Assembly (NCBI GenBank): GCA_965216875.1 | Contig: OZ244207.1 | Span: 2,976,001 to 3,040,000, forward strand | Direction: 5' to 3' | DNA length: 64,000 bases | From: Rubripirellula sp. | GTDB lineage: Bacteria; Planctomycetota; Planctomycetia; Pirellulales; Pirellulaceae | Part shown: positions 1-64,000 of the stretch, in pieces | Layout: each line of letters starts with the position of its first letter | How positions within the stretch are numbered: the first letter of the stretch is position 1 | Position numbers and translations under genes: made by a program | Notes under the pieces: generated by a model | Seen by the model: only the letters and a program-made list of their open reading frames with translations | Told to the model about the DNA's origin: nothing | The model's database searches: none

Positions 1-684
1 GCGCAATCCGCGTTGGGAACTCCCAGTGTGATCGAACAACCGAACCTCGTTGACGATTACCGCGAAATCGTCGATGAACCGGTCCCAGCGATTTCAACCC
101 AATCCATCTTTGGCGATTTCGAGGAAGAAGAGTCGCTGAACATCGGCAACGGAGTGGCGGGAGTCCGGACGCAAGCTTCCGAACAACAAAGCGAACCCGA
201 AGCGGCTCAGCACGGTGCCTGCCAAAGCGAAGCGACCACCGAACTGGAAACGGTCCTTCACCAAGAGATCATCGGGATTTCGACGGTTGCCGCCGACAGC
301 ATTCATGTGACCGAATCGGTCGCCGAAGAATCGTTTGCTGTGCCAGAAACCGGAGCGCAAGAGACCGGAGCGCAAGAGACCGGAGCGCACGCTGCCGCTG
401 AGCCCCAAGATTCCGAACCGGCCTGTGAAGCCTCCGACGCCGAGACTCCTTCCGACACTGAAGTCGTTGCCCACCCGGCGATGTACCAACAACCAGCATC
501 CGAGCAGACTCCATCTCAGCCTGCACCACCTTCGGCGCTCGCATCGCGAGACGACTCGGACCTGCTCGTGATCGAAGATGAAGTCGAGATCTCATCCGAG
601 GCTCCAAAGAAAGTTGACGCCCAAGAGAAGACGATTTCGGTCGACTTTCAAGCCATGCTGACACGCATGCGAAGTGGCACCTAG
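1..684 (+). CDS. 3' part of a protein with an acidic low-complexity tail (5'-truncated by window edge)
   Basis: Frame is open from base 1 to TAG at 682-684; E/S/P/A-rich; no recognisable domain in the visible part. Confidence 0.7.
   Translation, partial: AQSALGTPSVIEQPNLVDDYREIVDEPVPAISTQSIFGDFEEEESLNIGNGVAGVRTQASEQQSEPEAAQHGACQSEATTELETVLHQEIIGISTVAADSIHVTESVAEESFAVPETGAQETGAQETGAHAAAEPQDSEPACEASDAETPSDTEVVAHPAMYQQPASEQTPSQPAPPSALASRDDSDLLVIEDEVEISSEAPKKVDAQEKTISVDFQAMLTRMRSGT
346..390 (+). repeat. In-frame tandem repeat, 3 x 15 bp (ETGAQ/ETGAQ/ETGAH)
   Basis: gaaaccggagcgcaa gagaccggagcgcaa gagaccggagcgcac. Confidence 0.95.
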
Positions 685-801
685 ACACCGCCCTCGCTTG
701 ACGAACGCCAGCCGAAACGAGCTGGCCAACAGCGATTTGCAAAGGAATCGCCCAGCGTGGCGAGGTGAAACAGCATTCTCACGACCAACGACGAGACTGT
801 C

Positions 802-1272
802 ATGACGAGCACGACACCCTTGATTGGACTAGCGACGGAATTGATTCGCATTCGCGACGATCGTCGAACCACGCCAGTGCTCGTCACACCGAACTACCTG
901 GCCCTTCGCCCCGCATTCTATGTTGGCCTTGCCGAGGCCCTTTTTGAGTGCGACCAAACGTCGGTTCGATACGATTGGCATCGCGTTGGGGCCGCCAGTC
1001 TGCTGAGAGTTTTTGGTGATATGGTCGCGCAGCGTTACGCCGAAGCGGTCAATCGAAGCCTCGAATCCGCTGCTCGAAAGACGTCGCATCCAGCGCGACT
1101 CTGTCGCATGCAGGTTACATCCTCCATCGGGCGACCTTCTCGCAAGGGGGCCGAGTTGATCATTGGGATATCAGACGAGACACTGGAGTTGCCCAGTTGG
1201 GCGACGCCCATCGCTTTGGGTGACCAGCAACCCAGCCAACACTCCCACCAGCTTGCACCCGCAGTCATTTGA
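802..1272 (+). CDS. Hypothetical protein
   Basis: 156 aa ATG ORF; stop overlaps the TTG start of the next gene (TTGA), suggesting coupling. Confidence 0.6.
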   Translation: MTSTTPLIGLATELIRIRDDRRTTPVLVTPNYLALRPAFYVGLAEALFECDQTSVRYDWHRVGAASLLRVFGDMVAQRYAEAVNRSLESAARKTSHPARLCRMQVTSSIGRPSRKGAELIIGISDETLELPSWATPIALGDQQPSQHSHQLAPAVI

Positions 1273-2015
1273 CTTCCTCTAGTACTCCCTCTGCCTTCGA
1301 GCCCACCCCCGGCAGAGTCCTTATTGCCGTCTGCACCCTCAACGAAGCCGACAACATTACTGAGGTCATCGCCGGCTTGCGCGAGGGAATTGGCGAAGCT
1401 GACATCCTGATTGTTGACGACAATTCGACCGATGGGACCGGCGAGTTGGTCGAAAAGATCGCCGACCAGGATCCCGCGGTACGGCTGCTGGTGCGTCGTG
1501 ACGAGCGCGGGCTTGGCAGTGCGATTCGGCTCGCGATCACTAAGGCCATCGAGGGCCGATACGAGTATTTCCTCAACCTCGATGGTGACCTCAGCCATGA
1601 CCCCAAGCAGCTCCCCGCGCTGCTCGAAAAGGCTCGCCAATCACCTGAGTTGGACGTCGTGATCGGTTCGCGCTATATCGGCGGCGGTGAAATCGATGGT
1701 TGGCCGATGCGGCGCCGATTGATGAGCCGAATGGTCAACGGCTTCGCCACACTCTGCCTCCGGTTGCCAGTGAGCGACTGCAGCGGATCGATGCGTTGCT
1801 ACCGCGTCGCGGCGCTAGCAAACATCGGTATCGAAACCGTCCACAGCAACGGGTATTCGGTGCTTGAGGAACTGCTGGTGAAACTCCGGCGCAGCGGCAG
1901 CAAAATGGGCGAAGTTCCCATCACCTTCACTGACCGCGTTCGCGGGGAGAGCAAATTGACCACCGGCGAAGCGATCCGGTCGGCAACAAGAATGCTGTCA
2001 TTCATGTTCAAGTAG
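1269..2015 (+). CDS. Polyprenol-monophosphomannose synthase-like GT2 glycosyltransferase
   Basis: TLNEADNI, IVDDNSTDGT, GLGSA, LDGDLSHDP (DxD), GSRY, EVPITFTDRVRGESK are DPM1/Ppm1-like motifs. Confidence 0.9.
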   Translation: MTSSSTPSAFEPTPGRVLIAVCTLNEADNITEVIAGLREGIGEADILIVDDNSTDGTGELVEKIADQDPAVRLLVRRDERGLGSAIRLAITKAIEGRYEYFLNLDGDLSHDPKQLPALLEKARQSPELDVVIGSRYIGGGEIDGWPMRRRLMSRMVNGFATLCLRLPVSDCSGSMRCYRVAALANIGIETVHSNGYSVLEELLVKLRRSGSKMGEVPITFTDRVRGESKLTTGEAIRSATRMLSFMFK

Positions 2016-2122
2016 CTTGACCAGTTGTCTGCGAGAACTTCGGGACTCCTCTGGCATCGGTCGCAAATAATTGGCTACACCGCATTGCTGAGTGCTTTTC
2101 TTTTCTTCGCTCAACAAGGTGT

Positions 2123-2761
2123 ATGTCGATGCTACGAAACCTGTTTCGCTTTCTTTTTCCAGCTCCGCAGAAGCCCGCGCCGATCGATACGGTGCGAAAG
2201 CCCGAGATGAATGGCACGGCGCCTCAAGTGGTCCTCTACGCGCAGGTTCCAGCCGAGAGAGGCAATCAGAGACGCGAAACCGCGGTTTCACGCACCGTTG
2301 CGGAACCGATCAATCACCGCGCTCGCCTGATGGCGATGAAGCTGGAACATACTCAGCTCTGTAGCCCAAAACGGTGTGAGCGTTTGGCCGAATATGGGAT
2401 CGTCACCGCGGGTGACTTGGCCTCGTGCGATCCGACGTCGATCGCATCCAAGTTCGCCGCCCCTGCAAAAGCACTACGAACCCTCCGTCGCTACCGGCGT
2501 GCCGTCCGACTCTCCGCGGCCATTCCTGGCATGATGCCTCGTGAAGCCCAGTTGCTGATCAGCATTCACCGCCGCAGTGTTCGCGGATTGGCGCGAGAAA
2601 CCGCCGCCGTGCTTCGCCGCGACCTCGAACGCTTCGCAGAAAGTTCTGATGGGCAACGTCAGCTCAAGGGACGCCGTCTGCCGAGTACGCGTCGGATCAA
2701 ACGTTGGATTTCAGAATGCGAAAACCACGTGAGCAACGTCCCCGTTCACATCGCAGCCTAG
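2123..2761 (+). CDS. DUF4332-like helix-hairpin-helix protein
   Basis: LAEYGIVTAGDL...IPGMMPREAQLL...SVRGLA...LPSTRRIKRWI pattern. Confidence 0.7.
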   Translation: MSMLRNLFRFLFPAPQKPAPIDTVRKPEMNGTAPQVVLYAQVPAERGNQRRETAVSRTVAEPINHRARLMAMKLEHTQLCSPKRCERLAEYGIVTAGDLASCDPTSIASKFAAPAKALRTLRRYRRAVRLSAAIPGMMPREAQLLISIHRRSVRGLARETAAVLRRDLERFAESSDGQRQLKGRRLPSTRRIKRWISECENHVSNVPVHIAA

Positions 2762-3246
2762 TTCAACGACTCGACGCCGAAGGCAGCTGCATCGACGGGG
2801 CGTCGGTCTTTGGGCGATTCCCCTTTTTCATGCCAGAAGCAAACTTGGGCATCATCGGGGTGCCAACACAGGCAAATTTGCCGGCGGTTCATCACGGCGG
2901 GAAAGTCGATCGTACCGTCGATCGGGATGTGGGCAGCGATGCCAAGGGCCGCCAATTCGGACAAACACTCTTGCAGTCGCTCTTCGTCCGCAGCAACCGA
3001 TGCGCGGATGTCGCTGAGCTCTTCCTGGTAGTCGACGTGTTCGATCGTCTCGGGCAGCTGATCGATCCCCTTCAGCTGCTCGCGGCCCGCTGCGATGGAA
3101 TCGTTCAAACGAACCATGTCGGCAACGATGCTTTTTACAAGCGGAAGCATCTCCGTCGCTCGACTGGGAGTGAAGAGTGTTTCCCCACCGCCAGGCTTTG
3201 AATCGTTTTCTTCGCGAATTGCTCGGACCATCATTTCAACCTGCAA
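2758..3246 (-). CDS. DUF2203 family protein
   Basis: FTPSRATEMLPLV...GTIDFPA...CLCW...FWH...RRPV; exact start uncertain. Confidence 0.8.
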   Translation of the reverse strand: MQVEMMVRAIREENDSKPGGGETLFTPSRATEMLPLVKSIVADMVRLNDSIAAGREQLKGIDQLPETIEHVDYQEELSDIRASVAADEERLQECLSELAALGIAAHIPIDGTIDFPAVMNRRQICLCWHPDDAQVCFWHEKGESPKDRRPVDAAAFGVESLN

Positions 3247-3715
3247 GGGGTGCTAGTTCTTGGCGCGCCCGCCGCTTCCACAATAGTACGACGTAGAGAC
3301 CAGTCATACGGTTCCGTCCTGTTCATTGACTCATCCTGACAACCCCACCACCTCCGTTATCTGATCCAGCAGCGTTTGCCGGATCAATCTCAGGCCGCCT
3401 TGGTGGTTGCTTGGGTTTGGTAAGGGGAGCGTGAACTCGCAGTTCCAATCTGCACCATTTTCGCTTTCGCGGCGAGCCCCCAAGACATCGCCCAAGACAA
3501 CTGCCAAAGACATTCGCTCGAGGTTGGCGCCGCAAAATGGCGGGCTTCGGGAACCCGCAGCCCACTGTTTCCGCCTAACTGTACATACGCACCAATCAGG
3601 CGGAGGGGTCCTGCAAACTGTCGGAAATGCCGCCTTTGGCCGTGATTTTTCCGATTATGCCCGTTGGAAACGGGGGCCTAAGGTCAAAAAGTGCTTCTTG
3701 TCAAGGCGGAATTCC

Positions 3716-3743
3716 TTGACGTGCGCATTTTTTGACCTAGAGT
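3716..3743 (+). promoter_or_regulatory. Putative sigma70-type promoter of csrA
   Basis: TTGACG-N16-TAGAGT about 160 bp upstream of the csrA ATG. Confidence 0.45.
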
Positions 3744-3901
3744 TGAGGGTGTCAGGAATAGCGGAAATCCATGGATAGATTTACGCGGGCACAACCGGCC
3801 TACGTAGCGGTGATTCGGGAATCATGTTTCCAATCGGGCATCGGGACTGTAGGCGCACGACACGAAAAGAAAAATTGGGCCGGTTTGGAAAGGACTAGAG
3901 C

Positions 3902-4096
3902 ATGCTGGTTTTATCAAGAAAAAAGAACGAAAGTATCGTGATCGACAACAATATCAAAATTGTTGTTGTCGAGATCCGCGGCGACAAAGTTCGCTTGGGC
4001 GTTGAAGCTCCACGCGAAGTTCCTGTCCATCGTCGTGAAGTGTACGATGCCATCCAGCGAAGCCTTGAATCGGGTGACGCTCCCGTCGAATCGTAA
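3902..4096 (+). CDS. csrA: Carbon storage regulator CsrA
   Basis: [14 protein letters not shown]...[27 protein letters not shown]. Confidence 0.97.
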
Positions 4097-4199
4097 TTTT
4101 CTGACGGCTCTTTGGCTCAATCGTTCCCCCTAAAACTCCTCCTGTGTGAGTTTGCGCAAGATTTCTCTTGCCGACATCTTTTTCAGCCCGCGTGAACCC

Positions 4200-4229
4200 T
4201 TGACGAACTCATGCGGTCTTGATTACAAC
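4200..4229 (+). promoter_or_regulatory. Putative tRNA-Glu promoter
   Basis: TTGACG-N18-TACAAC; TTGACGAACTC is shared with the upstream region of tRNA-Ser. Confidence 0.45.
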
Positions 4230-4284
4230 CCCGCCTTGCGATCAAGTTGCTCGGCCAACCAGCCGATCTTCTCAGTTAGCAAAC

Positions 4285-4357
<73 letters not shown>

Positions 4358-4365
4358 CTACCTTT

Positions 4366-4404
4366 TGGCTGATTGAAACATCCCATTTCAATCAGCCATT
4401 TTTT
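4366..4404 (+). terminator. Intrinsic terminator after tRNA-Glu
   Basis: tggctgattgaaa-catccca-tttcaatcagcca followed by a T run. Confidence 0.9.
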
Positions 4405-4682
4405 ATGCGCTCTCGACGACCGACGATGGCTCGACGGGTGATGCCCCGCCTTCGGCGCTCGCTCCTCTCGATCGCTCACCTAGCTGCACCGATTCGGTTC
4501 TCTTCTCTCGCGCCCACTGTGCACAGTTTGCACACCTCTCAGCTCGTGGCGACGCCGCTCCTGTCACGGTGCGTGCCAATTGGCACAGTCAACTCCTTGG
4601 CAAATGAGCATCCGCAGGGCTGCGCCCGATGTGGCCAACGCAGATCTTGGTTCTGAAAACCGATTGCCCCCAACGCAACCGA

Positions 4683-4699
4683 TTGGCCCTTTAATTGCT
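4683..4699 (+). promoter_or_regulatory. Putative sigma54 (-24/-12) promoter of the CBS gene
   Basis: TTGGCCCTTTAATTGCT: GG-N10-GC spacing, about 100 bp upstream of the ATG. Confidence 0.55.
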
Positions 4700-4796
4700 C
4701 TCCCCATTCTTTCGATGACGCACCCCATGCGTCGCCTGCCAACGCCTTGGCAGCTTCACGATGAGTTGACCGATTGAGTCAAGGAAAGGAAGGAAG

Positions 4797-5273
4797 ATGA
4801 GTAACGCTGTCTATGAGAAACGAATCAAGGATGTCATGAGCCGCGATGTCGTCACGATCGGTGCGGCTGACACCATTCACGAGGCGCTGACCTTGATGAG
4901 CGAGAACCGAGTTTCGGCAATTCCTGTTGTCGACCGGGCCGACAACTGTGTCGGCATCCTCTCAACGTCAGACTTGGTTGACATGACTCGCGATATCGAC
5001 GACGACCTGTACAGCCTTGATCTGGTCGACCCGACCTCGCGTCGTTTCCTTCTCGACAAGCTTGCTCACAGCATGGGCGCAGAACCGGTCCAATCATTCA
5101 TGAGCGAAACGGTGATGACCGTCGACCTGGAAACGACACTAGGTGTGACCGCACGCGAAATGCTTCGCCATCGCGTGCATCATCTCCCCGTCACCGACTC
5201 GGACGGCCACCTCGTCGGCATCGTTTCAACCATGGACGTTCTGGAAGCCTTCGCCGCTGGCGTTGCCGTCTGA
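4797..5273 (+). CDS. Stand-alone tandem CBS-domain protein
   Basis: Two CBS motifs (IKDVMSRDVVT...IPVVD...GILSTSDL; FMSETV...HHLPVTD...VGIVSTMDV); GGAAGG RBS. Confidence 0.92.
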   Translation: MSNAVYEKRIKDVMSRDVVTIGAADTIHEALTLMSENRVSAIPVVDRADNCVGILSTSDLVDMTRDIDDDLYSLDLVDPTSRRFLLDKLAHSMGAEPVQSFMSETVMTVDLETTLGVTAREMLRHRVHHLPVTDSDGHLVGIVSTMDVLEAFAAGVAV

Positions 5274-5346
5274 ACGGGCCTTGCGCACGGTAGCAGGGTG
5301 GTGGCTGATCTAGCTCTAAATGTCACGCACTGTTTTCAACAGGAAT

Positions 5347-5499
5347 CACCCTCCCGCGTGCGGGAGGGTCGGACGCAAAGTCCGGGGAGGGCCGTTCGAG
5401 GTGCCAGCCGGATGCATGATATTGTGAGCAAGACCGACCAGTACAAAGAAGACGCAGAGCGTCCGGAAACGCGTTACCACGCAGAGCGTGGGAACGAGG
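5347..5499. repeat. REP-like mosaic (family A at 5347-5392; family B at about 5451-5499)
   Basis: caccctcccgcgtgcgggagggtcggacgcaaagtccggggagggc matches 20252-20297 with 1 mismatch; the family B copy is the reverse complement of the copy at 13541-13589. Confidence 0.9.
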
Positions 5500-5520
5500 G
5501 TGGGACACCGGAACAATGTG

Positions 5521-6738
5521 TCATGCGGAGCATGACCTACGGATTCCTCGCATCGCCGATTTGGGCAAATGGACCTCGCCTACGCCAGAGAGTCCTGCCT
5601 GGCGTTTCAATTCGCGTTCCAAGCGTGTTTGCCTTGCTTTGCTCCAACGCTCGCTTTCTTCGAGCCAAACCCGTTTGACTTCGATTCGGTCGCCGGCCCG
5701 ATTGGCCTTCATGTCGATCCTCCCGATCACTTTGTCGCCATCCAGAAGAGGAAAAACGTAGTAGCCATACTTTCGTTTCGCCTCAGGGACGTAGATTTCG
5801 ATCCGATAATCAAAACCAAACATCCACAGTAGACGGTTACGGTCACGAATCACCGGATCGAATGGCGACACGGCGCGGAGTCGGTTTGGGACGCGGTCCA
5901 CTTGCTCAACGAGCTCCGGCAAATCACTTCGTCCAACCAACGTTCGATGCTCGGCGTCCACCATCTCTTCGACGTGCACTTCAACCAAATCGCTACCCTG
6001 GTCCTTGACCCACTGCTTGGCTTCCGCAATCGAAACGAGTTCCCAGAACCGGGCAATATCGGTCGGGCTCCCGATCCCCAGCTTTTCAACGGCACTTCGA
6101 CATGCCCAGTCAACGAAGGCGTCGTGGTCACATTTCGCGTTGAAATCATCCTCCGGGATCACTCGTGAGGAGAGGTCATAGACTTTTTGGAAGCCGTCAC
6201 GAGCTCGAATCGAAAACACGCCCGTTCGCCACATGAATTCGAGCGCGGCTTTGCCATCGTCCCATTGCCACATCGACTTCTTCGTTTTGCTTTTCGGTCG
6301 CTCAAGGTCTCGACTGCGGATGGGACCTTCTTTTTCAACCAGATCGATCAGTTTGTCACAGTGTTTTAGAAAACCATCGCCGTACCACTTCACCATCCGC
6401 TTGCTAAGCCCCTCACGGCGACGATCAAAGGCACATTTCCAATATCGAAAGAACTCACAGGGGATGATCGACGCGTCGTGCGTGTAGTTCTCGAACAACA
6501 AGCAGTGATCTTCGATCAATTCGCTCATCATCTTGGGGCGGTACTTTTCATGTCGCGCCCCCATGATCATGTGATGTGCTCGTTCCACCCACTGAATCGA
6601 GTCGACCTGCACAAATCCCAATTGATGGATCGTTTGATAAACCTCGTCATGGCTTTCGCCACTTCGCGGATCAGCCGTCAGGCCCTGAAGATGTAGAATC
6701 AGGCGACGTGCCTGACGATTACTTAAGCGAATACCCAT
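5521..6738 (-). CDS. YcaQ/AlkZ-family (HTH_42) crosslink-repair DNA glycosylase
   Basis: QVD (QxD) motif, ENYTHDAS, SPFDPVIRDR, FGFDYRIEIYVPEAKRKYGYY. Confidence 0.9.
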   Translation of the reverse strand: MGIRLSNRQARRLILHLQGLTADPRSGESHDEVYQTIHQLGFVQVDSIQWVERAHHMIMGARHEKYRPKMMSELIEDHCLLFENYTHDASIIPCEFFRYWKCAFDRRREGLSKRMVKWYGDGFLKHCDKLIDLVEKEGPIRSRDLERPKSKTKKSMWQWDDGKAALEFMWRTGVFSIRARDGFQKVYDLSSRVIPEDDFNAKCDHDAFVDWACRSAVEKLGIGSPTDIARFWELVSIAEAKQWVKDQGSDLVEVHVEEMVDAEHRTLVGRSDLPELVEQVDRVPNRLRAVSPFDPVIRDRNRLLWMFGFDYRIEIYVPEAKRKYGYYVFPLLDGDKVIGRIDMKANRAGDRIEVKRVWLEESERWSKARQTRLERELKRQAGLSGVGEVHLPKSAMRGIRRSCSA

Positions 6739-6892
6739 GCGTTCCGTTTCTTGTCTTAGCTTCGGTCACCAGACCGCTCAAAACAGTGTTGGTCGCGCCC
6801 CGGCGATCGGACAACCGAGCCTGTGACGAGGTAGACTGATCTCGAGTTCGGTCGAGACACCCTTTCACAACACACAAACCAGAGATTGCGCG

Positions 6893-8395
6893 ATGCGAAT
6901 GCTGGCCAGCTTAACGGCAATCGTCGCACTTGGGATGGGTCCGGTCGATGCCAGCGACTACGTTGTCGTTTCCTTGGTTGATCAAACGGATCCGTATCAC
7001 GACGCAGCCGAGAGGTTGGGTGAGCTCCGCGGTGCAAAGATCACTTACTGCCAGCCTGGCGAAATCGACAAGCTACTGCCCGTTCTCAAGAAAGAGACAC
7101 CGCGGCACGTTGCCTTTGTTGTACGTCCGACAGAGTTCGACGTGAAATTAGCCCGCAGCGTGCTGAGTTTGTCGACGCAAATCGACGACGACCCGTTCGC
7201 CGATTTTGCGTACGGGTTTGTGACCGGACTCTCGGCCGAGCGGGCGGTCAAATTGGTCGAGGCGGGTAAAAACCGAAAACCTGTGTCCGCTCCCACACTG
7301 ACGATGGTCGGCGTTGCCAGCCAACAGATGGGAAAATCGCGAACCTTCGATCAAGTGCTGCCGCTGCGAGGATCGACTCTCCGTCAGACCTACCACATGA
7401 TCTCCGCCAGCGACGAAGCTGCGTCGGGGAATGTGGATCCCGATCAACTCTCCGCGCGAGATGACGAGTTTCTGAGCAGCTTGATGCCGTCTCTCGACCG
7501 ACAACCGCTGCTCGTCTTCGCTGGCCATGGATATCCGCGAGAGGTCATTGGCGGGCCCTCCTACAAGCACTTGCAAGGCCGTGATTTCTCCGGTGCCATT
7601 GCCTTGAACATCGCTTGCTACACGGGCGTGACTCACGGTTGGACACACGTTGACGGAACAGCAAAAACGATCGCGCCGGAAGAGTCCTTCTGTTTGAACA
7701 TGCTCGACACGGGCGTTGCAGGTTACGTCGCCTACGCCTGCCCAAGGCCTGCCGGGCCAACGATGCTGGGTGAAGCCGTCACGCTGGCGACGGCGGGCGA
7801 GACCATGGGACAAGCTCGGCAACGAAGGTACAACCAGGTGATTCTCTCGCATCTGCAACTTGGCAATGCAGGATTGTATTTGCCGCCTGACAACGATTCG
7901 AAACAGCCTCGGCGAGACGTCCAGAAGCTGCTCACAGCAATGTCGAGCGGCGGCATTTTGTTTGGTGACCCTGCGATCGTCGCCTTTTCGCCCAGCGCAG
8001 AGCATCACCCCGTGGAAACAAGCGTCAAGCTTTCGGGAAACCGACTCGCTGTGCGAGTCAAAGTACACGGCATGCTGTGGCACTACTTCTGCAGTGATCA
8101 AATCACGATGTGGAACAAGAACGAACCGGCCATGAAAGTGGAGACGGTGGTCGACCTCCCTAGCGGGCACGTCGACATCGCTGAAGTGACCTCCAACACG
8201 TTCGGCAAACAATCACGGCTGATCGCTGCGGTTGATCAATTAGGAGCCAGCCGCAAGCTGTACCTCAAGGCCAACTTTCCACGTCCCAGCCAAGAGGACT
8301 TGATGAAAATCGGGCGTAGCGGCGTCGAAGTCGAATTCGAGATCAAACTGACCGACGATCAACGCTCAGCGGTCTATCGCAATCGCACGTTTTAG
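6893..8395 (+). CDS. Secreted protein with gingipain/C25-like (caspase-hemoglobinase fold) peptidase motifs
   Basis: Signal peptide; VFAGHG (His), LNIACYTG (Cys), LFGDPA. Confidence 0.55.
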   Translation: MRMLASLTAIVALGMGPVDASDYVVVSLVDQTDPYHDAAERLGELRGAKITYCQPGEIDKLLPVLKKETPRHVAFVVRPTEFDVKLARSVLSLSTQIDDDPFADFAYGFVTGLSAERAVKLVEAGKNRKPVSAPTLTMVGVASQQMGKSRTFDQVLPLRGSTLRQTYHMISASDEAASGNVDPDQLSARDDEFLSSLMPSLDRQPLLVFAGHGYPREVIGGPSYKHLQGRDFSGAIALNIACYTGVTHGWTHVDGTAKTIAPEESFCLNMLDTGVAGYVAYACPRPAGPTMLGEAVTLATAGETMGQARQRRYNQVILSHLQLGNAGLYLPPDNDSKQPRRDVQKLLTAMSSGGILFGDPAIVAFSPSAEHHPVETSVKLSGNRLAVRVKVHGMLWHYFCSDQITMWNKNEPAMKVETVVDLPSGHVDIAEVTSNTFGKQSRLIAAVDQLGASRKLYLKANFPRPSQEDLMKIGRSGVEVEFEIKLTDDQRSAVYRNRTF

Positions 8396-8452
8396 TTTGC
8401 AAGAGAGCCGCGACCTGAATCCCCCTTCTGCGCCGCAGCAATTATCCTAGGC

Positions 8453-9304
8453 GTGTCATTTCGCTCCCACGCCGCCCCACCTTCGCCTGTGTTTTCACGA
8501 ATCGCTCTCCTCGCCATCCTCGTTCTATGTACCTCGCATAGCGGGGCCAATGCCACAGACAAAACACACGCGACAGCAAAAGGAATCTCCTATCGCGAAT
8601 CGGATGATCCGTACACGAATCGGATGTGCAAGCTCGACCTGCACTACCCAGTCGACACCAAGAACTTTGCGACCATCGTTTGGTTTCACGGAGGTGGACT
8701 CGAAAAAGGAAAACGCGAGATCCCCAAATACCTCCGAAACAAGGACGTCGCCGTCGCTGGCATCGAATATCGGCTAAGCCCCAACGTCAAAGTGGTCGAC
8801 TGCATTGACGACGCAGCGGCGTCGGTCGCATGGTTGATGAAGAACATCGAGCGCTTCGGCGGGTCCAAAGACAAAATCTATGTCTCCGGTCATTCGGCCG
8901 GTGGCTACTTGACCAGCATGGTTGGTCTCGAAAAAGCGTGGCTCGCAAAATACGAAATCGACGCCGATGCGGTCGCTGGACTGATCCCATTGAGTGGGCA
9001 CACGATCACACACTTCACCGCCCGCAAAGAAATGGGTATCGATGGCAAGCAACCGATCATCGATGAATTGGCGCCCCTATTCCACGTGCGAAATGACTGC
9101 CCGCCATTGGTCTTGATCACCGGCGATCGTGAACTGGAAATGCTTGGCCGGTACGAAGAGAACGCGTACATGTGGCGGATGATGCAACAGGTTGGCCACA
9201 AGGACACCACGCTGCACGAACTGGACGGATTCAACCATGGCCAAATGGTCGAGCCAGCGTTACCGCTCCTCCTGCGTTTCGTCAAAGAACGATCAAAGGA
9301 CTAG
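8453..9304 (+). CDS. Secreted alpha/beta hydrolase (esterase/lipase)
   Basis: FHGGG, GHSAGG nucleophile elbow, C-terminal His (FNHG). Confidence 0.9.
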   Translation: MSFRSHAAPPSPVFSRIALLAILVLCTSHSGANATDKTHATAKGISYRESDDPYTNRMCKLDLHYPVDTKNFATIVWFHGGGLEKGKREIPKYLRNKDVAVAGIEYRLSPNVKVVDCIDDAAASVAWLMKNIERFGGSKDKIYVSGHSAGGYLTSMVGLEKAWLAKYEIDADAVAGLIPLSGHTITHFTARKEMGIDGKQPIIDELAPLFHVRNDCPPLVLITGDRELEMLGRYEENAYMWRMMQQVGHKDTTLHELDGFNHGQMVEPALPLLLRFVKERSKD

Positions 9305-9319
9305 GACAATCGCCAAACC

Positions 9320-9384
9320 TGAGCCGAACGCGTTAGTGCCGGGCCCCTCAAGAAGATTCCGGCTAAAGCTCGGTACTACAAACG
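9320..9384. repeat. REP-like mosaic (family C + family D)
   Basis: tgagccgaacgcgttagtgccgggcc plus gaagattccggctaaagctcggtactacaaacg; family D recurs at 20373 and 50741. Confidence 0.85.
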
Positions 9385-9406
9385 CGTAACGGCAAAGCAT
9401 CACAGC

Positions 9407-10633
9407 CTATTCCTTGTCAGCGGCTGGTAACTCAACGCATACCAATTTCCCCCGCGCGCTGCGCGCATACACCCGGCCTCGCAACAAGACTGGCACGGTC
9501 CAACAACGGCCTTCCAGAATCTGCGCCTCACCGAGTGGCTCGAACCCCTCAGGGGTTGCTTCCGCGACCACCAGTCGACCGTCATCACTGAGTGCCACAA
9601 TTTTTCCATCAGCGATCATCAAGCTGCCGCAACCGAGTCCGCGGTGCGACCACACGACGTTGCCGCTGTCGACATCCATGCATTTCAGATGCACGACGCG
9701 TCCGAGATTGGAATTACCATCGAAGCCATAGAGATGCCCGTCAAAAAAGATGCTGTTATTGAAATGGTTGCGCATTTTTCGGTGGTCGTACAGCAACACC
9801 AGCTCTTCGTCTCGAAGTTGAAACAACCCACAACCGACTTGGTAGCCCGTCGAAATGAAGATCGTGTCGTCCATGATGATCGGCGTCGTTGAGTTGGTTT
9901 CAAAGGGCGACTGCCAAGGGTAGCTATCCACCTCTTCACCATTGGCCTCGCGCAGGACACGAACGCTGTCACAGTCGAGGACGACCAAATAGTTTTTGCC
10001 CTCGGCGACAAGCGACCGCACACAACCATACCCCGCCACGTGCTTTTCAGATTGCCAGCGTTTTTTGCCTGAAGCTTTGTCGTAGGAAACGACGCGTCCC
10101 GCCTCGACGATCACTGCCCCCGCATGAATCAGCGGCGAACTATTGAATCCCCATTCAGGCAACGGAACGCCGAGGTCTTCTTGCAGGTCTTTACGCCACA
10201 CAACTTCACCGTCATCCAGTTCCAAACAACACAACTGGCCCTCTTTGCCGAGCGTGTAGACCTTGTCACCATCGATGGTTGGTGTTGCCCCTGGGCCACC
10301 TTCGTAGAGGTTGTCGATCAGTTCGCACGGGTACTCATGAGTCCACAAAACTTCTCCGCTATCGCAGTCGAGGCAGTAAACGATCTCATCACCATCAACG
10401 TGCCCCATCGTCAAGAGCCGCTTCCCTGCGATCGCTACGCTGCTGAAACCGATTCCAATTTCTCGTGACCAGCGTTCGACCAACCCCTCTTCGGGCCACT
10501 GAGCCGACCAGCCTGATTCGGTCGAGACACCGTCAAGTTTTTTGCCCATCCAGCAAGGCCAATCGCGTTGCGTTTGCGCCGTCCCAAGCGACGCAACGAG
10601 AAAGATGCATAACAACGGCGAAGCGAATCGCAT
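9407..10633 (-). CDS. PQQ-like beta-propeller repeat protein (BamB-like, planctomycete type)
   Basis: Start reassigned to MRFASPLL; signal peptide, DWPCWMG, repeated GEVLW/GEVVW blades, CWTVPV. Confidence 0.88.
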   Translation of the reverse strand: MRFASPLLCIFLVASLGTAQTQRDWPCWMGKKLDGVSTESGWSAQWPEEGLVERWSREIGIGFSSVAIAGKRLLTMGHVDGDEIVYCLDCDSGEVLWTHEYPCELIDNLYEGGPGATPTIDGDKVYTLGKEGQLCCLELDDGEVVWRKDLQEDLGVPLPEWGFNSSPLIHAGAVIVEAGRVVSYDKASGKKRWQSEKHVAGYGCVRSLVAEGKNYLVVLDCDSVRVLREANGEEVDSYPWQSPFETNSTTPIIMDDTIFISTGYQVGCGLFQLRDEELVLLYDHRKMRNHFNNSIFFDGHLYGFDGNSNLGRVVHLKCMDVDSGNVVWSHRGLGCGSLMIADGKIVALSDDGRLVVAEATPEGFEPLGEAQILEGRCWTVPVLLRGRVYARSARGKLVCVELPAADKE

Positions 10634-10720
10634 AAGATGGTGCCACTTTGATGAAAATGAACAATCGATTTTCACGCTCAACTTTTTCATGATTCTCTTT
10701 CGTCTCTCAGGCGTGCAAGC

Positions 10721-11908
10721 ATGAACCGATATCGTATGCGATTCGCTCCGCAGGTTTGGACGCCAAAGCTGAACCCGCAAATCGTGCGGTTTTTGCGTCC
10801 GATGCGCCGGCGCAGCCAGATCCGCGATGTTCGCATTGCCGATGTTACCGTGCGAGGCGACTCCTTTGTCCGCGATCAACTTGACGAGGGCAATGGCGTG
10901 TTGATCATGCCCAATCACTCCAGTCACGCTGATCCCTACGTGATCTACTCAGCCGCTGATGTGATTGGAACCCCACTGCACATCATGGCGACCTGGCACG
11001 TTTTCTATGACAAGCCATGGCTGATCCGCCACGCGCTGCGATGGCACGGTTGCTTCAGTGTCGACCGCGAGGCGAACGACATTGGCGCGTTTCGGCTTGC
11101 CACGGGGCTCGTCAAGGAAAAGAAAGAGCCACTTGTGATCTTTCCCGAAGGTGAGATTTACCACTGCAACGACCGCGTCACCCCCTTCCGTGATGGTGCA
11201 GCCGCAATCGCTGTCGCGGCCGCACGCAAAGCGGACCGCAAGATCGTCTGCATCCCCTGCGCAATGAAGTACCACTACGAGGAGGATCCGACACCCGCGT
11301 TGATCGAAACGATGGGACGCCTTGAAGAGGCGATCTTCTGGCGGCGCAAGGTCGACCAACCCCTTGAAGAACGCATCTACCACTTTGCCGAGGCATTGTT
11401 GGCAGTCAAAGAGATCGAGTATTTCCAGGAGACGCGCACGGGTCGACTTCCCGATCGCATCCGAGCCTTCGGCACGGATGTCCTGGCTCGCGTCGAGTCA
11501 AAACACGAGCTCGATAACGCCTCACAATCCACACCCGAACGGGTCAAAGCGGCCCGGCGCACGATCATTGAAAAACGCGGCATCGAAGGCATCGAAGCGG
11601 AAACCAAAAAAGAACTCGACCACGACCTGGAAGACCTTTTCTTGGTCGTGCAATCGTTCAGCTATCCCGGCGACTACGTCGTTGGCAAACCGAGCGTCGA
11701 ACGGATGGCCGAAACAATCGACAAGTTTGAAGAGGACGTGTTGCAGCATCCCACCGCAAGCATCCGTGCCAAACGAAGTGCGATTGTCGAATTTGGAGCT
11801 CCCATCGAAGTCAGTAGTGACCGCAAGGCAAGAGGGCAAACAGCCAAACTGACACAAGCCATCGAAGAAAGCGTCCAATCGATGCTCGACCAGCATTCGG
11901 GTCACTAA
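10721..11908 (+). CDS. Lysophospholipid/glycerol-3-phosphate acyltransferase (PlsC superfamily)
   Basis: NHSSHAD (HX4D) and IFPEG motifs. Confidence 0.88.
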   Translation: MNRYRMRFAPQVWTPKLNPQIVRFLRPMRRRSQIRDVRIADVTVRGDSFVRDQLDEGNGVLIMPNHSSHADPYVIYSAADVIGTPLHIMATWHVFYDKPWLIRHALRWHGCFSVDREANDIGAFRLATGLVKEKKEPLVIFPEGEIYHCNDRVTPFRDGAAAIAVAAARKADRKIVCIPCAMKYHYEEDPTPALIETMGRLEEAIFWRRKVDQPLEERIYHFAEALLAVKEIEYFQETRTGRLPDRIRAFGTDVLARVESKHELDNASQSTPERVKAARRTIIEKRGIEGIEAETKKELDHDLEDLFLVVQSFSYPGDYVVGKPSVERMAETIDKFEEDVLQHPTASIRAKRSAIVEFGAPIEVSSDRKARGQTAKLTQAIEESVQSMLDQHSGH

Positions 11909-12055
11909 AAAGATCCCGCTCACCAAGAATTGCCAGTACGAGACGTGGCACTCCGATCGCAACGTGGTCCTCCTTGTGCCGAATTCCCCAATGGCGGCTC
12001 GGCTGGTGTAGAATCGATTCCCCCGCCACCTATCCCACCTTCAAAGGATCTAGCC

Positions 12056-13519
12056 ATGCCGCGACCAAATCGCCGTTCGTTTCTCAAGACCACGTCCCTG
12101 ACCGGTGGATCGCTCATTTTGATGGGGACGCGTACGACGAGCGGAATCCAAGGCGCAAACGACCGCGTACGAATTGGCGTCGCGGGGCTCAACGGACGCG
12201 GCCAAAGTCACCTCGAAGGTTGGCGCAAACAGAGCAACGTCGAAATCGCGTACGCGATTGACCCCGACGAAAAGGTGCGTGCGAGGACAATGAACACGCT
12301 CGCAAAACGCGTCGATGGTGCCTTTGCAACTAAAGGGATTCGTGACGTTCGCGAAGCACTTGACGATCAATCACTCGACGCGATTTCGATTGCGACTCCG
12401 AACCATTGGCATTCGCTGATGACGATCTGGGCCGCTCAAGCAGGCAAGCATGTCTATGTCGAAAAGCCAATGAGCCACGATGTGCGCGAAGGCCGCATCT
12501 GTGTCGAAGCACAAAAGAAGTATGGCGTCGTGATTCAACACGGCACCCAACGACGCAGCAACGCTGGCATCGCAGGTCTTCACGAGGCATTGCAGGACGG
12601 GCGGCTACCCCGATTGAAAATCGCCTACGGCTATTGCTGCAAGCCCCGCAACGGAATTGGAATCAAACCAGCAGGTCCGCCACCAGAGAATCTCGATTGG
12701 GAACTGTGGAAAGGCCCAGCCGTGATCGACCAATTCCACGGAAACTACCATCCCTACAATTGGCATTGGTTCTGGAAAACGGGTAACGGCGACCTGAATA
12801 ACCAAGGCACTCACCAGCTCGATGTCGCTCGCTGGGCACTCGACACCGACCAAACACACCCTGTTCGCGTGATGGCCATCGGCGGACGCTTCAAGTACAA
12901 CGATCAAGGAGAGACCCCGAACACGATGTTTGGCTTGGCCGAATACCCTAACGGCCAACAAGTGATGTTCAACGTCCGCAACGTCAATTACAAAGGCTAC
13001 GAGCGGCAAGTCTTCAACGAGTACTACCTCGAGGATGGCTCGAAGATCACCGGCGAAGGCAATTACAAAATCACGCCCAAGGGAAGTGACAAAGCGGAAC
13101 CGCTTCCGCTCCCTGATGGCAACGTCACGCCAGGCGGTAATTGGGCAGCCTTCATTTCGGCGATTCGTGCTAACGACCCAAGCATGGCCAACGGTAACGT
13201 CGAAGACGCTCACTATGGCTGCGTCATGGGACATCTCATGAACAATTCGTATCGCCTCGGTAAGAAAGTGCCGTTCAATGCCAAGGCAGCTAAGTTTGGC
13301 GATAACGAAGACGCGGCAACGCATTTCTTGAAGCTGCATGAGATCATGCGTGACGGTGTCGGCATTCCGGAAGACGGTGCCGAATACACTGTCGGCCCCT
13401 GGTTATCGTTTGACCTCAAGACCGAACAACACGTTGGTGATCACGCCGAGGAAGCCAACGCGCTTTTGAAGGATCCCAACAACCCCGGCTACGAGATCCC
13501 AACGATCGACAAGGTCTAG
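12056..13519 (+). CDS. Tat-exported Gfo/Idh/MocA oxidoreductase
   Basis: NRRSFLK Tat motif, GLNGRG, ATPNHWH, HVYVEKP; AAAGGA RBS before ATG 12056. Confidence 0.92.
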   Translation: MPRPNRRSFLKTTSLTGGSLILMGTRTTSGIQGANDRVRIGVAGLNGRGQSHLEGWRKQSNVEIAYAIDPDEKVRARTMNTLAKRVDGAFATKGIRDVREALDDQSLDAISIATPNHWHSLMTIWAAQAGKHVYVEKPMSHDVREGRICVEAQKKYGVVIQHGTQRRSNAGIAGLHEALQDGRLPRLKIAYGYCCKPRNGIGIKPAGPPPENLDWELWKGPAVIDQFHGNYHPYNWHWFWKTGNGDLNNQGTHQLDVARWALDTDQTHPVRVMAIGGRFKYNDQGETPNTMFGLAEYPNGQQVMFNVRNVNYKGYERQVFNEYYLEDGSKITGEGNYKITPKGSDKAEPLPLPDGNVTPGGNWAAFISAIRANDPSMANGNVEDAHYGCVMGHLMNNSYRLGKKVPFNAKAAKFGDNEDAATHFLKLHEIMRDGVGIPEDGAEYTVGPWLSFDLKTEQHVGDHAEEANALLKDPNNPGYEIPTIDKV

Positions 13520-13540
13520 GGCCTCATTCCTCGTTACCGT

Positions 13541-13769
13541 CCTCGCTACCACGCTCTGCGTGGTAACGCACTCACGGACGCTCCGCGTCCCCAAGAGAAA
13601 CAGGGCCTTTGCAACGTACGTGAATGGGCGAAGGACCCGACGCTAGCGAGTTTGGCTCACAAGCACACAACAGGCCGCAGAGCGACAATGATTGTGTTCC
13701 CACGGGGACCGTGGGAACAAGGAAGTCGCCCGCTCACCACTGCACCACGCTCTGGCGAGCGTAGCTACG
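13541..13769. repeat. REP-like mosaic (family B pair enclosing family C, followed by family E)
   Basis: B 13541-13589 and about 13677-13722; C about 13636-13660; E 13731-13769 is the reverse complement of about 29999-30037 with 2 mismatches. Confidence 0.85.
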
Positions 13770-13792
13770 AAAAGGTCCAGCCGCTTTCGCGA

Positions 13793-15298
13793 TCAGGCCA
13801 CGATGTCGTGAATCACGTGGCCGTGGACATCGGTCAGCCGGAAATCGCGACCTTGGTAGCGATAGGTCAACTTGGTGTGATCGATGCCGAGCAGGTGCAA
13901 GATCGTCGCATTCAAATCGTGAATGTGCATCGTGCCTGGCGTCCAGGTCGCCTTGTCCGGTTGCGGCTTGAGCGGGTTGCCGTCCGCATCGGCGATGTTG
14001 TATCCAAAATCGTCCGTGTGTCCGTAGGTGATGCCCGCCTTGATCCCACCGCCAGCCATCCATGTGGTGAAACAACGCGGGTGATGATCGCGACCGTAGT
14101 CTTCCTTGGTCAGCTTACCTTGGCAATAAGCAGTTCGACCAAACTCGCCTCCCCAAATCACCAGCGTCTCATCAAGCATTCCGCGTCGTTTCAGATCTTT
14201 GATCAGTGCCGCGCAAGCTTGATCGATGTCCTTGCACTGTGACTCGTGCTCTTTGGGAAGTCGCCCATGAGCGTCCCAACCACGATGAAAGATTTGGATA
14301 TTTCGCACACCACGTTCAGCAAGCCGTCGCGCGTTGAGACAGCATGCGGCAAACGTTCCCGGAGTCTTCACGTCGTCGCCATAGAGTTCGAGCGTCTCTT
14401 TCGACTCGTCCGACAGATCCATGAGCTCGGGGACGGACGCTTGCATCCGGTATGCCATCTCGTGCTGTTTGATGCGCGACAGGATCTCGGGATCTCCGAA
14501 CCGATCGTATTGATCTTGGTTGAGTGCCGCGAGCGCATCGAGTTGTGCGCGACGATCCCCTCGCTCAACTCCTGGCGGGTTACTCAAGTACAGGACGGGG
14601 TCGCCTTGGCTGCGCAGCAAGATCCCTTGATGATCAGATGACAGAAAGCCGGGGCCCCAAAGTCGATTGAACAAACTTTGCTCAGCAAAACTTGTCTTCG
14701 CGTGCATCACGACGTAATGCGGCAAGCTTTCGTTCATCGTCCCAAGCCCGTAACTCAGCCATGCTCCCAAGCTCGGGCGTCCAGGAATCTGACTGCCGGT
14801 TTGGATGTAGGTGATTGCGGGGTCGTGATTGATCGCTTCCGTAAACGTACTGCGAACGACGCAGAGCTCTTTGACAACCGATGAGGTGTGAGGCAGCAAC
14901 TCGCTCACCCATACACCATCCTGGTTGTTTTCATGTTTGGTGAACTTGTATTTGCTGGGACAGACGGGCAATCCGTTCGCTTGGTTGGACGTCATCCCCG
15001 TCACGCGTTGTCCGTCGCGCACGTAGTCGGGCAATTGCTCATTGAACATCTCCATCATCTTGGGTTTGTAGTCCCAAAGATCGAGATGACTGGGGCCACC
15101 GCTCATGAACAAGTAGATCACGCGTTTTGCGGTCGCGGGGTGATGCAAACCACCGTCGAGATCGCCCGAGGCACCAATCGCCTGGTCGCTCATCAATCCA
15201 GCGAGCGCTGCCGTACCGACGCCCAACGACGCTCGTCCGAAGAGATGACGGCGCGTCATCATGAGTTCGCGTTCGATCAGCGGATCCGGATTTCGCAT
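13793..15298 (-). CDS. DUF1501 family protein (Tat signal)
   Basis: TRRHLF, KRVIYLFMSGGPSHLDLWD, WDAH, WGGEFGRT, GRDHHP. Confidence 0.92.
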   Translation of the reverse strand: MRNPDPLIERELMMTRRHLFGRASLGVGTAALAGLMSDQAIGASGDLDGGLHHPATAKRVIYLFMSGGPSHLDLWDYKPKMMEMFNEQLPDYVRDGQRVTGMTSNQANGLPVCPSKYKFTKHENNQDGVWVSELLPHTSSVVKELCVVRSTFTEAINHDPAITYIQTGSQIPGRPSLGAWLSYGLGTMNESLPHYVVMHAKTSFAEQSLFNRLWGPGFLSSDHQGILLRSQGDPVLYLSNPPGVERGDRRAQLDALAALNQDQYDRFGDPEILSRIKQHEMAYRMQASVPELMDLSDESKETLELYGDDVKTPGTFAACCLNARRLAERGVRNIQIFHRGWDAHGRLPKEHESQCKDIDQACAALIKDLKRRGMLDETLVIWGGEFGRTAYCQGKLTKEDYGRDHHPRCFTTWMAGGGIKAGITYGHTDDFGYNIADADGNPLKPQPDKATWTPGTMHIHDLNATILHLLGIDHTKLTYRYQGRDFRLTDVHGHVIHDIVA

Positions 15299-15328
15299 GG
15301 TCCGTCCTACTTTGTTGTCAGGCGTCGC

Positions 15329-15706
15329 TTAGCCAACCGCAATGCCGATGATGATCAACAGGATACAACCACCCCAAAGCAACGTGCAAAGGCCGCCCAT
15401 CACGATGCCAATCCAAGCGTGGACGCTCCCTTTGATGACCGGATTCTTATTGCGTGCCTTCAATCCCAGGATACCAAGCACAAAGGCGGGCACTGCAAGA
15501 AAGAGCCCGAAGATTGGAAACAGCGAAAAGAGCCCCAAGTAGTACGCGATAAGAGCTTGCGGGTTCTTGTAGGGAATCACGCCGCCAGTTTCGTCGCCCG
15601 TTACACCGCCTGGTCCAACCGGAGCGTTGCTGGCTGTCTGACTCGGAGTCGCAAAAGGATTGGGCTCGCCGCCGCCGGGCGCGTTGCCTGATAAATCGTG
15701 GGACAT
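15329..15706 (-). CDS. DUF4190-like small membrane protein
   Basis: NPFATP, GGVIPYKNPQALIAYY, HAWIGIVMG; hydrophobic helices. Confidence 0.75.
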   Translation of the reverse strand: MSHDLSGNAPGGGEPNPFATPSQTASNAPVGPGGVTGDETGGVIPYKNPQALIAYYLGLFSLFPIFGLFLAVPAFVLGILGLKARNKNPVIKGSVHAWIGIVMGGLCTLLWGGCILLIIIGIAVG

Positions 15707-15837
15707 CAGAAAAGTCACGTTCTAGACAATGAAAGAAAAAGGGAAGGCATCAATATAGATGATTCGTCTGCACGTTGGGGGACAAACGCTTGCGACGATT
15801 CCCATGACACGACGGACGCGGACTACGCCAACGACTG

Positions 15838-17193
15838 CTAAGGCGAAACGGCACGCATCATCAATGCACAGATGTACGCTCCATAAGTTCCAAGAGCGTA
15901 TCCAACAACCGCCAACAGGACGCCCACGGGGGCGAGCGAAGGATGAAAAGCACCAGCAACCACTGGCGCACTCGCGGCGCCACCAATATTCGCTTTGCTT
16001 CCGACAGCCAAGAAAAAGTAGGGGGCCCGAATCAACTTGCCCACAACGAGCATCAGACCAACATGAAACAGCATCCAAACGCCGCCGACGAGAAACAGAC
16101 CTGGATGATCCGCGAGCGCGCGTACGTCCATCTGCAAACCAATCGTCGCCACAAGGAAAAAGATACAGACCGTTCCCAACTTTGATGCGCCAACGCCTTC
16201 GAGCCGGCGAGCCTTGGTAAACGAAAGCACGATGCCGCCGGTGGTTGCCAACACAACCAACCAGAAAAACTCCTTATGCAAACTGAATTGACGCAGATAC
16301 GGATAATGCTCGTCGATCCAAGGCGCAAGGAAATTGGCAGCCGCGTGACTGAGTCCGGTTACTCCGAAACCGACAGCAAGGAGGACGAACAAATCGGCCG
16401 GCGAAGGAATCCGTGCCAAGCTCGCGGAATAGCTTTCCATCTTTTCCTTCAGCGCTGTAACGGCCGAAGCATCCGCTTTGAATAAGCGGTCGATCGCATC
16501 GGCTTTGCCGACACCGAGCAACAAGAAGACCATCCAAACTTCGGCAACAATCACGTCCACTGCGACCATCACGCTGTAAAGATCGTCGCTTGGTTCCCAC
16601 AGTTCCTTCATCGCGACTTGGTTAGCTCCACCGCCGATCCAGCTGCCGGCAACGGTCGACAGGCCACGCCAAACTTCCTCGGCCCCTTCACCTCCGACCA
16701 GCTCAGGCTTGATCGTTCCGACCAACAAGACGGCAATCGGGCCGCCGATGATCACGCCCACCGTTCCGGTCAGGAACATGACGACCGCTTTCGGACCAAG
16801 CTTGAGCACCTCTCGAAGGTCAATGCTCAACGTCAAGAAAACCAAACTCGCAGGCAACATGTACTTCGTTGCCACGCCGCCCAAACTCGACTGCTTGGGG
16901 TCCACAACGTTGAACAACGTCAGAAGTGATGGCAGGAAGTAACACAGCAGCAACATTGGAACGAACGTATAGAACTTCTTCCAAAACGGACTCTCGAGGC
17001 TGTTGGTCCAAAAAACAAATCCCAATATCGCCAGCAACATGCCCAACAGAACGGCGTCGCTGGTGACCAACGGCTCAACCGCTGGCGTCCCAGCGTCGGA
17101 AGTTGACGGGCCAGCCCCCAACACAATGGAGGGGAAAGCACAAAAGAGCAGGGCAGTCGCGATGGCCGCAATTCGGCGGAGGGATGGGATCAT
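15838..17193 (-). CDS. DUF819 family multi-pass membrane protein
   Basis: GSWIGGGANQVAM, GSKANIGGAASAPVVA, GYALGTY. Confidence 0.88.
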   Translation of the reverse strand: MIPSLRRIAAIATALLFCAFPSIVLGAGPSTSDAGTPAVEPLVTSDAVLLGMLLAILGFVFWTNSLESPFWKKFYTFVPMLLLCYFLPSLLTLFNVVDPKQSSLGGVATKYMLPASLVFLTLSIDLREVLKLGPKAVVMFLTGTVGVIIGGPIAVLLVGTIKPELVGGEGAEEVWRGLSTVAGSWIGGGANQVAMKELWEPSDDLYSVMVAVDVIVAEVWMVFLLLGVGKADAIDRLFKADASAVTALKEKMESYSASLARIPSPADLFVLLAVGFGVTGLSHAAANFLAPWIDEHYPYLRQFSLHKEFFWLVVLATTGGIVLSFTKARRLEGVGASKLGTVCIFFLVATIGLQMDVRALADHPGLFLVGGVWMLFHVGLMLVVGKLIRAPYFFLAVGSKANIGGAASAPVVAGAFHPSLAPVGVLLAVVGYALGTYGAYICALMMRAVSP

Positions 17194-17325
17194 GATTGCA
17201 TCGTCGCGGGGGAAGGAAACGACGCAACTCTAACGGATTGGCCAGCCCAGGTCATGCTCAGCTGAGTGCGATGACGACAGCGCCGCTGCCGGGCAATCGA
17301 CATCGCCGCCGCCGGAAAAGCGCGC

Positions 17326-17366
17326 AAAAAAACACCCTCGCCAGCATAATCTGACGAGGGTGTTTT
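17326..17366 (-). terminator. Intrinsic terminator after tRNA-Ser
   Basis: aaaacaccctcg...cgagggtgtttt hairpin with a 7-T tail on the minus strand. Confidence 0.85.
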
Positions 17367-17374
17367 CAGTGGAG

Positions 17375-17457
17375 CGGAGGACACGGGACTCGAACCCGCA
17401 ACCGGTTGCCCGGCAATTGATTTCGAATCAACCTGCTCACCAATTCGCATATCCTCC
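17375..17457 (-). tRNA. tRNA-Ser (CGA), long variable arm, atypical D-arm
   Basis: GGAGGAT/GTCCTCC plus G discriminator; anticodon arm GTTGA-TTCGAAA-TCAAT; variable arm GCCGG-GCAA-CCGGT; T-loop TTCGAGT. Confidence 0.88.
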
Positions 17458-17925
17458 GGAGGTGCCTGATATCGTCTCTATCGATGGCGAGTTCGTCAAG
17501 TGTTGGTCTTTGGATCCGACGACAAGCTTCAATGGTTGGCCATGAGGGTGCCCGCTGGCCCCGTAAAACTGGCTCAACAGTTGCCTTAGCTCGCCATCGC
17601 CCGCCAGCGCCGCTTCAATCGCGGCCGCCTGATCATGTGGCTCGGATACTTGAGCCTTGCCACCAGGAAGGACATCGATCGCCAGTGGCGGGTTCGCTGA
17701 GATCCCGAATCCAGCGAGCCGGTCCTGAATCGCCTTCACGGCACGCTCGGCCAACTCGGTGACCGAAATCGATTCGCCTTTTTCGGCTGCAGACTCGGTC
17801 TCACCGCCACCCAATAGCGTGTCAAAGCCGGCGGGCGTGATTTGGTCAATCACTTTGCCTGCGACCTTGCCAGCCACCTTGGCGGCGCCAAAAAGCGTTG
17901 CAGCGTGCGAAATCGGGTTGGTCAA
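17437..17925 (-). CDS. Hypothetical protein whose 3' end overlaps tRNA-Ser
   Basis: 162 aa ORF with natural composition, TTG start after GAGGG; the stop TGA lies inside the tRNA. Confidence 0.65.
   Translation of the reverse strand: MTNPISHAATLFGAAKVAGKVAGKVIDQITPAGFDTLLGGGETESAAEKGESISVTELAERAVKAIQDRLAGFGISANPPLAIDVLPGGKAQVSEPHDQAAAIEAALAGDGELRQLLSQFYGASGHPHGQPLKLVVGSKDQHLTNSPSIETISGTSGGYANW
17471..17499 (-). promoter_or_regulatory. Putative tRNA-Ser promoter inside the upstream CDS
   Basis: TTGACG-N17-GACGAT ending 13 nt before the tRNA 5' end. Confidence 0.45.
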
Positions 17926-18034
17926 AACGGCTAGCCCTCGTTCCGGGCGACGTGAGTGCGTGGAATGCCTCGTTCGAGTCGAGGCTGTCTCTTTCGGCCA
18001 ATCGTCGGCACGAATGACTGGCGGGCGCAGAACT

Positions 18035-18346
18035 TCAGTGTTTGTGTTGGGTCTTGAAGTTGTACTCTTTCAGCCAAGCTTCCCACTTATGGGCTTCGTC
18101 GTGGGAGTTGAGTTTCAGCTCGTGCCATTTTGGACAACGGTATTTGACGTCGATGTGCCCGTTGTGCTGCTCTTTTTTCAGTTCACAACCGAGTTTCTTT
18201 AGCGTTTTCGCGATCGTGTCTGCTTTTTTGGTGTCGTGAATATGCTTGGCTTTCCAATCGGTCAGCTGGTAGCGGACGATTTCGTCACTGGCGGCGATCG
18301 AAGGAACGGCGGCCAGGGCGACCGCCAAAACGAGCATTCGAATCAT
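18035..18346 (-). CDS. Small secreted His/Lys-rich protein with an internal duplication
   Basis: Start reassigned to MIRMLVLAV; signal peptide; two similar halves. Confidence 0.75.
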   Translation of the reverse strand: MIRMLVLAVALAAVPSIAASDEIVRYQLTDWKAKHIHDTKKADTIAKTLKKLGCELKKEQHNGHIDVKYRCPKWHELKLNSHDEAHKWEAWLKEYNFKTQHKH

Positions 18347-18605
18347 CGAAGAGGCCTTTTGGGGAGGGACGTTTCTTTCAGAAGTCAAGTAACGGCAATC
18401 ACTACGGTATCGACGGGCCACCGGTCAAGAGAAGCCGCCATCACACCACCCAAACCTGACCAATACGGTGGTCCTTGCCAATTTCGAGTATCAAAACGAC
18501 AATCCCCCCAAAATTGCACTGACTCCTGGCGGCTCAACCTTCAGCCGCCCCTCCCCAGAACTTCCCCCCGACCGTGTGGGAAGAGCAGAAAAGGCTTGCA
18601 ACGTC

Positions 18606-20177
18606 ATGACAGACAATCCCGTGCCAAACGATGGAGACGGAACCGATCCACGCGTCGCTCGTCGCGAGAAGTTGAGCAAGCTCGTCGAAAAAGGGATCGA
18701 TCCGTTTGGCAGTCGCTTTGATGACCGCACGCTGGCCGGTCAGTGCCGCGAGATGAAGGATCAAATCCAATTCTTTAAGCAGGATGGAACCGAAGTCCCG
18801 TTGCCCGATTTCGAGGATCCCGATCTCGATTACCGAATGTGGAAATCCGAGAATGGTCCAGGTGAAGAAAAGGGACCAACCGTTCGCGTTGCAGGACGGA
18901 TCAAGTTTTCACGCGACAAGGGCAAGCTGATCTTCCTTACCCTGCGTGACTGGACGGGCGAAGTCCAAATCTTCATCGGCAAGAAGCAGGTTGGCGACGA
19001 AGATTTTGAGATGGCCAAACTCTTCGACCTCGGCGACTTGGTCGGTGCCGAAGGTCGCTTGGGACGAACCAACACGGGCGAATTGACCGTCTTTGCCGAA
19101 CGCCTGTTCTTCCACACCAAGATGCTCGAGCCACCGCCGGACAAGCACGCTGGCCTAGCAGACCCTGAACTGCGGCAACGCATGCGGTATGCCGACCTGG
19201 CATTCAACGATGGCGTGATGGAGACGTTTCTCAATCGCACCAAGATCGTCAAGTCGGTCCGCCAAACGCTCGATCAAGACGGGTTTTGCGAAGTGGAAGG
19301 CCCTACGCTGCACACCGTTGCCGGCGGTGCCGCAGCACGCCCGTTTGAAACGCACCACAACGCGCTCGACATGCCACTGACGATGCGCATCGCGCTCGAG
19401 TTGCATCTCAAACGATTGATGGTTGGCGGAATCGAGCGTGTCTACGAATTGGGACGCGTCTATCGAAATGAAGGGATTAGCCCCAAGCACAACCCCGAAT
19501 TCACGATGCTCGAAGTCTATCAAGCCTACGGCGACTACGGCTCGATGATGGATTTGACCGAGCAGTTGATCTGCAACGCGATCGATGCGATCGGCGGTGG
19601 CTACAAACGCGAGTACGACGGAAACATCATCGACTTCACGCCACCTTTCAAGCGCGCGACGTATGCCGAACTGTTTCAACAAGCGACGCAAATCGATCCT
19701 GCCGACGACGAAGCCGTTGTTCAGTATGCGGCCAAACTCGGACTCGACACCGAAGGCAAGCACCCCGACGTCGTCCGCAACGAGATCTTCGAAGAAAAGG
19801 TCGAAGACACGCTCGAAGGTCCGATCTTTGTGATCGATTACCCCGCCAGCATCTGTCCGCTGACCAAACGAAAGCGAGACAATCCGGCGATTGCCGAGCG
19901 GTTCGAACTGTTCATCCTGGGCATGGAACTCGCCAACGCCTACACCGAATTGAACGACCCCGACCTCCAAGAAGAGCTCTTCAAGACTCAGCTCGAAGGT
20001 CAGGACGAGGAAGACTCGATGGCAAAGATGGACCACGACTTTGTGCGTGCGTTGCGTTACGCAATGCCGCCGGCGGGAGGACTGGGCGTCGGTATCGATC
20101 GTCTGGTCATGTTGCTGACAGGCCAAAAGTCGATCCGCGAAGTGATCCTCTTCCCGCTGCTACGCAACGAAAGCTAG
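18606..20177 (+). CDS. lysS: Lysine--tRNA ligase (class II)
   Basis: OB-fold VRVAGRI, GGAAARPFETHHN, YRNEGISPKHNPEFT, GLGVGIDRL. Confidence 0.98.
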   Translation: MTDNPVPNDGDGTDPRVARREKLSKLVEKGIDPFGSRFDDRTLAGQCREMKDQIQFFKQDGTEVPLPDFEDPDLDYRMWKSENGPGEEKGPTVRVAGRIKFSRDKGKLIFLTLRDWTGEVQIFIGKKQVGDEDFEMAKLFDLGDLVGAEGRLGRTNTGELTVFAERLFFHTKMLEPPPDKHAGLADPELRQRMRYADLAFNDGVMETFLNRTKIVKSVRQTLDQDGFCEVEGPTLHTVAGGAAARPFETHHNALDMPLTMRIALELHLKRLMVGGIERVYELGRVYRNEGISPKHNPEFTMLEVYQAYGDYGSMMDLTEQLICNAIDAIGGGYKREYDGNIIDFTPPFKRATYAELFQQATQIDPADDEAVVQYAAKLGLDTEGKHPDVVRNEIFEEKVEDTLEGPIFVIDYPASICPLTKRKRDNPAIAERFELFILGMELANAYTELNDPDLQEELFKTQLEGQDEEDSMAKMDHDFVRALRYAMPPAGGLGVGIDRLVMLLTGQKSIREVILFPLLRNES

Positions 20178-20188
20178 CAAAGCCCCCT

Positions 20189-20405
20189 GTGAGCCGACGG
20201 CGCTAGCCGCGGGCCCTTCTGTGTTTGACTAGGTACCGTGCGCTCCAACAACACCCTCCCGCTTGCGGGAGGGTCGGACGCAAAGTCCGGGGAGGGCATG
20301 ATCGTTACAGAACAAACCCTCTCCGGGCCTTAGAACCCGACTCTCCCAAGGGAGAGTGTTAATTCCAAGCCCGAAGATTCCGGCGAAAGCTCGGTACTAC
20401 AAACG
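20189..20405. repeat. REP-like mosaic: family C, inverted family A pair, family D
   Basis: C 20189-20216; A 20252-20297 with an inverted variant at about 20318-20358; D 20373-20405. Confidence 0.88.
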
Positions 20406-20514
20406 AGCCGCCAGTTTGCCGTTTACCTCTGCCGGCACTCTTCCCTAGACTCCAACGCGAAACAGACTTTGACCGTCACGGATGACGGCTCATACGACTG
20501 CCGAAGGAGCGGCT

Positions 20515-22086
20515 ATGTATCGTTGGTTGCTGTGTTTTAGATATTTGCGCACGCGGTACATCGCGCTCGCGTCCATCATCAGCGTCACGCTGGGCGTTGC
20601 GACATTGATCGTCGTCAACAGTGTGATGGCCGGTTTCTCAGCCGAGATGCACGACCGGCTGCACGGACTCGCTTCGGACATCTTGATTGAATGTCACGCC
20701 AGTGGTGGGATGCCTCAACCCGAAGCCCACCTGGCTGAAATCAAACGCATTTGCGGCGACGACATCGAGGGCGCTTCGGTCAGTGTCCATGTGCCGGCGA
20801 TGTTGTTGATCGAATTCAATGGACACACCATTCGCCGACACGTGAACCTTGTCGGGATCGACGCCGAAACTTATGACTCGGTGAGCCATTTTGGACGCTA
20901 CCTTCTGCATCCGGAAAACCAAAACCGCGTCGTCTTTGATTTGCACGAAACCGGTTACGCACCCGACCGTGAGGGTTTTCCCGAATCGGGCTGGGGATAC
21001 CGCCGCGCTCGCGACGCCTACAACAAAGCGCTCGAAGCCGAGCGAGCTCGCATCGAAGCCTTGACCCGAAAGGTGACCGAACCGGCCGAAGAATCGACTG
21101 CGTCGGCTGGACCTTCGTTCGGCGGTCCCGGATTCCCAAGCACCGCTCCGCCGGAATTGCTTGAAGAGGGCGAGGACCTGAGCGACCTCGAATACGACCC
21201 ATCGACCGAGCAATCGCCAGGGATCATTCTCGGAATCGCGACCTGCGGGACGAAGACGCGTGGGGCCGACAACGAAGTCCGCGACGAATTCTGGTGCCGC
21301 CCCGGCGATGACGTTCGCGTGATCTTTCCAAACGCATCGGAAAAGAACCCAGACGCCATCAACCAACAGTTTACGGTGGTTGACCTGTATGAATCGGGCA
21401 TGAGCGAATACGACAACACGTTTGCTTTCGTGCGTTTGGATGAACTTCAAGACTTTCGCGGCATGATCGACCCGCTGACCGGCGATCGCCGTATCACAAC
21501 GATTCAATTGAAATTGGCGGCAACTGCGAACCTGAACGAAGTCCGCGACAAGTTGCGTGAACGCTTTCCCGCCCACACCTACCCCTACAACATCCAAACC
21601 TGGCGTGACATGCAAGGCCCGCTGTTGGCCGCTGTGCAACTCGAAACAACGATCTTGAACATCCTGTTGTTCCTGATCATTGCCGTCGCAGGATTCGGAA
21701 TCTTGGCAACGTTCTTCATGATCGTTGTCGAAAAGACTCGCGACATCGGCACGCTCAAAGCGCTCGGCGCATCGGGTGGTGGTGTGATGAGCATCTTCCT
21801 GAGCTACGGCCTGCTACTTGGGGTCGTTGGCAGTGGCGCCGGCTTGGTCGGTGGGCTGGTCTTTGTTGACAACATCAACGGCATCGCATCGGTGATCGAA
21901 AGGATCACGGGGCAAGAGGTCTTTGACCCGACCGTTTACTACTTCAGCGAAATACCGACGATCATCAATCCGCTTACGCTTGCTTGGGTGATGGCCGGCG
22001 CCGTCGCGATCGCCGCAATGGCGAGCGTCTTGCCAGCCATGCGTGCGGCCCGCATGCATCCGGTGACAGCGTTGCGATTCGAGTAG
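20515..22086 (+). CDS. Lipoprotein-releasing ABC permease, LolC/E family
   Basis: VTLGVATLIVVNSVMAGF, MIVVEKTRDIGTLKALGA, VYYFSEIP, HPVTALRFE; AAGGAG RBS. Confidence 0.9.
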   Translation: MYRWLLCFRYLRTRYIALASIISVTLGVATLIVVNSVMAGFSAEMHDRLHGLASDILIECHASGGMPQPEAHLAEIKRICGDDIEGASVSVHVPAMLLIEFNGHTIRRHVNLVGIDAETYDSVSHFGRYLLHPENQNRVVFDLHETGYAPDREGFPESGWGYRRARDAYNKALEAERARIEALTRKVTEPAEESTASAGPSFGGPGFPSTAPPELLEEGEDLSDLEYDPSTEQSPGIILGIATCGTKTRGADNEVRDEFWCRPGDDVRVIFPNASEKNPDAINQQFTVVDLYESGMSEYDNTFAFVRLDELQDFRGMIDPLTGDRRITTIQLKLAATANLNEVRDKLRERFPAHTYPYNIQTWRDMQGPLLAAVQLETTILNILLFLIIAVAGFGILATFFMIVVEKTRDIGTLKALGASGGGVMSIFLSYGLLLGVVGSGAGLVGGLVFVDNINGIASVIERITGQEVFDPTVYYFSEIPTIINPLTLAWVMAGAVAIAAMASVLPAMRAARMHPVTALRFE

Positions 22087-22151
22087 TCGCTAGAGTTTCA
22101 TTCACACCTGACACATCACAACCCACCAACCGCCAACGCGGAGAAGTCCTG

Positions 22152-22874
22152 ATGAGCGAAACGCCTTTGCTAAGCGCCCGCGGCATCTTCAAGAGCTACC
22201 ACAAGGACAAGATTGAAGTACCTGTCCTGCGCGGTGTCGACGTCGATATCACGCCTGGCGTGGTGACGGCATTGGTTGGACGCAGTGGCTCGGGCAAGAG
22301 CACACTGATGCACTTGATGGCGACGCTTGATCGTCCTGATCAGGGCGAGATCTACTACCAAGGCAAACGGATCGACAACGCCAGTCGCGCCCAGCGCGAT
22401 GCGTTCCGCAACCAAGACATCGGCATCATTTTTCAGTTCTATCACCTGCTTCCAGAACTATCCGCCATCGAGAACGTGCTGGCGCCGACGATGATCGGCG
22501 CCAGCTTCCTGAGCTATTTCCGTACGCGCAAGGAAAAGCGTCTGCGTGCCGAAGCGATGCTCGATCGGGTTGGCCTGCTGCACCGAGCAACCCACAAGCC
22601 GTCCGAAATGAGCGGCGGTGAAATGCAACGTGCCGCCATCGCCCGCGCCTTGATGACCGACCCAACCCTGCTGCTGGCCGACGAACCGACTGGCAACCTC
22701 GACACCGAAACGGGCCGCGACATCTTGAAGCTGCTCAACGAACTCAACGGCGATGACGGGCTGACGATCGTGATGATCACCCATGACGATGCAATCGCCG
22801 AAGATGCAGATATCTGCTACCGCATGCAAGATGGCATGCTGCAAACGGAAGCTCCCGTTCTGCAAGCTGCTTGA
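22152..22874 (+). CDS. lolD: Lipoprotein-releasing ABC ATP-binding protein
   Basis: GRSGSGKST, MSGGE, LADEPTGNLD; follows lolC/E. Confidence 0.85.
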   Translation: MSETPLLSARGIFKSYHKDKIEVPVLRGVDVDITPGVVTALVGRSGSGKSTLMHLMATLDRPDQGEIYYQGKRIDNASRAQRDAFRNQDIGIIFQFYHLLPELSAIENVLAPTMIGASFLSYFRTRKEKRLRAEAMLDRVGLLHRATHKPSEMSGGEMQRAAIARALMTDPTLLLADEPTGNLDTETGRDILKLLNELNGDDGLTIVMITHDDAIAEDADICYRMQDGMLQTEAPVLQAA

Positions 22875-22925
22875 GCGATCGGCCAAATCGCGATAGGCTG
22901 CTCGGAGCTAGTTGTGGTTGTTCCT

Positions 22926-23076
22926 ATGTCGCCTTTCGCTCCGCGAAAGTAGCGTCAGCCAACGCAGCGTATTCACTCAAGTGGGTTGTGACTCACGTAA
23001 GCAGGAGGAGCATGAATCCTGCAGGCGTGGGGCAAAGGCCCGAGGCCTCACGGCCAGCGGCTCACGAGCAATGCCC
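22926..23076. repeat. REP-like mosaic (family F + family C variant)
   Basis: 22926-22956 is the exact reverse complement of 30984-31014; 23025-23076 closely matches the reverse complement of 37488-37540. Confidence 0.88.
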
Positions 23077-23191
23077 TGAGTTGGGCAAGTAGTTGTGCTG
23101 TTGAAACCGTACTTATTGTTTGTTGCGGCTAGCGCCATGCCGCTCATCGGGCGGCGTACCCGTTGCCCTATTCCGCCAACAGAGAGTTGTC

Positions 23192-24742
23192 GTGGACGTC
23201 GTCGTTCTCCACTGCCATTTCGAACGTGGCGGTGTGACTCAAGTCGTCGAGAACCATGTCCGCGCCCTGGCCGAAACGTCTTCGGGCGACGACCGAGTTT
23301 TCCTCTTTAGCAGCTCTCGACGCGGCGGTCTGTCGCCACAAACTGAGTCGAGCACGACGGCGCTGACGCTTGACCCGTTTGACTACGACACCAAGTCGTT
23401 CTCCTGTCAGAAAAATGCTGAGCGGGCCAAGAGGCTTGCCGACGAGATTCAGCGGCAACTCACCGCCGCGGGCATCCAGCGCACCAATGCCATTCTTCAC
23501 TGGCACAATCACTCTCTCGGCAAGAACACCGCTGCACCCGCCGTCGCCGCCGAACTTGCCCAGCGAGGATGGCGACTGCTACTGCAAGTCCACGACTTCG
23601 CCGAAGACAATCGGCCGTCAAACTACGCTGGCCTGATTCGATCCATCGGCGCGACTTCGCCGTCCGAGCTTGACGCCTCTCTCTATCCCGTAGCCAATCA
23701 GATTCACTACGCCACACTCACCGGTGGCGATGCGAATGTCTTAGAGCGACTCGGAGTTCCCAGCGACCAAGTCCATAGCCTCCCCAACTGCGTTTCTTTG
23801 ACTGGAACGCAGTCGAATGACCAAGAGGCGGCGTTGGACAAAGTCCGTCGGCTGTTCAACCTTCCCGACAACGCGCGGTGGTACCTGTATCCGGTGCGCG
23901 GCATTCGTCGCAAGAACGTCGGCGAGTTCTTATTGTTGACGCGATGGCTCCCCGAGCACGCCTATGGTGCGCTCACCCTACGACCGACAACGGATGTCGA
24001 AGCGCGGTCGTACGAGCGGTGGCAATCACTGGCAAAGAGCGTTGTTCCCAACCTCATTTTTGATGCCGGTTCGAATCCAGATCTTTCGTTCATGGAAAAC
24101 CTAACCGCCGCCGATGCGATCCTCTCAACGAGCGTTGCCGAAGGCTTTGGGATGGCGTTCCTGGAGCCATGGCTCGCCGGTAGACCAGTGGTCGCACGGG
24201 AACTGGCGGGCGTTACGGACGACTTCCGTTCCGCGGGCGTCACCATGGATTCGCTTTACGAGGCGATCCCCGTTCCTGGTGATTCGTCATGGCTTGAATC
24301 CTGCCGCGCCGAGTATCGCCACGCCCGCGATCAAGCTTGGGATGTGATCCCCCGAGGCTTCCACCCGAATTCCAGCGACGACTCGCTAGGCGACTCCACG
24401 CTCATCGACTTTGCTGCGCTCACGCCTGCTCGCCAACAGGAGGTGCTTGAGCGCGTTGCGACCGATGATGGATTCAACAATGAAATGCGATCGCATTCAG
24501 AGACGCTGATCAACAACCTGCACAATCCGCCGACGTGCGAAACGATCGCAAAAAATGCGAGTGTGATCGGTGATGTCTACAGCACAAACCTGCAGGGACA
24601 ACAGTTGCGAGGAATCTATCAACAATTGCTCGAAGCATCGTGCGACTCCAACATCGAGGCTCCGCAAAACGCTGGCATGGCCGTCAACCTGGTCTCGGAA
24701 ATGAAGCCGTTTTACCCCTGCCGAACCGAAACGCTCACGTGA
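23192..24742 (+). CDS. GT4-like glycosyltransferase (candidate glucosyl-3-phosphoglycerate synthase of the MGG pathway)
   Basis: GGVTQV, HNHSLGKN, HDFAED, PVRGIRRKN, STSVAEGFGMAFLE; assignment from gene context. Confidence 0.75.
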   Translation: MDVVVLHCHFERGGVTQVVENHVRALAETSSGDDRVFLFSSSRRGGLSPQTESSTTALTLDPFDYDTKSFSCQKNAERAKRLADEIQRQLTAAGIQRTNAILHWHNHSLGKNTAAPAVAAELAQRGWRLLLQVHDFAEDNRPSNYAGLIRSIGATSPSELDASLYPVANQIHYATLTGGDANVLERLGVPSDQVHSLPNCVSLTGTQSNDQEAALDKVRRLFNLPDNARWYLYPVRGIRRKNVGEFLLLTRWLPEHAYGALTLRPTTDVEARSYERWQSLAKSVVPNLIFDAGSNPDLSFMENLTAADAILSTSVAEGFGMAFLEPWLAGRPVVARELAGVTDDFRSAGVTMDSLYEAIPVPGDSSWLESCRAEYRHARDQAWDVIPRGFHPNSSDDSLGDSTLIDFAALTPARQQEVLERVATDDGFNNEMRSHSETLINNLHNPPTCETIAKNASVIGDVYSTNLQGQQLRGIYQQLLEASCDSNIEAPQNAGMAVNLVSEMKPFYPCRTETLT

Positions 24743-25641
24743 TGAATAGCGACCAATCAAACGCTCCCCAAAACGACAACTGGCTCGACGCTGTCCTTCG
24801 GTTGCGATCTCCCCTCGAGCCGATTGCGACCAAGATTGAACCCAAACTCGGTTTCATCCCAAACATCCGCGCCGTGATCTTTGACATCTACGGAACGCTT
24901 ATCGTCTCAGGGACAGGCGATGTCGGCTCGGCTGATGCGACCGATCGTGGAACGCACCTGGCCGAAGCCTTTGAAGCAGCGCAGATTCAACCTGCCACCC
25001 CACCGTCGATCGATGTCCTTCACGACCAGATTCGCGACTCAAACGACGCCCGCAAAAGCGAAGCCTGCCCCAAACCCGAAGTCGACATCGCTGACATATG
25101 GCGCAAAAGCCTCCGTCAATGGAGTCCCGACCAGCCCGCGCCGACGACCGAGTCGGTAATTCGGCTTGCCGCAGAATATGAGGCTCGCTCGAATCCAACT
25201 TGGCCGATGCCGGGTGCCAATGATCTGATCAACACACTCAATCAACACGATCTTCAATGCGGAATCGTCAGTAACGCCCAAATCTTTACCGTCCGGCTGC
25301 TTGAAGACCTGGTTGGCGGCCCCTTGGACACCGCTTTCCATTCGGACCTGTGCATTTTTTCCAACCGCTACCGTCAGGCGAAACCTGGCCCACGTCTTTT
25401 CGATGCCCTGGTGCACGGGCTCAAGCGAAGTAAGATCGAACCCGAGAAGTCGATTTACGTCGGAAACGACATGCTAAACGACGTCTGGGCCGCATCGGTG
25501 GCCGGACTGAAAACCGCTTGGTTTGCCGGAGACCAACGGAGCTGTCGCCCTCGATCTGACGATGATCGCTGCAAAAACCTCGAGCCTGATTTGGTCCTGA
25601 CTGACCTGATGCAGTTGCTCGAATGCTTGGAAATCAAGTAA
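24742..25641 (+). CDS. HAD-superfamily phosphatase (candidate MggB-type)
   Basis: FDIYGTL, IVSNAQ, KP, YVGNDMLND; TGATG coupling with the upstream gene. Confidence 0.85.
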   Translation: MNSDQSNAPQNDNWLDAVLRLRSPLEPIATKIEPKLGFIPNIRAVIFDIYGTLIVSGTGDVGSADATDRGTHLAEAFEAAQIQPATPPSIDVLHDQIRDSNDARKSEACPKPEVDIADIWRKSLRQWSPDQPAPTTESVIRLAAEYEARSNPTWPMPGANDLINTLNQHDLQCGIVSNAQIFTVRLLEDLVGGPLDTAFHSDLCIFSNRYRQAKPGPRLFDALVHGLKRSKIEPEKSIYVGNDMLNDVWAASVAGLKTAWFAGDQRSCRPRSDDDRCKNLEPDLVLTDLMQLLECLEIK

Positions 25642-25761
25642 AAGCTCGTTGCGTCAGCCCTGTTTCGCTGACGCAGCAAACGCTGATATGGAAGATCAGC
25701 GAATCGGTAGGCGGGGCCAAACTGATATCAGAACCCTGATCACCTAAGCATTGAAGACACC

Positions 25762-27027
25762 ATGGGCGTACAGATTGGGTTTGTTGGAACACGTTTTTCC
25801 GGGACCGACGGCGTTTCACTCGAGAGTGCAAAATGGGCCCAAGTTCTTTGGGATCACCGACACGTCAGCCATTGGTATTCAGGGCTGAGCGATCGCGATG
25901 ACGACACATCGATGGTGGTGCCGCACGCCTATTTTGGTCATCCCGACATCGAGTGGATCAACCGCCGCGCGTTTGGAACGCTGACCCGCGTCCCCGATGT
26001 CACACAGCGCATCTATGCGCTCGCCGACTACCTGAAGGGAACACTCTACGAATTCACGCGTCGGTTCGACCTGGACTTGCTGATCGTGCAGAACGCGCTT
26101 TGCATTCCAATGAACATTCCGCTGGGCGTTGCGCTGACGCACTTCATCGCCGAAACGGGCTTTCCGACGATTGCGCACCACCACGACTTCTATTGGGAAC
26201 GTGATCGGTTTAGCGTTTCCGCAGTGACCGACCTGTTGTGGATGGCCTTTCCGCCAGCGCTACCGCAGATCCAAAACGTCACAATCAACTCCTTCGCCCA
26301 AGAAGACCTGGCCCACAGGCGCGGGGTCTCGTCGATCCTTGTGCCCAACGTGCTCGACTTCGAAAACGAACCTCCCGAGGCGGACGAATACGCGCAAGGA
26401 TTTCGTGCTGACATCGGCCTGGAAGACGACGACATCATGTTCCTTCAACCCACGCGCGTCGTTCCGCGCAAAGGGATCGAACATTCGATCGCGTTGGTCG
26501 CTGCGCTCAAAAACCCCAAGTGCAAACTTGTGATCTCGCATGCAAGTGGTGACGAGGGCAACGAATACCTCGGGGCACTTCAAGAACTTGCCGAATCGAG
26601 CGGCGTCGAAATGCTGCTCTGTGACCGACACGTCGGGGACAAGCGGTTTGTGACTGAGGACGGCTACAAGGTTTACACCCTCGCCGACGCCTATTCACAA
26701 GCGGACTTCATCACCTACCCCAGTATCTACGAAGGCTTTGGCAATGCGCTGCTCGAGGCGTTCTATTACCGGAAGCCCGTCTTGGTGAATCGGTACTCGA
26801 TCTACATCGCTGATATCGAACCAAAAGGGGCAAAAGTAATTGCTATGGACGGTTATCTCACCCGTGACGTGGTCGCAAAGGTAGAACGCATCATCCAAGA
26901 CGACGAATACCGCGACGAGATGGTCGACTTTAACTACGAAATCGGTAAAGCTTTCTTCAGCTACAGCGTGCTTCGCCGAAAGCTGCGAGCGTTGGTGACC
27001 AACTTCACCGGCCAAGAACACCTGTGA
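25762..27027 (+). CDS. mggA: GT4 glycosyltransferase, probable mannosylglucosyl-3-phosphoglycerate synthase
   Basis: [43 protein letters not shown]; context of HAD phosphatase and GH13_18. Confidence 0.7.
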
Positions 27028-27070
27028 TCGAAAGCCTTTCGCAGGTCCTACTGGCTGACGCTCTCGCCTA

Positions 27071-27181
27071 GGCTGTGAATGATTCAAAGTCACGTTTTGC
27101 TCCGCAAGACCAGCGTCCACAAACGCAACTTTCGCGGAGCGAAAGGCGACTTTGAAGAAGCGACCGAATCCATTCACAGCC
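27071..27181. repeat. Nested inverted repeat with a family F pair
   Basis: Outer arms ggctgtgaatg/cattcacagcc enclose aaagtcacgttttgctccgc...gcggagcgaaaggcgacttt. Confidence 0.8.
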
Positions 27182-27215
27182 GCGCCGCGAAGCCTTACCT
27201 GACCTTGCGGGAGCG

Positions 27216-28910
27216 ATGATGTCACTCGACAGTGTTACGACAGGGCTGCTAACGGAAATCTACGGCGACGTTCCGAGCGAATTGTCCGCCGGCCTTCTTG
27301 CACTTTACGACTCCGCTGGCGACGCTTCGCCACCGGAGGAACTCTGGGACGAAAACGACGTTGTCCTGATCACCTACGCCGACCAGATCCGCGATCCCGG
27401 ATCGACACCACTGGTCGCCCTCAAGAACTTTTTGCTCGATCACCACCTTGCCGAGCAACTCTCGTGCGTGCATCTGCTTCCCTTTTGCCCTTACACCAGT
27501 GACGATGGATTCTCGGTCGTCGATTACCTTGCCGTCGATCCCGATTCGGGGTCCTGGGAAGACATCGCGTCGCTGGGTCAATCATTCGACATGATGTTTG
27601 ACCTGGTCTTGAACCATGCTTCCCAAAAGCACGCTTGGTTCCAAGGCTATTTGCAGGGTGACGAAGCCTACGACAACTTCTTCATCGACCAAGATCCCTC
27701 CGTTGATCTTTCGCAGGTCGTCAGGCCACGATCGCTTCCTCTCTTGACACCTTTTGAATCGGCAAACGGCACGAAGAACGTTTGGACCACCTTTAGCGCC
27801 GACCAAGTCGATTTGAATTACGCCAACCCACGAGTGATGTTGGCCATGATTGAAACCCTCGTCGAATACGCGCGCCGCGGCGCTCGAATCATTCGACTTG
27901 ATGCGATTGCCTTTCTCTGGAAAGTCCCCGGCACAAGCTGCATCCATCTACCAGAAACGCATGCCGCCGTTCGGCTGATGCGTCATGTCCTCGACCGCGT
28001 CGTCCCTGGCACTTTGGTGCTTACCGAAACCAATGTGCCGCACGCCGAGAACATCTCGTACTTTGGCAGCGGAACGGACGAAGCGCACATGGTTTACCAA
28101 TTCAGTCTTCCACCGCTGCTGCTTGATGCGATCCACAGCGGCCAGACCGCGGTCCTTCGCGATTGGCTCGGTAGCCTCAATCCACCCTCATCGCTGACCA
28201 CCTTCTTCAACTTCACCGCATCGCACGATGGCGTGGGTGTTCGTCCGCTCGAAAACATCGTGCCCAACGAGCGAGTGCTTCAATTGGCCGACAAGGTCCG
28301 CAGTCAAGGCGGTCGCGTGAACACGCGCCGAAACCCAGACGGCAGCGACAGCCCCTATGAATTGAACATCACTTACGTGGACGCCGTCGCCGACCGCTCC
28401 AAGGTCGATCCACCCGACCACGCACGCCGATTCCTCGCCACTCAAGCCATCATGCTTGCCATGCAAGGCGTGCCGGCTGTCTACTTTCACAGCTTGGTTG
28501 GTTCCCCCAACGATATCGAAGGCATGGAACAATCGGGGCAAAACCGACGAATCAATCGACACAAGTACGACCGTGACGAACTGGAGGCGGCGCTCGCAGA
28601 CCCGCACTCACTTCAGCGACGTATCTTTGACGGCTATCGGCGACTACTGACCGAGCGTCGCAAGCACAAAGCGTTCCATCCGGCAGCTTCCCAATCAGTC
28701 CTCGACCTACCAGGTGACGGGCTGGTCGGCTTCACAAGAACGGCTGCCGATGGATCCAAGGTGACGCTTCTTGCCAACCTTTCTGATCAACCCAAGTCGA
28801 TCGATCGACAATCCATCGATGTCGAACTGAAACACGATTGCCTAGCCGACGAAGCCATCGAAGGCGATAAGATCGACCTGCGTCCCTACCAAGTCCGCTG
28901 GATTGTGTGA
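27216..28910 (+). CDS. GH13_18 phosphorylase, probable glucosylglycerate phosphorylase
   Basis: RLDAIAFLWK, GTSCIHL, TETN, ASHDG; loop YELN rather than the YQxN of sucrose phosphorylases. Confidence 0.85.
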   Translation: MMSLDSVTTGLLTEIYGDVPSELSAGLLALYDSAGDASPPEELWDENDVVLITYADQIRDPGSTPLVALKNFLLDHHLAEQLSCVHLLPFCPYTSDDGFSVVDYLAVDPDSGSWEDIASLGQSFDMMFDLVLNHASQKHAWFQGYLQGDEAYDNFFIDQDPSVDLSQVVRPRSLPLLTPFESANGTKNVWTTFSADQVDLNYANPRVMLAMIETLVEYARRGARIIRLDAIAFLWKVPGTSCIHLPETHAAVRLMRHVLDRVVPGTLVLTETNVPHAENISYFGSGTDEAHMVYQFSLPPLLLDAIHSGQTAVLRDWLGSLNPPSSLTTFFNFTASHDGVGVRPLENIVPNERVLQLADKVRSQGGRVNTRRNPDGSDSPYELNITYVDAVADRSKVDPPDHARRFLATQAIMLAMQGVPAVYFHSLVGSPNDIEGMEQSGQNRRINRHKYDRDELEAALADPHSLQRRIFDGYRRLLTERRKHKAFHPAASQSVLDLPGDGLVGFTRTAADGSKVTLLANLSDQPKSIDRQSIDVELKHDCLADEAIEGDKIDLRPYQVRWIV

Positions 28911-29038
28911 GCCGTACGCGCTAGCGTCGGGCCTTCCGTAGCTACGCTCGCCAGAGCGTGGGGCAGTGTAGAGCGACTGACCAGCACAACCACCTTCTGG
29001 CGAAGGTAGCTACGGTATCACTGTGATCCGAACGCGCC
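28907..29038. repeat. About 116-bp C+E composite unit plus the truncated start of a second unit
   Basis: gtgagccgtacgcgctagcgtcgggcc...cgtagctacgctcgccagagcgtg...tctggcgaaggtagctacggtatc, then gtgatccgaacgcgcc. Confidence 0.92.
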
Positions 29039-29046
29039 CTAGTCCA

Positions 29047-29676
29047 CTACGCGTTCTCATCCTGGTCTTCTGCCAAACTCTCGGCGGCATCGGTCAAACC
29101 TCTTAGAAAATCACCGATGTCGTTGATGTGCAGCGTGTGACGAACGCTACCCGCTTCCGAGAGCACGACGAAAAACAGCCGATCGTCATACTCTTCATCT
29201 TTTACAATCGAAACCGTTGCCTCGCCGATGGATCCTATCTTGAGCTCCGTCGACTCTCCCTGCCCAATGTTGCTACGGACGAACTGCAACAATTCGGCGA
29301 TCACCTCAGGACCCTCGATTTGGAAATGCAGGTAAAGATTCGGGTGCTCAATGCTCAACTGCCATCCGTCCGAATCGCTCTCTGGTTCATCCAGCTCGAT
29401 CCAAACCACATTCACCTGCTGGCTGGTCAGTGCCGATTCAAAAAGATCTTCACTCCGTTTGCCCCATCCGCCACTCCAAATGCAATCGAGCACATCAGCG
29501 ATCTCATCGCTAAAGGGTTCATCCTGCTCCGCTCGGAAAAAGCAAAAGAGTCGATAGATTTCGTATTGCGGCAGCCCAACATCGCGAAGCGACTGAGCGA
29601 TTTCATAGAGCGCCGCGAACGGATCCGCCGCTTCTCGCGCAGCATCAATCCGTTCTTGCAAAGAGGGTTTGGGCAT
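29047..29676 (-). CDS. Acidic hypothetical protein
   Basis: About 209 aa ORF from MPKPSL; no recognised domain. Confidence 0.7.
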   Translation of the reverse strand: MPKPSLQERIDAAREAADPFAALYEIAQSLRDVGLPQYEIYRLFCFFRAEQDEPFSDEIADVLDCIWSGGWGKRSEDLFESALTSQQVNVVWIELDEPESDSDGWQLSIEHPNLYLHFQIEGPEVIAELLQFVRSNIGQGESTELKIGSIGEATVSIVKDEEYDDRLFFVVLSEAGSVRHTLHINDIGDFLRGLTDAAESLAEDQDENA

Positions 29677-29844
29677 GGGTGTGTCGCGAACAGTTGAAAA
29701 AGCGTCGGCGATCATGAAAAGGGAAGAGCACGGCATTCGAGACCGCGATCAACGTCCACAGGATACTCTACTGGTCGCCAACCGACGACAGGTGAACCGA
29801 AACCGCCGCGTCAGATTCAAACGAAACCATTCACCGCCCCACTC

Positions 29845-30060
29845 GTGAGCCGAACGCGCTAGCGTCGGGCCCTTGTCCCGTAGCTACGCTCGCCAGAGCG
29901 TGTTGCAGTGGGCAGCGGCATGCCATCACAACCACTTTCTGGCGAAGGTAGCTACGGTATCCTTGTGAGCCGTACGCGCCAGCGTCGGGCCCCTGTCCCG
30001 TAGCTACGCTCGCCTGAGCGTGGTGCAGTGGAGAGCGGTCTACCAGCAAAACCACTTTCC
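29845..30060. repeat. Two tandem C+E composite units (period 120 bp, second truncated)
   Basis: Units start at 29845 and 29965 and match the 28907 unit. Confidence 0.92.
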
Positions 30061-30107
30061 GATAGTCAACCATTTTTGTCCGACGCTAAACCGCTGAGAG
30101 ATCGTCC

Positions 30108-30923
30108 ATGCCATCGCTGATCTGCTCGTCACGATACACGGTCGACTCACAGATCCTGCGCAAGACGGCTCAAGACCTCGGCTGGGAGACGCTTCGACTC
30201 GACGGCAGCAGAATTCCCGATTGGTTCGACCCGCCTGATGACCAGATCGCGTTCTTCTACACCGCTCCACACGCTTTCGACATCGCATGGCAGCTGGGGC
30301 GCCAACTCACCGGCTGTCACCCCGATTGGACCTGCAATTTGCCGCCAGAGTTTCTGCTTCGAGAATTGCGGCAAACATCGCTGCGCGAAGCGCTCTCGAT
30401 AACCGAGCGCCAATTCGTAAAGCACGCAGTCAGCAAAGCGTTTCCTGCACAGGTCTATGATGGCGGTTCCTTGTCAGAGGCAACCACGACCATTCACCCC
30501 GATTCGCTCGTTCACGTTGGCGAGCCGGTCACTTGGACACACGAGTATCGTTGTTTCGTCGCAAATCAATCTGTGCAAACGGTCAGCCCATACGTCTACG
30601 GCAGCGGAATCGTCGCGGACTACGATTCCTTTCCAGTGGTCCCGCAATCGGAACTCGATCAAGTTCATGAATTCGCGCGACAAGTCCTCACACACCCAAA
30701 CGTTGAAACTCCTTCTGCATTCGTCATGGACGTCGGCCTTATCGCGGATCGCGGTTGGGCCGTGGTCGAGTGCAACGAGTGCTGGGCTTCAGGCATCTAT
30801 GCGTGTGACCCCGCCAGCGTGCTCGATACTTTGCTTTGTGGGTCCGCAGCGATGGGTACAATCGACGATCGTTGGGATTTTTCCAAACACTATTCGAATG
30901 CGTGTCCTGTGAAAGAGGACTAA
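30108..30923 (+). CDS. ATP-grasp protein (DUF4343/R2K-like)
   Basis: FVK...KAF, EYRCFV, FVMDVG...GWAVVECNECWASGIY. Confidence 0.8.
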   Translation: MPSLICSSRYTVDSQILRKTAQDLGWETLRLDGSRIPDWFDPPDDQIAFFYTAPHAFDIAWQLGRQLTGCHPDWTCNLPPEFLLRELRQTSLREALSITERQFVKHAVSKAFPAQVYDGGSLSEATTTIHPDSLVHVGEPVTWTHEYRCFVANQSVQTVSPYVYGSGIVADYDSFPVVPQSELDQVHEFARQVLTHPNVETPSAFVMDVGLIADRGWAVVECNECWASGIYACDPASVLDTLLCGSAAMGTIDDRWDFSKHYSNACPVKED

Positions 30924-30950
30924 CAACACATTGAGCCGAGCTTCGATATA

Positions 30951-31014
30951 GTCGCCTTTTGCTCCGCAAAAGCTGCGTTTTCGGACGCTACTTTCGCGGA
31001 GCGAAAGGCGACAT
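30951..31014. repeat. Inverted family F pair between convergent genes
   Basis: gtcgccttttgctccgcaaaag...ctttcgcggagcgaaaggcgac. Confidence 0.88.
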
Positions 31015-31065
31015 TTTCAGCATTCCCAGATTCTAGGAGTGCAGTTGAAAAGGGCACGCCAGAGA

Positions 31066-31659
31066 CTATTCGTCAAGCTGTTGGCGCAGGGTCTTCATGC
31101 CACGGTGCAGCAGACCTGCGATGGCCCCGGTTGTTTTGTCCAACCGCTCCGCAACCTCGCTGAGTTTCATCCCTTCGAGGTAATGTAAACGGACCGCCTC
31201 GCGTTGTGATTCGGGCAGACGTTCCACGGCATCGGCGAGTTTCAAAACGTTTTCACCAATCGCCACATTTTGACTCGGCGTTGGCCCTTCGCCGGCGAGC
31301 AAGCCTTCCAGACGCATCGAAGACTGGGCAAGCTTCTGTTCCATCGACTGTTCACGTCGAATGTCTCGTTTGTCGCGATGAAGGTCACGGTCGAGGTGAC
31401 AGAGATGTCGAGCCAGAATCTGTCGCAGCCATGCTCGAAACTCAGCTTCCGTGCCACCGCGAAACCCATCCAGTCCCTGGACGGCTTGCAGCATCGCTTG
31501 CTGGACCATGTCCGAGGCCCCAATCTTTGCTTGGTAGGCCTGCCGCATTTGCGTCCGAGCGAGCATTCGGAGGTAGGGCTCGTATTTGGCGACGATCGCC
31601 GGATCACTCACATCGATCGGCGGATTGTCGAGTGTCGAGTCGGTTGAATCGTCGGTCAT
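31066..31659 (-). CDS. ECF sigma-70 factor, planctomycete subfamily
   Basis: YEPYLRMLAR, ASDMVQ, FRAWLRQIL, KRDIRREQS, TPSQ, region 4 LPESQREAVRLHY. Confidence 0.92.
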   Translation of the reverse strand: MTDDSTDSTLDNPPIDVSDPAIVAKYEPYLRMLARTQMRQAYQAKIGASDMVQQAMLQAVQGLDGFRGGTEAEFRAWLRQILARHLCHLDRDLHRDKRDIRREQSMEQKLAQSSMRLEGLLAGEGPTPSQNVAIGENVLKLADAVERLPESQREAVRLHYLEGMKLSEVAERLDKTTGAIAGLLHRGMKTLRQQLDE

Positions 31660-31903
31660 CGTGTTTATTCCCCCTCCAACCTTGAACCCAAACAGCAAAC
31701 TGAGAAGCGAATCGTTCGTTTCCAGAGCCCCTTTGATCGTACGGTTTTCGCGGCTCGACGACAAATTGACTGCGTCACAGGGACGCAGCGAAGCGACATT
31801 TTTGCGGACTTTTGAGCTGTCATTGGTCAATCTGCGTCAATTCGTTACCCTTTTGACAGGATCCGGATACGAATGTCCGGCGGAGAGATTAGGGAGGACG
31901 TCC

Positions 31904-32923
31904 ATGGTTCGCGAAGCTGTCTATCAACAATCCGATCCGGAGACATCGGCTGCTTTGGTCACACCACCAGAACCTGATAATTCGCTACGCCCCAAAACCA
32001 TCGACGATATGGTTGGCCAGCGCGATGTGATCGAGCGTTTGAAAATCGCGATCGAGGCGGCGCAAAAACGCGAAGAAGCTCTCGGTCATATTCTGTTTGA
32101 TGGGCCACCCGGACTGGGCAAGACGACTTTTGCCACGGTGATCCCCGCGGAGATGGGCACGACGGTTCAAATGGCCAATGGTGCCGGACTCAAGGCCCCC
32201 AAAGACTTGGTCCCTTACCTGACCAACGTTTCACAGAACAGCGTGCTGTTCATTGACGAAATTCACCGCGTGCCCAAGTCGGTCGAAGAATACCTTTACA
32301 CAGCGATGGAAGATTTCCGAATCGACATCGTCCTTGGTGAAGGCGTCAGTGCGCGGACACTGAACCTTGATCTAAAACCTTTCACCCTCATCGGAGCGAC
32401 CACCCGCGCCGGGATGTTGACCGCACCGCTTCGCGACCGCTTCCAAATTCGAGAACACCTTGGCTGGTACACAAGCGACGAACTATGCGAAATCGTTCGG
32501 CGCAATGCGACCAAGTTAAGTCTCAACGTGGATGACGATTCCGCCAACGTGATCGCAGGGCGCAGTCGAAGCACGCCAAGGCTTGCAAACAATCGCTTAC
32601 TGTGGGTTCGAGATTACTCCCAGAGCAAGCATGACGGGCAGGTCAACGCGGACATCACGACCTCAGCCTTGGACATGATCGGAATCGACAAACTCGGTCT
32701 CGACAAACAAGACCGTGCCTACTTGGACACGCTGATTCGCGTTTTCGCTGGTGGTCCGGCTGGGCTCGAAGCGATCGCACACACCATGAATGTCAGCGGC
32801 GATACGCTCGAAGATGAAGTTGAGCCGTTCTTGTTGCGCAGCGAATTGATCGTTCGCACCCGTAGGGGACGGATGGCGACCAGCAAAGGCTTCCAACACC
32901 TTGGACTGCAGATGCCTGAGTAG
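31904..32923 (+). CDS. ruvB: Holliday junction branch-migration helicase RuvB
   Basis: LRP, GPPGLGKTT, FIDEIHR, GATTRAG, PLRDRF, EPFLL; GGAGG RBS. Confidence 0.97.
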   Translation: MVREAVYQQSDPETSAALVTPPEPDNSLRPKTIDDMVGQRDVIERLKIAIEAAQKREEALGHILFDGPPGLGKTTFATVIPAEMGTTVQMANGAGLKAPKDLVPYLTNVSQNSVLFIDEIHRVPKSVEEYLYTAMEDFRIDIVLGEGVSARTLNLDLKPFTLIGATTRAGMLTAPLRDRFQIREHLGWYTSDELCEIVRRNATKLSLNVDDDSANVIAGRSRSTPRLANNRLLWVRDYSQSKHDGQVNADITTSALDMIGIDKLGLDKQDRAYLDTLIRVFAGGPAGLEAIAHTMNVSGDTLEDEVEPFLLRSELIVRTRRGRMATSKGFQHLGLQMPE

Positions 32924-33135
32924 CTGTCATCAGACTCCGATTGATCGACACAACTAACAAATCCGGTATCGTTTTCCTTCTTTACCCCCATCAGAACGGT
33001 ACCGATCGGTCTAGCAGCATTGCTGCGGGGTAGGGTTTGGCGGAGTCTCTCCGAACTCGCCCCCCAACACCAATCCACCTGAGATGAGCGGCCGACCTGT
33101 CGAATGCGGCAGACGTTACCGGCCAACCAAGCACG

Positions 33136-36102
33136 ATGGGAATCCTCGACCGCATCTCCGCGCGCCAACGCATCACAATGGGCCTGGTTGGCCTCATGAT
33201 TGGCACGCTCTTGTTCGCTAGTGCGTTCGGCTTCTTCCCCAACGAGCAGAAAGAAATCTTGCGAGGGCGGGCGAGGTTCTGCGATGCGCTGACAATCACT
33301 GCGACCGCAATGTCCTCGGCCGGCAATCCGGGAACGCTCAAAGCGACCCTGGAAGCAGTCGCCAACCGGGACGACTCATCGGACAACGACGTCGTTTCGA
33401 TCGGTCTTCGTGATCTCAGGGGAAAGCTTGTTTACGCTTCGCCAGAACACGAAGCGAAGTGGAACCCTGACGAAACGGACACCATTCGCCAATCGCGATC
33501 GCCTGTGTTTCGAGGTGGCAAGCCCTGGGCCCAACTCGAAGTTCGATTCCGCGATACCGGCGGTCTTTTTGGGCTCAATTATTGGGCACCGGCATGGTTG
33601 CTTGTCGTCATGGTTCCGGTTTGCTTCATTCAATTCAGTTTCTATCTGCGCAAAACGCTCAAGCATCTCAATCCAACCGACCGTGTTCCTCAGCACGTCC
33701 AAGACGCACTCGACACATTGTCGGTCGGTTTGTTGTTGATGGATAACCACCATCGCATCCTGTTTGCGAACTCGCAATTCACTGAAGCGATTGATCGCCC
33801 TGGGCAAGACATGTTCGGCGAAGTTGCGAGCGACCTGCAGTGGCAAACCGCGAACGACGCGGACGTTCCCTGGGAAGTCACCGCCAAGACGGGCGAATCG
33901 ATCGAAGACCAAATCCTGCAACTGCAAGTCGGTGATCGCATCCGAACATTCAGCGTGAATTGTTCGAAAGTCGGCAAAGGAATCATGACAACCTTTGACG
34001 ACATTTCGCTGCTCGAGGAAGCTCGTGAAGCGGCGTTGCAGGCGAGCGAATCGAAAAGTGCTTTCCTGGCCAACATGAGCCACGAAATCCGCACACCGCT
34101 CAATGCAGTGCTCGGATTTACCGACGTTCTTCGCCGCGGTTTGGTCAGCGATTCCGATGAATCACTCGACCACCTGAATATGATCCACCGCAGCGGAAAG
34201 CACTTGCTTGAGCTGATCAATGACATCCTTGACCTGTCGAAAATCGAAGCAGGCAAGATGGAAGTCGAAGCGATCGACACCGATGTCAATCAGATTCTCT
34301 CCGACACCGCCGACGTGCTGAAGGTGAAGGCGGACGAAAACGGACTCGACTTGATCGTTGACTACCGCACGCCGCTACCTTGCGTAATGCAAAGTGACCC
34401 AACGCGATTGAAACAGATTGTCACCAACTTGGTCGGCAACGCAATCAAGTTCACTGAATCAGGTTCTGTAACGATCGCAGCCGAATTGCAAAGCCAAGAC
34501 GATCCAACGCTGCGAATCGAAATCATCGATACCGGGATCGGGATGACGCCCGACCAGCAAGCAAGGATCTTCGAATCCTTCTCACAAGCTGACGAAACGA
34601 CCACACGAAAATTTGGTGGCACCGGTCTCGGGCTGTCGATCAGTCGCCGCCTTTCCGAAGCTCTTGGCGGCAACTTGGTCGTGGAAAGCGAACATGGAAA
34701 GGGCAGCACATTCATTGTGACGCTGCCAGTCGACGAAGCCGCCTTAGAGAACCTGACAAGCGTCGACGAGCTTCGCCAAAAAGGCCGCCGCCGCTCACAA
34801 ACGGCCGACGGAATCATCCGACTACCCGCGAAACATGTTTTGGTCGTGGACGATGGCGAAGCGAACCGACGATTGATCGAGTTGGTCCTCGGTCGCGCCG
34901 GCGCGGTTGTCACCACCGCCGTGAACGGTCTCGACGCAATCAAGCAGCTCTCGGATAAAGACTTCGAACTCATCTTCATGGACATGCAGATGCCCGTTTT
35001 GGATGGCTACAGTGCCACCGAGCGGATTCGCAGCGTCGGATTGCAAACACCAATCGTCGCCCTGACCGGTAATGCAATGAAGGGCGATCGTGAAAAGTGC
35101 CTTGCCTCGGGTTGTACCGACTTCTTGTCCAAACCTGTAGACATCGACAAGCTACTCGCACTGTCCGCCGAGTTTTTGGGAGTTGCCGACCCTGAAGAAT
35201 CAGCCAGTGAGCCAGCGTCGACGCCGCAGGGAGAAGGTGTAGGGAACACGCACGATCCGCTGAGTGATGAAGGCGACAGCACACACGCACTTGGCGACGC
35301 AACGACGCGCGTTCCCAAGCCAGCAATGCCATCCCAGCCGCACACGTCCAACCAAGACCTGGCCACGTTCGGCGATGCAGAATTGCGATTCGACGGCGGC
35401 AAAAACGAAGCCGCCGACGACGGCCCAATCTTCTGCGAAATGCCGATGGACGATCCTGAATTGAAGGACATCGTCGTTGATTTCCTCGACCGCCTGGGAA
35501 CGCGTGTCGACGAAATCTCCACGGCCATCGAGGAAGCCGAATTCGAAACCGTGCGAAGTGAAGCGCATTGGCTCAAGGGAGCTGGTGGGACACTCGGGTT
35601 CCCCGCCTTTACCGAACCGTCGATCACACTCGAAGACGCAGCCAAGGATTCCGACGCTGACCTTGCGCAACAAATGCTCGACACCATCAACGACATTCGC
35701 GCGAGGATTCGTCTTGACGGTGATGAGGCGCCGACAGGCGCGGCGGCGATCGAAGTTTCTCCAGTGTCCGAGAATGATCAAACGGCCTCAACCGATCCGA
35801 TTCCCTGCGCCTTGCCGCTGGACGATCCTGAGTTCGCAGCAATCGCAGCCGACTTTGTGCAACGCCTCGACGTGCGACTTGAACAGATGCGTCAGCGATG
35901 CGTTGAAGGCGATTTCGTTGAACTTGCCCAAGACGCACATTGGCTCAAGGGCTCGGGCGGAACCGTTGGATACGCTGCGTTTTCCGAACCAGCCGCCGCG
36001 CTCGAGGCAGCCGCAAAACGCAATGACATGGCCGATTCGGAACGGCAACTCGATGCCGTATTCGCAGTTCGCCAGAGAATTGTCGTGCCGGAGTTGACCT
36101 AG
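33136..36102 (+). CDS. Membrane hybrid histidine kinase (PAS-like, HisKA, HATPase, REC, two Hpt)
   Basis: FLANMSHEIRTP, NAIKFT, GGTGLGL, FMDMQMP, HWLKGAGG and HWLKGSGG. Confidence 0.93.
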   Translation: MGILDRISARQRITMGLVGLMIGTLLFASAFGFFPNEQKEILRGRARFCDALTITATAMSSAGNPGTLKATLEAVANRDDSSDNDVVSIGLRDLRGKLVYASPEHEAKWNPDETDTIRQSRSPVFRGGKPWAQLEVRFRDTGGLFGLNYWAPAWLLVVMVPVCFIQFSFYLRKTLKHLNPTDRVPQHVQDALDTLSVGLLLMDNHHRILFANSQFTEAIDRPGQDMFGEVASDLQWQTANDADVPWEVTAKTGESIEDQILQLQVGDRIRTFSVNCSKVGKGIMTTFDDISLLEEAREAALQASESKSAFLANMSHEIRTPLNAVLGFTDVLRRGLVSDSDESLDHLNMIHRSGKHLLELINDILDLSKIEAGKMEVEAIDTDVNQILSDTADVLKVKADENGLDLIVDYRTPLPCVMQSDPTRLKQIVTNLVGNAIKFTESGSVTIAAELQSQDDPTLRIEIIDTGIGMTPDQQARIFESFSQADETTTRKFGGTGLGLSISRRLSEALGGNLVVESEHGKGSTFIVTLPVDEAALENLTSVDELRQKGRRRSQTADGIIRLPAKHVLVVDDGEANRRLIELVLGRAGAVVTTAVNGLDAIKQLSDKDFELIFMDMQMPVLDGYSATERIRSVGLQTPIVALTGNAMKGDREKCLASGCTDFLSKPVDIDKLLALSAEFLGVADPEESASEPASTPQGEGVGNTHDPLSDEGDSTHALGDATTRVPKPAMPSQPHTSNQDLATFGDAELRFDGGKNEAADDGPIFCEMPMDDPELKDIVVDFLDRLGTRVDEISTAIEEAEFETVRSEAHWLKGAGGTLGFPAFTEPSITLEDAAKDSDADLAQQMLDTINDIRARIRLDGDEAPTGAAAIEVSPVSENDQTASTDPIPCALPLDDPEFAAIAADFVQRLDVRLEQMRQRCVEGDFVELAQDAHWLKGSGGTVGYAAFSEPAAALEAAAKRNDMADSERQLDAVFAVRQRIVVPELT

Positions 36103-36249
36103 GCAAACGGAACAATCGGCAGAACCGCCACCCTCTCTACGGCTGGTAGGGTTTCCCCGAATTGCCGCAGTTCAAATCGACATTTCGTCGTTGTCCGCCA
36201 TCATTCCATGCCATGTTTTCACGTTGGGGCACAACATGCGCACGGGCCG

Positions 36250-37437
36250 ATGAACGATACTCCCTCCCTTACACAGCCGACGACCGCCGCTTCCAATGCG
36301 GTTGTTGCTGCGCGCGAAACGCCCGAGCGGCTACCCGGCAACATCATGATCGTCGATGACGAGCCGGCGAACATTGCGATCGTTCGCAAACTATTGGAAC
36401 GCTCCGGCTACTGCTCGTTCAAATCAACGACCGATTCAACGGAAGCGTTTAAGATGATCCTGGCCACCATGCCAGATCTGATCTTGCTCGACATCAACAT
36501 GCCGCAAGTCAGCGGCATCGACATCTTGCAGTTGATTCGCACCACTGCCCAAACCAAACATCTGCCGGTCCTGATTCTGACCGCCAATTCGGACAACGAC
36601 GTCAAGTTGACCTGTCTCGAACTCGGTGCAACCGACTTCCTGGTCAAACCAGTCGACCCGATGGAGTTGACGCCGCGTGTTCGCAACGCACTGCAAATCA
36701 AGTCCTTCCAAGACCGTTTGAAGCGTCATGCTCACGAACTCGAGAAGAAAGTTCAAGAGCGAACCAAAGAACTTGAACTGAGTCGTCGTCAGGCAATCTA
36801 CTGCCTCGCGCGTGCTGCAGAGATGCGTGACAACGACACCGGTCACCATGTCATTCGCGTCGGTCGCTTTTCAGGAATCATTGCCAGAAACATGGGCTTT
36901 TCCGACGCCTATGTTTCCGACATCGAACTCGCCGCGCAATTGCATGATGTCGGCAAGATCGCTGTGCCCGATGCGATCCTGCTAAAACCTGGCAAGTTGG
37001 AAGCCGACGAATTCGAAGTCGTCAAAAACCATGTCAAGCATGGACGCAATATCATCCAGCCCTATCTGGCCAACGACGCAACGGTGATGCAAAGTCACGT
37101 TGAACGCGGCGCCGAAATGCTCGCCGATGGAAGTAGCCTCATGAAAATGGCTGCGACCATCGCGCAAACGCACCATGAAAAGTTCGACGGAACCGGCTAC
37201 CCGATTGGCTTGGCCGGCGAAGACATTCCGATCGAAGGCCGGATCACAGCGGTCGCCGACGTTTACGATGCGCTTTCCTCAGAACGTTCCTACAAAAAGG
37301 CGTTGCCGCGACAGAAGTGCTTCGAGATTCTTGAAGAAGGGCGTGGTAAGCACTTTGACCCCAAGGTTCTTGACGCGTTCTTCAACGGCGCATCGGACAT
37401 TGTCAAGATTCAAGTCGAGTTCATGGACTGCGACTAG
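36250..37437 (+). CDS. REC + HD-GYP cyclic di-GMP phosphodiesterase (RpfG-like)
   Basis: IVDDE, LLDINMP, HDVGK, HHEKFDGTGYP, ADVYDAL; start uncertain. Confidence 0.92.
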   Translation: MNDTPSLTQPTTAASNAVVAARETPERLPGNIMIVDDEPANIAIVRKLLERSGYCSFKSTTDSTEAFKMILATMPDLILLDINMPQVSGIDILQLIRTTAQTKHLPVLILTANSDNDVKLTCLELGATDFLVKPVDPMELTPRVRNALQIKSFQDRLKRHAHELEKKVQERTKELELSRRQAIYCLARAAEMRDNDTGHHVIRVGRFSGIIARNMGFSDAYVSDIELAAQLHDVGKIAVPDAILLKPGKLEADEFEVVKNHVKHGRNIIQPYLANDATVMQSHVERGAEMLADGSSLMKMAATIAQTHHEKFDGTGYPIGLAGEDIPIEGRITAVADVYDALSSERSYKKALPRQKCFEILEEGRGKHFDPKVLDAFFNGASDIVKIQVEFMDCD

Positions 37438-37487
37438 CGCTGCGGATTGCAATCTTGGTGCCACCAGAGCAACTTCTTGCGCAGTTT

Positions 37488-37590
37488 GGGCAGTGCCCGT
37501 GAGCCGCTGGCCGTCAGGCCTCGTGCCCTTGCCGACACGCAGCGAGTGTGAAGGCGAGTTAAGGCCCGGCCGCTTACGCGATCGCGGCTC
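37488..37590. repeat. Inverted family C pair between convergent genes
   Basis: gtgagccgctggccgtcaggcc...ggcccggccgcttacgcgatcgcggctca. Confidence 0.8.
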
Positions 37591-37660
37591 AGTTGGGTGA
37601 ACTTGAGCAAGGATTTCTGCTGGTGGAAGCGCAATCGCAATCCGCAGCACCAGCGCGGTC

Positions 37661-38713
37661 CTAACAGATCCTCGGCAGCGGAGCACCTGCCGGATCATCG
37701 ATTGGCATTCGTACCCCCGAGACGGATTCGATCATCGCTCCGGTCTTTCCCGCACCGCCCACGCATCCAATCTCGACGGCGTCGGCCGAAACGTCATACC
37801 TCTTCATCACTTCAATCGCCTTGGCAACGGCGTCTGATTTGACGGCAAGGACGAAGGTTCCCTCATTGGCGACATGGATCGGATCGATACCAAGCAGCTC
37901 ACAGACACCACGCACACTCCCGTCGACTGGCAGCGTGTCCTGCCGAACCACCATCGCGTGACCACTGACTTCGCTCCATTCATGCAGCACTGCCGCGACA
38001 CCTCCACGCGTTGCGTCTCTCATGCTCACCAAGCCGTCGCCGACATCCGCAATGAGTGCGGCGGTCACTTCATGAAGTGGCGCTGAATCGGACGATGGTT
38101 GTGGCGAGAAGCCCATGCTTTCACGGGCCGACATCACCGCGATCCCGTGCCGCCCCAACGGGCCACTGACGATCAATGCATCGCCTTCCTCAAGCGACGA
38201 TGCTCCCGGTGGGCATCCTTGCAACAATTCTCCCACGCCTGTCGTATTGATGAATAACTTGTCAGCCGCACCACGGGGAACAACTTTTGTATCGCCGGCC
38301 ACCACTTTGACGCCGCACTCTTTGGCCGCCTTCCTGATTTGCGACAACACCCGCTTGAGTGTTTCCAGCGGCAAGCCTTCTTCGATGATCAGCGCCAACG
38401 TGATCCATCGGGGGACCGCACCGGCGACGGCAAGGTCGTTGACCGTCCCAAAGATGGCCAGCGAACCGATGTCGCCACCAGGAAAAAACAACGGATCGAC
38501 AACAAAACAATCTGTCGAGATAGCCCACAAACCACCGCCCGCTTCCACGATCGCAGCATCAGAAAACTGCGTTTCCTCGGGCGTCACCGCAGGTGCGATC
38601 CAGCGGTGAATCAACTGTCGCGTCAACCGCGCGCCTTCGCCGTGGGCAAGCGTAACGACCGATGCGTCACCGCTGCCATCGACTGGACAACTTGCGTCTT
38701 CCTTCCATGTCAT
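37661..38713 (-). CDS. hypE: Hydrogenase maturation protein HypE
   Basis: LAHGEG, FPGGDIG, GDTKVV, RDATRGG, ANEG, C-terminal PRIC. Confidence 0.96.
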   Translation of the reverse strand: MTWKEDASCPVDGSGDASVVTLAHGEGARLTRQLIHRWIAPAVTPEETQFSDAAIVEAGGGLWAISTDCFVVDPLFFPGGDIGSLAIFGTVNDLAVAGAVPRWITLALIIEEGLPLETLKRVLSQIRKAAKECGVKVVAGDTKVVPRGAADKLFINTTGVGELLQGCPPGASSLEEGDALIVSGPLGRHGIAVMSARESMGFSPQPSSDSAPLHEVTAALIADVGDGLVSMRDATRGGVAAVLHEWSEVSGHAMVVRQDTLPVDGSVRGVCELLGIDPIHVANEGTFVLAVKSDAVAKAIEVMKRYDVSADAVEIGCVGGAGKTGAMIESVSGVRMPIDDPAGAPLPRIC

Positions 38714-39828
38714 CGCAAAGACACCTTCCTCGAACCCACGTCCGATCGATAGCGATCATAAGCTGCACATGCTCCTTCGCTGGAAACCATCGGCGCACCC
38801 AACGGATGATCTGCGGTGCATTCGTTCCCAAAGAAAACGCATTCTGGCGGTTTGATTCTTCCGGACATCACGTCGGCACTACGGCACTTCGATTCTGATG
38901 GCGCAATGGGCAAGGGTGTGAGGTTTACGAATTTGCGCTGTGCATCATACGCTGCAAACTCGTCCCGCAAGCGGAACCCACCCGACTGAACCGTCCCGAT
39001 GCCGCGCCAATCCCGGTCGCAAACTTCAAACACGCGATCGACCATCAGCCGCGCTGCTCGGTTCCCACTTGATTCAACGCTTCGCCCGTAGCAGTTCTCA
39101 AGTTTCGCTTCGTTTTGCTCCAATTGTGTGGTCGCCGCGAGAATGCCCTTCAGCAAGTCAACCGGCTCGAACCCCGTCACAACTACAGGAACGCGATGCT
39201 CCTTGATGAATGGCGCGTAGTCACTTGTGCCGGTAATCGTGCACACGTGGCCGGCGGCCAGAAAAGCATCGATTCGACAATCGGGTTCGGACATCAATGC
39301 CCGCATCGCGGGAACAACGCGAACATGTGAGACAAGCAGCGAAAAGTTGGTTAGCTCCAATCTTGCCGCTTGCAACACCGCAAGCGCCGTGGCGGGCGCC
39401 GTGGTTTCGAATCCAACCGCGAAGAAGACCACTTGCTGGTTGGGATCTGCCGCAGCCAAGTCCACTGCATCGATGGGCGAATACACCGTTGTGACCTTGC
39501 CCCCTTTCGCACGCACGTTCATCAGCGAGTCGCATGAACCGGGCACGCGCAACATGTCGCCAAAGCTAGTGAGCGTAACCCCCGGCGATTGGGCGAGCGT
39601 TTGCGAAAGATCGATTGCTTGCGTCGAGGTTACGCAAACGGGACACCCGGGACCATGAATCAACTCGATCTTCTCGATAAGCGCATCTTCGATTCCATTG
39701 CGCAAAAGGCTGTGAGTTTGCCCTCCACAGACATCCATCAAAACCCAGCGACGCGACGCTGTGCGTTTGATTTTGCCGATCAATCGCTGACACAACTTGG
39801 CATCTCGATACTCATCCACAAACTTCAT
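38710..39828 (-). CDS. hypD: Hydrogenase maturation protein HypD
   Basis: VCGGQT, GPGCPVCV, GFETT, MVSSEGAC. Confidence 0.97.
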   Translation of the reverse strand: MKFVDEYRDAKLCQRLIGKIKRTASRRWVLMDVCGGQTHSLLRNGIEDALIEKIELIHGPGCPVCVTSTQAIDLSQTLAQSPGVTLTSFGDMLRVPGSCDSLMNVRAKGGKVTTVYSPIDAVDLAAADPNQQVVFFAVGFETTAPATALAVLQAARLELTNFSLLVSHVRVVPAMRALMSEPDCRIDAFLAAGHVCTITGTSDYAPFIKEHRVPVVVTGFEPVDLLKGILAATTQLEQNEAKLENCYGRSVESSGNRAARLMVDRVFEVCDRDWRGIGTVQSGGFRLRDEFAAYDAQRKFVNLTPLPIAPSESKCRSADVMSGRIKPPECVFFGNECTADHPLGAPMVSSEGACAAYDRYRSDVGSRKVSLR

Positions 39829-40103
39829 GAAACGCCTCGATTCGTTGGCGTTTCCGGTCCACCGGTCTCTTCGTCAAGAAGCTCGAGACGACGCAGTTCA
39901 TCAAAAACTCTTTCAGCCTCTTCGGCATCCACTTTGGTGATCGCGATGCCTGCGTGCACGATCACGTACTCACCAACTTCGACATCAACAACGCACGCCA
40001 TATGACATCGCCGGGTCAGCCCGTCGAACTGCACCTCCGCCTGCGCAAACGTTGGATCTCGATCGATCCAGCGAACAACCTTTCCGGGCACACCTAGGCA
40101 CAC
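39825..40103 (-). CDS. hypC: Hydrogenase chaperone HypC
   Basis: MCLGVPG...VIVHAG. Confidence 0.95.
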   Translation of the reverse strand: MCLGVPGKVVRWIDRDPTFAQAEVQFDGLTRRCHMACVVDVEVGEYVIVHAGIAITKVDAEEAERVFDELRRLELLDEETGGPETPTNRGVS

Positions 40104-42367
40104 GTCGTATTCCTCGTAGCGATTGCTGCCGCAACTAATTGGCCCATTGCGAGCCCGCCATCGTTGACGGGAACCAAACCGGGCAAGATCACACGACTGG
40201 GGTAATCACGAAAACTCTCCGCAACGGCCTCGACCAACACTCGATTCTGAAAAACGCCCCCCGAAAAGACGACAGGCAATTCACGGTATCGTTCGGCCAC
40301 GCATCGAAAAGCCTCTGCGAGTCCGAGATGAAAACGCGACGAAATCACGCCCGGGGCGACACCCGATTCGACATCACACGCGAACTCATCAAGCATCGGC
40401 ACCCAGTCAATTTCCACCAGATCATTGCGATCCCGAAGGGGAAAAGCATAGCCTCCGTGCTTACTCGGTTCGCAAACCGATTCAAACTGCATCGCCGCTT
40501 CACCTTCAAAACTCGACGTCGAAACACCAAGCAAGAGTGCCGAGACACCATCGAACAAACGTCCCAAGCTTGTCGTTCGAATCCCAACCGATTTCTCTTG
40601 TAGCCTCCAAACCGCTTTGCAATCGATGTGCTGTGGAACGAGCCCGAGCGCTCGCTCGATGAGTTGCTTGTTCCCGGTGACGCAGGCAATCGCAACGGCG
40701 CTTCGCCAGGGCTCCATTGCAGCCCGATCACCACCCATCACGTGGAACGGCCGAATGGAACCGAGCCGCTGCATCTGGTCCCCTTCGACACGTAAGATCT
40801 CGCCACCCCAGACCGTTCCGTCGTCTCCTAAGCCGGTTCCATCCATTGAAAAGCCAACGAGCTCGGAGGTTTCAAGGCCATGTTCGACCGAAGAGGCCAA
40901 GACGTGCGCATGATGGTGTTGAACGCCGTGCGGATCGACCTGTTTCTTCCTCGCAAATCCGGATGTGAAGTAGTCGGGATGAGTATCGTGTGAAATCGTC
41001 TTTGGGTCACGATCGAATAGCCGCGTCAGCGACTTCCATTGATCTTCGTAGCGGTCGCACGTGTCGACCGTTCCGACATCACCCACATGAGGCCCCAGAA
41101 CAAACTGACGCTCCCCAGCAAAAGCCATGGAAGCCTTTTGCTGGCCGCCCACCGCAGCGACCGAATGATCTGCAACTTGCTCGCTGCGTCGAATCACGAT
41201 CGGAGCAATGCCCCGTCCTGCCCGAAACGTCGCCACCTTCTCCGCCATGCATCTCACAACGCTGTCATCGATCGGGCGGACGATTTCTCGGTCATGATGC
41301 AAGAAAAAGTCGACGCGACCAGCGAAGCGATCGCGAACCGCCCCCGGTTCAAATTCAATTGGAGCGCCAGACACATTCGCGCTGGTCACCACAAGCGGTC
41401 GCTGCAAGAACCACAGCAAAATCGCGTGCAGCGGAGTCGTCGGAAGCATCAATCCAAGATCGGCGACCCCAGGTGCGACGTTATCGGCGATCACTCCACC
41501 TTCGCTGCCGTTCTTTCGCATAAGCACGATTGGGCCGGCGGCGCTCGCAAGCGTCTCTAACTCAAGCTCCGATGCTTGAACCAATGACACCGCAGCTTCG
41601 ACCGACTGAACCATCACGGCCATCGGTTTTTTGGGCCGACACTTTAGCCCACGCAAACGTGCAACCGCTTCGTGGGCCGATGCATCGCACACAAGCTGGT
41701 ACCCGCCCACGCCTTTGATCGCAACGATGCCATGGCCGCGAATCGCTGAGACGGCCGCCTCAATCGGCTCGTCGCTTCCGCTACTGCACGTTGACAAACG
41801 CGGGCCACAGATCGGGCAACAGTTGGTTTGCGAGTGGAAGCGACGATCGGCCGGGTCGGTGTACTCTCGCTGGCAAGCTTCGCACATTTTGAAAGTCGCC
41901 ATACTTGTCCGCGCCCTGTCGTAGGGCATCCCGCGGATGATGGAATAGCGAGGGCCACATTCAGCGCAGCTGGTGAATGGATACAGGAACCTACGATTCG
42001 ACGGGTCAAACGTTTCGTTCATGCAGGCCGAACACGTCACGCGGTCCAGCGGTACGGAAACATCCTTACCAACTTCGTTGCTCTCGACAATCTCGAAACA
42101 GGCCGCTTGTTTCGCATTTGTTGACGATTGATGAACAGATATCTCGACCGTGGGACCGACAAACCGTTTGGCAAGTCTTTGCACGAAGACATCGACCGCA
42201 CCGGCACTTCCAGAGACCTCGACTTCAACGCCAGAAAGTGTGTTGCGCACAAATCCATCGAGACTCAGTTCACGCGCCAGCACTGCAATCTTTGGGCGCA
42301 CGCCGGTCCCTTGAACCGTCCCATCGAGGACCAAACGCCGAGCGATCTGGTTGAAAGCCATCGTCAT
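40094..42367 (-). CDS. hypF: Carbamoyltransferase HypF
   Basis: Acylphosphatase-like N-terminus, two Zn fingers, KGVGGY, QHHHAH, DGTG, NDGG. Confidence 0.96.
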   Translation of the reverse strand: MTMAFNQIARRLVLDGTVQGTGVRPKIAVLARELSLDGFVRNTLSGVEVEVSGSAGAVDVFVQRLAKRFVGPTVEISVHQSSTNAKQAACFEIVESNEVGKDVSVPLDRVTCSACMNETFDPSNRRFLYPFTSCAECGPRYSIIRGMPYDRARTSMATFKMCEACQREYTDPADRRFHSQTNCCPICGPRLSTCSSGSDEPIEAAVSAIRGHGIVAIKGVGGYQLVCDASAHEAVARLRGLKCRPKKPMAVMVQSVEAAVSLVQASELELETLASAAGPIVLMRKNGSEGGVIADNVAPGVADLGLMLPTTPLHAILLWFLQRPLVVTSANVSGAPIEFEPGAVRDRFAGRVDFFLHHDREIVRPIDDSVVRCMAEKVATFRAGRGIAPIVIRRSEQVADHSVAAVGGQQKASMAFAGERQFVLGPHVGDVGTVDTCDRYEDQWKSLTRLFDRDPKTISHDTHPDYFTSGFARKKQVDPHGVQHHHAHVLASSVEHGLETSELVGFSMDGTGLGDDGTVWGGEILRVEGDQMQRLGSIRPFHVMGGDRAAMEPWRSAVAIACVTGNKQLIERALGLVPQHIDCKAVWRLQEKSVGIRTTSLGRLFDGVSALLLGVSTSSFEGEAAMQFESVCEPSKHGGYAFPLRDRNDLVEIDWVPMLDEFACDVESGVAPGVISSRFHLGLAEAFRCVAERYRELPVVFSGGVFQNRVLVEAVAESFRDYPSRVILPGLVPVNDGGLAMGQLVAAAIATRNTTCA

Positions 42368-43041
42368 GGGGAGCGAGACAACATTTGATCTCGTTTTTCA
42401 AGTAGCCAATCACACCACTGCTTGATTCCTTCATCCCGCAGTGCCGAGCTTTGCAGGACGTCGAGCTCGCCACGAATGTCTCGGGCATCTTCCCAAACTC
42501 GATCGACCGAAAAGGGAAGATGTGGCAAGAGGTCCGTCTTCGTCACCATCATCAAGTCGCTTGTGCGGAACATTTTGGGATACTTGCCCGGTTTGTCATC
42601 ACCCTCCGTCGTGCTTATCAAAACCACACGCTGATGCTCGCCCAAATCATGAGACGCCGGGCATACCAAGTTGCCAACATTCTCGATGAATAGAAACTCG
42701 TACTCCAAATCGGGCAGGCGCCCGAGTCCGCGCTGGACCAACTCCAGTTCGAGGTGACAGGCGCCACCCGTCGTTAATTGCCTCACGGGCACATAGGGTT
42801 CCAACCGCTGGGCATCGCGGTCGGTGGCGAGATCGCCAACCAAAACTGCCATGCGATGCTCGCCTGCCCAATACCTTGCCGTCGCTTCAAGCAATGCCGT
42901 TTTGCCTGCCCCCGGTGACGAGACAAGATTGACCACCAAGGTTCCAGCCTGGGTCCAGCGTTCTCTTTGGGCGTCAGCGGCTCTCTTTCGCTCTTCTTGA
43001 AGGTCGCGATTGACCGAAATCGTTTTCGTCGAAACGTTCAT
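42364..43041 (-). CDS. hypB: Ni-insertion GTPase HypB
   Basis: SSPGAGKT, CH motif, ENVGNLVCP, TKTD. Confidence 0.96.
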   Translation of the reverse strand: MNVSTKTISVNRDLQEERKRAADAQRERWTQAGTLVVNLVSSPGAGKTALLEATARYWAGEHRMAVLVGDLATDRDAQRLEPYVPVRQLTTGGACHLELELVQRGLGRLPDLEYEFLFIENVGNLVCPASHDLGEHQRVVLISTTEGDDKPGKYPKMFRTSDLMMVTKTDLLPHLPFSVDRVWEDARDIRGELDVLQSSALRDEGIKQWCDWLLEKRDQMLSRSP

Positions 43042-43418
43042 TGGCTCACACTACCCGCACTCACTTCTTCCAAACCGATCTCTAACAACATAACCGCGTC
43101 ACCCGACTCGACGCGAACGTGACGTGAATCACAACTTGGACATAGGAACTTGAACGACTCGACGGCAAAGTCGTGCTGGCAATCGCTGCAAACGGCTCTC
43201 AGCTCGGATTCGACGATCTCCAGCATTGCTCCCTCAAGTCCGTAGCGTCCGGCAAGTTGAGCAAACGCGATTTGCATCAACGTCGGCTCGACACCCGATA
43301 GAGGTCCAACCGAGATCGAAATGGATGAAACTTGGGTTGAGGGATCGTCGTTCGATTCCTCACCAGCTATCTCCGTGACCTGCCGCAGCAACGATCGCAC
43401 AATCGAAAATTCATGCAT
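43038..43418 (-). CDS. hypA: Ni chaperone HypA
   Basis: MHE N-terminus, CSDC and CPSC. Confidence 0.93.
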   Translation of the reverse strand: MHEFSIVRSLLRQVTEIAGEESNDDPSTQVSSISISVGPLSGVEPTLMQIAFAQLAGRYGLEGAMLEIVESELRAVCSDCQHDFAVESFKFLCPSCDSRHVRVESGDAVMLLEIGLEEVSAGSVSQ

Positions 43419-43920
43419 GCGAAAGCTCTCCGGCGATTCGATCAGCACACCGAGTGACAAGTGATTTTGCGGTCTCGTTCACATCCAATCGATTGATTCG
43501 AGCTGGCAGCGCCCAAAGCGTGACCTGATCTGGCAGACGCCCGAGCTGATTCGCGAGCGTCAAGACGGACACAAGATCGAGCTGATGCGACGATGTCGAA
43601 CAAAGCTCACTTGTGATTGCGATAGGGCTCCCGTCTTCGGCCACAAGAAAAGAAGCTTCCGTTCCGATCAAGCCCCAATCGACTCGAAAACACAAAATGT
43701 CAGCTTCTTCTTCGCCTTCGCATTGATACGCATCAACGACATGAAGCGGATGCTCAGCACTCACAACGTCCATCAAACAGTGTGGAACCTTCAACTGATG
43801 CGTCGTTACATTCATGCCATCGCGCGCACCAAGTTCCTCGGCGACCCTCCATCCCAGTTGGTCATCGCCAAAGGGGCTGCCAACGCCAACGACCAGCGGT
43901 TGTTTCTCGTCCCCACTCAT
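43411..43920 (-). CDS. Hydrogenase maturation endopeptidase
   Basis: VGVGSPFGDD, VVDA, SSH; follows the large subunit. Confidence 0.85.
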   Translation of the reverse strand: MSGDEKQPLVVGVGSPFGDDQLGWRVAEELGARDGMNVTTHQLKVPHCLMDVVSAEHPLHVVDAYQCEGEEEADILCFRVDWGLIGTEASFLVAEDGSPIAITSELCSTSSHQLDLVSVLTLANQLGRLPDQVTLWALPARINRLDVNETAKSLVTRCADRIAGELSHA

Positions 43921-45218
43921 TTCCTGGTCACGTTCAGTTTCAAGAAGTGTGTCGAGCAACTAATGCATGGATCAAAACTTCGAATCAGCTTCTCACACTC
44001 TTTCGCCGCATCCTCGTCGGAACGGTTGAGCAAATCGGGCAGCAACATGCGCAAGTCCGATTCGATTTGCCCTTGGTTTTGCGCCGTCGGCGGGACAATT
44101 CTCGCAAACTCGACCAAACCGTCTTTGTCGACCCGGTAACGGTTATAGATCAATCCGCGCGGTGCTTCGGTCGCCGACACGCCTTGTCCCGCAACGGGTT
44201 CGTAAGCAGCACGTGATGGCGACGGAGGCTCGTAGGTGCTGATGATCTCGATCGCTTCTTCGTAGGCATGAACAACTTCAATCGCCCGCGCAACGATCGA
44301 TTGATAGGGGTTGAAGCAAGGCCACTCGATTGGCACTTCTTCTGCGATCCGGCGAGCAATGGGGAACAAATTCCTTCGATTGAGGTTCATTCGGGCCAAT
44401 GGACCAACTGCGTAGGGCAATTGATCCGGCGCCCGCACACTCTGCAGCGCCGTACTGTGCGGCACTTGTGTCTCCGTGAAATGCTGCTCGTAGTCGGTCA
44501 CATCAATCTTCAATCCACGCGTCGATTCGATGCGTCCCTCGTTCATGGGATACTCGTCATCATGGACAAGAGCAACCATTTCACACGGGCTCAGGAAATC
44601 AGGAAATTCCAACTCACCAGTCCATTGGGCGACTTCTACCGACGCGTCGAGTCCCCAGCGGTATTCGTCTAGCAATGTTTGCAAATCGGACTTGCCGGGT
44701 GAACGATAGAATCCACCCACAGCGACATTCACTGGATTCACAGCACGTCCACCGAGCACTTCAAGGAGTTCATTCCCGAGCTTCTTCAGTTTCAGACCTC
44801 GATTGACTTCGTCCGGCAGGATCTTCGCCAATTCGATGCTGCTGTCGCATTGAAAAAAGTCCGGGAGATGCAACAGGTGCATGTGCACGCCGTGACTCTC
44901 GATCCATTCGGCGCAATAGAGCAGCCTACGAAGCCTTCTTACCTCGGGGCTGATTTCAATTCCGAGTGCTGACTCGAGCGAGTGAACCGAAGTCATTTGA
45001 TACGCGACCGGGCAAATCCCGCAAATCCGCGCGGTGATGTCGGGGGCCTCCTCTAGCCGGCGGCCTCTCAGCATCGCTTCAAAAAAACGTGGTGGCTCGT
45101 AGATCGCCAACTCGACGGCCGTCACCCGGTCACCCTCGACCGTCACGTTCAATGCGCCTTCACCTTCCACACGAGTAAGTGCGCCGACGCTGATCTTGCG
45201 GGCCCCGGACTTCGTCAC
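43917..45218 (-). CDS. Group 3b [NiFe]-hydrogenase large (alpha) subunit
   Basis: TRVEGEG, L1 RICGICPVAY, EAPRG, L2 DPCISCSTH plus a cleavable tail. Confidence 0.95.
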   Translation of the reverse strand: MTKSGARKISVGALTRVEGEGALNVTVEGDRVTAVELAIYEPPRFFEAMLRGRRLEEAPDITARICGICPVAYQMTSVHSLESALGIEISPEVRRLRRLLYCAEWIESHGVHMHLLHLPDFFQCDSSIELAKILPDEVNRGLKLKKLGNELLEVLGGRAVNPVNVAVGGFYRSPGKSDLQTLLDEYRWGLDASVEVAQWTGELEFPDFLSPCEMVALVHDDEYPMNEGRIESTRGLKIDVTDYEQHFTETQVPHSTALQSVRAPDQLPYAVGPLARMNLNRRNLFPIARRIAEEVPIEWPCFNPYQSIVARAIEVVHAYEEAIEIISTYEPPSPSRAAYEPVAGQGVSATEAPRGLIYNRYRVDKDGLVEFARIVPPTAQNQGQIESDLRMLLPDLLNRSDEDAAKECEKLIRSFDPCISCSTHFLKLNVTRK

Positions 45219-46030
45219 GATACGATTCCCTGGTCAGTGTGTGGATCGATTCGGTCGCCGCAATCGCGAAACGCGGGCGCACTTGAACTGACGTTGCGCA
45301 GAAGCTGTACCAACTCTCCTGTCGGAACGCCCGATTCAAGATGGTGGTCTGCCAAGGCATCGCAATTCGCCTGCGTGACCGGCCCAAAGCACCCATAACA
45401 GCCGCGATGAAACTTTGGACAGAGCGCGCCACATCCAGATTGAGTGATTGGACCTAGACAGGGAATTGAGCCTGCAACCGAGACGCAAACCAATCCGGAG
45501 CGTTTGCAATCGAGACAAACGCTGTGCCGCGGCGTCTTGGGACGTCGTCCCCGTACAAGTGAAAGGAGGACTTCGAGCAATTGATGTTTATCAACTGGAC
45601 AACCACGCAACTCGAAATCAACGGTCACATGATCGGCGATCGCGGTCGACGTCGAAAGCGTCGAGATGTAGGCCGGCGTGGCGTAGACATGACGCACGAA
45701 CTCGCTGTGATCCGCCCAGTTTTTTAACGATTGAATGCCGCCCGATGTTGCACAGGCTCCAATCGACACCAAAACCATTGCCTGTTTACGTATCTCGACG
45801 ATTCGCTTGCGGTCTTCCGGCGTCGTGATCGAACCTTCGACCAGCACGATGTCATAGGGTCCATTTTCAATCCGGCTCGTTGCCTCAAGGAAGTGAACGA
45901 TCTCGACCATCTCGGCCAAAGGCAAAAGTTCGTCCTCACACGAAAGCAACTGAAGCTGACATCCGTCACAGGATGCAAATTTGAAGACGGCCAGCTTTGG
46001 GCGCGACTCGCTTTCAGCCGGTTTGTGCAT
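45215..46030 (-). CDS. Group 3b hydrogenase small (delta) subunit
   Basis: SCDGCQ, GACATSGG, GCP, CLGP, GCYGCFGP. Confidence 0.93.
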   Translation of the reverse strand: MHKPAESESRPKLAVFKFASCDGCQLQLLSCEDELLPLAEMVEIVHFLEATSRIENGPYDIVLVEGSITTPEDRKRIVEIRKQAMVLVSIGACATSGGIQSLKNWADHSEFVRHVYATPAYISTLSTSTAIADHVTVDFELRGCPVDKHQLLEVLLSLVRGRRPKTPRHSVCLDCKRSGLVCVSVAGSIPCLGPITQSGCGALCPKFHRGCYGCFGPVTQANCDALADHHLESGVPTGELVQLLRNVSSSAPAFRDCGDRIDPHTDQGIVS

Positions 46031-46032
46031 CG

Positions 46033-46899
46033 TCAGACTCCTTGGACATGCAGCCAATGAGCAACTCGGTCATACCGTAACACGGGGCCGTCCTTGCACA
46101 AGAATTCCGGGCCAAGTTGGCAGTGCCCACAGTGCCCAATCGCACAATTCATATTCCGTTCGAGTGAAACCCAAACGTTTTCCTTCTTGATGCCACGTTG
46201 AATCGCCGCCTCCGCAACATACCGCATCATGACCTCCGGCCCGCAGGTCAAAACAACTGCCCGCTCCGGCGACTGAAGGGGAAGCCGCTCGAGCAAGAGC
46301 GTCACCACACCGACGTTACCCTTCCAATCTTCATCGGGGCGATCAACCGTTGTTTGAACGGTAAGCCCGGTCGATCGCCAGCGGTCATATTCGCGCGAAT
46401 ACAAAAGATCACATGGCTGCCTTGCACCGACCAATACCGCGATGCGGTCGCCATCAATCAAACCAGCGGACAACTCATGGACCATTGCCCGAAGGGGCGC
46501 AAGACCGATGCCTCCGGCAACAATCACAACCTCAATCGGTTCGGCGCGACTGCGTTTGAGTGGGCTCGTAGGCCAAGCGGTGCCGAAGGGGCCACGCAAT
46601 CCGAATACATTGCCGGGCGCAACATCGATCGCGTTGGTAACCGAACCGACCGCACGAATCGTATGCCTCAACCCGGTCGGACTCGCGCCGGCGATCGAGA
46701 TCGCGGCTTCGCCGATTCCCGGCACGTACAGCATGTTGAATTGCCCGGGCAACCACGCGTACTGATCGTGAACCGCAGCATCGGCAAATCGGAACTCGAA
46801 CGTTTTCACACCCGGCGTCTCGTCGATCACATGCATCAACTCAACCTGCAGGGTTTCCCAGGGGTCGGTCGTTGGTCTTGGCATCGTTGACAACGTCAT
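46033..46899 (-). CDS. Group 3b hydrogenase gamma subunit (FAD/NAD(P), 2Fe-2S)
   Basis: PGQF, RGPFG, AGGIGLAPL, CGPEVMM, CAIGHCGHC...CKDGP. Confidence 0.93.
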   Translation of the reverse strand: MTLSTMPRPTTDPWETLQVELMHVIDETPGVKTFEFRFADAAVHDQYAWLPGQFNMLYVPGIGEAAISIAGASPTGLRHTIRAVGSVTNAIDVAPGNVFGLRGPFGTAWPTSPLKRSRAEPIEVVIVAGGIGLAPLRAMVHELSAGLIDGDRIAVLVGARQPCDLLYSREYDRWRSTGLTVQTTVDRPDEDWKGNVGVVTLLLERLPLQSPERAVVLTCGPEVMMRYVAEAAIQRGIKKENVWVSLERNMNCAIGHCGHCQLGPEFLCKDGPVLRYDRVAHWLHVQGV

Positions 46900-48134
46900 G
46901 ACTCTTCCTTCACCACCGCGCAAGCCGATCCAGTCGCCGGTTGAACAACGGGCAGCGACCGGCGCCGAACCGGTTGGCTGCAAACTGCGGCGATCTCCTT
47001 TCTAACGTCAATCCCGACCGGACACCAAGTGATGCATCGACCGCATCCGACGCATCCCGAGGAGTCGAACTGGTCGTGCCAGGTAGCAAACTTGTGCGTC
47101 AACCATTGGCGATAGCGACTTCGCACATCCGCCCTGACAACGCCGTCAGCCGTGTAGGTGAAGTCGAGGTGAAAACAAGAGTCCCACTGCCGAACCCTTG
47201 CGACCTTTTCCTCGAGTAGGTCCGAATGGTCCGTCACGGTCGAACAAAAACAGGTCGGACATACCATCGTACAGTTGGTGCACGACAAACAGCGACTTGC
47301 AACATCGTCCCAATGAGGATGATCGGGTTGAGACAAAAGTTCGTCACGCAATCCATCCGTTTCGAAGTCTCGCGTCATGCTGGCCGCCGTCTCGGCGCTA
47401 ACCTGGGCAGCCAACTCGATTTCTCCGGCAGTAGCCGGACGCCTATTGACCTCACCGAGCACGCTCGCCCCTTTTCCACTACCAGTCTCAACCACAAACC
47501 CTTCATCCAACTCGCTCAAACAAAGGTCAAAATTGGCCTCACACTTTGGCCCCGTCCCCATCGTCGTGCAGAAGCAGGTGTCGGCGGCGGTCGAACAGTT
47601 CACGGCAATCAGAAAAAGTCGTTCACGCCGAGCCCGGTAGAACCGGTCAACATAGGGTCCACCAAGAAACACTTTGTCTTGGATTGCGATCGCTGCCAAC
47701 TCACACGATCGCACTCCTAGGAACGCAAACTGGTCGGTGGGCGGAGCGGGCGTTTTGAACTCCCAGCTTGTATCCGAATCGGTTTGATTGCTCGTTGCCG
47801 ACATCATCTCAAGCTCGGCAGGGAAAAGGTACTTCTTCCAGGAATGGGGTCCCACGTTGAAATGAAACCAACGCCCAGACGCGTCTTCGTTGAGCTCATA
47901 GTGACCGGCCCCCTGCGTGTCGGACATTCCGTAGGGCAGGGCAGAGGTCGACTCAATTTCGTCGTAAACGATTGCGTTTTGATCGATGGTTGGCGCAACG
48001 ACGCGAAAACCTTCTGCCTTCAAGACATCGATCAACGCCTGCAGCTGATCCTTGCCGATGAACTGCGGCCCGGACAACACCGTGTCTTTTTCTACTTCCG
48101 GCTTCGCTGAACGTTCCGACATCCTTTCCGACAT
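46896..48134 (-). CDS. Group 3b hydrogenase beta subunit (4Fe-4S dicluster)
   Basis: CLSCTNCTMVCPTCFC, WDSC, CVGCGRCITWCP. Confidence 0.93.
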   Translation of the reverse strand: MSERMSERSAKPEVEKDTVLSGPQFIGKDQLQALIDVLKAEGFRVVAPTIDQNAIVYDEIESTSALPYGMSDTQGAGHYELNEDASGRWFHFNVGPHSWKKYLFPAELEMMSATSNQTDSDTSWEFKTPAPPTDQFAFLGVRSCELAAIAIQDKVFLGGPYVDRFYRARRERLFLIAVNCSTAADTCFCTTMGTGPKCEANFDLCLSELDEGFVVETGSGKGASVLGEVNRRPATAGEIELAAQVSAETAASMTRDFETDGLRDELLSQPDHPHWDDVASRCLSCTNCTMVCPTCFCSTVTDHSDLLEEKVARVRQWDSCFHLDFTYTADGVVRADVRSRYRQWLTHKFATWHDQFDSSGCVGCGRCITWCPVGIDVRKEIAAVCSQPVRRRSLPVVQPATGSACAVVKEES

Positions 48135-48601
48135 CACTGATCCTCGAAGTGATACAGGTCCAGCAACTGTAGACGCGTCGCCAACAATCGACTCGAAAGC
48201 GATTTGGCAACGAATTGCATGACTGCGTATCCGGTTTTCTCGTCCGCTTGACACAGTTTCCGCAGCGCTTCACCAGGGGCTTCGATCAGCGTTGCAGCGT
48301 CGATCACCTTCGCTGTCGCCGTCATCCGTCCGTCGCCCAGTAAGCCTGACCAGGCAAGCAACTGCCCTGGACCGACCGTCAAGATCTGCTGGCTCCCGCA
48401 CTTGGCCGTCACCATGTCAAGCGCGACCATTCCTTCACACACCAGGTAAAGCTGCTGGTGAATTTCGCCTTCGGCAAAGAGAATCGTTCCGCTCGGATAG
48501 CTGCTCAGCTTTGAGACATCGGCCAGCTTCGCAAGGACATCCTGATCACAGACCTGGATCTCGAGCTTGCGATACGCTTCGATTACCGCAGACGCACTCA
48601 C
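48134..48601 (-). CDS. Stand-alone cyclic nucleotide-binding domain protein
   Basis: GTILFAEGE, LYLVCEG, VGPGQLLAWSGL, TATA; no HTH; TGATG coupling to the beta subunit. Confidence 0.88.
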   Translation of the reverse strand: MSASAVIEAYRKLEIQVCDQDVLAKLADVSKLSSYPSGTILFAEGEIHQQLYLVCEGMVALDMVTAKCGSQQILTVGPGQLLAWSGLLGDGRMTATAKVIDAATLIEAPGEALRKLCQADEKTGYAVMQFVAKSLSSRLLATRLQLLDLYHFEDQ

Positions 48602-48696
48602 CGTTGTGATTCCTTGCTGCTAAACCGTCACGAAGCGGCGCGTTGAGACGAAGGTCAATCAACGCGCCATCGATACTGATTCGAGACCGAATCGCG

Positions 48697-49263
48697 TTAC
48701 GCCAAGGCTGCTTGAATCTCGTCCAAGACTTCTTGTTCGGCCTTCGAGATCTTTCCGAAACCGAGCACGCCTCCCGATGCTTCGGCCACGACCGTCGCGA
48801 TCTTCAGGATGTTCTTGGTCAACTGCACTGCAGCCGAATCCGAAAGCCCTTCGCTTACTGCCGCAGCATAGTGACGCCACACATCCCAGAGCGTACGTTT
48901 CGGTCGATGGGCCAACCAATTCTCGAGCAGTTGCGATGCAAGTCCATCGTCGTCGATACCGCGTTGATGCGCGGCTTTGAGAATCGCGTCGTGCTCTGGC
49001 TGAGTCACCGAATCATCGGCCCACGCAACAAACACCGCAGGAACGAGTGCCAACGCTGCGAGCGTCGTCGCTTCAATACCGGCTTCCACTAGCTCATCAA
49101 GCAATGCTTCGTCGGTCAGCCCGGTCGCTTTGCGAAGCGCATCGCGCGACTTGTCTTTCTCCATCGAGCGTCGCAGCTCTTCACGGAGTTTCTCATCGAC
49201 TCGGTGAAAGAACTCGTCCTCAAGCGCCCGTTCTCGTTGTGCAAATGCGTCTGTTTCATACAT
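48697..49263 (-). CDS. Hypothetical protein: IF1/zeta-like N-terminal helix plus TerB-like helical domain
   Basis: MYETDAFAQRERALEDEFF; AWADDSVTQPE and VAEASGG..GKISKAE TerB-like repeats; GAGG RBS. Confidence 0.7.
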   Translation of the reverse strand: MYETDAFAQRERALEDEFFHRVDEKLREELRRSMEKDKSRDALRKATGLTDEALLDELVEAGIEATTLAALALVPAVFVAWADDSVTQPEHDAILKAAHQRGIDDDGLASQLLENWLAHRPKRTLWDVWRHYAAAVSEGLSDSAAVQLTKNILKIATVVAEASGGVLGFGKISKAEQEVLDEIQAALA

Positions 49264-49333
49264 GGTTCTGGCCTCGAGATTAGAGTAGGGAATCCATTTC
49301 GGCGCTCGGCCGCTTTGGCCCAACGCGTTCTTA

Positions 49334-49351
49334 TTGCAAGCGCCGTTCCAA
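49334..49351 (-). promoter_or_regulatory. Putative sigma54 promoter of the hydrogenase operon
   Basis: Minus strand TTGGAACGGCGCTTGCAA, GG-N10-GC, about 70 bp upstream of ATG 49263. Confidence 0.7.
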
Positions 49352-49682
49352 TTGCTGCCACATAACATTCTGGGCCAAAAAGTGGGCACGGCCGGGCGCG
49401 TTGACGATCACAAACCGTGCGTTTTCGCACGCACGAAGCCGGCGGCGCGCCGTTTCGCCCATTTCATCTGTGCACAATGGTGAGCGAACCCCCGTTGCTG
49501 GCTCGTCCATCGATCAGCATCCTTGGGGAAGCGGCCAGAGCGAAAAGACTCGTGTTGGCGGAACGCCGATTGCTTTGCAGAGAATCAACGAACATCAAAA
49601 TTCGGTTTGACCTCCGGTCACGCCGAGACGACTTATCCCGATCCCCTTCCGCTCGACGAAAAACCTCCGAACGACCACGTCC

Positions 49683-50684
49683 ATGCTCACCACCTCACCC
49701 TGGCAGCGAATTCGCGTGGGTGCCATCATCCTGGCATCCGTCTTCGTGATTGCCGTTTTGGGGTATCGGTTTCTCGGTGGCTACGACTGGATCGGCGCAA
49801 TTTGGATGGTCGTGATCACGATCTCGACCGTGGGGCATTCCGAGCGGAGCTCGTTCGGGCCTGGCCTGCAACTGCTGACCATCTTTGTCGTGTTGTTCGG
49901 AATGACGGCAGCGGTCTACACGTTTGGGGGCTTTTTTCAATTGGTGCTCGAAGGTGAACTCGATCGAATCATGGGAAAGCGGCGCATGAGCAATCAACTA
50001 CAACAGCTTTCGAATCACATCATCGTTTGCGGCTATGGGCGAATGGGGCAGCACCTGGTCCAAGATCTGGATTGCCATGACCACGCTCTTGTCGTGATCG
50101 ACAAAGATCCGGCCAAGGTCGAAGAAGCGCTCGAGTCGGGTCTGCTCTGTGTGCTTGGCGATGCGACCGACGAAGACCTCCTTGAAACGGTGCGTGTACG
50201 ACAGGCGAAAGCCCTCGTGACCAGCCTGCCAAGCGACGCCGATTGCGTCTTCATCACGCTCACAGCGCGCGACATGAACGCCGACCTTCAAATTGTGTCG
50301 CGAGCCGAGCAACAAAGCACCGAAAAGAAACTACGCCAAGCGGGAGCCAACCGAGTCGTGATGCCGACCATCGTCGGGGCCAAACAAATGGTCCGCATGG
50401 TTACTCGGCCAGGCACCGCGAACCTGATCGATCTGGTCACCGAATCGTCATTCGAAGACGTCGAACTCGACGAGGTGGAAGTTGTCGAGACGAGTCCGCT
50501 CGTTGGGAAACAATTACGAGAGGTCAGCGCGCTGCAGGAACTGCAATTGCTTGCCGTGGCCATTCAACGCCCCAAGTCGGATCTGATCTTCAGTCCGCGG
50601 GCCGAAGAAATCCTTGGAGTAGGCGACACGGTGATGCTGATGGGTCACCCAAGCGACATCCAGCGTTTCCGAAAGCTCTCCTAG
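49683..50684 (+). CDS. 2-TM ion channel with RCK (TrkA-N/TrkA-C) domains
   Basis: Two TM helices around TISTVGHS; CGYGRMG, GDAT, TrkA-C-like C-terminus. Confidence 0.9.
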   Translation: MLTTSPWQRIRVGAIILASVFVIAVLGYRFLGGYDWIGAIWMVVITISTVGHSERSSFGPGLQLLTIFVVLFGMTAAVYTFGGFFQLVLEGELDRIMGKRRMSNQLQQLSNHIIVCGYGRMGQHLVQDLDCHDHALVVIDKDPAKVEEALESGLLCVLGDATDEDLLETVRVRQAKALVTSLPSDADCVFITLTARDMNADLQIVSRAEQQSTEKKLRQAGANRVVMPTIVGAKQMVRMVTRPGTANLIDLVTESSFEDVELDEVEVVETSPLVGKQLREVSALQELQLLAVAIQRPKSDLIFSPRAEEILGVGDTVMLMGHPSDIQRFRKLS

Positions 50685-50687
50685 CGT

Positions 50688-50810
50688 GTAGCGACCTTCG
50701 CCGTTTGTAGTCCCGCCTTTAGGCGGTCTTTGAGAAGTTTCCGGCTAAAGCTCGGTACTACGAACTACCAGCTCAAAAGATCTCAGGCTATCTGGCGACA
50801 ATTCGCTTCT
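50688..50810. repeat. Family D inverted pair inside a degenerate family E pair
   Basis: tttgtagtcccgcctttaggcgg...ccggctaaagctcggtactacgaac, flanked by gtagcgaccttcgcc and tctggcga...ctac. Confidence 0.75.
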
Positions 50811-50890
50811 ACACGCCGGTCCATTGCCGTGATAAATTGGTTTCATCACACAAAACGGCTCGTTTTCCCAACTCTGACGGTTCAATCCCA

Positions 50891-51949
50891 ATGGCTCGTA
50901 CCCTATCAGCCTCGTTCGTTCTCCTCCTGGCTGCTGCGTTGATCGCCGGTTGCAGCAGCAAGTCATCGACCACCGACAACGGTCCTTCCAGCGGGAAACG
51001 ACAGTTTTTGAGCATGGGAACAGCCCCGGTCGGCGGTGCATTCCAGGTCGTTGGCGGCGCAATCGCCGAAGTACTCAACGATCACAAGGACCAAATCAAC
51101 TGGAAAGTGAGTGCAAAGGGCACCAAAGGCTCGCAAGAAAACATCCGCCGACTCGAAAAGGGAGAGCTTCAGTTTGCCCTTTCAAACGCGGCGATCTCGT
51201 ACTTTGCCGTCCGTGGAGAAGGGGGATGGGACAAAGAATACGACGTCCAAGCCATCGCCACACTCGCCCCCAATGTTGCTCTCTTCATCACCAAAGCGGA
51301 CTCGGGAATCAACTCGATCGCCGATTTGAAGGGCAAACGAGTGATCACCGGGCCTGCGGGTGCTGGGTTCCAAATGTTCATCGAGCCGATCTTGGTCGAA
51401 CATGGCGTCAATTGGGATGACATCACTTCTCTCAACGCAACCCAAAGTGGAGCGGTCGACCAACTCGCCGACGGCTCGGCCGACGCCGCTTTTCTTGGTG
51501 GTGCCGTTCCCGTTGGATCGATCACGCAAGCCGCAAGTACGTTTGACGTTCACTACATCCCCTTTGACGAAACCACTCGGCAAACGCTGATCGAAAAATA
51601 CGCCTTCTTCCACCCGCAAGTGATTCCTGCGGGAACTTACAAGGGAATGGACCAGGATTTCCAAGGTCTCAACGTCGGTTCGATGCACCTGATCACATCC
51701 GCATCACAAGACGAAGAGCTGATTTACCAGTTGACGAAAACGATCTGGGAAAACCGCGAAGAGATCGCCGCAAAGCATCCTGCGGGTAAGGCGATCAATC
51801 CAAAGAATGCGGCTCGCGACACGGGAATCGCCTACCATCCCGGCGCCGAGCGTCTCTATCGCGAAGTTGGCATTTTGGCCTCTGAAGAAGCTGACGGCGA
51901 GGAGCCGGAAGCTGACGATTCGGACGAAGCCGAATCAGGTGACCAGTGA
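50891..51949 (+). CDS. TAXI-family TRAP substrate-binding lipoprotein
   Basis: Lipobox LIAGC, GTAPVGGAF, GSQEN, DLKGKRV, YHPGA. Confidence 0.92.
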   Translation: MARTLSASFVLLLAAALIAGCSSKSSTTDNGPSSGKRQFLSMGTAPVGGAFQVVGGAIAEVLNDHKDQINWKVSAKGTKGSQENIRRLEKGELQFALSNAAISYFAVRGEGGWDKEYDVQAIATLAPNVALFITKADSGINSIADLKGKRVITGPAGAGFQMFIEPILVEHGVNWDDITSLNATQSGAVDQLADGSADAAFLGGAVPVGSITQAASTFDVHYIPFDETTRQTLIEKYAFFHPQVIPAGTYKGMDQDFQGLNVGSMHLITSASQDEELIYQLTKTIWENREEIAAKHPAGKAINPKNAARDTGIAYHPGAERLYREVGILASEEADGEEPEADDSDEAESGDQ

Positions 51950-52094
51950 ATGGCGCAAGTCGAATCGACTTGCCTTTGCTTCGTTTGCCGACTTGCGGCA
52001 GGTTAGCCTGCCGAACCAAACCGGCCCCTAATCCCGCCCCTTCAAGAAATCCCGATCGATGCCTCATCGATCGCTGCGTCAAAGAGAATCGATC

Positions 52095-54350
52095 GTGAGT
52101 GAAGAGGAAGGTCCATCGGCAGAGAAACCGCAAAACACCCCCACGGCTGTTGAGCGGTTGTCAAAACCTGTCGTCACGTTTCTAGGGATCTTTCTCTGTT
52201 TGTTCACACTCTTCGAGGTGAACTACAACCTGATGCAGCCACAGTCGGCGCTGGCCGTCTTCATTGGCGTCGGGCTTGTGCTTTGCTTTTTGACGTTTCC
52301 CGTCCATCCCAAACTCAAAGGCAACAACTCCCTTCGCGCTGTCGATGCTTTGCTCGCGGTCGCGTCGGGGCTCTGTTGCCTCTACGTGATCATCCAAACC
52401 GAGCCGCTGTTTGAGAACTGGTGGGCCGGTGGGATGTCACTCGGCAATCGAGCTGGTTCCGAAACCACGATGGACTTCTACGTCGGACTCGCTGGCGTTC
52501 TGCTCGTCCTCGAAGCGACCCGCCGCAGCATCGGCCTGATCGTTCCATTGCTCGCGCTCGCCTTTGTTGCCCAGTCCTATTACTGTTACGGCAGCATCGA
52601 ATACGGCTGGCCCGAAATGCCCGATTGGATGTTGCCCCATCCCGGACAGAATGCTGAGAGCATCGTCAGCACGACGTTCCTTCAATCACTTGGCGTCTTC
52701 GGCCCCGCTGCCTCGGTGATGTTCAAGTATGTGTTTCTGTTCGTCGTATTCGGAGCGTTCCTCGAAATGTCGGGGGCGACTCAATTCATCATCGATTTCG
52801 CCACCAAGTCGTTTGGCAAAATTCGTGGCGGCCCCGCCATGGTTTCGGTGATGGCAAGCGGGCTGATGGGATCGCTTTCCGGTTCGGCTGTCGCCAATGC
52901 CGTGACCACCGGAACATTCACGATCCCGATGATGCGGAGTGCAAAATTCCCCAAACACATTGCTGGCGGCATCACCGCAGCGGCCGCGTCGGGCGGCGCA
53001 CTTGTTCCCCCCGTCATGGGCGCGGGCGCCTACATGATGCTGGAACTCGTTCAGCCACAAGTCAGCTTCATCACCATCATGAAGGCCGCAGTCATCCCTG
53101 CGGTCCTCTACTACCTCTCTATCCTGGCCGTCGTCTTTCTGTATTCCCGACGACTCGGTGCCGAAAGTCTTGCCGCCTCGAAGACCGACGCAAAACGTCT
53201 TTCCGGCTTCGACGCGTTGGTCTTTTTTGCGGCGCTCGGAACACTGATTGGACTGCTGTTGCTTAGCTTTTCACCCTTTCGCAGCGTGACCGGCTCGTTG
53301 GCGGTGATTTTGGTCTTTGCAACACTTCGCCGCGATCTCGACATTGCCCCTACCGCGCGCTACATGGCGCTAGCGAGCTTCTTGGTCGTCGTCGTCCTAC
53401 ATCAATTCTCGGGCGTACTGGCCGACGCTCTACCGCCGCAGCTCCACACGTTCCTTGCCTCCTCGTGGAAGAATCCCAACACCGGCAACGTCACCGTTTC
53501 ACTTGTCATCGGATCGTTGCTCGAATCATCGATCGTCGGAATGTTTGGGTTGCTGCTCTTTGGTCTTTCCAATCAAGCATGGCGTCCGGAGATGGTATCG
53601 GCGCTCACGAAGTCCGCGAAAAACGGGATCGCGTTGGTCGCCGCAAGTGCTTGCGTCGGCATCATCATCGGAGTCGTTCAACAAACGGGAATCGCTTCCG
53701 ACTTCGGTGCCCATATCAAGGACGTTGTCGAAACCAATTTGTTTCTAGCGCTGCTAGGCATCATGGTCTGCTCGCTTGTCCTTGGGATGGGTGTTCCCTC
53801 GGTCGTCTGCTATCTGCTGATGGCAACGTTGATGGGCTCGCTGCTTAGTGAACTCGGCGTCCAACCACTTGTCGCCCACCTCTTCATCTTCTACTTCGGC
53901 ATGATGTCGATGGTCACGCCGCCGGTCGCGCTCGCTGGTTACGCGAGTGCTTCGATTGCCGAAGCGCCCATGATGAAAACGTCGTTTGCTGCGTTTCGAT
54001 TTGCTTTGGTTGGATTCACATTGCCGTTCATGTTTGTCTACCGTCCAGCACTCTGTTTGTTGCCCGTCGACGGCGAACTGACACTCTTTGCCGTATTGCA
54101 CGCCTGCACCGCAGCCGTCATTGGGATCCTCGCTCTCGCCAGTGGACTTGCTGGATTCTTCAGGGGTGAACTCTCGATCCTCGAGCGTGCTGCCATGTTT
54201 GTCTCAGCGGCCCTTCTGCTCGCTCCCCTATCGACCATTGGCGAGATGCAAGTCGGCCTCGGTGTCGACATCTTTGGTGCGTTGCTGTTTGCCGGCACAG
54301 CAGTGGCCAACGCGCTTCGCAACCCATCGCCGAGCCAAGCGTCAGCCTAA
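52095..54350 (+). CDS. TRAP transporter fused 4TM/12TM permease
   Basis: LEATRR, SGSAVAN, PPVMGAGA, LGMGVP, TPPVALA; start approximate. Confidence 0.92.
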   Translation: MSEEEGPSAEKPQNTPTAVERLSKPVVTFLGIFLCLFTLFEVNYNLMQPQSALAVFIGVGLVLCFLTFPVHPKLKGNNSLRAVDALLAVASGLCCLYVIIQTEPLFENWWAGGMSLGNRAGSETTMDFYVGLAGVLLVLEATRRSIGLIVPLLALAFVAQSYYCYGSIEYGWPEMPDWMLPHPGQNAESIVSTTFLQSLGVFGPAASVMFKYVFLFVVFGAFLEMSGATQFIIDFATKSFGKIRGGPAMVSVMASGLMGSLSGSAVANAVTTGTFTIPMMRSAKFPKHIAGGITAAAASGGALVPPVMGAGAYMMLELVQPQVSFITIMKAAVIPAVLYYLSILAVVFLYSRRLGAESLAASKTDAKRLSGFDALVFFAALGTLIGLLLLSFSPFRSVTGSLAVILVFATLRRDLDIAPTARYMALASFLVVVVLHQFSGVLADALPPQLHTFLASSWKNPNTGNVTVSLVIGSLLESSIVGMFGLLLFGLSNQAWRPEMVSALTKSAKNGIALVAASACVGIIIGVVQQTGIASDFGAHIKDVVETNLFLALLGIMVCSLVLGMGVPSVVCYLLMATLMGSLLSELGVQPLVAHLFIFYFGMMSMVTPPVALAGYASASIAEAPMMKTSFAAFRFALVGFTLPFMFVYRPALCLLPVDGELTLFAVLHACTAAVIGILALASGLAGFFRGELSILERAAMFVSAALLLAPLSTIGEMQVGLGVDIFGALLFAGTAVANALRNPSPSQASA

Positions 54351-54482
54351 TCGCACAACAAACTGGGCAACGTAGGCAACCCAGTGAACCCGCGTATTTG
54401 GTGTGGTTGCTAACGATTGCGCCGTCGCATACGATACCCCTCGCACGGCTAAGCCAAGCCAAGTTCACACTTGCGAGAAATC

Positions 54483-55181
54483 ATGATGGATCAGAGATCG
54501 AAGTGGCGCTGGGTTCTATTCTTTCTAATGCTGCCAATCGCGGGGCAATCGTATGGCGGTACGGTCAAAGGCCGTATGGAGCTAACGAATTTTGACCTCG
54601 CCAACCAACTTGCGCATTTTGATGTGACGGCAATTTTTGAAGAGGCGGGCGAGGTTGCTGGCATCTCAATCAACATCACGGCGAGTCAGGCGCCTTCGGG
54701 AAATCCAATCACGGACTTTTCCAACTTCACGTTCACCCCAAGCTTATTCCCAACCGGGCGTTTGCAACCAACGTGGAATGAGTTTTCGACCTTTGGACCG
54801 GGCAATGGACACTACACGCTAGCGGATCCGTTTATCCCATTGACGCCGCCTGCCACGACCCTGGTTACCACCAACGACAGCCTTTTCCTGGGCGAACTGA
54901 CGTTCGACTTTGGAGCCGAGGGGTTGATTGGCGGCGACAGCTTTATTGTTGACGTGATTGCCTCAACGGTTCTCTATCGCCAAAGCGGCATCCCAATTGG
55001 CGGAGTCGTGACGCTTGAGTTCGACGACCCGCTTGCTGACGGAAGCCAGGAACTGACGATTCCCGCATCACCAAGTGGAATCGTTCCAGAACCCTCTTCA
55101 ATCTTGGCAATGCTTGGCGTACTTGGAATCGCCGTCGCACAAGTGCGGCGAAAGCGAAAGATCTCTCAGGCGACGAAGTAA
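54483..55181 (+). CDS. PEP-CTERM sorting domain protein
   Basis: Signal peptide; VPEPSS, TM helix, RRKRK. Confidence 0.9.
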   Translation: MMDQRSKWRWVLFFLMLPIAGQSYGGTVKGRMELTNFDLANQLAHFDVTAIFEEAGEVAGISINITASQAPSGNPITDFSNFTFTPSLFPTGRLQPTWNEFSTFGPGNGHYTLADPFIPLTPPATTLVTTNDSLFLGELTFDFGAEGLIGGDSFIVDVIASTVLYRQSGIPIGGVVTLEFDDPLADGSQELTIPASPSGIVPEPSSILAMLGVLGIAVAQVRRKRKISQATK

Positions 55182-55819
55182 TAGACCACGAGCTTCGCAT
55201 ACTCGATCCAGAGCGGCGAATAGATTTCAGCGCTGTGGACGGTTGCCGATGCGGAGTAGACGGTCACGCGAGTGTTTTCGTCCATGGCTCGCCGAAAGGC
55301 CAACCCGGAACGACGAGTATGTGGTGCTGACGTGACCACAACCATCGTTTCGAGCTTTGGGAACTGTGCTGCAACAGCGCGAGCTTCACTCAACGACCCC
55401 ATCGACGTGGCAGGATCTGGGTCAACGGTCATGACGCTTTCGCGCGGGACACCGTAGTGCTCGAGATAGTCAATGGCGCGGCTGACGCGCGTACGACTTT
55501 CCTTCTTAACGAAATCGTAGCTCGCCTTTTGCTGCTCATTCAGCACGATGATCTTCTTGACGCGTCGCCAGTGATACAAATCGGACGCTGCTCGCAGCCG
55601 CTTGAAATAGGGCTCACCTCCGGCCATCACGTATGCGACTTCACCCGTCGCCTCGGCGTTGTGTTCGACAAGGGGCGCTGCGACCCAGGCTCGCACGGGA
55701 CGAAAAGACAAGGCGATTGAAACGATCGCCCAGGACAACAGGACGAGAACGCATCGGCGCCGCCAACGTCGCGCCACCGCACTGGGTGCACCACCGCCTG
55801 TCGATTCCCGCTCGTTCAT
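55166..55819 (-). CDS. YdcF/DUF218 family protein
   Basis: N-terminal TM, VMAGG...R, SEA, VVTSAPHTRR, EYAKL. Confidence 0.82.
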   Translation of the reverse strand: MNERESTGGGAPSAVARRWRRRCVLVLLSWAIVSIALSFRPVRAWVAAPLVEHNAEATGEVAYVMAGGEPYFKRLRAASDLYHWRRVKKIIVLNEQQKASYDFVKKESRTRVSRAIDYLEHYGVPRESVMTVDPDPATSMGSLSEARAVAAQFPKLETMVVVTSAPHTRRSGLAFRRAMDENTRVTVYSASATVHSAEIYSPLWIEYAKLVVYYFVA

Positions 55820-56871
55820 TCTTGCTCGCTAGAGACTTCGATATAAACATCGACTGGCAAGCCGACCGGCAGGGACATTTCCGTTTCTCGCAATTCAATC
55901 CAGACGCGCCGGCTATAGGTATCGGTCCGCTCACCCGCCCATTGACCAAATAGTTTCTTCGGAGTCATTTGCGGTTCGACTTCGACCACTTCGCCCCGCC
56001 CGAGCACGCCCTCGGCGCCATCGGAAGTGATATGAGCGGTCTGACCAACTCGAATACTCAGTGCATCATACTCATCAACTTCGGCGACCGTGCGCAGCCT
56101 CGACGTATCCGACATCACGATGAGCGAGCTGGGATCTTCGGGAGTCGTCAATTCTCCGGGCTCTGCTTCGACCGCCAGGATCTGGCCGTCACTGGGCGCT
56201 TTGATCATCGTGCGATCGAGGTTGATCTGCGCGATGCGAAGTCGCGACTCCGCTGCTCGAACCGCGGCCTTTGCAGCCAACAATTCGTCCTCGCGCGCCG
56301 GCGCCTCCATCGTTTCAAGCCGCCCCTTTGCCGCAGCGGTCAAGGCTTTGAGCGAGACCATGTTGGTATACAGGTCGTCAAGCGATTGCTGGCTGAACGC
56401 ATTGCCACTGTAGAGTTTCAGACCTCGTTTGTAGGCCTTCTCGGCCCCACTTTGACGTGCCTTGGCGGCCGCGTACTCTTGGCGGGCGGTTTCAATTTCT
56501 GATTCACGAAAACCGTTCTCGAGGCGGGTCTTGGTCGCCTCTTCACGCGCAAGCAGCGAGGCAGCCAAGTCACGTTCGCTTTCGAATCTCGCTGAGTCGA
56601 GGCTGACCAGCAGGTCGTCTTTGGAAACCCACTGGCCTTTCTCGACGTGGATCTCAGTAATCTGCTCAGCGATGCGAGCGCGCAGCTCAACTTCTTGTGT
56701 TCGTCCCTCGATCCGACCTGACGCGCGCACGACCATACTTGTTGCCGCAGAACTGGTCGTGCGAACCGGCCTTGGCGTCACGTCACCAAGCGGCAAACGC
56801 TGCTGATCGATGAACATCAGCGCAGAGCCGAAGATCACCGCCGTGATGAGGATGGTTGTGATGTGCTTCAC
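55816..56871 (-). CDS. HlyD/DevB-like membrane fusion protein
   Basis: ASGRIEG, VEKGQWV, coiled coil, IKAPSDG; GTG start overlapping the upstream stop. Confidence 0.88.
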   Translation of the reverse strand: MKHITTILITAVIFGSALMFIDQQRLPLGDVTPRPVRTTSSAATSMVVRASGRIEGRTQEVELRARIAEQITEIHVEKGQWVSKDDLLVSLDSARFESERDLAASLLAREEATKTRLENGFRESEIETARQEYAAAKARQSGAEKAYKRGLKLYSGNAFSQQSLDDLYTNMVSLKALTAAAKGRLETMEAPAREDELLAAKAAVRAAESRLRIAQINLDRTMIKAPSDGQILAVEAEPGELTTPEDPSSLIVMSDTSRLRTVAEVDEYDALSIRVGQTAHITSDGAEGVLGRGEVVEVEPQMTPKKLFGQWAGERTDTYSRRVWIELRETEMSLPVGLPVDVYIEVSSEQE

Positions 56872-57644
56872 TTGAATTGTCCGTTTTCGATTTCGCACAC
56901 GCGATCCGCGTACTTCAGAATTCGAGGGTCATGCGTCACGACAACCGTCGCCGAGTCGGTTCCATCGACGAGCTCGCGGAGCAGTTCCATGACCTCAACC
57001 CCCGACTTCCCGTCGAGCGCCGCGGTCGGCTCATCGGCCAGCAACAATTTTGGCGATGTGATCACCGCCCGCGCTAGTGCGACGCGTTGGCATTGCCCCG
57101 GGCTCATCGCCGTCGGCAGTTGTTTGCGGTGCAACTCCAACCCAACGCGCTTGAGCAACTCACCTGCTTTTTCGCGAGCGTCGGGAAGAGTCATCCCTTG
57201 AAGGGTTAGTGGAACGGCAACGTTGTCCTCTGCTGAGAGTCCCCGTATCAACTGGAATTTTTGAAACACGAAGCCAATCAGTTCACGGCGCACCTGGGTC
57301 CGCTCGGCCACTTTCAAAACGTCGACGCGACGTTCGTCGATGTAGACTTCACCCGAATCGCATTCGAGCAGACAACCGAGAATCGACAGCAGCGTGCTCT
57401 TGCCACTACCCGAGGGTCCCGAAAGAAATACGCACTCACCAGCAGCGGCCGAAAAATCGACACCATCAAGGACCCATCGTCGCTCGCCACCAATCTCGTA
57501 CGACTTACGCACGTCCGTTGCTGAGAGGATGGGCGGTAATGCCGGTTCACCCTGATCATCACAATCGCAGCTTGGTCCAAGAACAAAGGCGTTCTTCTCG
57601 GGTGGCAGTATCAGGTCGTCGCCTGTGATTGAATCGCTCATCAT
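56868..57644 (-). CDS. ABC transporter ATP-binding protein (DevA/LolD-like)
   Basis: GPSGSGKST, GFVFQ, MSPGQ signature variant, LADEPT, VTHD. Confidence 0.92.
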   Translation of the reverse strand: MMSDSITGDDLILPPEKNAFVLGPSCDCDDQGEPALPPILSATDVRKSYEIGGERRWVLDGVDFSAAAGECVFLSGPSGSGKSTLLSILGCLLECDSGEVYIDERRVDVLKVAERTQVRRELIGFVFQKFQLIRGLSAEDNVAVPLTLQGMTLPDAREKAGELLKRVGLELHRKQLPTAMSPGQCQRVALARAVITSPKLLLADEPTAALDGKSGVEVMELLRELVDGTDSATVVVTHDPRILKYADRVCEIENGQFK

Positions 57645-58771
57645 TAACCCTGCAATACGGAGTGAGGGTCAACGCGGCGAACCCGAAAATAGGGCAGCGC
57701 CGATGCCAAGAGGCAAATGCTGAATACCAACAAACTGCTGCCAATATAGAGTCCCATTGGAATCTCGATTGACGCTAGTGGCGTGCTAAAACAGGTCTGT
57801 ATGACGTGCGTCGCAACGATTCCGATTGCGATTCCGACACTTGCGATCAAGGACGACTGTGCAGCAAGCAGTGTAATGATCTCGCGCTCGGTGGCTCCAA
57901 TCGCCTTGAGCGTTGCGAATTCGCTGATGCGATCGAGGACCATTGCGTACAGGGTTTGCCCGACCATCACCAATCCAACCAGCAATCCCAAAAAGGTTGC
58001 GGCACCAAAACTGATTCCAAGTCCAGTCCGAGTCATCCAGAAATTAACACTGATCGATGCGTACTCGGCACTGGTCATGGCCGTCACATCATGAAGTCGA
58101 CGCTCTATTTCACTGCAAACCTGCGCCGCATCAGCTCCTGGTGCCAAACGCACCAAGAAGTACGAGGCCTTATCCGGCTCGCCGCGTGCTAAGTCGATAT
58201 GGTGGTCATAGTTTGTGAACACGTAGGGCGTCACCAAGAAGCTTAGGACACCGTACGATTTTCCCGAGACGCGAACCCGCTTGCCGTTAATCTCCCGAAC
58301 ATCACCGATTGCGGGATTGATGAGCTTGCTGTCATCACATTGGTCCACGATCACGGCATCGGGATACGTGAGTGCGTCCGCGGGACCTTCAACGATATCG
58401 TAGGCCCGCCCCAGGTCGGTCCCCTCGGTCACCCCAACCAGCATGACGCCTTCGTAGTTGCCGTTGGGAAGACTGATTTCGGAAAACTCGATGCGCATGG
58501 GTTCCGCCGCGGCCACGCCCGGAATGCTTCGCACCCGATGAATCCATCGCACAGGAATACTGTGCGGGAAGTCAACGTAATGCATACCGCGATTGCCAAC
58601 CCAAATGTCAGCATTACTCCGATCGACAAGCAGACTTGCTTTGTGGATCAGGCCGAAAAAGAGCCCGCCCTGGATGTTAACCAACACCACCGAAAAGATC
58701 ACGCCGATCAATCCGGCAACCAACTTGCCGCGATCAAAGAGCAACGTGCGTGAGGCGATGTTCCAGAGCAT
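57644..58771 (-). CDS. ABC transporter permease (DevC/FtsX-like)
   Basis: N-terminal TM, ADIWV, periplasmic domain, EFATLKAIGA, VDP. Confidence 0.88.
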   Translation of the reverse strand: MLWNIASRTLLFDRGKLVAGLIGVIFSVVLVNIQGGLFFGLIHKASLLVDRSNADIWVGNRGMHYVDFPHSIPVRWIHRVRSIPGVAAAEPMRIEFSEISLPNGNYEGVMLVGVTEGTDLGRAYDIVEGPADALTYPDAVIVDQCDDSKLINPAIGDVREINGKRVRVSGKSYGVLSFLVTPYVFTNYDHHIDLARGEPDKASYFLVRLAPGADAAQVCSEIERRLHDVTAMTSAEYASISVNFWMTRTGLGISFGAATFLGLLVGLVMVGQTLYAMVLDRISEFATLKAIGATEREIITLLAAQSSLIASVGIAIGIVATHVIQTCFSTPLASIEIPMGLYIGSSLLVFSICLLASALPYFRVRRVDPHSVLQG

Positions 58772-58890
58772 TGTTCAGGAAGTGGAAGTGCGTGGGCGGC
58801 CCGATAGTCGATCCATACGAAATCGGTATCGGGAATGTCACTGCCAAGCTTGACCAATTCGTCAAACTTTACCTGAACTACCAAAACCTC

Positions 58891-59919
58891 CTAAGGAATC
58901 CCTCGCACAATAGGCGGGCCGACAATTTTGGTAAGCCAAACCGGCATCTTTTGCCAAAGCTGAATCAGCCGTTGCTTACCGGAATCGTCAGGACGCATCT
59001 CTTCGGGCGATCCCTTGCGCACGTAGTATTGCCACACCGCCTCGCACGGTTTTGCCCCCCACTGAGCCTTGAATTTATAGGTTCCGCTTCCTTCACTGCT
59101 ACGCCCAAAATCAAACGTATGGCTGCCGCGTTGGATTGCCCGTTCCAACAAATAGCGATACATGAACATGTTGGCGTTGGTGCGATTGAATTCACGCAAA
59201 CAGCTAGCACTGGGAACTTCAGTCATTCCGTTCTGATGCACAAGTATGCCGCTGGCGACAGCAGTCCCCTTTTGGCTCACGACACAGATCTCGGCGTCGT
59301 CGCCAAATTCCCGGCACATGGCTTGGAACAGCCGTTTGGGAAACACGGGCGTGCCGAGATCCCGCATGTTACGCGCGAAGATAGCGTAAAAGGTGTCAAC
59401 CAATTCGATTCCTCCGAACTCATGCTCCAAGTCGTATTGGCCTGACTTTTTGATTTGACTCCGCAGCTTGGATCGATAGGACTTCATCAACGCTTCTGGA
59501 GTTTCATGCAGCGCCAAACGCATGTGCTTCTTTTCAGTCCGTTCGAAGTTGAACTTCGGGTGTTTCACCGGCGTTTCATGACGTAGTTCCAAATACCGTA
59601 CATCCAGCTCGTCAGCAAGGTCGCAGGCGTGATCGACGAGTTTCACTGCTGACTCATCATCCGTTGCCCAGGCACCGCCGGTATTGATGTAGGGGATACT
59701 GACGAGAAACCGCCCGAAGATTGGCCCAGAAACTAAGAAGAGCGGCAGGATTCCGGTGACGTTTCCCGACCGTTTGGCCTGAAGCACATAGGCGCGCTGG
59801 CGCAAGCCGTCGGCGACCGTATTGACCCAGGCCTGTGAGTGCCCCGTGAGTCTCGGCATCGTGCCATCGGCCACGTCTGAAACGCCGCATGGCCACTGAG
59901 CGGTTTCGATTTCTAGCAC
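58891..59919 (-). CDS. FemAB-related GNAT protein, PEP-CTERM/exosortase-associated type
   Basis: FGRFLVSIPY, LELRH, RNMRDLGTPV, FDFGRS, FKAQWGA. Confidence 0.88.
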   Translation of the reverse strand: MLEIETAQWPCGVSDVADGTMPRLTGHSQAWVNTVADGLRQRAYVLQAKRSGNVTGILPLFLVSGPIFGRFLVSIPYINTGGAWATDDESAVKLVDHACDLADELDVRYLELRHETPVKHPKFNFERTEKKHMRLALHETPEALMKSYRSKLRSQIKKSGQYDLEHEFGGIELVDTFYAIFARNMRDLGTPVFPKRLFQAMCREFGDDAEICVVSQKGTAVASGILVHQNGMTEVPSASCLREFNRTNANMFMYRYLLERAIQRGSHTFDFGRSSEGSGTYKFKAQWGAKPCEAVWQYYVRKGSPEEMRPDDSGKQRLIQLWQKMPVWLTKIVGPPIVRGIP

Positions 59920-60221
59920 GATGACTCAAGCAGAAAATGTAAGGACGGCTTCGATGACAAACAAAACAGAAAGAGGCCAGAATAGCCAAGGATTCACGGC
60001 TGCACAGTGGCTTTTTCGGCAGCGTGAAACTGATGCCCACTCTGCAGCCTCGATGGCGGTGCGTGAATCCGCATAATCGGCGTTACCCAAATAATTTCAC
60101 CGCAAGTGCCAAATTGTCTCTAGCGGCTACGTCTGAACAGACGTTACAGACTGAGATCGATGTGATGCCGAAAATGGACGCGTCACCGCTCGCAACTCTT
60201 TTCTTCTGTTTTAGCAGCCGC

Positions 60222-60980
60222 ATGACAAACCCCGCCCAGCGATCGCACCAAGCTGTGTTGCACCAGCGTTTGGCCTTGCAGACGGACCCGGATCGACGAA
60301 TCGACTATCGGTTGGCCGCGACACACCTCGACCTCTACGGCGCCTTCGAACTCCTTCAACGCCGCTACTCGATCGCCGGGCTCTCGAAGCCCAACATGCC
60401 CCTTCGAGTTGAACCATTCCACCTGTGGCGCCAGTCTCAAGTCTTCGTTGCCGTCAGCGGCGCGACGGTTGTTGGTTGCATGACATTGATTCGACCAGGC
60501 CATCGCGACGGGTTGCCATCCATCAAAATGAACAAAGCGGTTGAGCCTGCACTGCCCAAAGGTGCTGTCCTTGGTGAAGTCACTTCATTGGCAATCGACA
60601 CAGACAACCACTGCCGAACCTCGGAAGTCTTTTTGCGGCTGACCGAGCTGATGCAGATGTTTGCACTTCGGCATGGGGTCAACCATGCGGCAGCAGTCGT
60701 GCACCCCAAACACGCTCGAATGTACCAACGCGCACTCGGTTTCAAGGTGATTGGCCAAACCGTTCCCTGCGATCGAGTCGCCGGAAGGCCTGGTGTGACA
60801 CTGATTCGCCAGATCAGTCATTCCATGGGAGGACGATTGAACTGGCAACAAAGGTTTTCACCAAGCCGAGCGTGTCAGATGGATTTGTCGCCGCGACCAA
60901 TGACCGAGCGGCAGAAACGGTTCTTTTCGTTCTACATGACCAATCGACCGTCTCGATACGAATACACCAAGGCGGCTTAA
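60222..60980 (+). CDS. FeeM-like N-acyl amino acid synthase (GNAT fold)
   Basis: AFELLQRRY..AG, GEVTSLA (candidate catalytic Glu), VHPKHARMY..LGF..IG; start could be as far upstream as 60024. Confidence 0.72.
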   Translation: MTNPAQRSHQAVLHQRLALQTDPDRRIDYRLAATHLDLYGAFELLQRRYSIAGLSKPNMPLRVEPFHLWRQSQVFVAVSGATVVGCMTLIRPGHRDGLPSIKMNKAVEPALPKGAVLGEVTSLAIDTDNHCRTSEVFLRLTELMQMFALRHGVNHAAAVVHPKHARMYQRALGFKVIGQTVPCDRVAGRPGVTLIRQISHSMGGRLNWQQRFSPSRACQMDLSPRPMTERQKRFFSFYMTNRPSRYEYTKAA

Positions 60981-60994
60981 GAAGCTCGCCCCAT

Positions 60995-62101
60995 TCAAGC
61001 GTCGACCAATACCGAAGCAATCCGGCACGCCGCACGCCCGTCCCAAAGCTCTGGGCAACTTCCCTTTTTGTAGTCGCCACTTAAAACGGCGCTCAGGTGG
61101 TGCCGCAATTTCTCGGCCGAGTTACCAATCAATGTACTTGTCCCTTCATCGCACGTGATTGGACGTTCGGTGTTCTCACGCATTGTCAAACACGGGACGC
61201 CGAGAGCCGTCGATTCCTCCTGCAAACCTCCCGAGTCCGTAACAATCACTTTGGCTTGCGACGTCAAACAAAGAAAATCGTTGTAGCCCAACGGATCGAG
61301 CAGGCGCAGGTTTGGCGCATCGCTGATCAACGACTGAAGCTGGTGATGGTCAATCCGTGCTCGCGTTCGCGGGTGAATCGGGAAAACCAGCGGCATTGAC
61401 TTCGATACATCGACCAGCACTTCCAGCAGCGCCCTCAAGGTATGTGGAGCATCGACGTTCGACGGTCGATGCAGGGTCACCACACCGTAGGCCCCTGGCT
61501 GAAGCGAAAGTTCGCCCAAAGTTGGCCGGCTCTTTGCTTGTTCTACCTGCGTCATCAACGTGTCGATCATGACATTGCCGACAAGATGAATCCGTGATGA
61601 ATCATGGCCTTCATTCTTCAGGTTCTCTGCCCCGGCCGGCTCGCTGCATAACAGGAGGTCAGAAATCGAATCGGTGACAAGGCGATTGATCTCTTCCGGC
61701 ATTCGTCTGTCGAAACTTCGAAGCCCCGCTTCAACATGAGCCACCGAGATATTGAGCTTTGCAGCAGCGATGGCGGCAGCCATCGTCGAGTTCACGTCGC
61801 CGACAACAATCATCCGCTCTACGGGCTCACCCGACGCCGCAGCAGCTCCCAAAAACTCTTCAATCGCAACCATGACGTCTGAGGTCTGCTTCGCGTGTGA
61901 CCCAGATCCGACCCCCAATGATAGGTCCGGACGTCGAATCCCCAACTCTTCGAAAAAAACGTCCGAAAGGTTGCGATCGTAGTGCTGTCCCGTATGCACG
62001 AGCGTGGTTCGCAGCTGTGGCACCTGATCGAGCTCACGCAAGATGGGCGCAATTTTCATGAAATTCGGTCGCGCACCGGCGACAATCGCAAAACGCTTCA
62101 T
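60995..62101 (-). CDS. wecB: UDP-N-acetylglucosamine 2-epimerase (non-hydrolysing)
   Basis: GARPNFMK, HTGQHYD, HVEAGLRS, PEEINR, TDSGGLQEE, TERP. Confidence 0.95.
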   Translation of the reverse strand: MKRFAIVAGARPNFMKIAPILRELDQVPQLRTTLVHTGQHYDRNLSDVFFEELGIRRPDLSLGVGSGSHAKQTSDVMVAIEEFLGAAAASGEPVERMIVVGDVNSTMAAAIAAAKLNISVAHVEAGLRSFDRRMPEEINRLVTDSISDLLLCSEPAGAENLKNEGHDSSRIHLVGNVMIDTLMTQVEQAKSRPTLGELSLQPGAYGVVTLHRPSNVDAPHTLRALLEVLVDVSKSMPLVFPIHPRTRARIDHHQLQSLISDAPNLRLLDPLGYNDFLCLTSQAKVIVTDSGGLQEESTALGVPCLTMRENTERPITCDEGTSTLIGNSAEKLRHHLSAVLSGDYKKGSCPELWDGRAACRIASVLVDA

Positions 62102-62559
62102 AGATGCTGATGGGTGGAGGTCACACACGTAGATCGAGTGCGACCAGTTTGCCTTGGTCCAACAAGAAAAGGAAGGGACCAGGATGATCACCTCAGTCCT
62201 CTTTTGGCAGCTAATTCACGAAATTGTTCCACACAGTTCGGCCTTGCTGGCAAATCGCCCGTTTCATCCGCCAGGACCGCGCCAGGGAACAACATGTCTA
62301 GGTTCAGGGGCGCGTTTTTTGGTAACTCTCGATCCTAATTCAGGCCGTTATTGACCAGCAAACATTCGCTTGTGACAGCGTTGTGGGGTTGCTGACTAAT
62401 TGTCGCAGCCACCCCAGCAGGCAGAACCTGCAAAACCGGACCGGCACTCCCGTGAATACAGATCGGATGCTTGGTTCTCGTCGACACGCCCCAATTTCGT
62501 TGGACCGAGCGTCCTAAGCTTTCGTGACTCGGTCAAAACGACAATTCTCGAGAGTAACG

Positions 62560-64000
62560 ATGTCAGCGCACGGAAATTGCCAATCCAAATGTCAACAGTG
62601 CCTCCTCCCCGGCGCAGTTCCTGGAGCCAACCTGGACGCTCAATCGGTCTGCCAGCTCTGCACGACCGATACGACTCAGTCGAAGGCTGAAGCCGAACAC
62701 CGGCGGCTGGACTACAAACGAGACTTGGAAGCGACTCTCGAGAATATTCGCGGCCAGGGGGAATACGATTGCCTGGTCAATCTCAGCGGCGGCAAAGACA
62801 GTTGCCTGCTCCTTCACAAGCTCAAGAAAGAGTACGGGTTGAACGTACTCGCATTCACCACCGACATGAATATTCCTGATGTCGCGTGGAAGAACATCAA
62901 TCGCACCATTGAATTGCTGGACGTGCCTTTGGTGACGTTTCGGCCTCCGGTTGAGTTCTACAAAAAGATGTTTCGGTTTCTGTTGGCCAACCAGGAATCA
63001 CGCGGGGCCGTGCGAACCGTTTGCTACATTTGCGCGCCATTGTTCGAAAGCTACTCCATCCGCTTGGCAGTTCAAAAGAACATCCCACTCATCGCAGCTG
63101 GCTATGCTCCCGGCCAACCCGAACCTGATCGCATGGAGTACGAGTTCTCTCGCAAACTCTTGTGCGAACAAGACTGGACACCACCAGAGCTTGTCGAGTC
63201 GGGTCTATTCTCCGAGCAAGAACTTTCGCTCTTTTGGAACCCGCTGAGCTACCCGGAAGGAACACAGTTTCCTCGATACGTCGCACCGTTCCACGCATGG
63301 GACTACAGCCAAGATGAAGCGATGGATCTCGTCGTGAAGCTAGGCTTGATCAAGAACAAGAAGAGCGCCAGCCCGATACACAGCAATTGCCCAGTCAATT
63401 GGTTGCTGATGTATTCCGACCTAAAACACCTCGGCTTCAATCCTTACGCCCCCGAGTTCGCCAAACTTGTCAGGGAAGGCAAAGCGCAACGTCGCTACTG
63501 GCGCATCATGGGTCCGATCGTCGACACGATGATCCGTCAAAAGGTAATGCTGGGGCGAAATGTTAGTAAGTCACTTCAGTGGCTTGGCATGGACGAAAAG
63601 GAACTCGCAATCACGCGAGAAAGCCAAGGAGCTGAGTACAGCGAACAAATCACTCGTTCAGCCCAACCCCAGGTCATCGGCTGGGATCAAGTGAGTGAAA
63701 AACGCCAAGTTGAACCTAAGACAACCAGCAAGGAAGACCCAAACACAACGGTCGCACTCCTTCGCCACAAATTGCGTAACGCCCCCGACGCCGTAGCCAT
63801 CGGTCACCGTGTCGATGACGAATGGGTCACACTTTCTTGGCGGCAATACACTGCCCGCACACTCAAGCTCGCGGCAGAGCTTCAAGAACTTGGCGTCAAC
63901 AAAGGCGATTGCGTTGCGGTCTATGGCAAATCGGATGCTGGCTGGAGTATCACCGAAAGTGCGATTCACGCAATTGGCGGAACCGTCGTCGGAATCGACG
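62560..64000 (+). CDS. PP-loop (N-acetyl sugar amidotransferase-like) domain fused to the N-terminus of an AMP-binding acyl-CoA ligase-like domain; 3'-truncated; absent from the ORF track
   Basis: Manual translation gives 480 codons with no stop: CQQC...CQLC, LSGGKDS, CYIC, SNC; then PDAVA...LSWRQY...LQELGVNKGDCVAV...AIGGTVVGID. Confidence 0.85.
   Translation, partial: MSAHGNCQSKCQQCLLPGAVPGANLDAQSVCQLCTTDTTQSKAEAEHRRLDYKRDLEATLENIRGQGEYDCLVNLSGGKDSCLLLHKLKKEYGLNVLAFTTDMNIPDVAWKNINRTIELLDVPLVTFRPPVEFYKKMFRFLLANQESRGAVRTVCYICAPLFESYSIRLAVQKNIPLIAAGYAPGQPEPDRMEYEFSRKLLCEQDWTPPELVESGLFSEQELSLFWNPLSYPEGTQFPRYVAPFHAWDYSQDEAMDLVVKLGLIKNKKSASPIHSNCPVNWLLMYSDLKHLGFNPYAPEFAKLVREGKAQRRYWRIMGPIVDTMIRQKVMLGRNVSKSLQWLGMDEKELAITRESQGAEYSEQITRSAQPQVIGWDQVSEKRQVEPKTTSKEDPNTTVALLRHKLRNAPDAVAIGHRVDDEWVTLSWRQYTARTLKLAAELQELGVNKGDCVAVYGKSDAGWSITESAIHAIGGTVVGID

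Follow-up and report, generated by a model that had tools for sequence, protein, structure and literature searches.

Mitochondrial IF1 (Pfam family IATP, PF04568; bovine 2v7q, human 8h9e, yeast 3zia) is an inhibitor of ATP hydrolysis by F1 with a long helix, and its final contacts with F1 are made by F22, A28, E30, Y33, F34, Q41, L42 and L45; E30 is salt-bridged to R408 of the beta subunit, E26 is dispensable and the inhibitor is inactive on eubacterial enzymes (PMC3041923). Residues 1-19 of IF1 wrap the gamma subunit, and IF1 that lacks its first 19-22 residues remains an inhibitor, though a weaker one (PMC10066207). According to the available text of a 2022 review, IF1 is absent from prokaryotes and arose after mitochondrial endosymbiosis, the bacterial brakes of ATP synthase include epsilon and zeta, and the gene for zeta lies outside atp operons; that text does not mention TerB, planctomycetes or myxobacteria (PMC9317440). 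Our search of the open-access literature, with subscription journals mostly outside its scope, found no bacterial IF1 and no account of the family described here. Two other systems are relevant to the locus: the plant protein P2 (At2g27730), a complex I subunit that touches the carbonic anhydrase domain of that complex with its N-terminus (PMC7447434), and the DosR-controlled group 3b hydrogenase (Hyh) of Mycobacterium smegmatis, which sheds reductant as H2 under hypoxia (bioRxiv 10.64898/2026.10.24.761498).

Here we analysed a stretch of 64,000 nucleotides (the window) from the planctomycete Rubripirellula sp. (assembly GCA_965216875.1, contig OZ244207.1, positions 2,976,001 to 3,040,000 of the forward strand), in which a protein that we call P0001 carries an IF1-like N-terminal helix. 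Weighing the gene, the modelled helix and body, the IF1-specific likeness, the conservation pattern, the promoter consensus and the gene context, we regard it as probable, short of confident, that P0001 acts in bacteria as an inhibitor of F1 ATP hydrolysis of the IF1 type and is induced under energy or oxygen stress. Like IF1, P0001 has a long (predicted) helix, a gene apart from the ATP synthase genes and a plausible role under oxygen lack. Unlike IF1, it is bacterial, scores under the Pfam cut-off and has an activity that is predicted from sequence; it also lacks a counterpart of IF1 1-15 with its gamma-contacting short helix, and its helix ends at residue 47, where a globular TerB-like body replaces the antiparallel dimerising coiled coil (49-81). 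Alphaproteobacterial zeta resembles P0001 in having an N-terminal conserved segment, which in P0001 is at the free N-terminus, followed by a helical globular domain, and in having its gene outside atp operons. P0001 differs from zeta in giving no profile match to it, in carrying a body predicted to be TerB-like, where zeta has a four-helix bundle, and in occurring in other phyla. With TerB/DUF533 proteins (2ou3, 2jxu and PG1108, 2h5n) P0001 shares the predicted fold of residues 48-188 and, in its relatives, weak Pfam matches, and it differs from them in its extra IF1-like helix, in lying outside any ter operon and in having no TerB Pfam match of its own. That P0001 scores under the IF1 cut-off, is without the N-terminal region and dimer coil of IF1 and is unmatched by zeta does not lower our estimate that it would work like them.

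The gene and its operon

The features of the locus, in window coordinates, are as follows.

48697..49263, minus strand: gene of P0001 (188 aa), with IF1-like helix and TerB-like body; single open frame from ATG
49335..49351, minus strand: sigma54-type -24/-12 site, 12/13 consensus positions by consensus scoring, 88 nt 5' of the P0001 ATG
49153..49251, minus strand: IF1-like segment, P0001 codons 5-37, in register with IF1 20-52 and inside predicted helix 3-47
48700..49122, minus strand: TerB-like helical body, P0001 codons 48-188
48637..48668, minus strand: hairpin without U-tract, within the 95-nt gap between P0001 and the cNMP gene
48134..48601, minus strand: stand-alone cyclic-nucleotide-binding (cNMP) domain protein (PF00027, E 1e-14)
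46896..48131, minus strand: group 3b-type hydrogenase beta subunit (4Fe-4S); best models ShyB/HydB, under their cut-offs
46033..46899, minus strand: hydrogenase gamma subunit (FAD/NAD(P)-binding), by family models
45215..46030, minus strand: hydrogenase delta (small) subunit, by family models
43917..45218, minus strand: [NiFe]-hydrogenase alpha (large) subunit (PF00374); best models ShyA/HydA, under their cut-offs
43411..43959, minus strand: hydrogenase maturation protease (TIGR00072, E 3.6e-9, under cut-off); limits are those of the ORF, the true start being probably later
37661..43460, minus strand: six contiguous ORFs, putative hypA, hypB, hypF, hypC, hypD and hypE, named by their motifs

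The first-pass annotation of the window had described a gene with this N-terminus, directly behind a sigma54-type promoter and ahead of cNMP, hydrogenase and hyp genes. The gene was confirmed as a minus-strand ORF and is single-copy in the host genome. The promoter was borne out as well: sites of at least 12/13 number only 53 on both strands of the 8.26-Mb host genome, which also encodes sigma54 (rpoN). For the downstream genes, models recovered the cNMP protein and the hydrogenase subunits, and the hyp names are those that we presume from sequence motifs. Divergent from P0001 lies a K+ channel/TrkA gene with its start at 49683. The four hydrogenase subunits stand in the order beta-gamma-delta-alpha with an NAD(P)/FAD-binding gamma subunit, and their best models are those of NAD(P)-linked sulfhydrogenase-type (group 3b) enzymes, all four scoring under the archaeal equivalog cut-offs. 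The enzyme is of the group 3b type, as is Hyh, from which it differs in that its control looks sigma54-based and its induction under anoxia is presumed.

The hairpin behind P0001 (z -2.0, with equally stable structures in 6/200 shuffles) did not register as a terminator and could stabilise the first cistron or set it apart. One identical contig, from a run (X1) that is RNA only by guess, spans 48143-49303 and bridges P0001 and the cNMP gene; the hydrogenase genes are uncovered in this same run, and three other runs gave no match at all. Such coverage is no proof of a transcript, of its start or of its level. Elsewhere in the window, genes for a PAS/Hpt hybrid histidine kinase and for a response regulator with an HD domain (33136-37437, plus strand) run towards the far end of the hyp genes, and positions 50700-50766, 3' of the K+ channel gene, match several other contigs and are probably a repeated intergenic element.

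Likeness of the N-terminal helix to IF1

A helix profile was built from the first ~44 residues of 113 non-redundant homologues, one misplaced row (L087) having been dropped from the family set. A search of 177,635 PDB sequences with this profile brought up 14 matches at E<=10. Eight sequences of IF1, together with plant P2, fill the first nine ranks (E 0.0017-0.16, with P2 at 0.013), the next match stands at E 0.75, and the alignment to IF1 20-52 is free of gaps. When the 113 segments were scanned singly, Pfam IATP was matched at E<=0.1 by 27 of them (best 1.2e-5) and the next family by three; the remaining 86 N-terminal segments were without an IATP match. Composition-matched natural 44-mers served as controls, 110 in number after three family members had been dropped from 113, and at most one of these matched IATP, since every family matched twice is among the 25 listed, and IATP is not one of these. 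P0001 matches no Pfam family but IATP (E 0.056 over its full length, E 0.0027 over residues 1-44), and its scores (14.4 bits for the whole protein, 18.6 for residues 1-44 and 17 in the genome search) lie under the Pfam gathering cut-off of 25 bits. When the host genome was searched in six frames, nothing but its gene matched IATP at E<=1, a loose limit at which four of 14 control genomes give weak IATP matches too. A control profile of unrelated helices did not find IF1 in the PDB and is a poor control, because its rows are not homologous. The Atlas gave no usable match for residues 1-45.

The first-pass annotation had called the N-terminus IF1/zeta-like, and only the first half of this description stood, with IATP matched below its cut-off. 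The zeta family, PF07345 (formerly DUF1476), had no match at E<=1 in the host genome, a search in which Caulobacter-containing controls do match, one of them over the cut-off, and zeta is absent both from the 16 families matched by the 113 N-termini and from the 14 PDB matches of the helix profile. By these profile comparisons, the helix resembles IF1 beyond chance, though weakly per sequence, and the likeness covers about 33 residues and may reflect homology or convergence.

Conservation of the IF1 contact positions

In the common register, a P0001 position plus 15 gives the IF1 position. P0001 accordingly starts at IF1 position 16, and only four residues precede the position of IF1 G20; since truncated IF1 still inhibits, a protein starting at this point could work. 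The eight contact positions of IF1 are kept, as the same or a conservative residue, at 6/8 in P0001 and at 7/8 in the family consensus, Q41 being unmatched and P0001 itself having R at the L42 position. In the corresponding columns of 279 non-redundant relatives, F22 is L/F/I in 94%, A28 is A in 72%, E30 (E15 of P0001) is E in 97%, Y33 is F/Y in 98%, F34 (F19) is F in 99%, L42 is L/I in 57% and L45 is L/M/I in 92%; the Q41 column, the mismatch, is L in 88%. The R25 position of IF1 is R in 85% of these relatives, and the positions of IF1 kept in the family comprise R25, A28, E30, Y33, F34, L45 and K46. Conserved helix positions fall on the F1-contact residues of IF1, in support of the first-pass annotation. 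Mean conservation was 2.76 bits in the contact columns and 1.50 in the other columns of 6-30 (permutation p 0.005, 279 relatives), a measure in which rare aromatics score high, and sliding the set of contact columns by -7 to +8 gave at most 2.11 bits; the test is partly circular, because the register was taken from the IF1 profile matches.

The working family motif is [LF]xxRxxALExxFFxxx[DN]xxLLxxLR. Of the motif proposed at first, F-x-x-R-E-x-A-x-E, the R, the A and the second E are kept, the E after R (position 11, equivalent to IF1 E26) occurs in 20% and F7 is mostly L. Three positions are strongly kept without an IF1 counterpart, namely L14, D/N23 and L26 (IF1 E29, A38 and Q41), and together with the R at the L42 position they may point to a face for self-association or to a different partner. 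A subfamily that starts near the acidic core (E-E-x-Y-F), found at L090:9212-9793, L165:84-668, L176:106-687 and L182:5652-6236, is without the F22/R25 part and resembles mammalian IF1 29-34; IATP was unmatched by the two full-length members of it that were scanned.

A TerB-like body and a separable helix

The AlphaFold2 model of P0001 (148 sequences) has a mean pLDDT of 93 and shows one helix, 3-47, followed by seven helices. The two best matches in a wide fold search over 48,161 chains were 2h5n (Z 8.4, rmsd 3.2, 106 aligned), matched over 48-188, and the TerB protein 2ou3 (Z 7.6, rmsd 4.9, 126 aligned), matched over 31-188; the third reached Z 5.5, and the top Z values are middling for a helical protein. 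We take 2h5n (PG1108) to be TerB-like. TerB-like chains thus come first, and zeta is unlisted among the top 50 fold matches. Foldseek returned nothing at E<=0.001 for the model, Pfam TerB/DUF533 gave no match for P0001 itself, NCBIfam held no family for it, and the Atlas matches of the whole protein were unnamed or TerB clusters only. Among 38 close relatives, TerB was matched at E<=1 by 26 and DUF533 by 21, around the A-W-A-D-G...E segment, and one of eight distant relatives scored over the TerB cut-off. The fused TerB-like domain of the first-pass annotation is in this way supported by relatives and by the predicted fold, not by a Pfam match of P0001. Proteins of the TerB/DUF533 superfamily have acidic metal-binding residues, and, as possible counterparts, D83, E90 and E176 stay unchanged in 91-98% of the 151 sequences compared for the present family; conserved in the body of P0001 are also P75, W81, W116, P121, W129, a glycine-rich loop (164-170) and S173. 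The most conserved residues of the protein lie outside the known fold, which would suggest an outside partner.

Comparison within the family shows the helix to be a separable module. A rough sorting of 121 metagenome loci by pattern gave 53 with the full motif, 32 with the E-x-x-F-F core only, 16 with no helix, 14 others and six that were cut off. When 113 rows were placed in a quick tree without a root, 10 of the 12 helix-less rows fell in one branch (SH-aLRT 95), and in a tandem protein the inner repeat is alignable only from residue 28. A look for shorter forms among 357 candidates yielded three matches, each of them seemingly a fragment or the product of a frameshift, and longer forms amounted to 0/7,999 candidates, which is weak evidence given that fused forms do exist. 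A helix-less TerB-like body is fused to an FHA domain at L185:5923-6747 and L202:661-1530.

The module could serve self-association instead of F1 binding: P0001 would then be a TerB-superfamily stress protein with its helix as an oligomerisation or domain-swap arm, and the IF1 likeness would reflect convergence of an amphipathic charged helix. Positions 7, 14, 18, 26 and 30 are readable as one helical face, L14, D/N23 and L26 differ from IF1, the IATP scores are under the cut-off and named relatives point to tellurite resistance or YebE/DUF533. We nevertheless consider such an arm unlikely, as composition-matched helices do not match IATP, the PDB ranking is IF1-specific, helix-less relatives exist, and an invariant E15 and R10 would be atypical for a coil core. 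Covariation, in a weak test, gave no clear contact between helix and body, the best such pair reaching z 4.8 against 11.8 within the body.

Distribution of the family

Of 1,410 candidates, 158 are close relatives of P0001, the nearest named ones being from Pirellulaceae, and the family comprises 2,029 cluster representatives at 50% identity (E<=0.001). Database names for relatives are hypothetical, tellurite resistance protein or YebE/DUF533. The gene is present in 159/201 genomes of the host family, Pirellulaceae; in a phylum-wide genome sample, the full-length gene was found in only 10/301 and any match in 15/301. The suggestion that this is a planctomycete-specific brake proved too narrow, as Acidobacteriota, Gammaproteobacteria, 'Deltaproteobacteria' and three Burkholderia plasmids supply named members in addition to Planctomycetota, and one set of Atlas clusters has Myxococcota as its most frequent phylum. 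Stieleria bergensis and Roseimaritima are examples of cultured carriers. One homologue (L274:5697-6254) is putatively viral, lying on a 416-kb contig of a viral collection (30% GC). Divergent paralogues occur in L018, at 7052-7765 (minus strand) and 8001-8555 (plus strand), one of them with a degenerate motif.

ATP synthases of the host as candidate target

The host genome encodes one F-type ATP synthase operon and also a V/A-type ATPase. A PF00006 match at 5155812 was considered as a second alpha subunit and rejected, as it lies among flagellar export genes; it presumably represents FliI. Host F1 beta keeps the equivalents of I390, L391, V404, R408 and D450 and has H for S405, in a numbering inferred from the human alignment. 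Because E. coli beta keeps most of the same pocket residues and IF1 is inactive on eubacterial enzymes, we regard the host pocket as permissive, not discriminating. Host epsilon (128 aa) keeps its C-terminal extension, so that another brake may exist already. Complex prediction with host alpha 93-503, beta 81-480 and residues 1-50 of P0001, each entered as an alignment, scored 0.50 (runs 0.50, 0.55 and 0.47), as against 0.00 and 0.00 with the partner replaced and 0.49 with alpha replaced and beta kept, by which the required margin was missed; the three-chain design makes these scores unreadable for or against binding, and a pass could reflect likeness to solved IF1-F1 structures.

It is also conceivable that the helix is a true relative of that of IF1 and binds another machine, for instance a ring ATPase (the V/A-type enzyme or some other) or a complex of respiration. 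P2, a single-pass membrane subunit and in this unlike P0001, is matched by the same helix profile and shows reuse of the motif, with a different partner open to an IF1-like helix; a V/A-type ATPase is present in the host, and in one of 53 planctomycete loci the family gene stands beside one. In that locus, L016, a V/A-type operon (3-7452, minus strand) lies head to head with the homologue (8001-8561, plus strand), and it is the only ATPase neighbour of its kind in 186 loci. We find this reading distinctly doubtful, since the family keeps those columns with which IF1 engages F1 beta, a V/A neighbour was seen just once and no sigma54 site precedes the V/A operon of the host (best 8/13).

Genomic context

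The first-pass annotation had proposed that the gene forms a fixed module with a fermentative hydrogenase, and this was not upheld. Hydrogenase genes lie directly downstream of the family gene in 10/53 planctomycete loci, with a beta gene within 8 kb in 14/53. They were found in 0/133 further loci (122 metagenome or viral contigs from a motif scan, nine genomes and two plasmids), which were probed with planctomycete proteins and of which only 47 are at least 4 kb long. The hydrogenase large subunit was matched in 67/201 host-family genomes, and by a count made by hand the family gene occurs in 60/67 hydrogenase-positive and 99/134 hydrogenase-negative ones. Carriage by so many genomes without a hydrogenase match, together with the few linked loci, indicates that the gene is an independent unit. 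A role dedicated to the group 3b hydrogenase, whether as accessory or as regulator, which the gene's place as first operon gene here and in the ten linked loci and its presence in most hydrogenase-positive genomes might suggest, is for the same reasons highly improbable. The degenerate-motif homologues L082:8924-9517 and L083:9218-9799 come from two host-family genomes with hydrogenase.

The sigma54-type promoter does recur before homologues. Sites of at least 10/13 precede 34/54 family genes, that of P0001 included, against 3% of random or upstream background stretches; an opposite-strand site is also present at 13/54 genes, and the 54 loci are not independent, several coming from the same genomes and about nine being near copies. 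Among hydrogenase-linked genes, 10/11 have such a site. A strict pattern used at first missed the site of P0001 itself and scored the opposite strand as often (11 vs 14 of 54), and the scored version replaced it. Genes for universal stress proteins (USP) occur in 29/53 planctomycete loci and for P-type ATPases in 18, and genes for PEP synthase, CBS, AAA_33 and sigma54 activator proteins in three to six loci each; USP genes were found in 1/133 further loci with planctomycete probes, again with 47 loci of at least 4 kb, and in this set, outside the planctomycetes, the stress context did not recur. In planctomycetes, sigma54 sites and USP islands are thus the firmer link than the hydrogenase, and the context, as read from gene content, fits energy stress. 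No ter genes were among the 21 recurring neighbour families scanned, the neighbours in the window being hydrogenase and K+ channel genes, and the 186 loci probed contained no F-type atp genes.

Other recurring arrangements were seen. Near-identical units, in which sigma54 sites stand back to back and genes for USP and P-type ATPases are present, occur in L024, L025, L026, L032, L036, L044, L047, L053 and L054, with up to four per genome, and may be mobile. A neighbour of ~150 aa without Pfam match recurs in 12/54 loci (L004, L007, L013, L017-L019, L023, L027, L029-L031 and L033), and a dihydroorotate dehydrogenase-like gene lies beside the family gene in 10 of 54.

Discussion

Taken together, we favour the interpretation of P0001 as an IF1-type brake on F1, which would operate as follows. 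When the proton motive force falls, the helix would enter F1 and stall reverse rotation of the ATP synthase, with E15 pairing with the arginine (host R413) that corresponds to R408 of bovine beta, and with F7, A13, F18, F19 and L30 filling the pockets used by IF1 F22, A28, Y33, F34 and L45. Inhibition would depend on this direction of rotation. The TerB-like body would replace the dimerising coil of IF1 and probably serve as stalk, anchor or sensor. In Pirellulaceae the gene would act under a sigma54-type promoter in stress islands, and here, presumably co-transcribed with the genes behind it and induced on loss of oxygen, it would head a group 3b-type hydrogenase operon. On our summary reading of the loci, some Pirellulaceae have placed the gene in a sigma54 stress regulon.

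A further idea, which we offer as tentative and hold to be less probable than its negation, is that the family is a bacterial relative, possibly the source, of mitochondrial IF1, in which case early eukaryotes would have taken over the helix and neither invented it nor derived it from zeta. On that idea, equally tentative, an F1-braking helix on a TerB-like sensor body would exist in Planctomycetota, Myxococcota, Acidobacteriota and part of the Proteobacteria. If a family that numbers about 2,000 clusters has an N-terminus closer to IF1 than to zeta, it would be either a prokaryotic relative of IF1 or a further independent invention of such an F1-jamming helix, and either outcome bears on the origin of IF1 and on how aerobes of soil and sediment may keep their ATP during oxygen loss.
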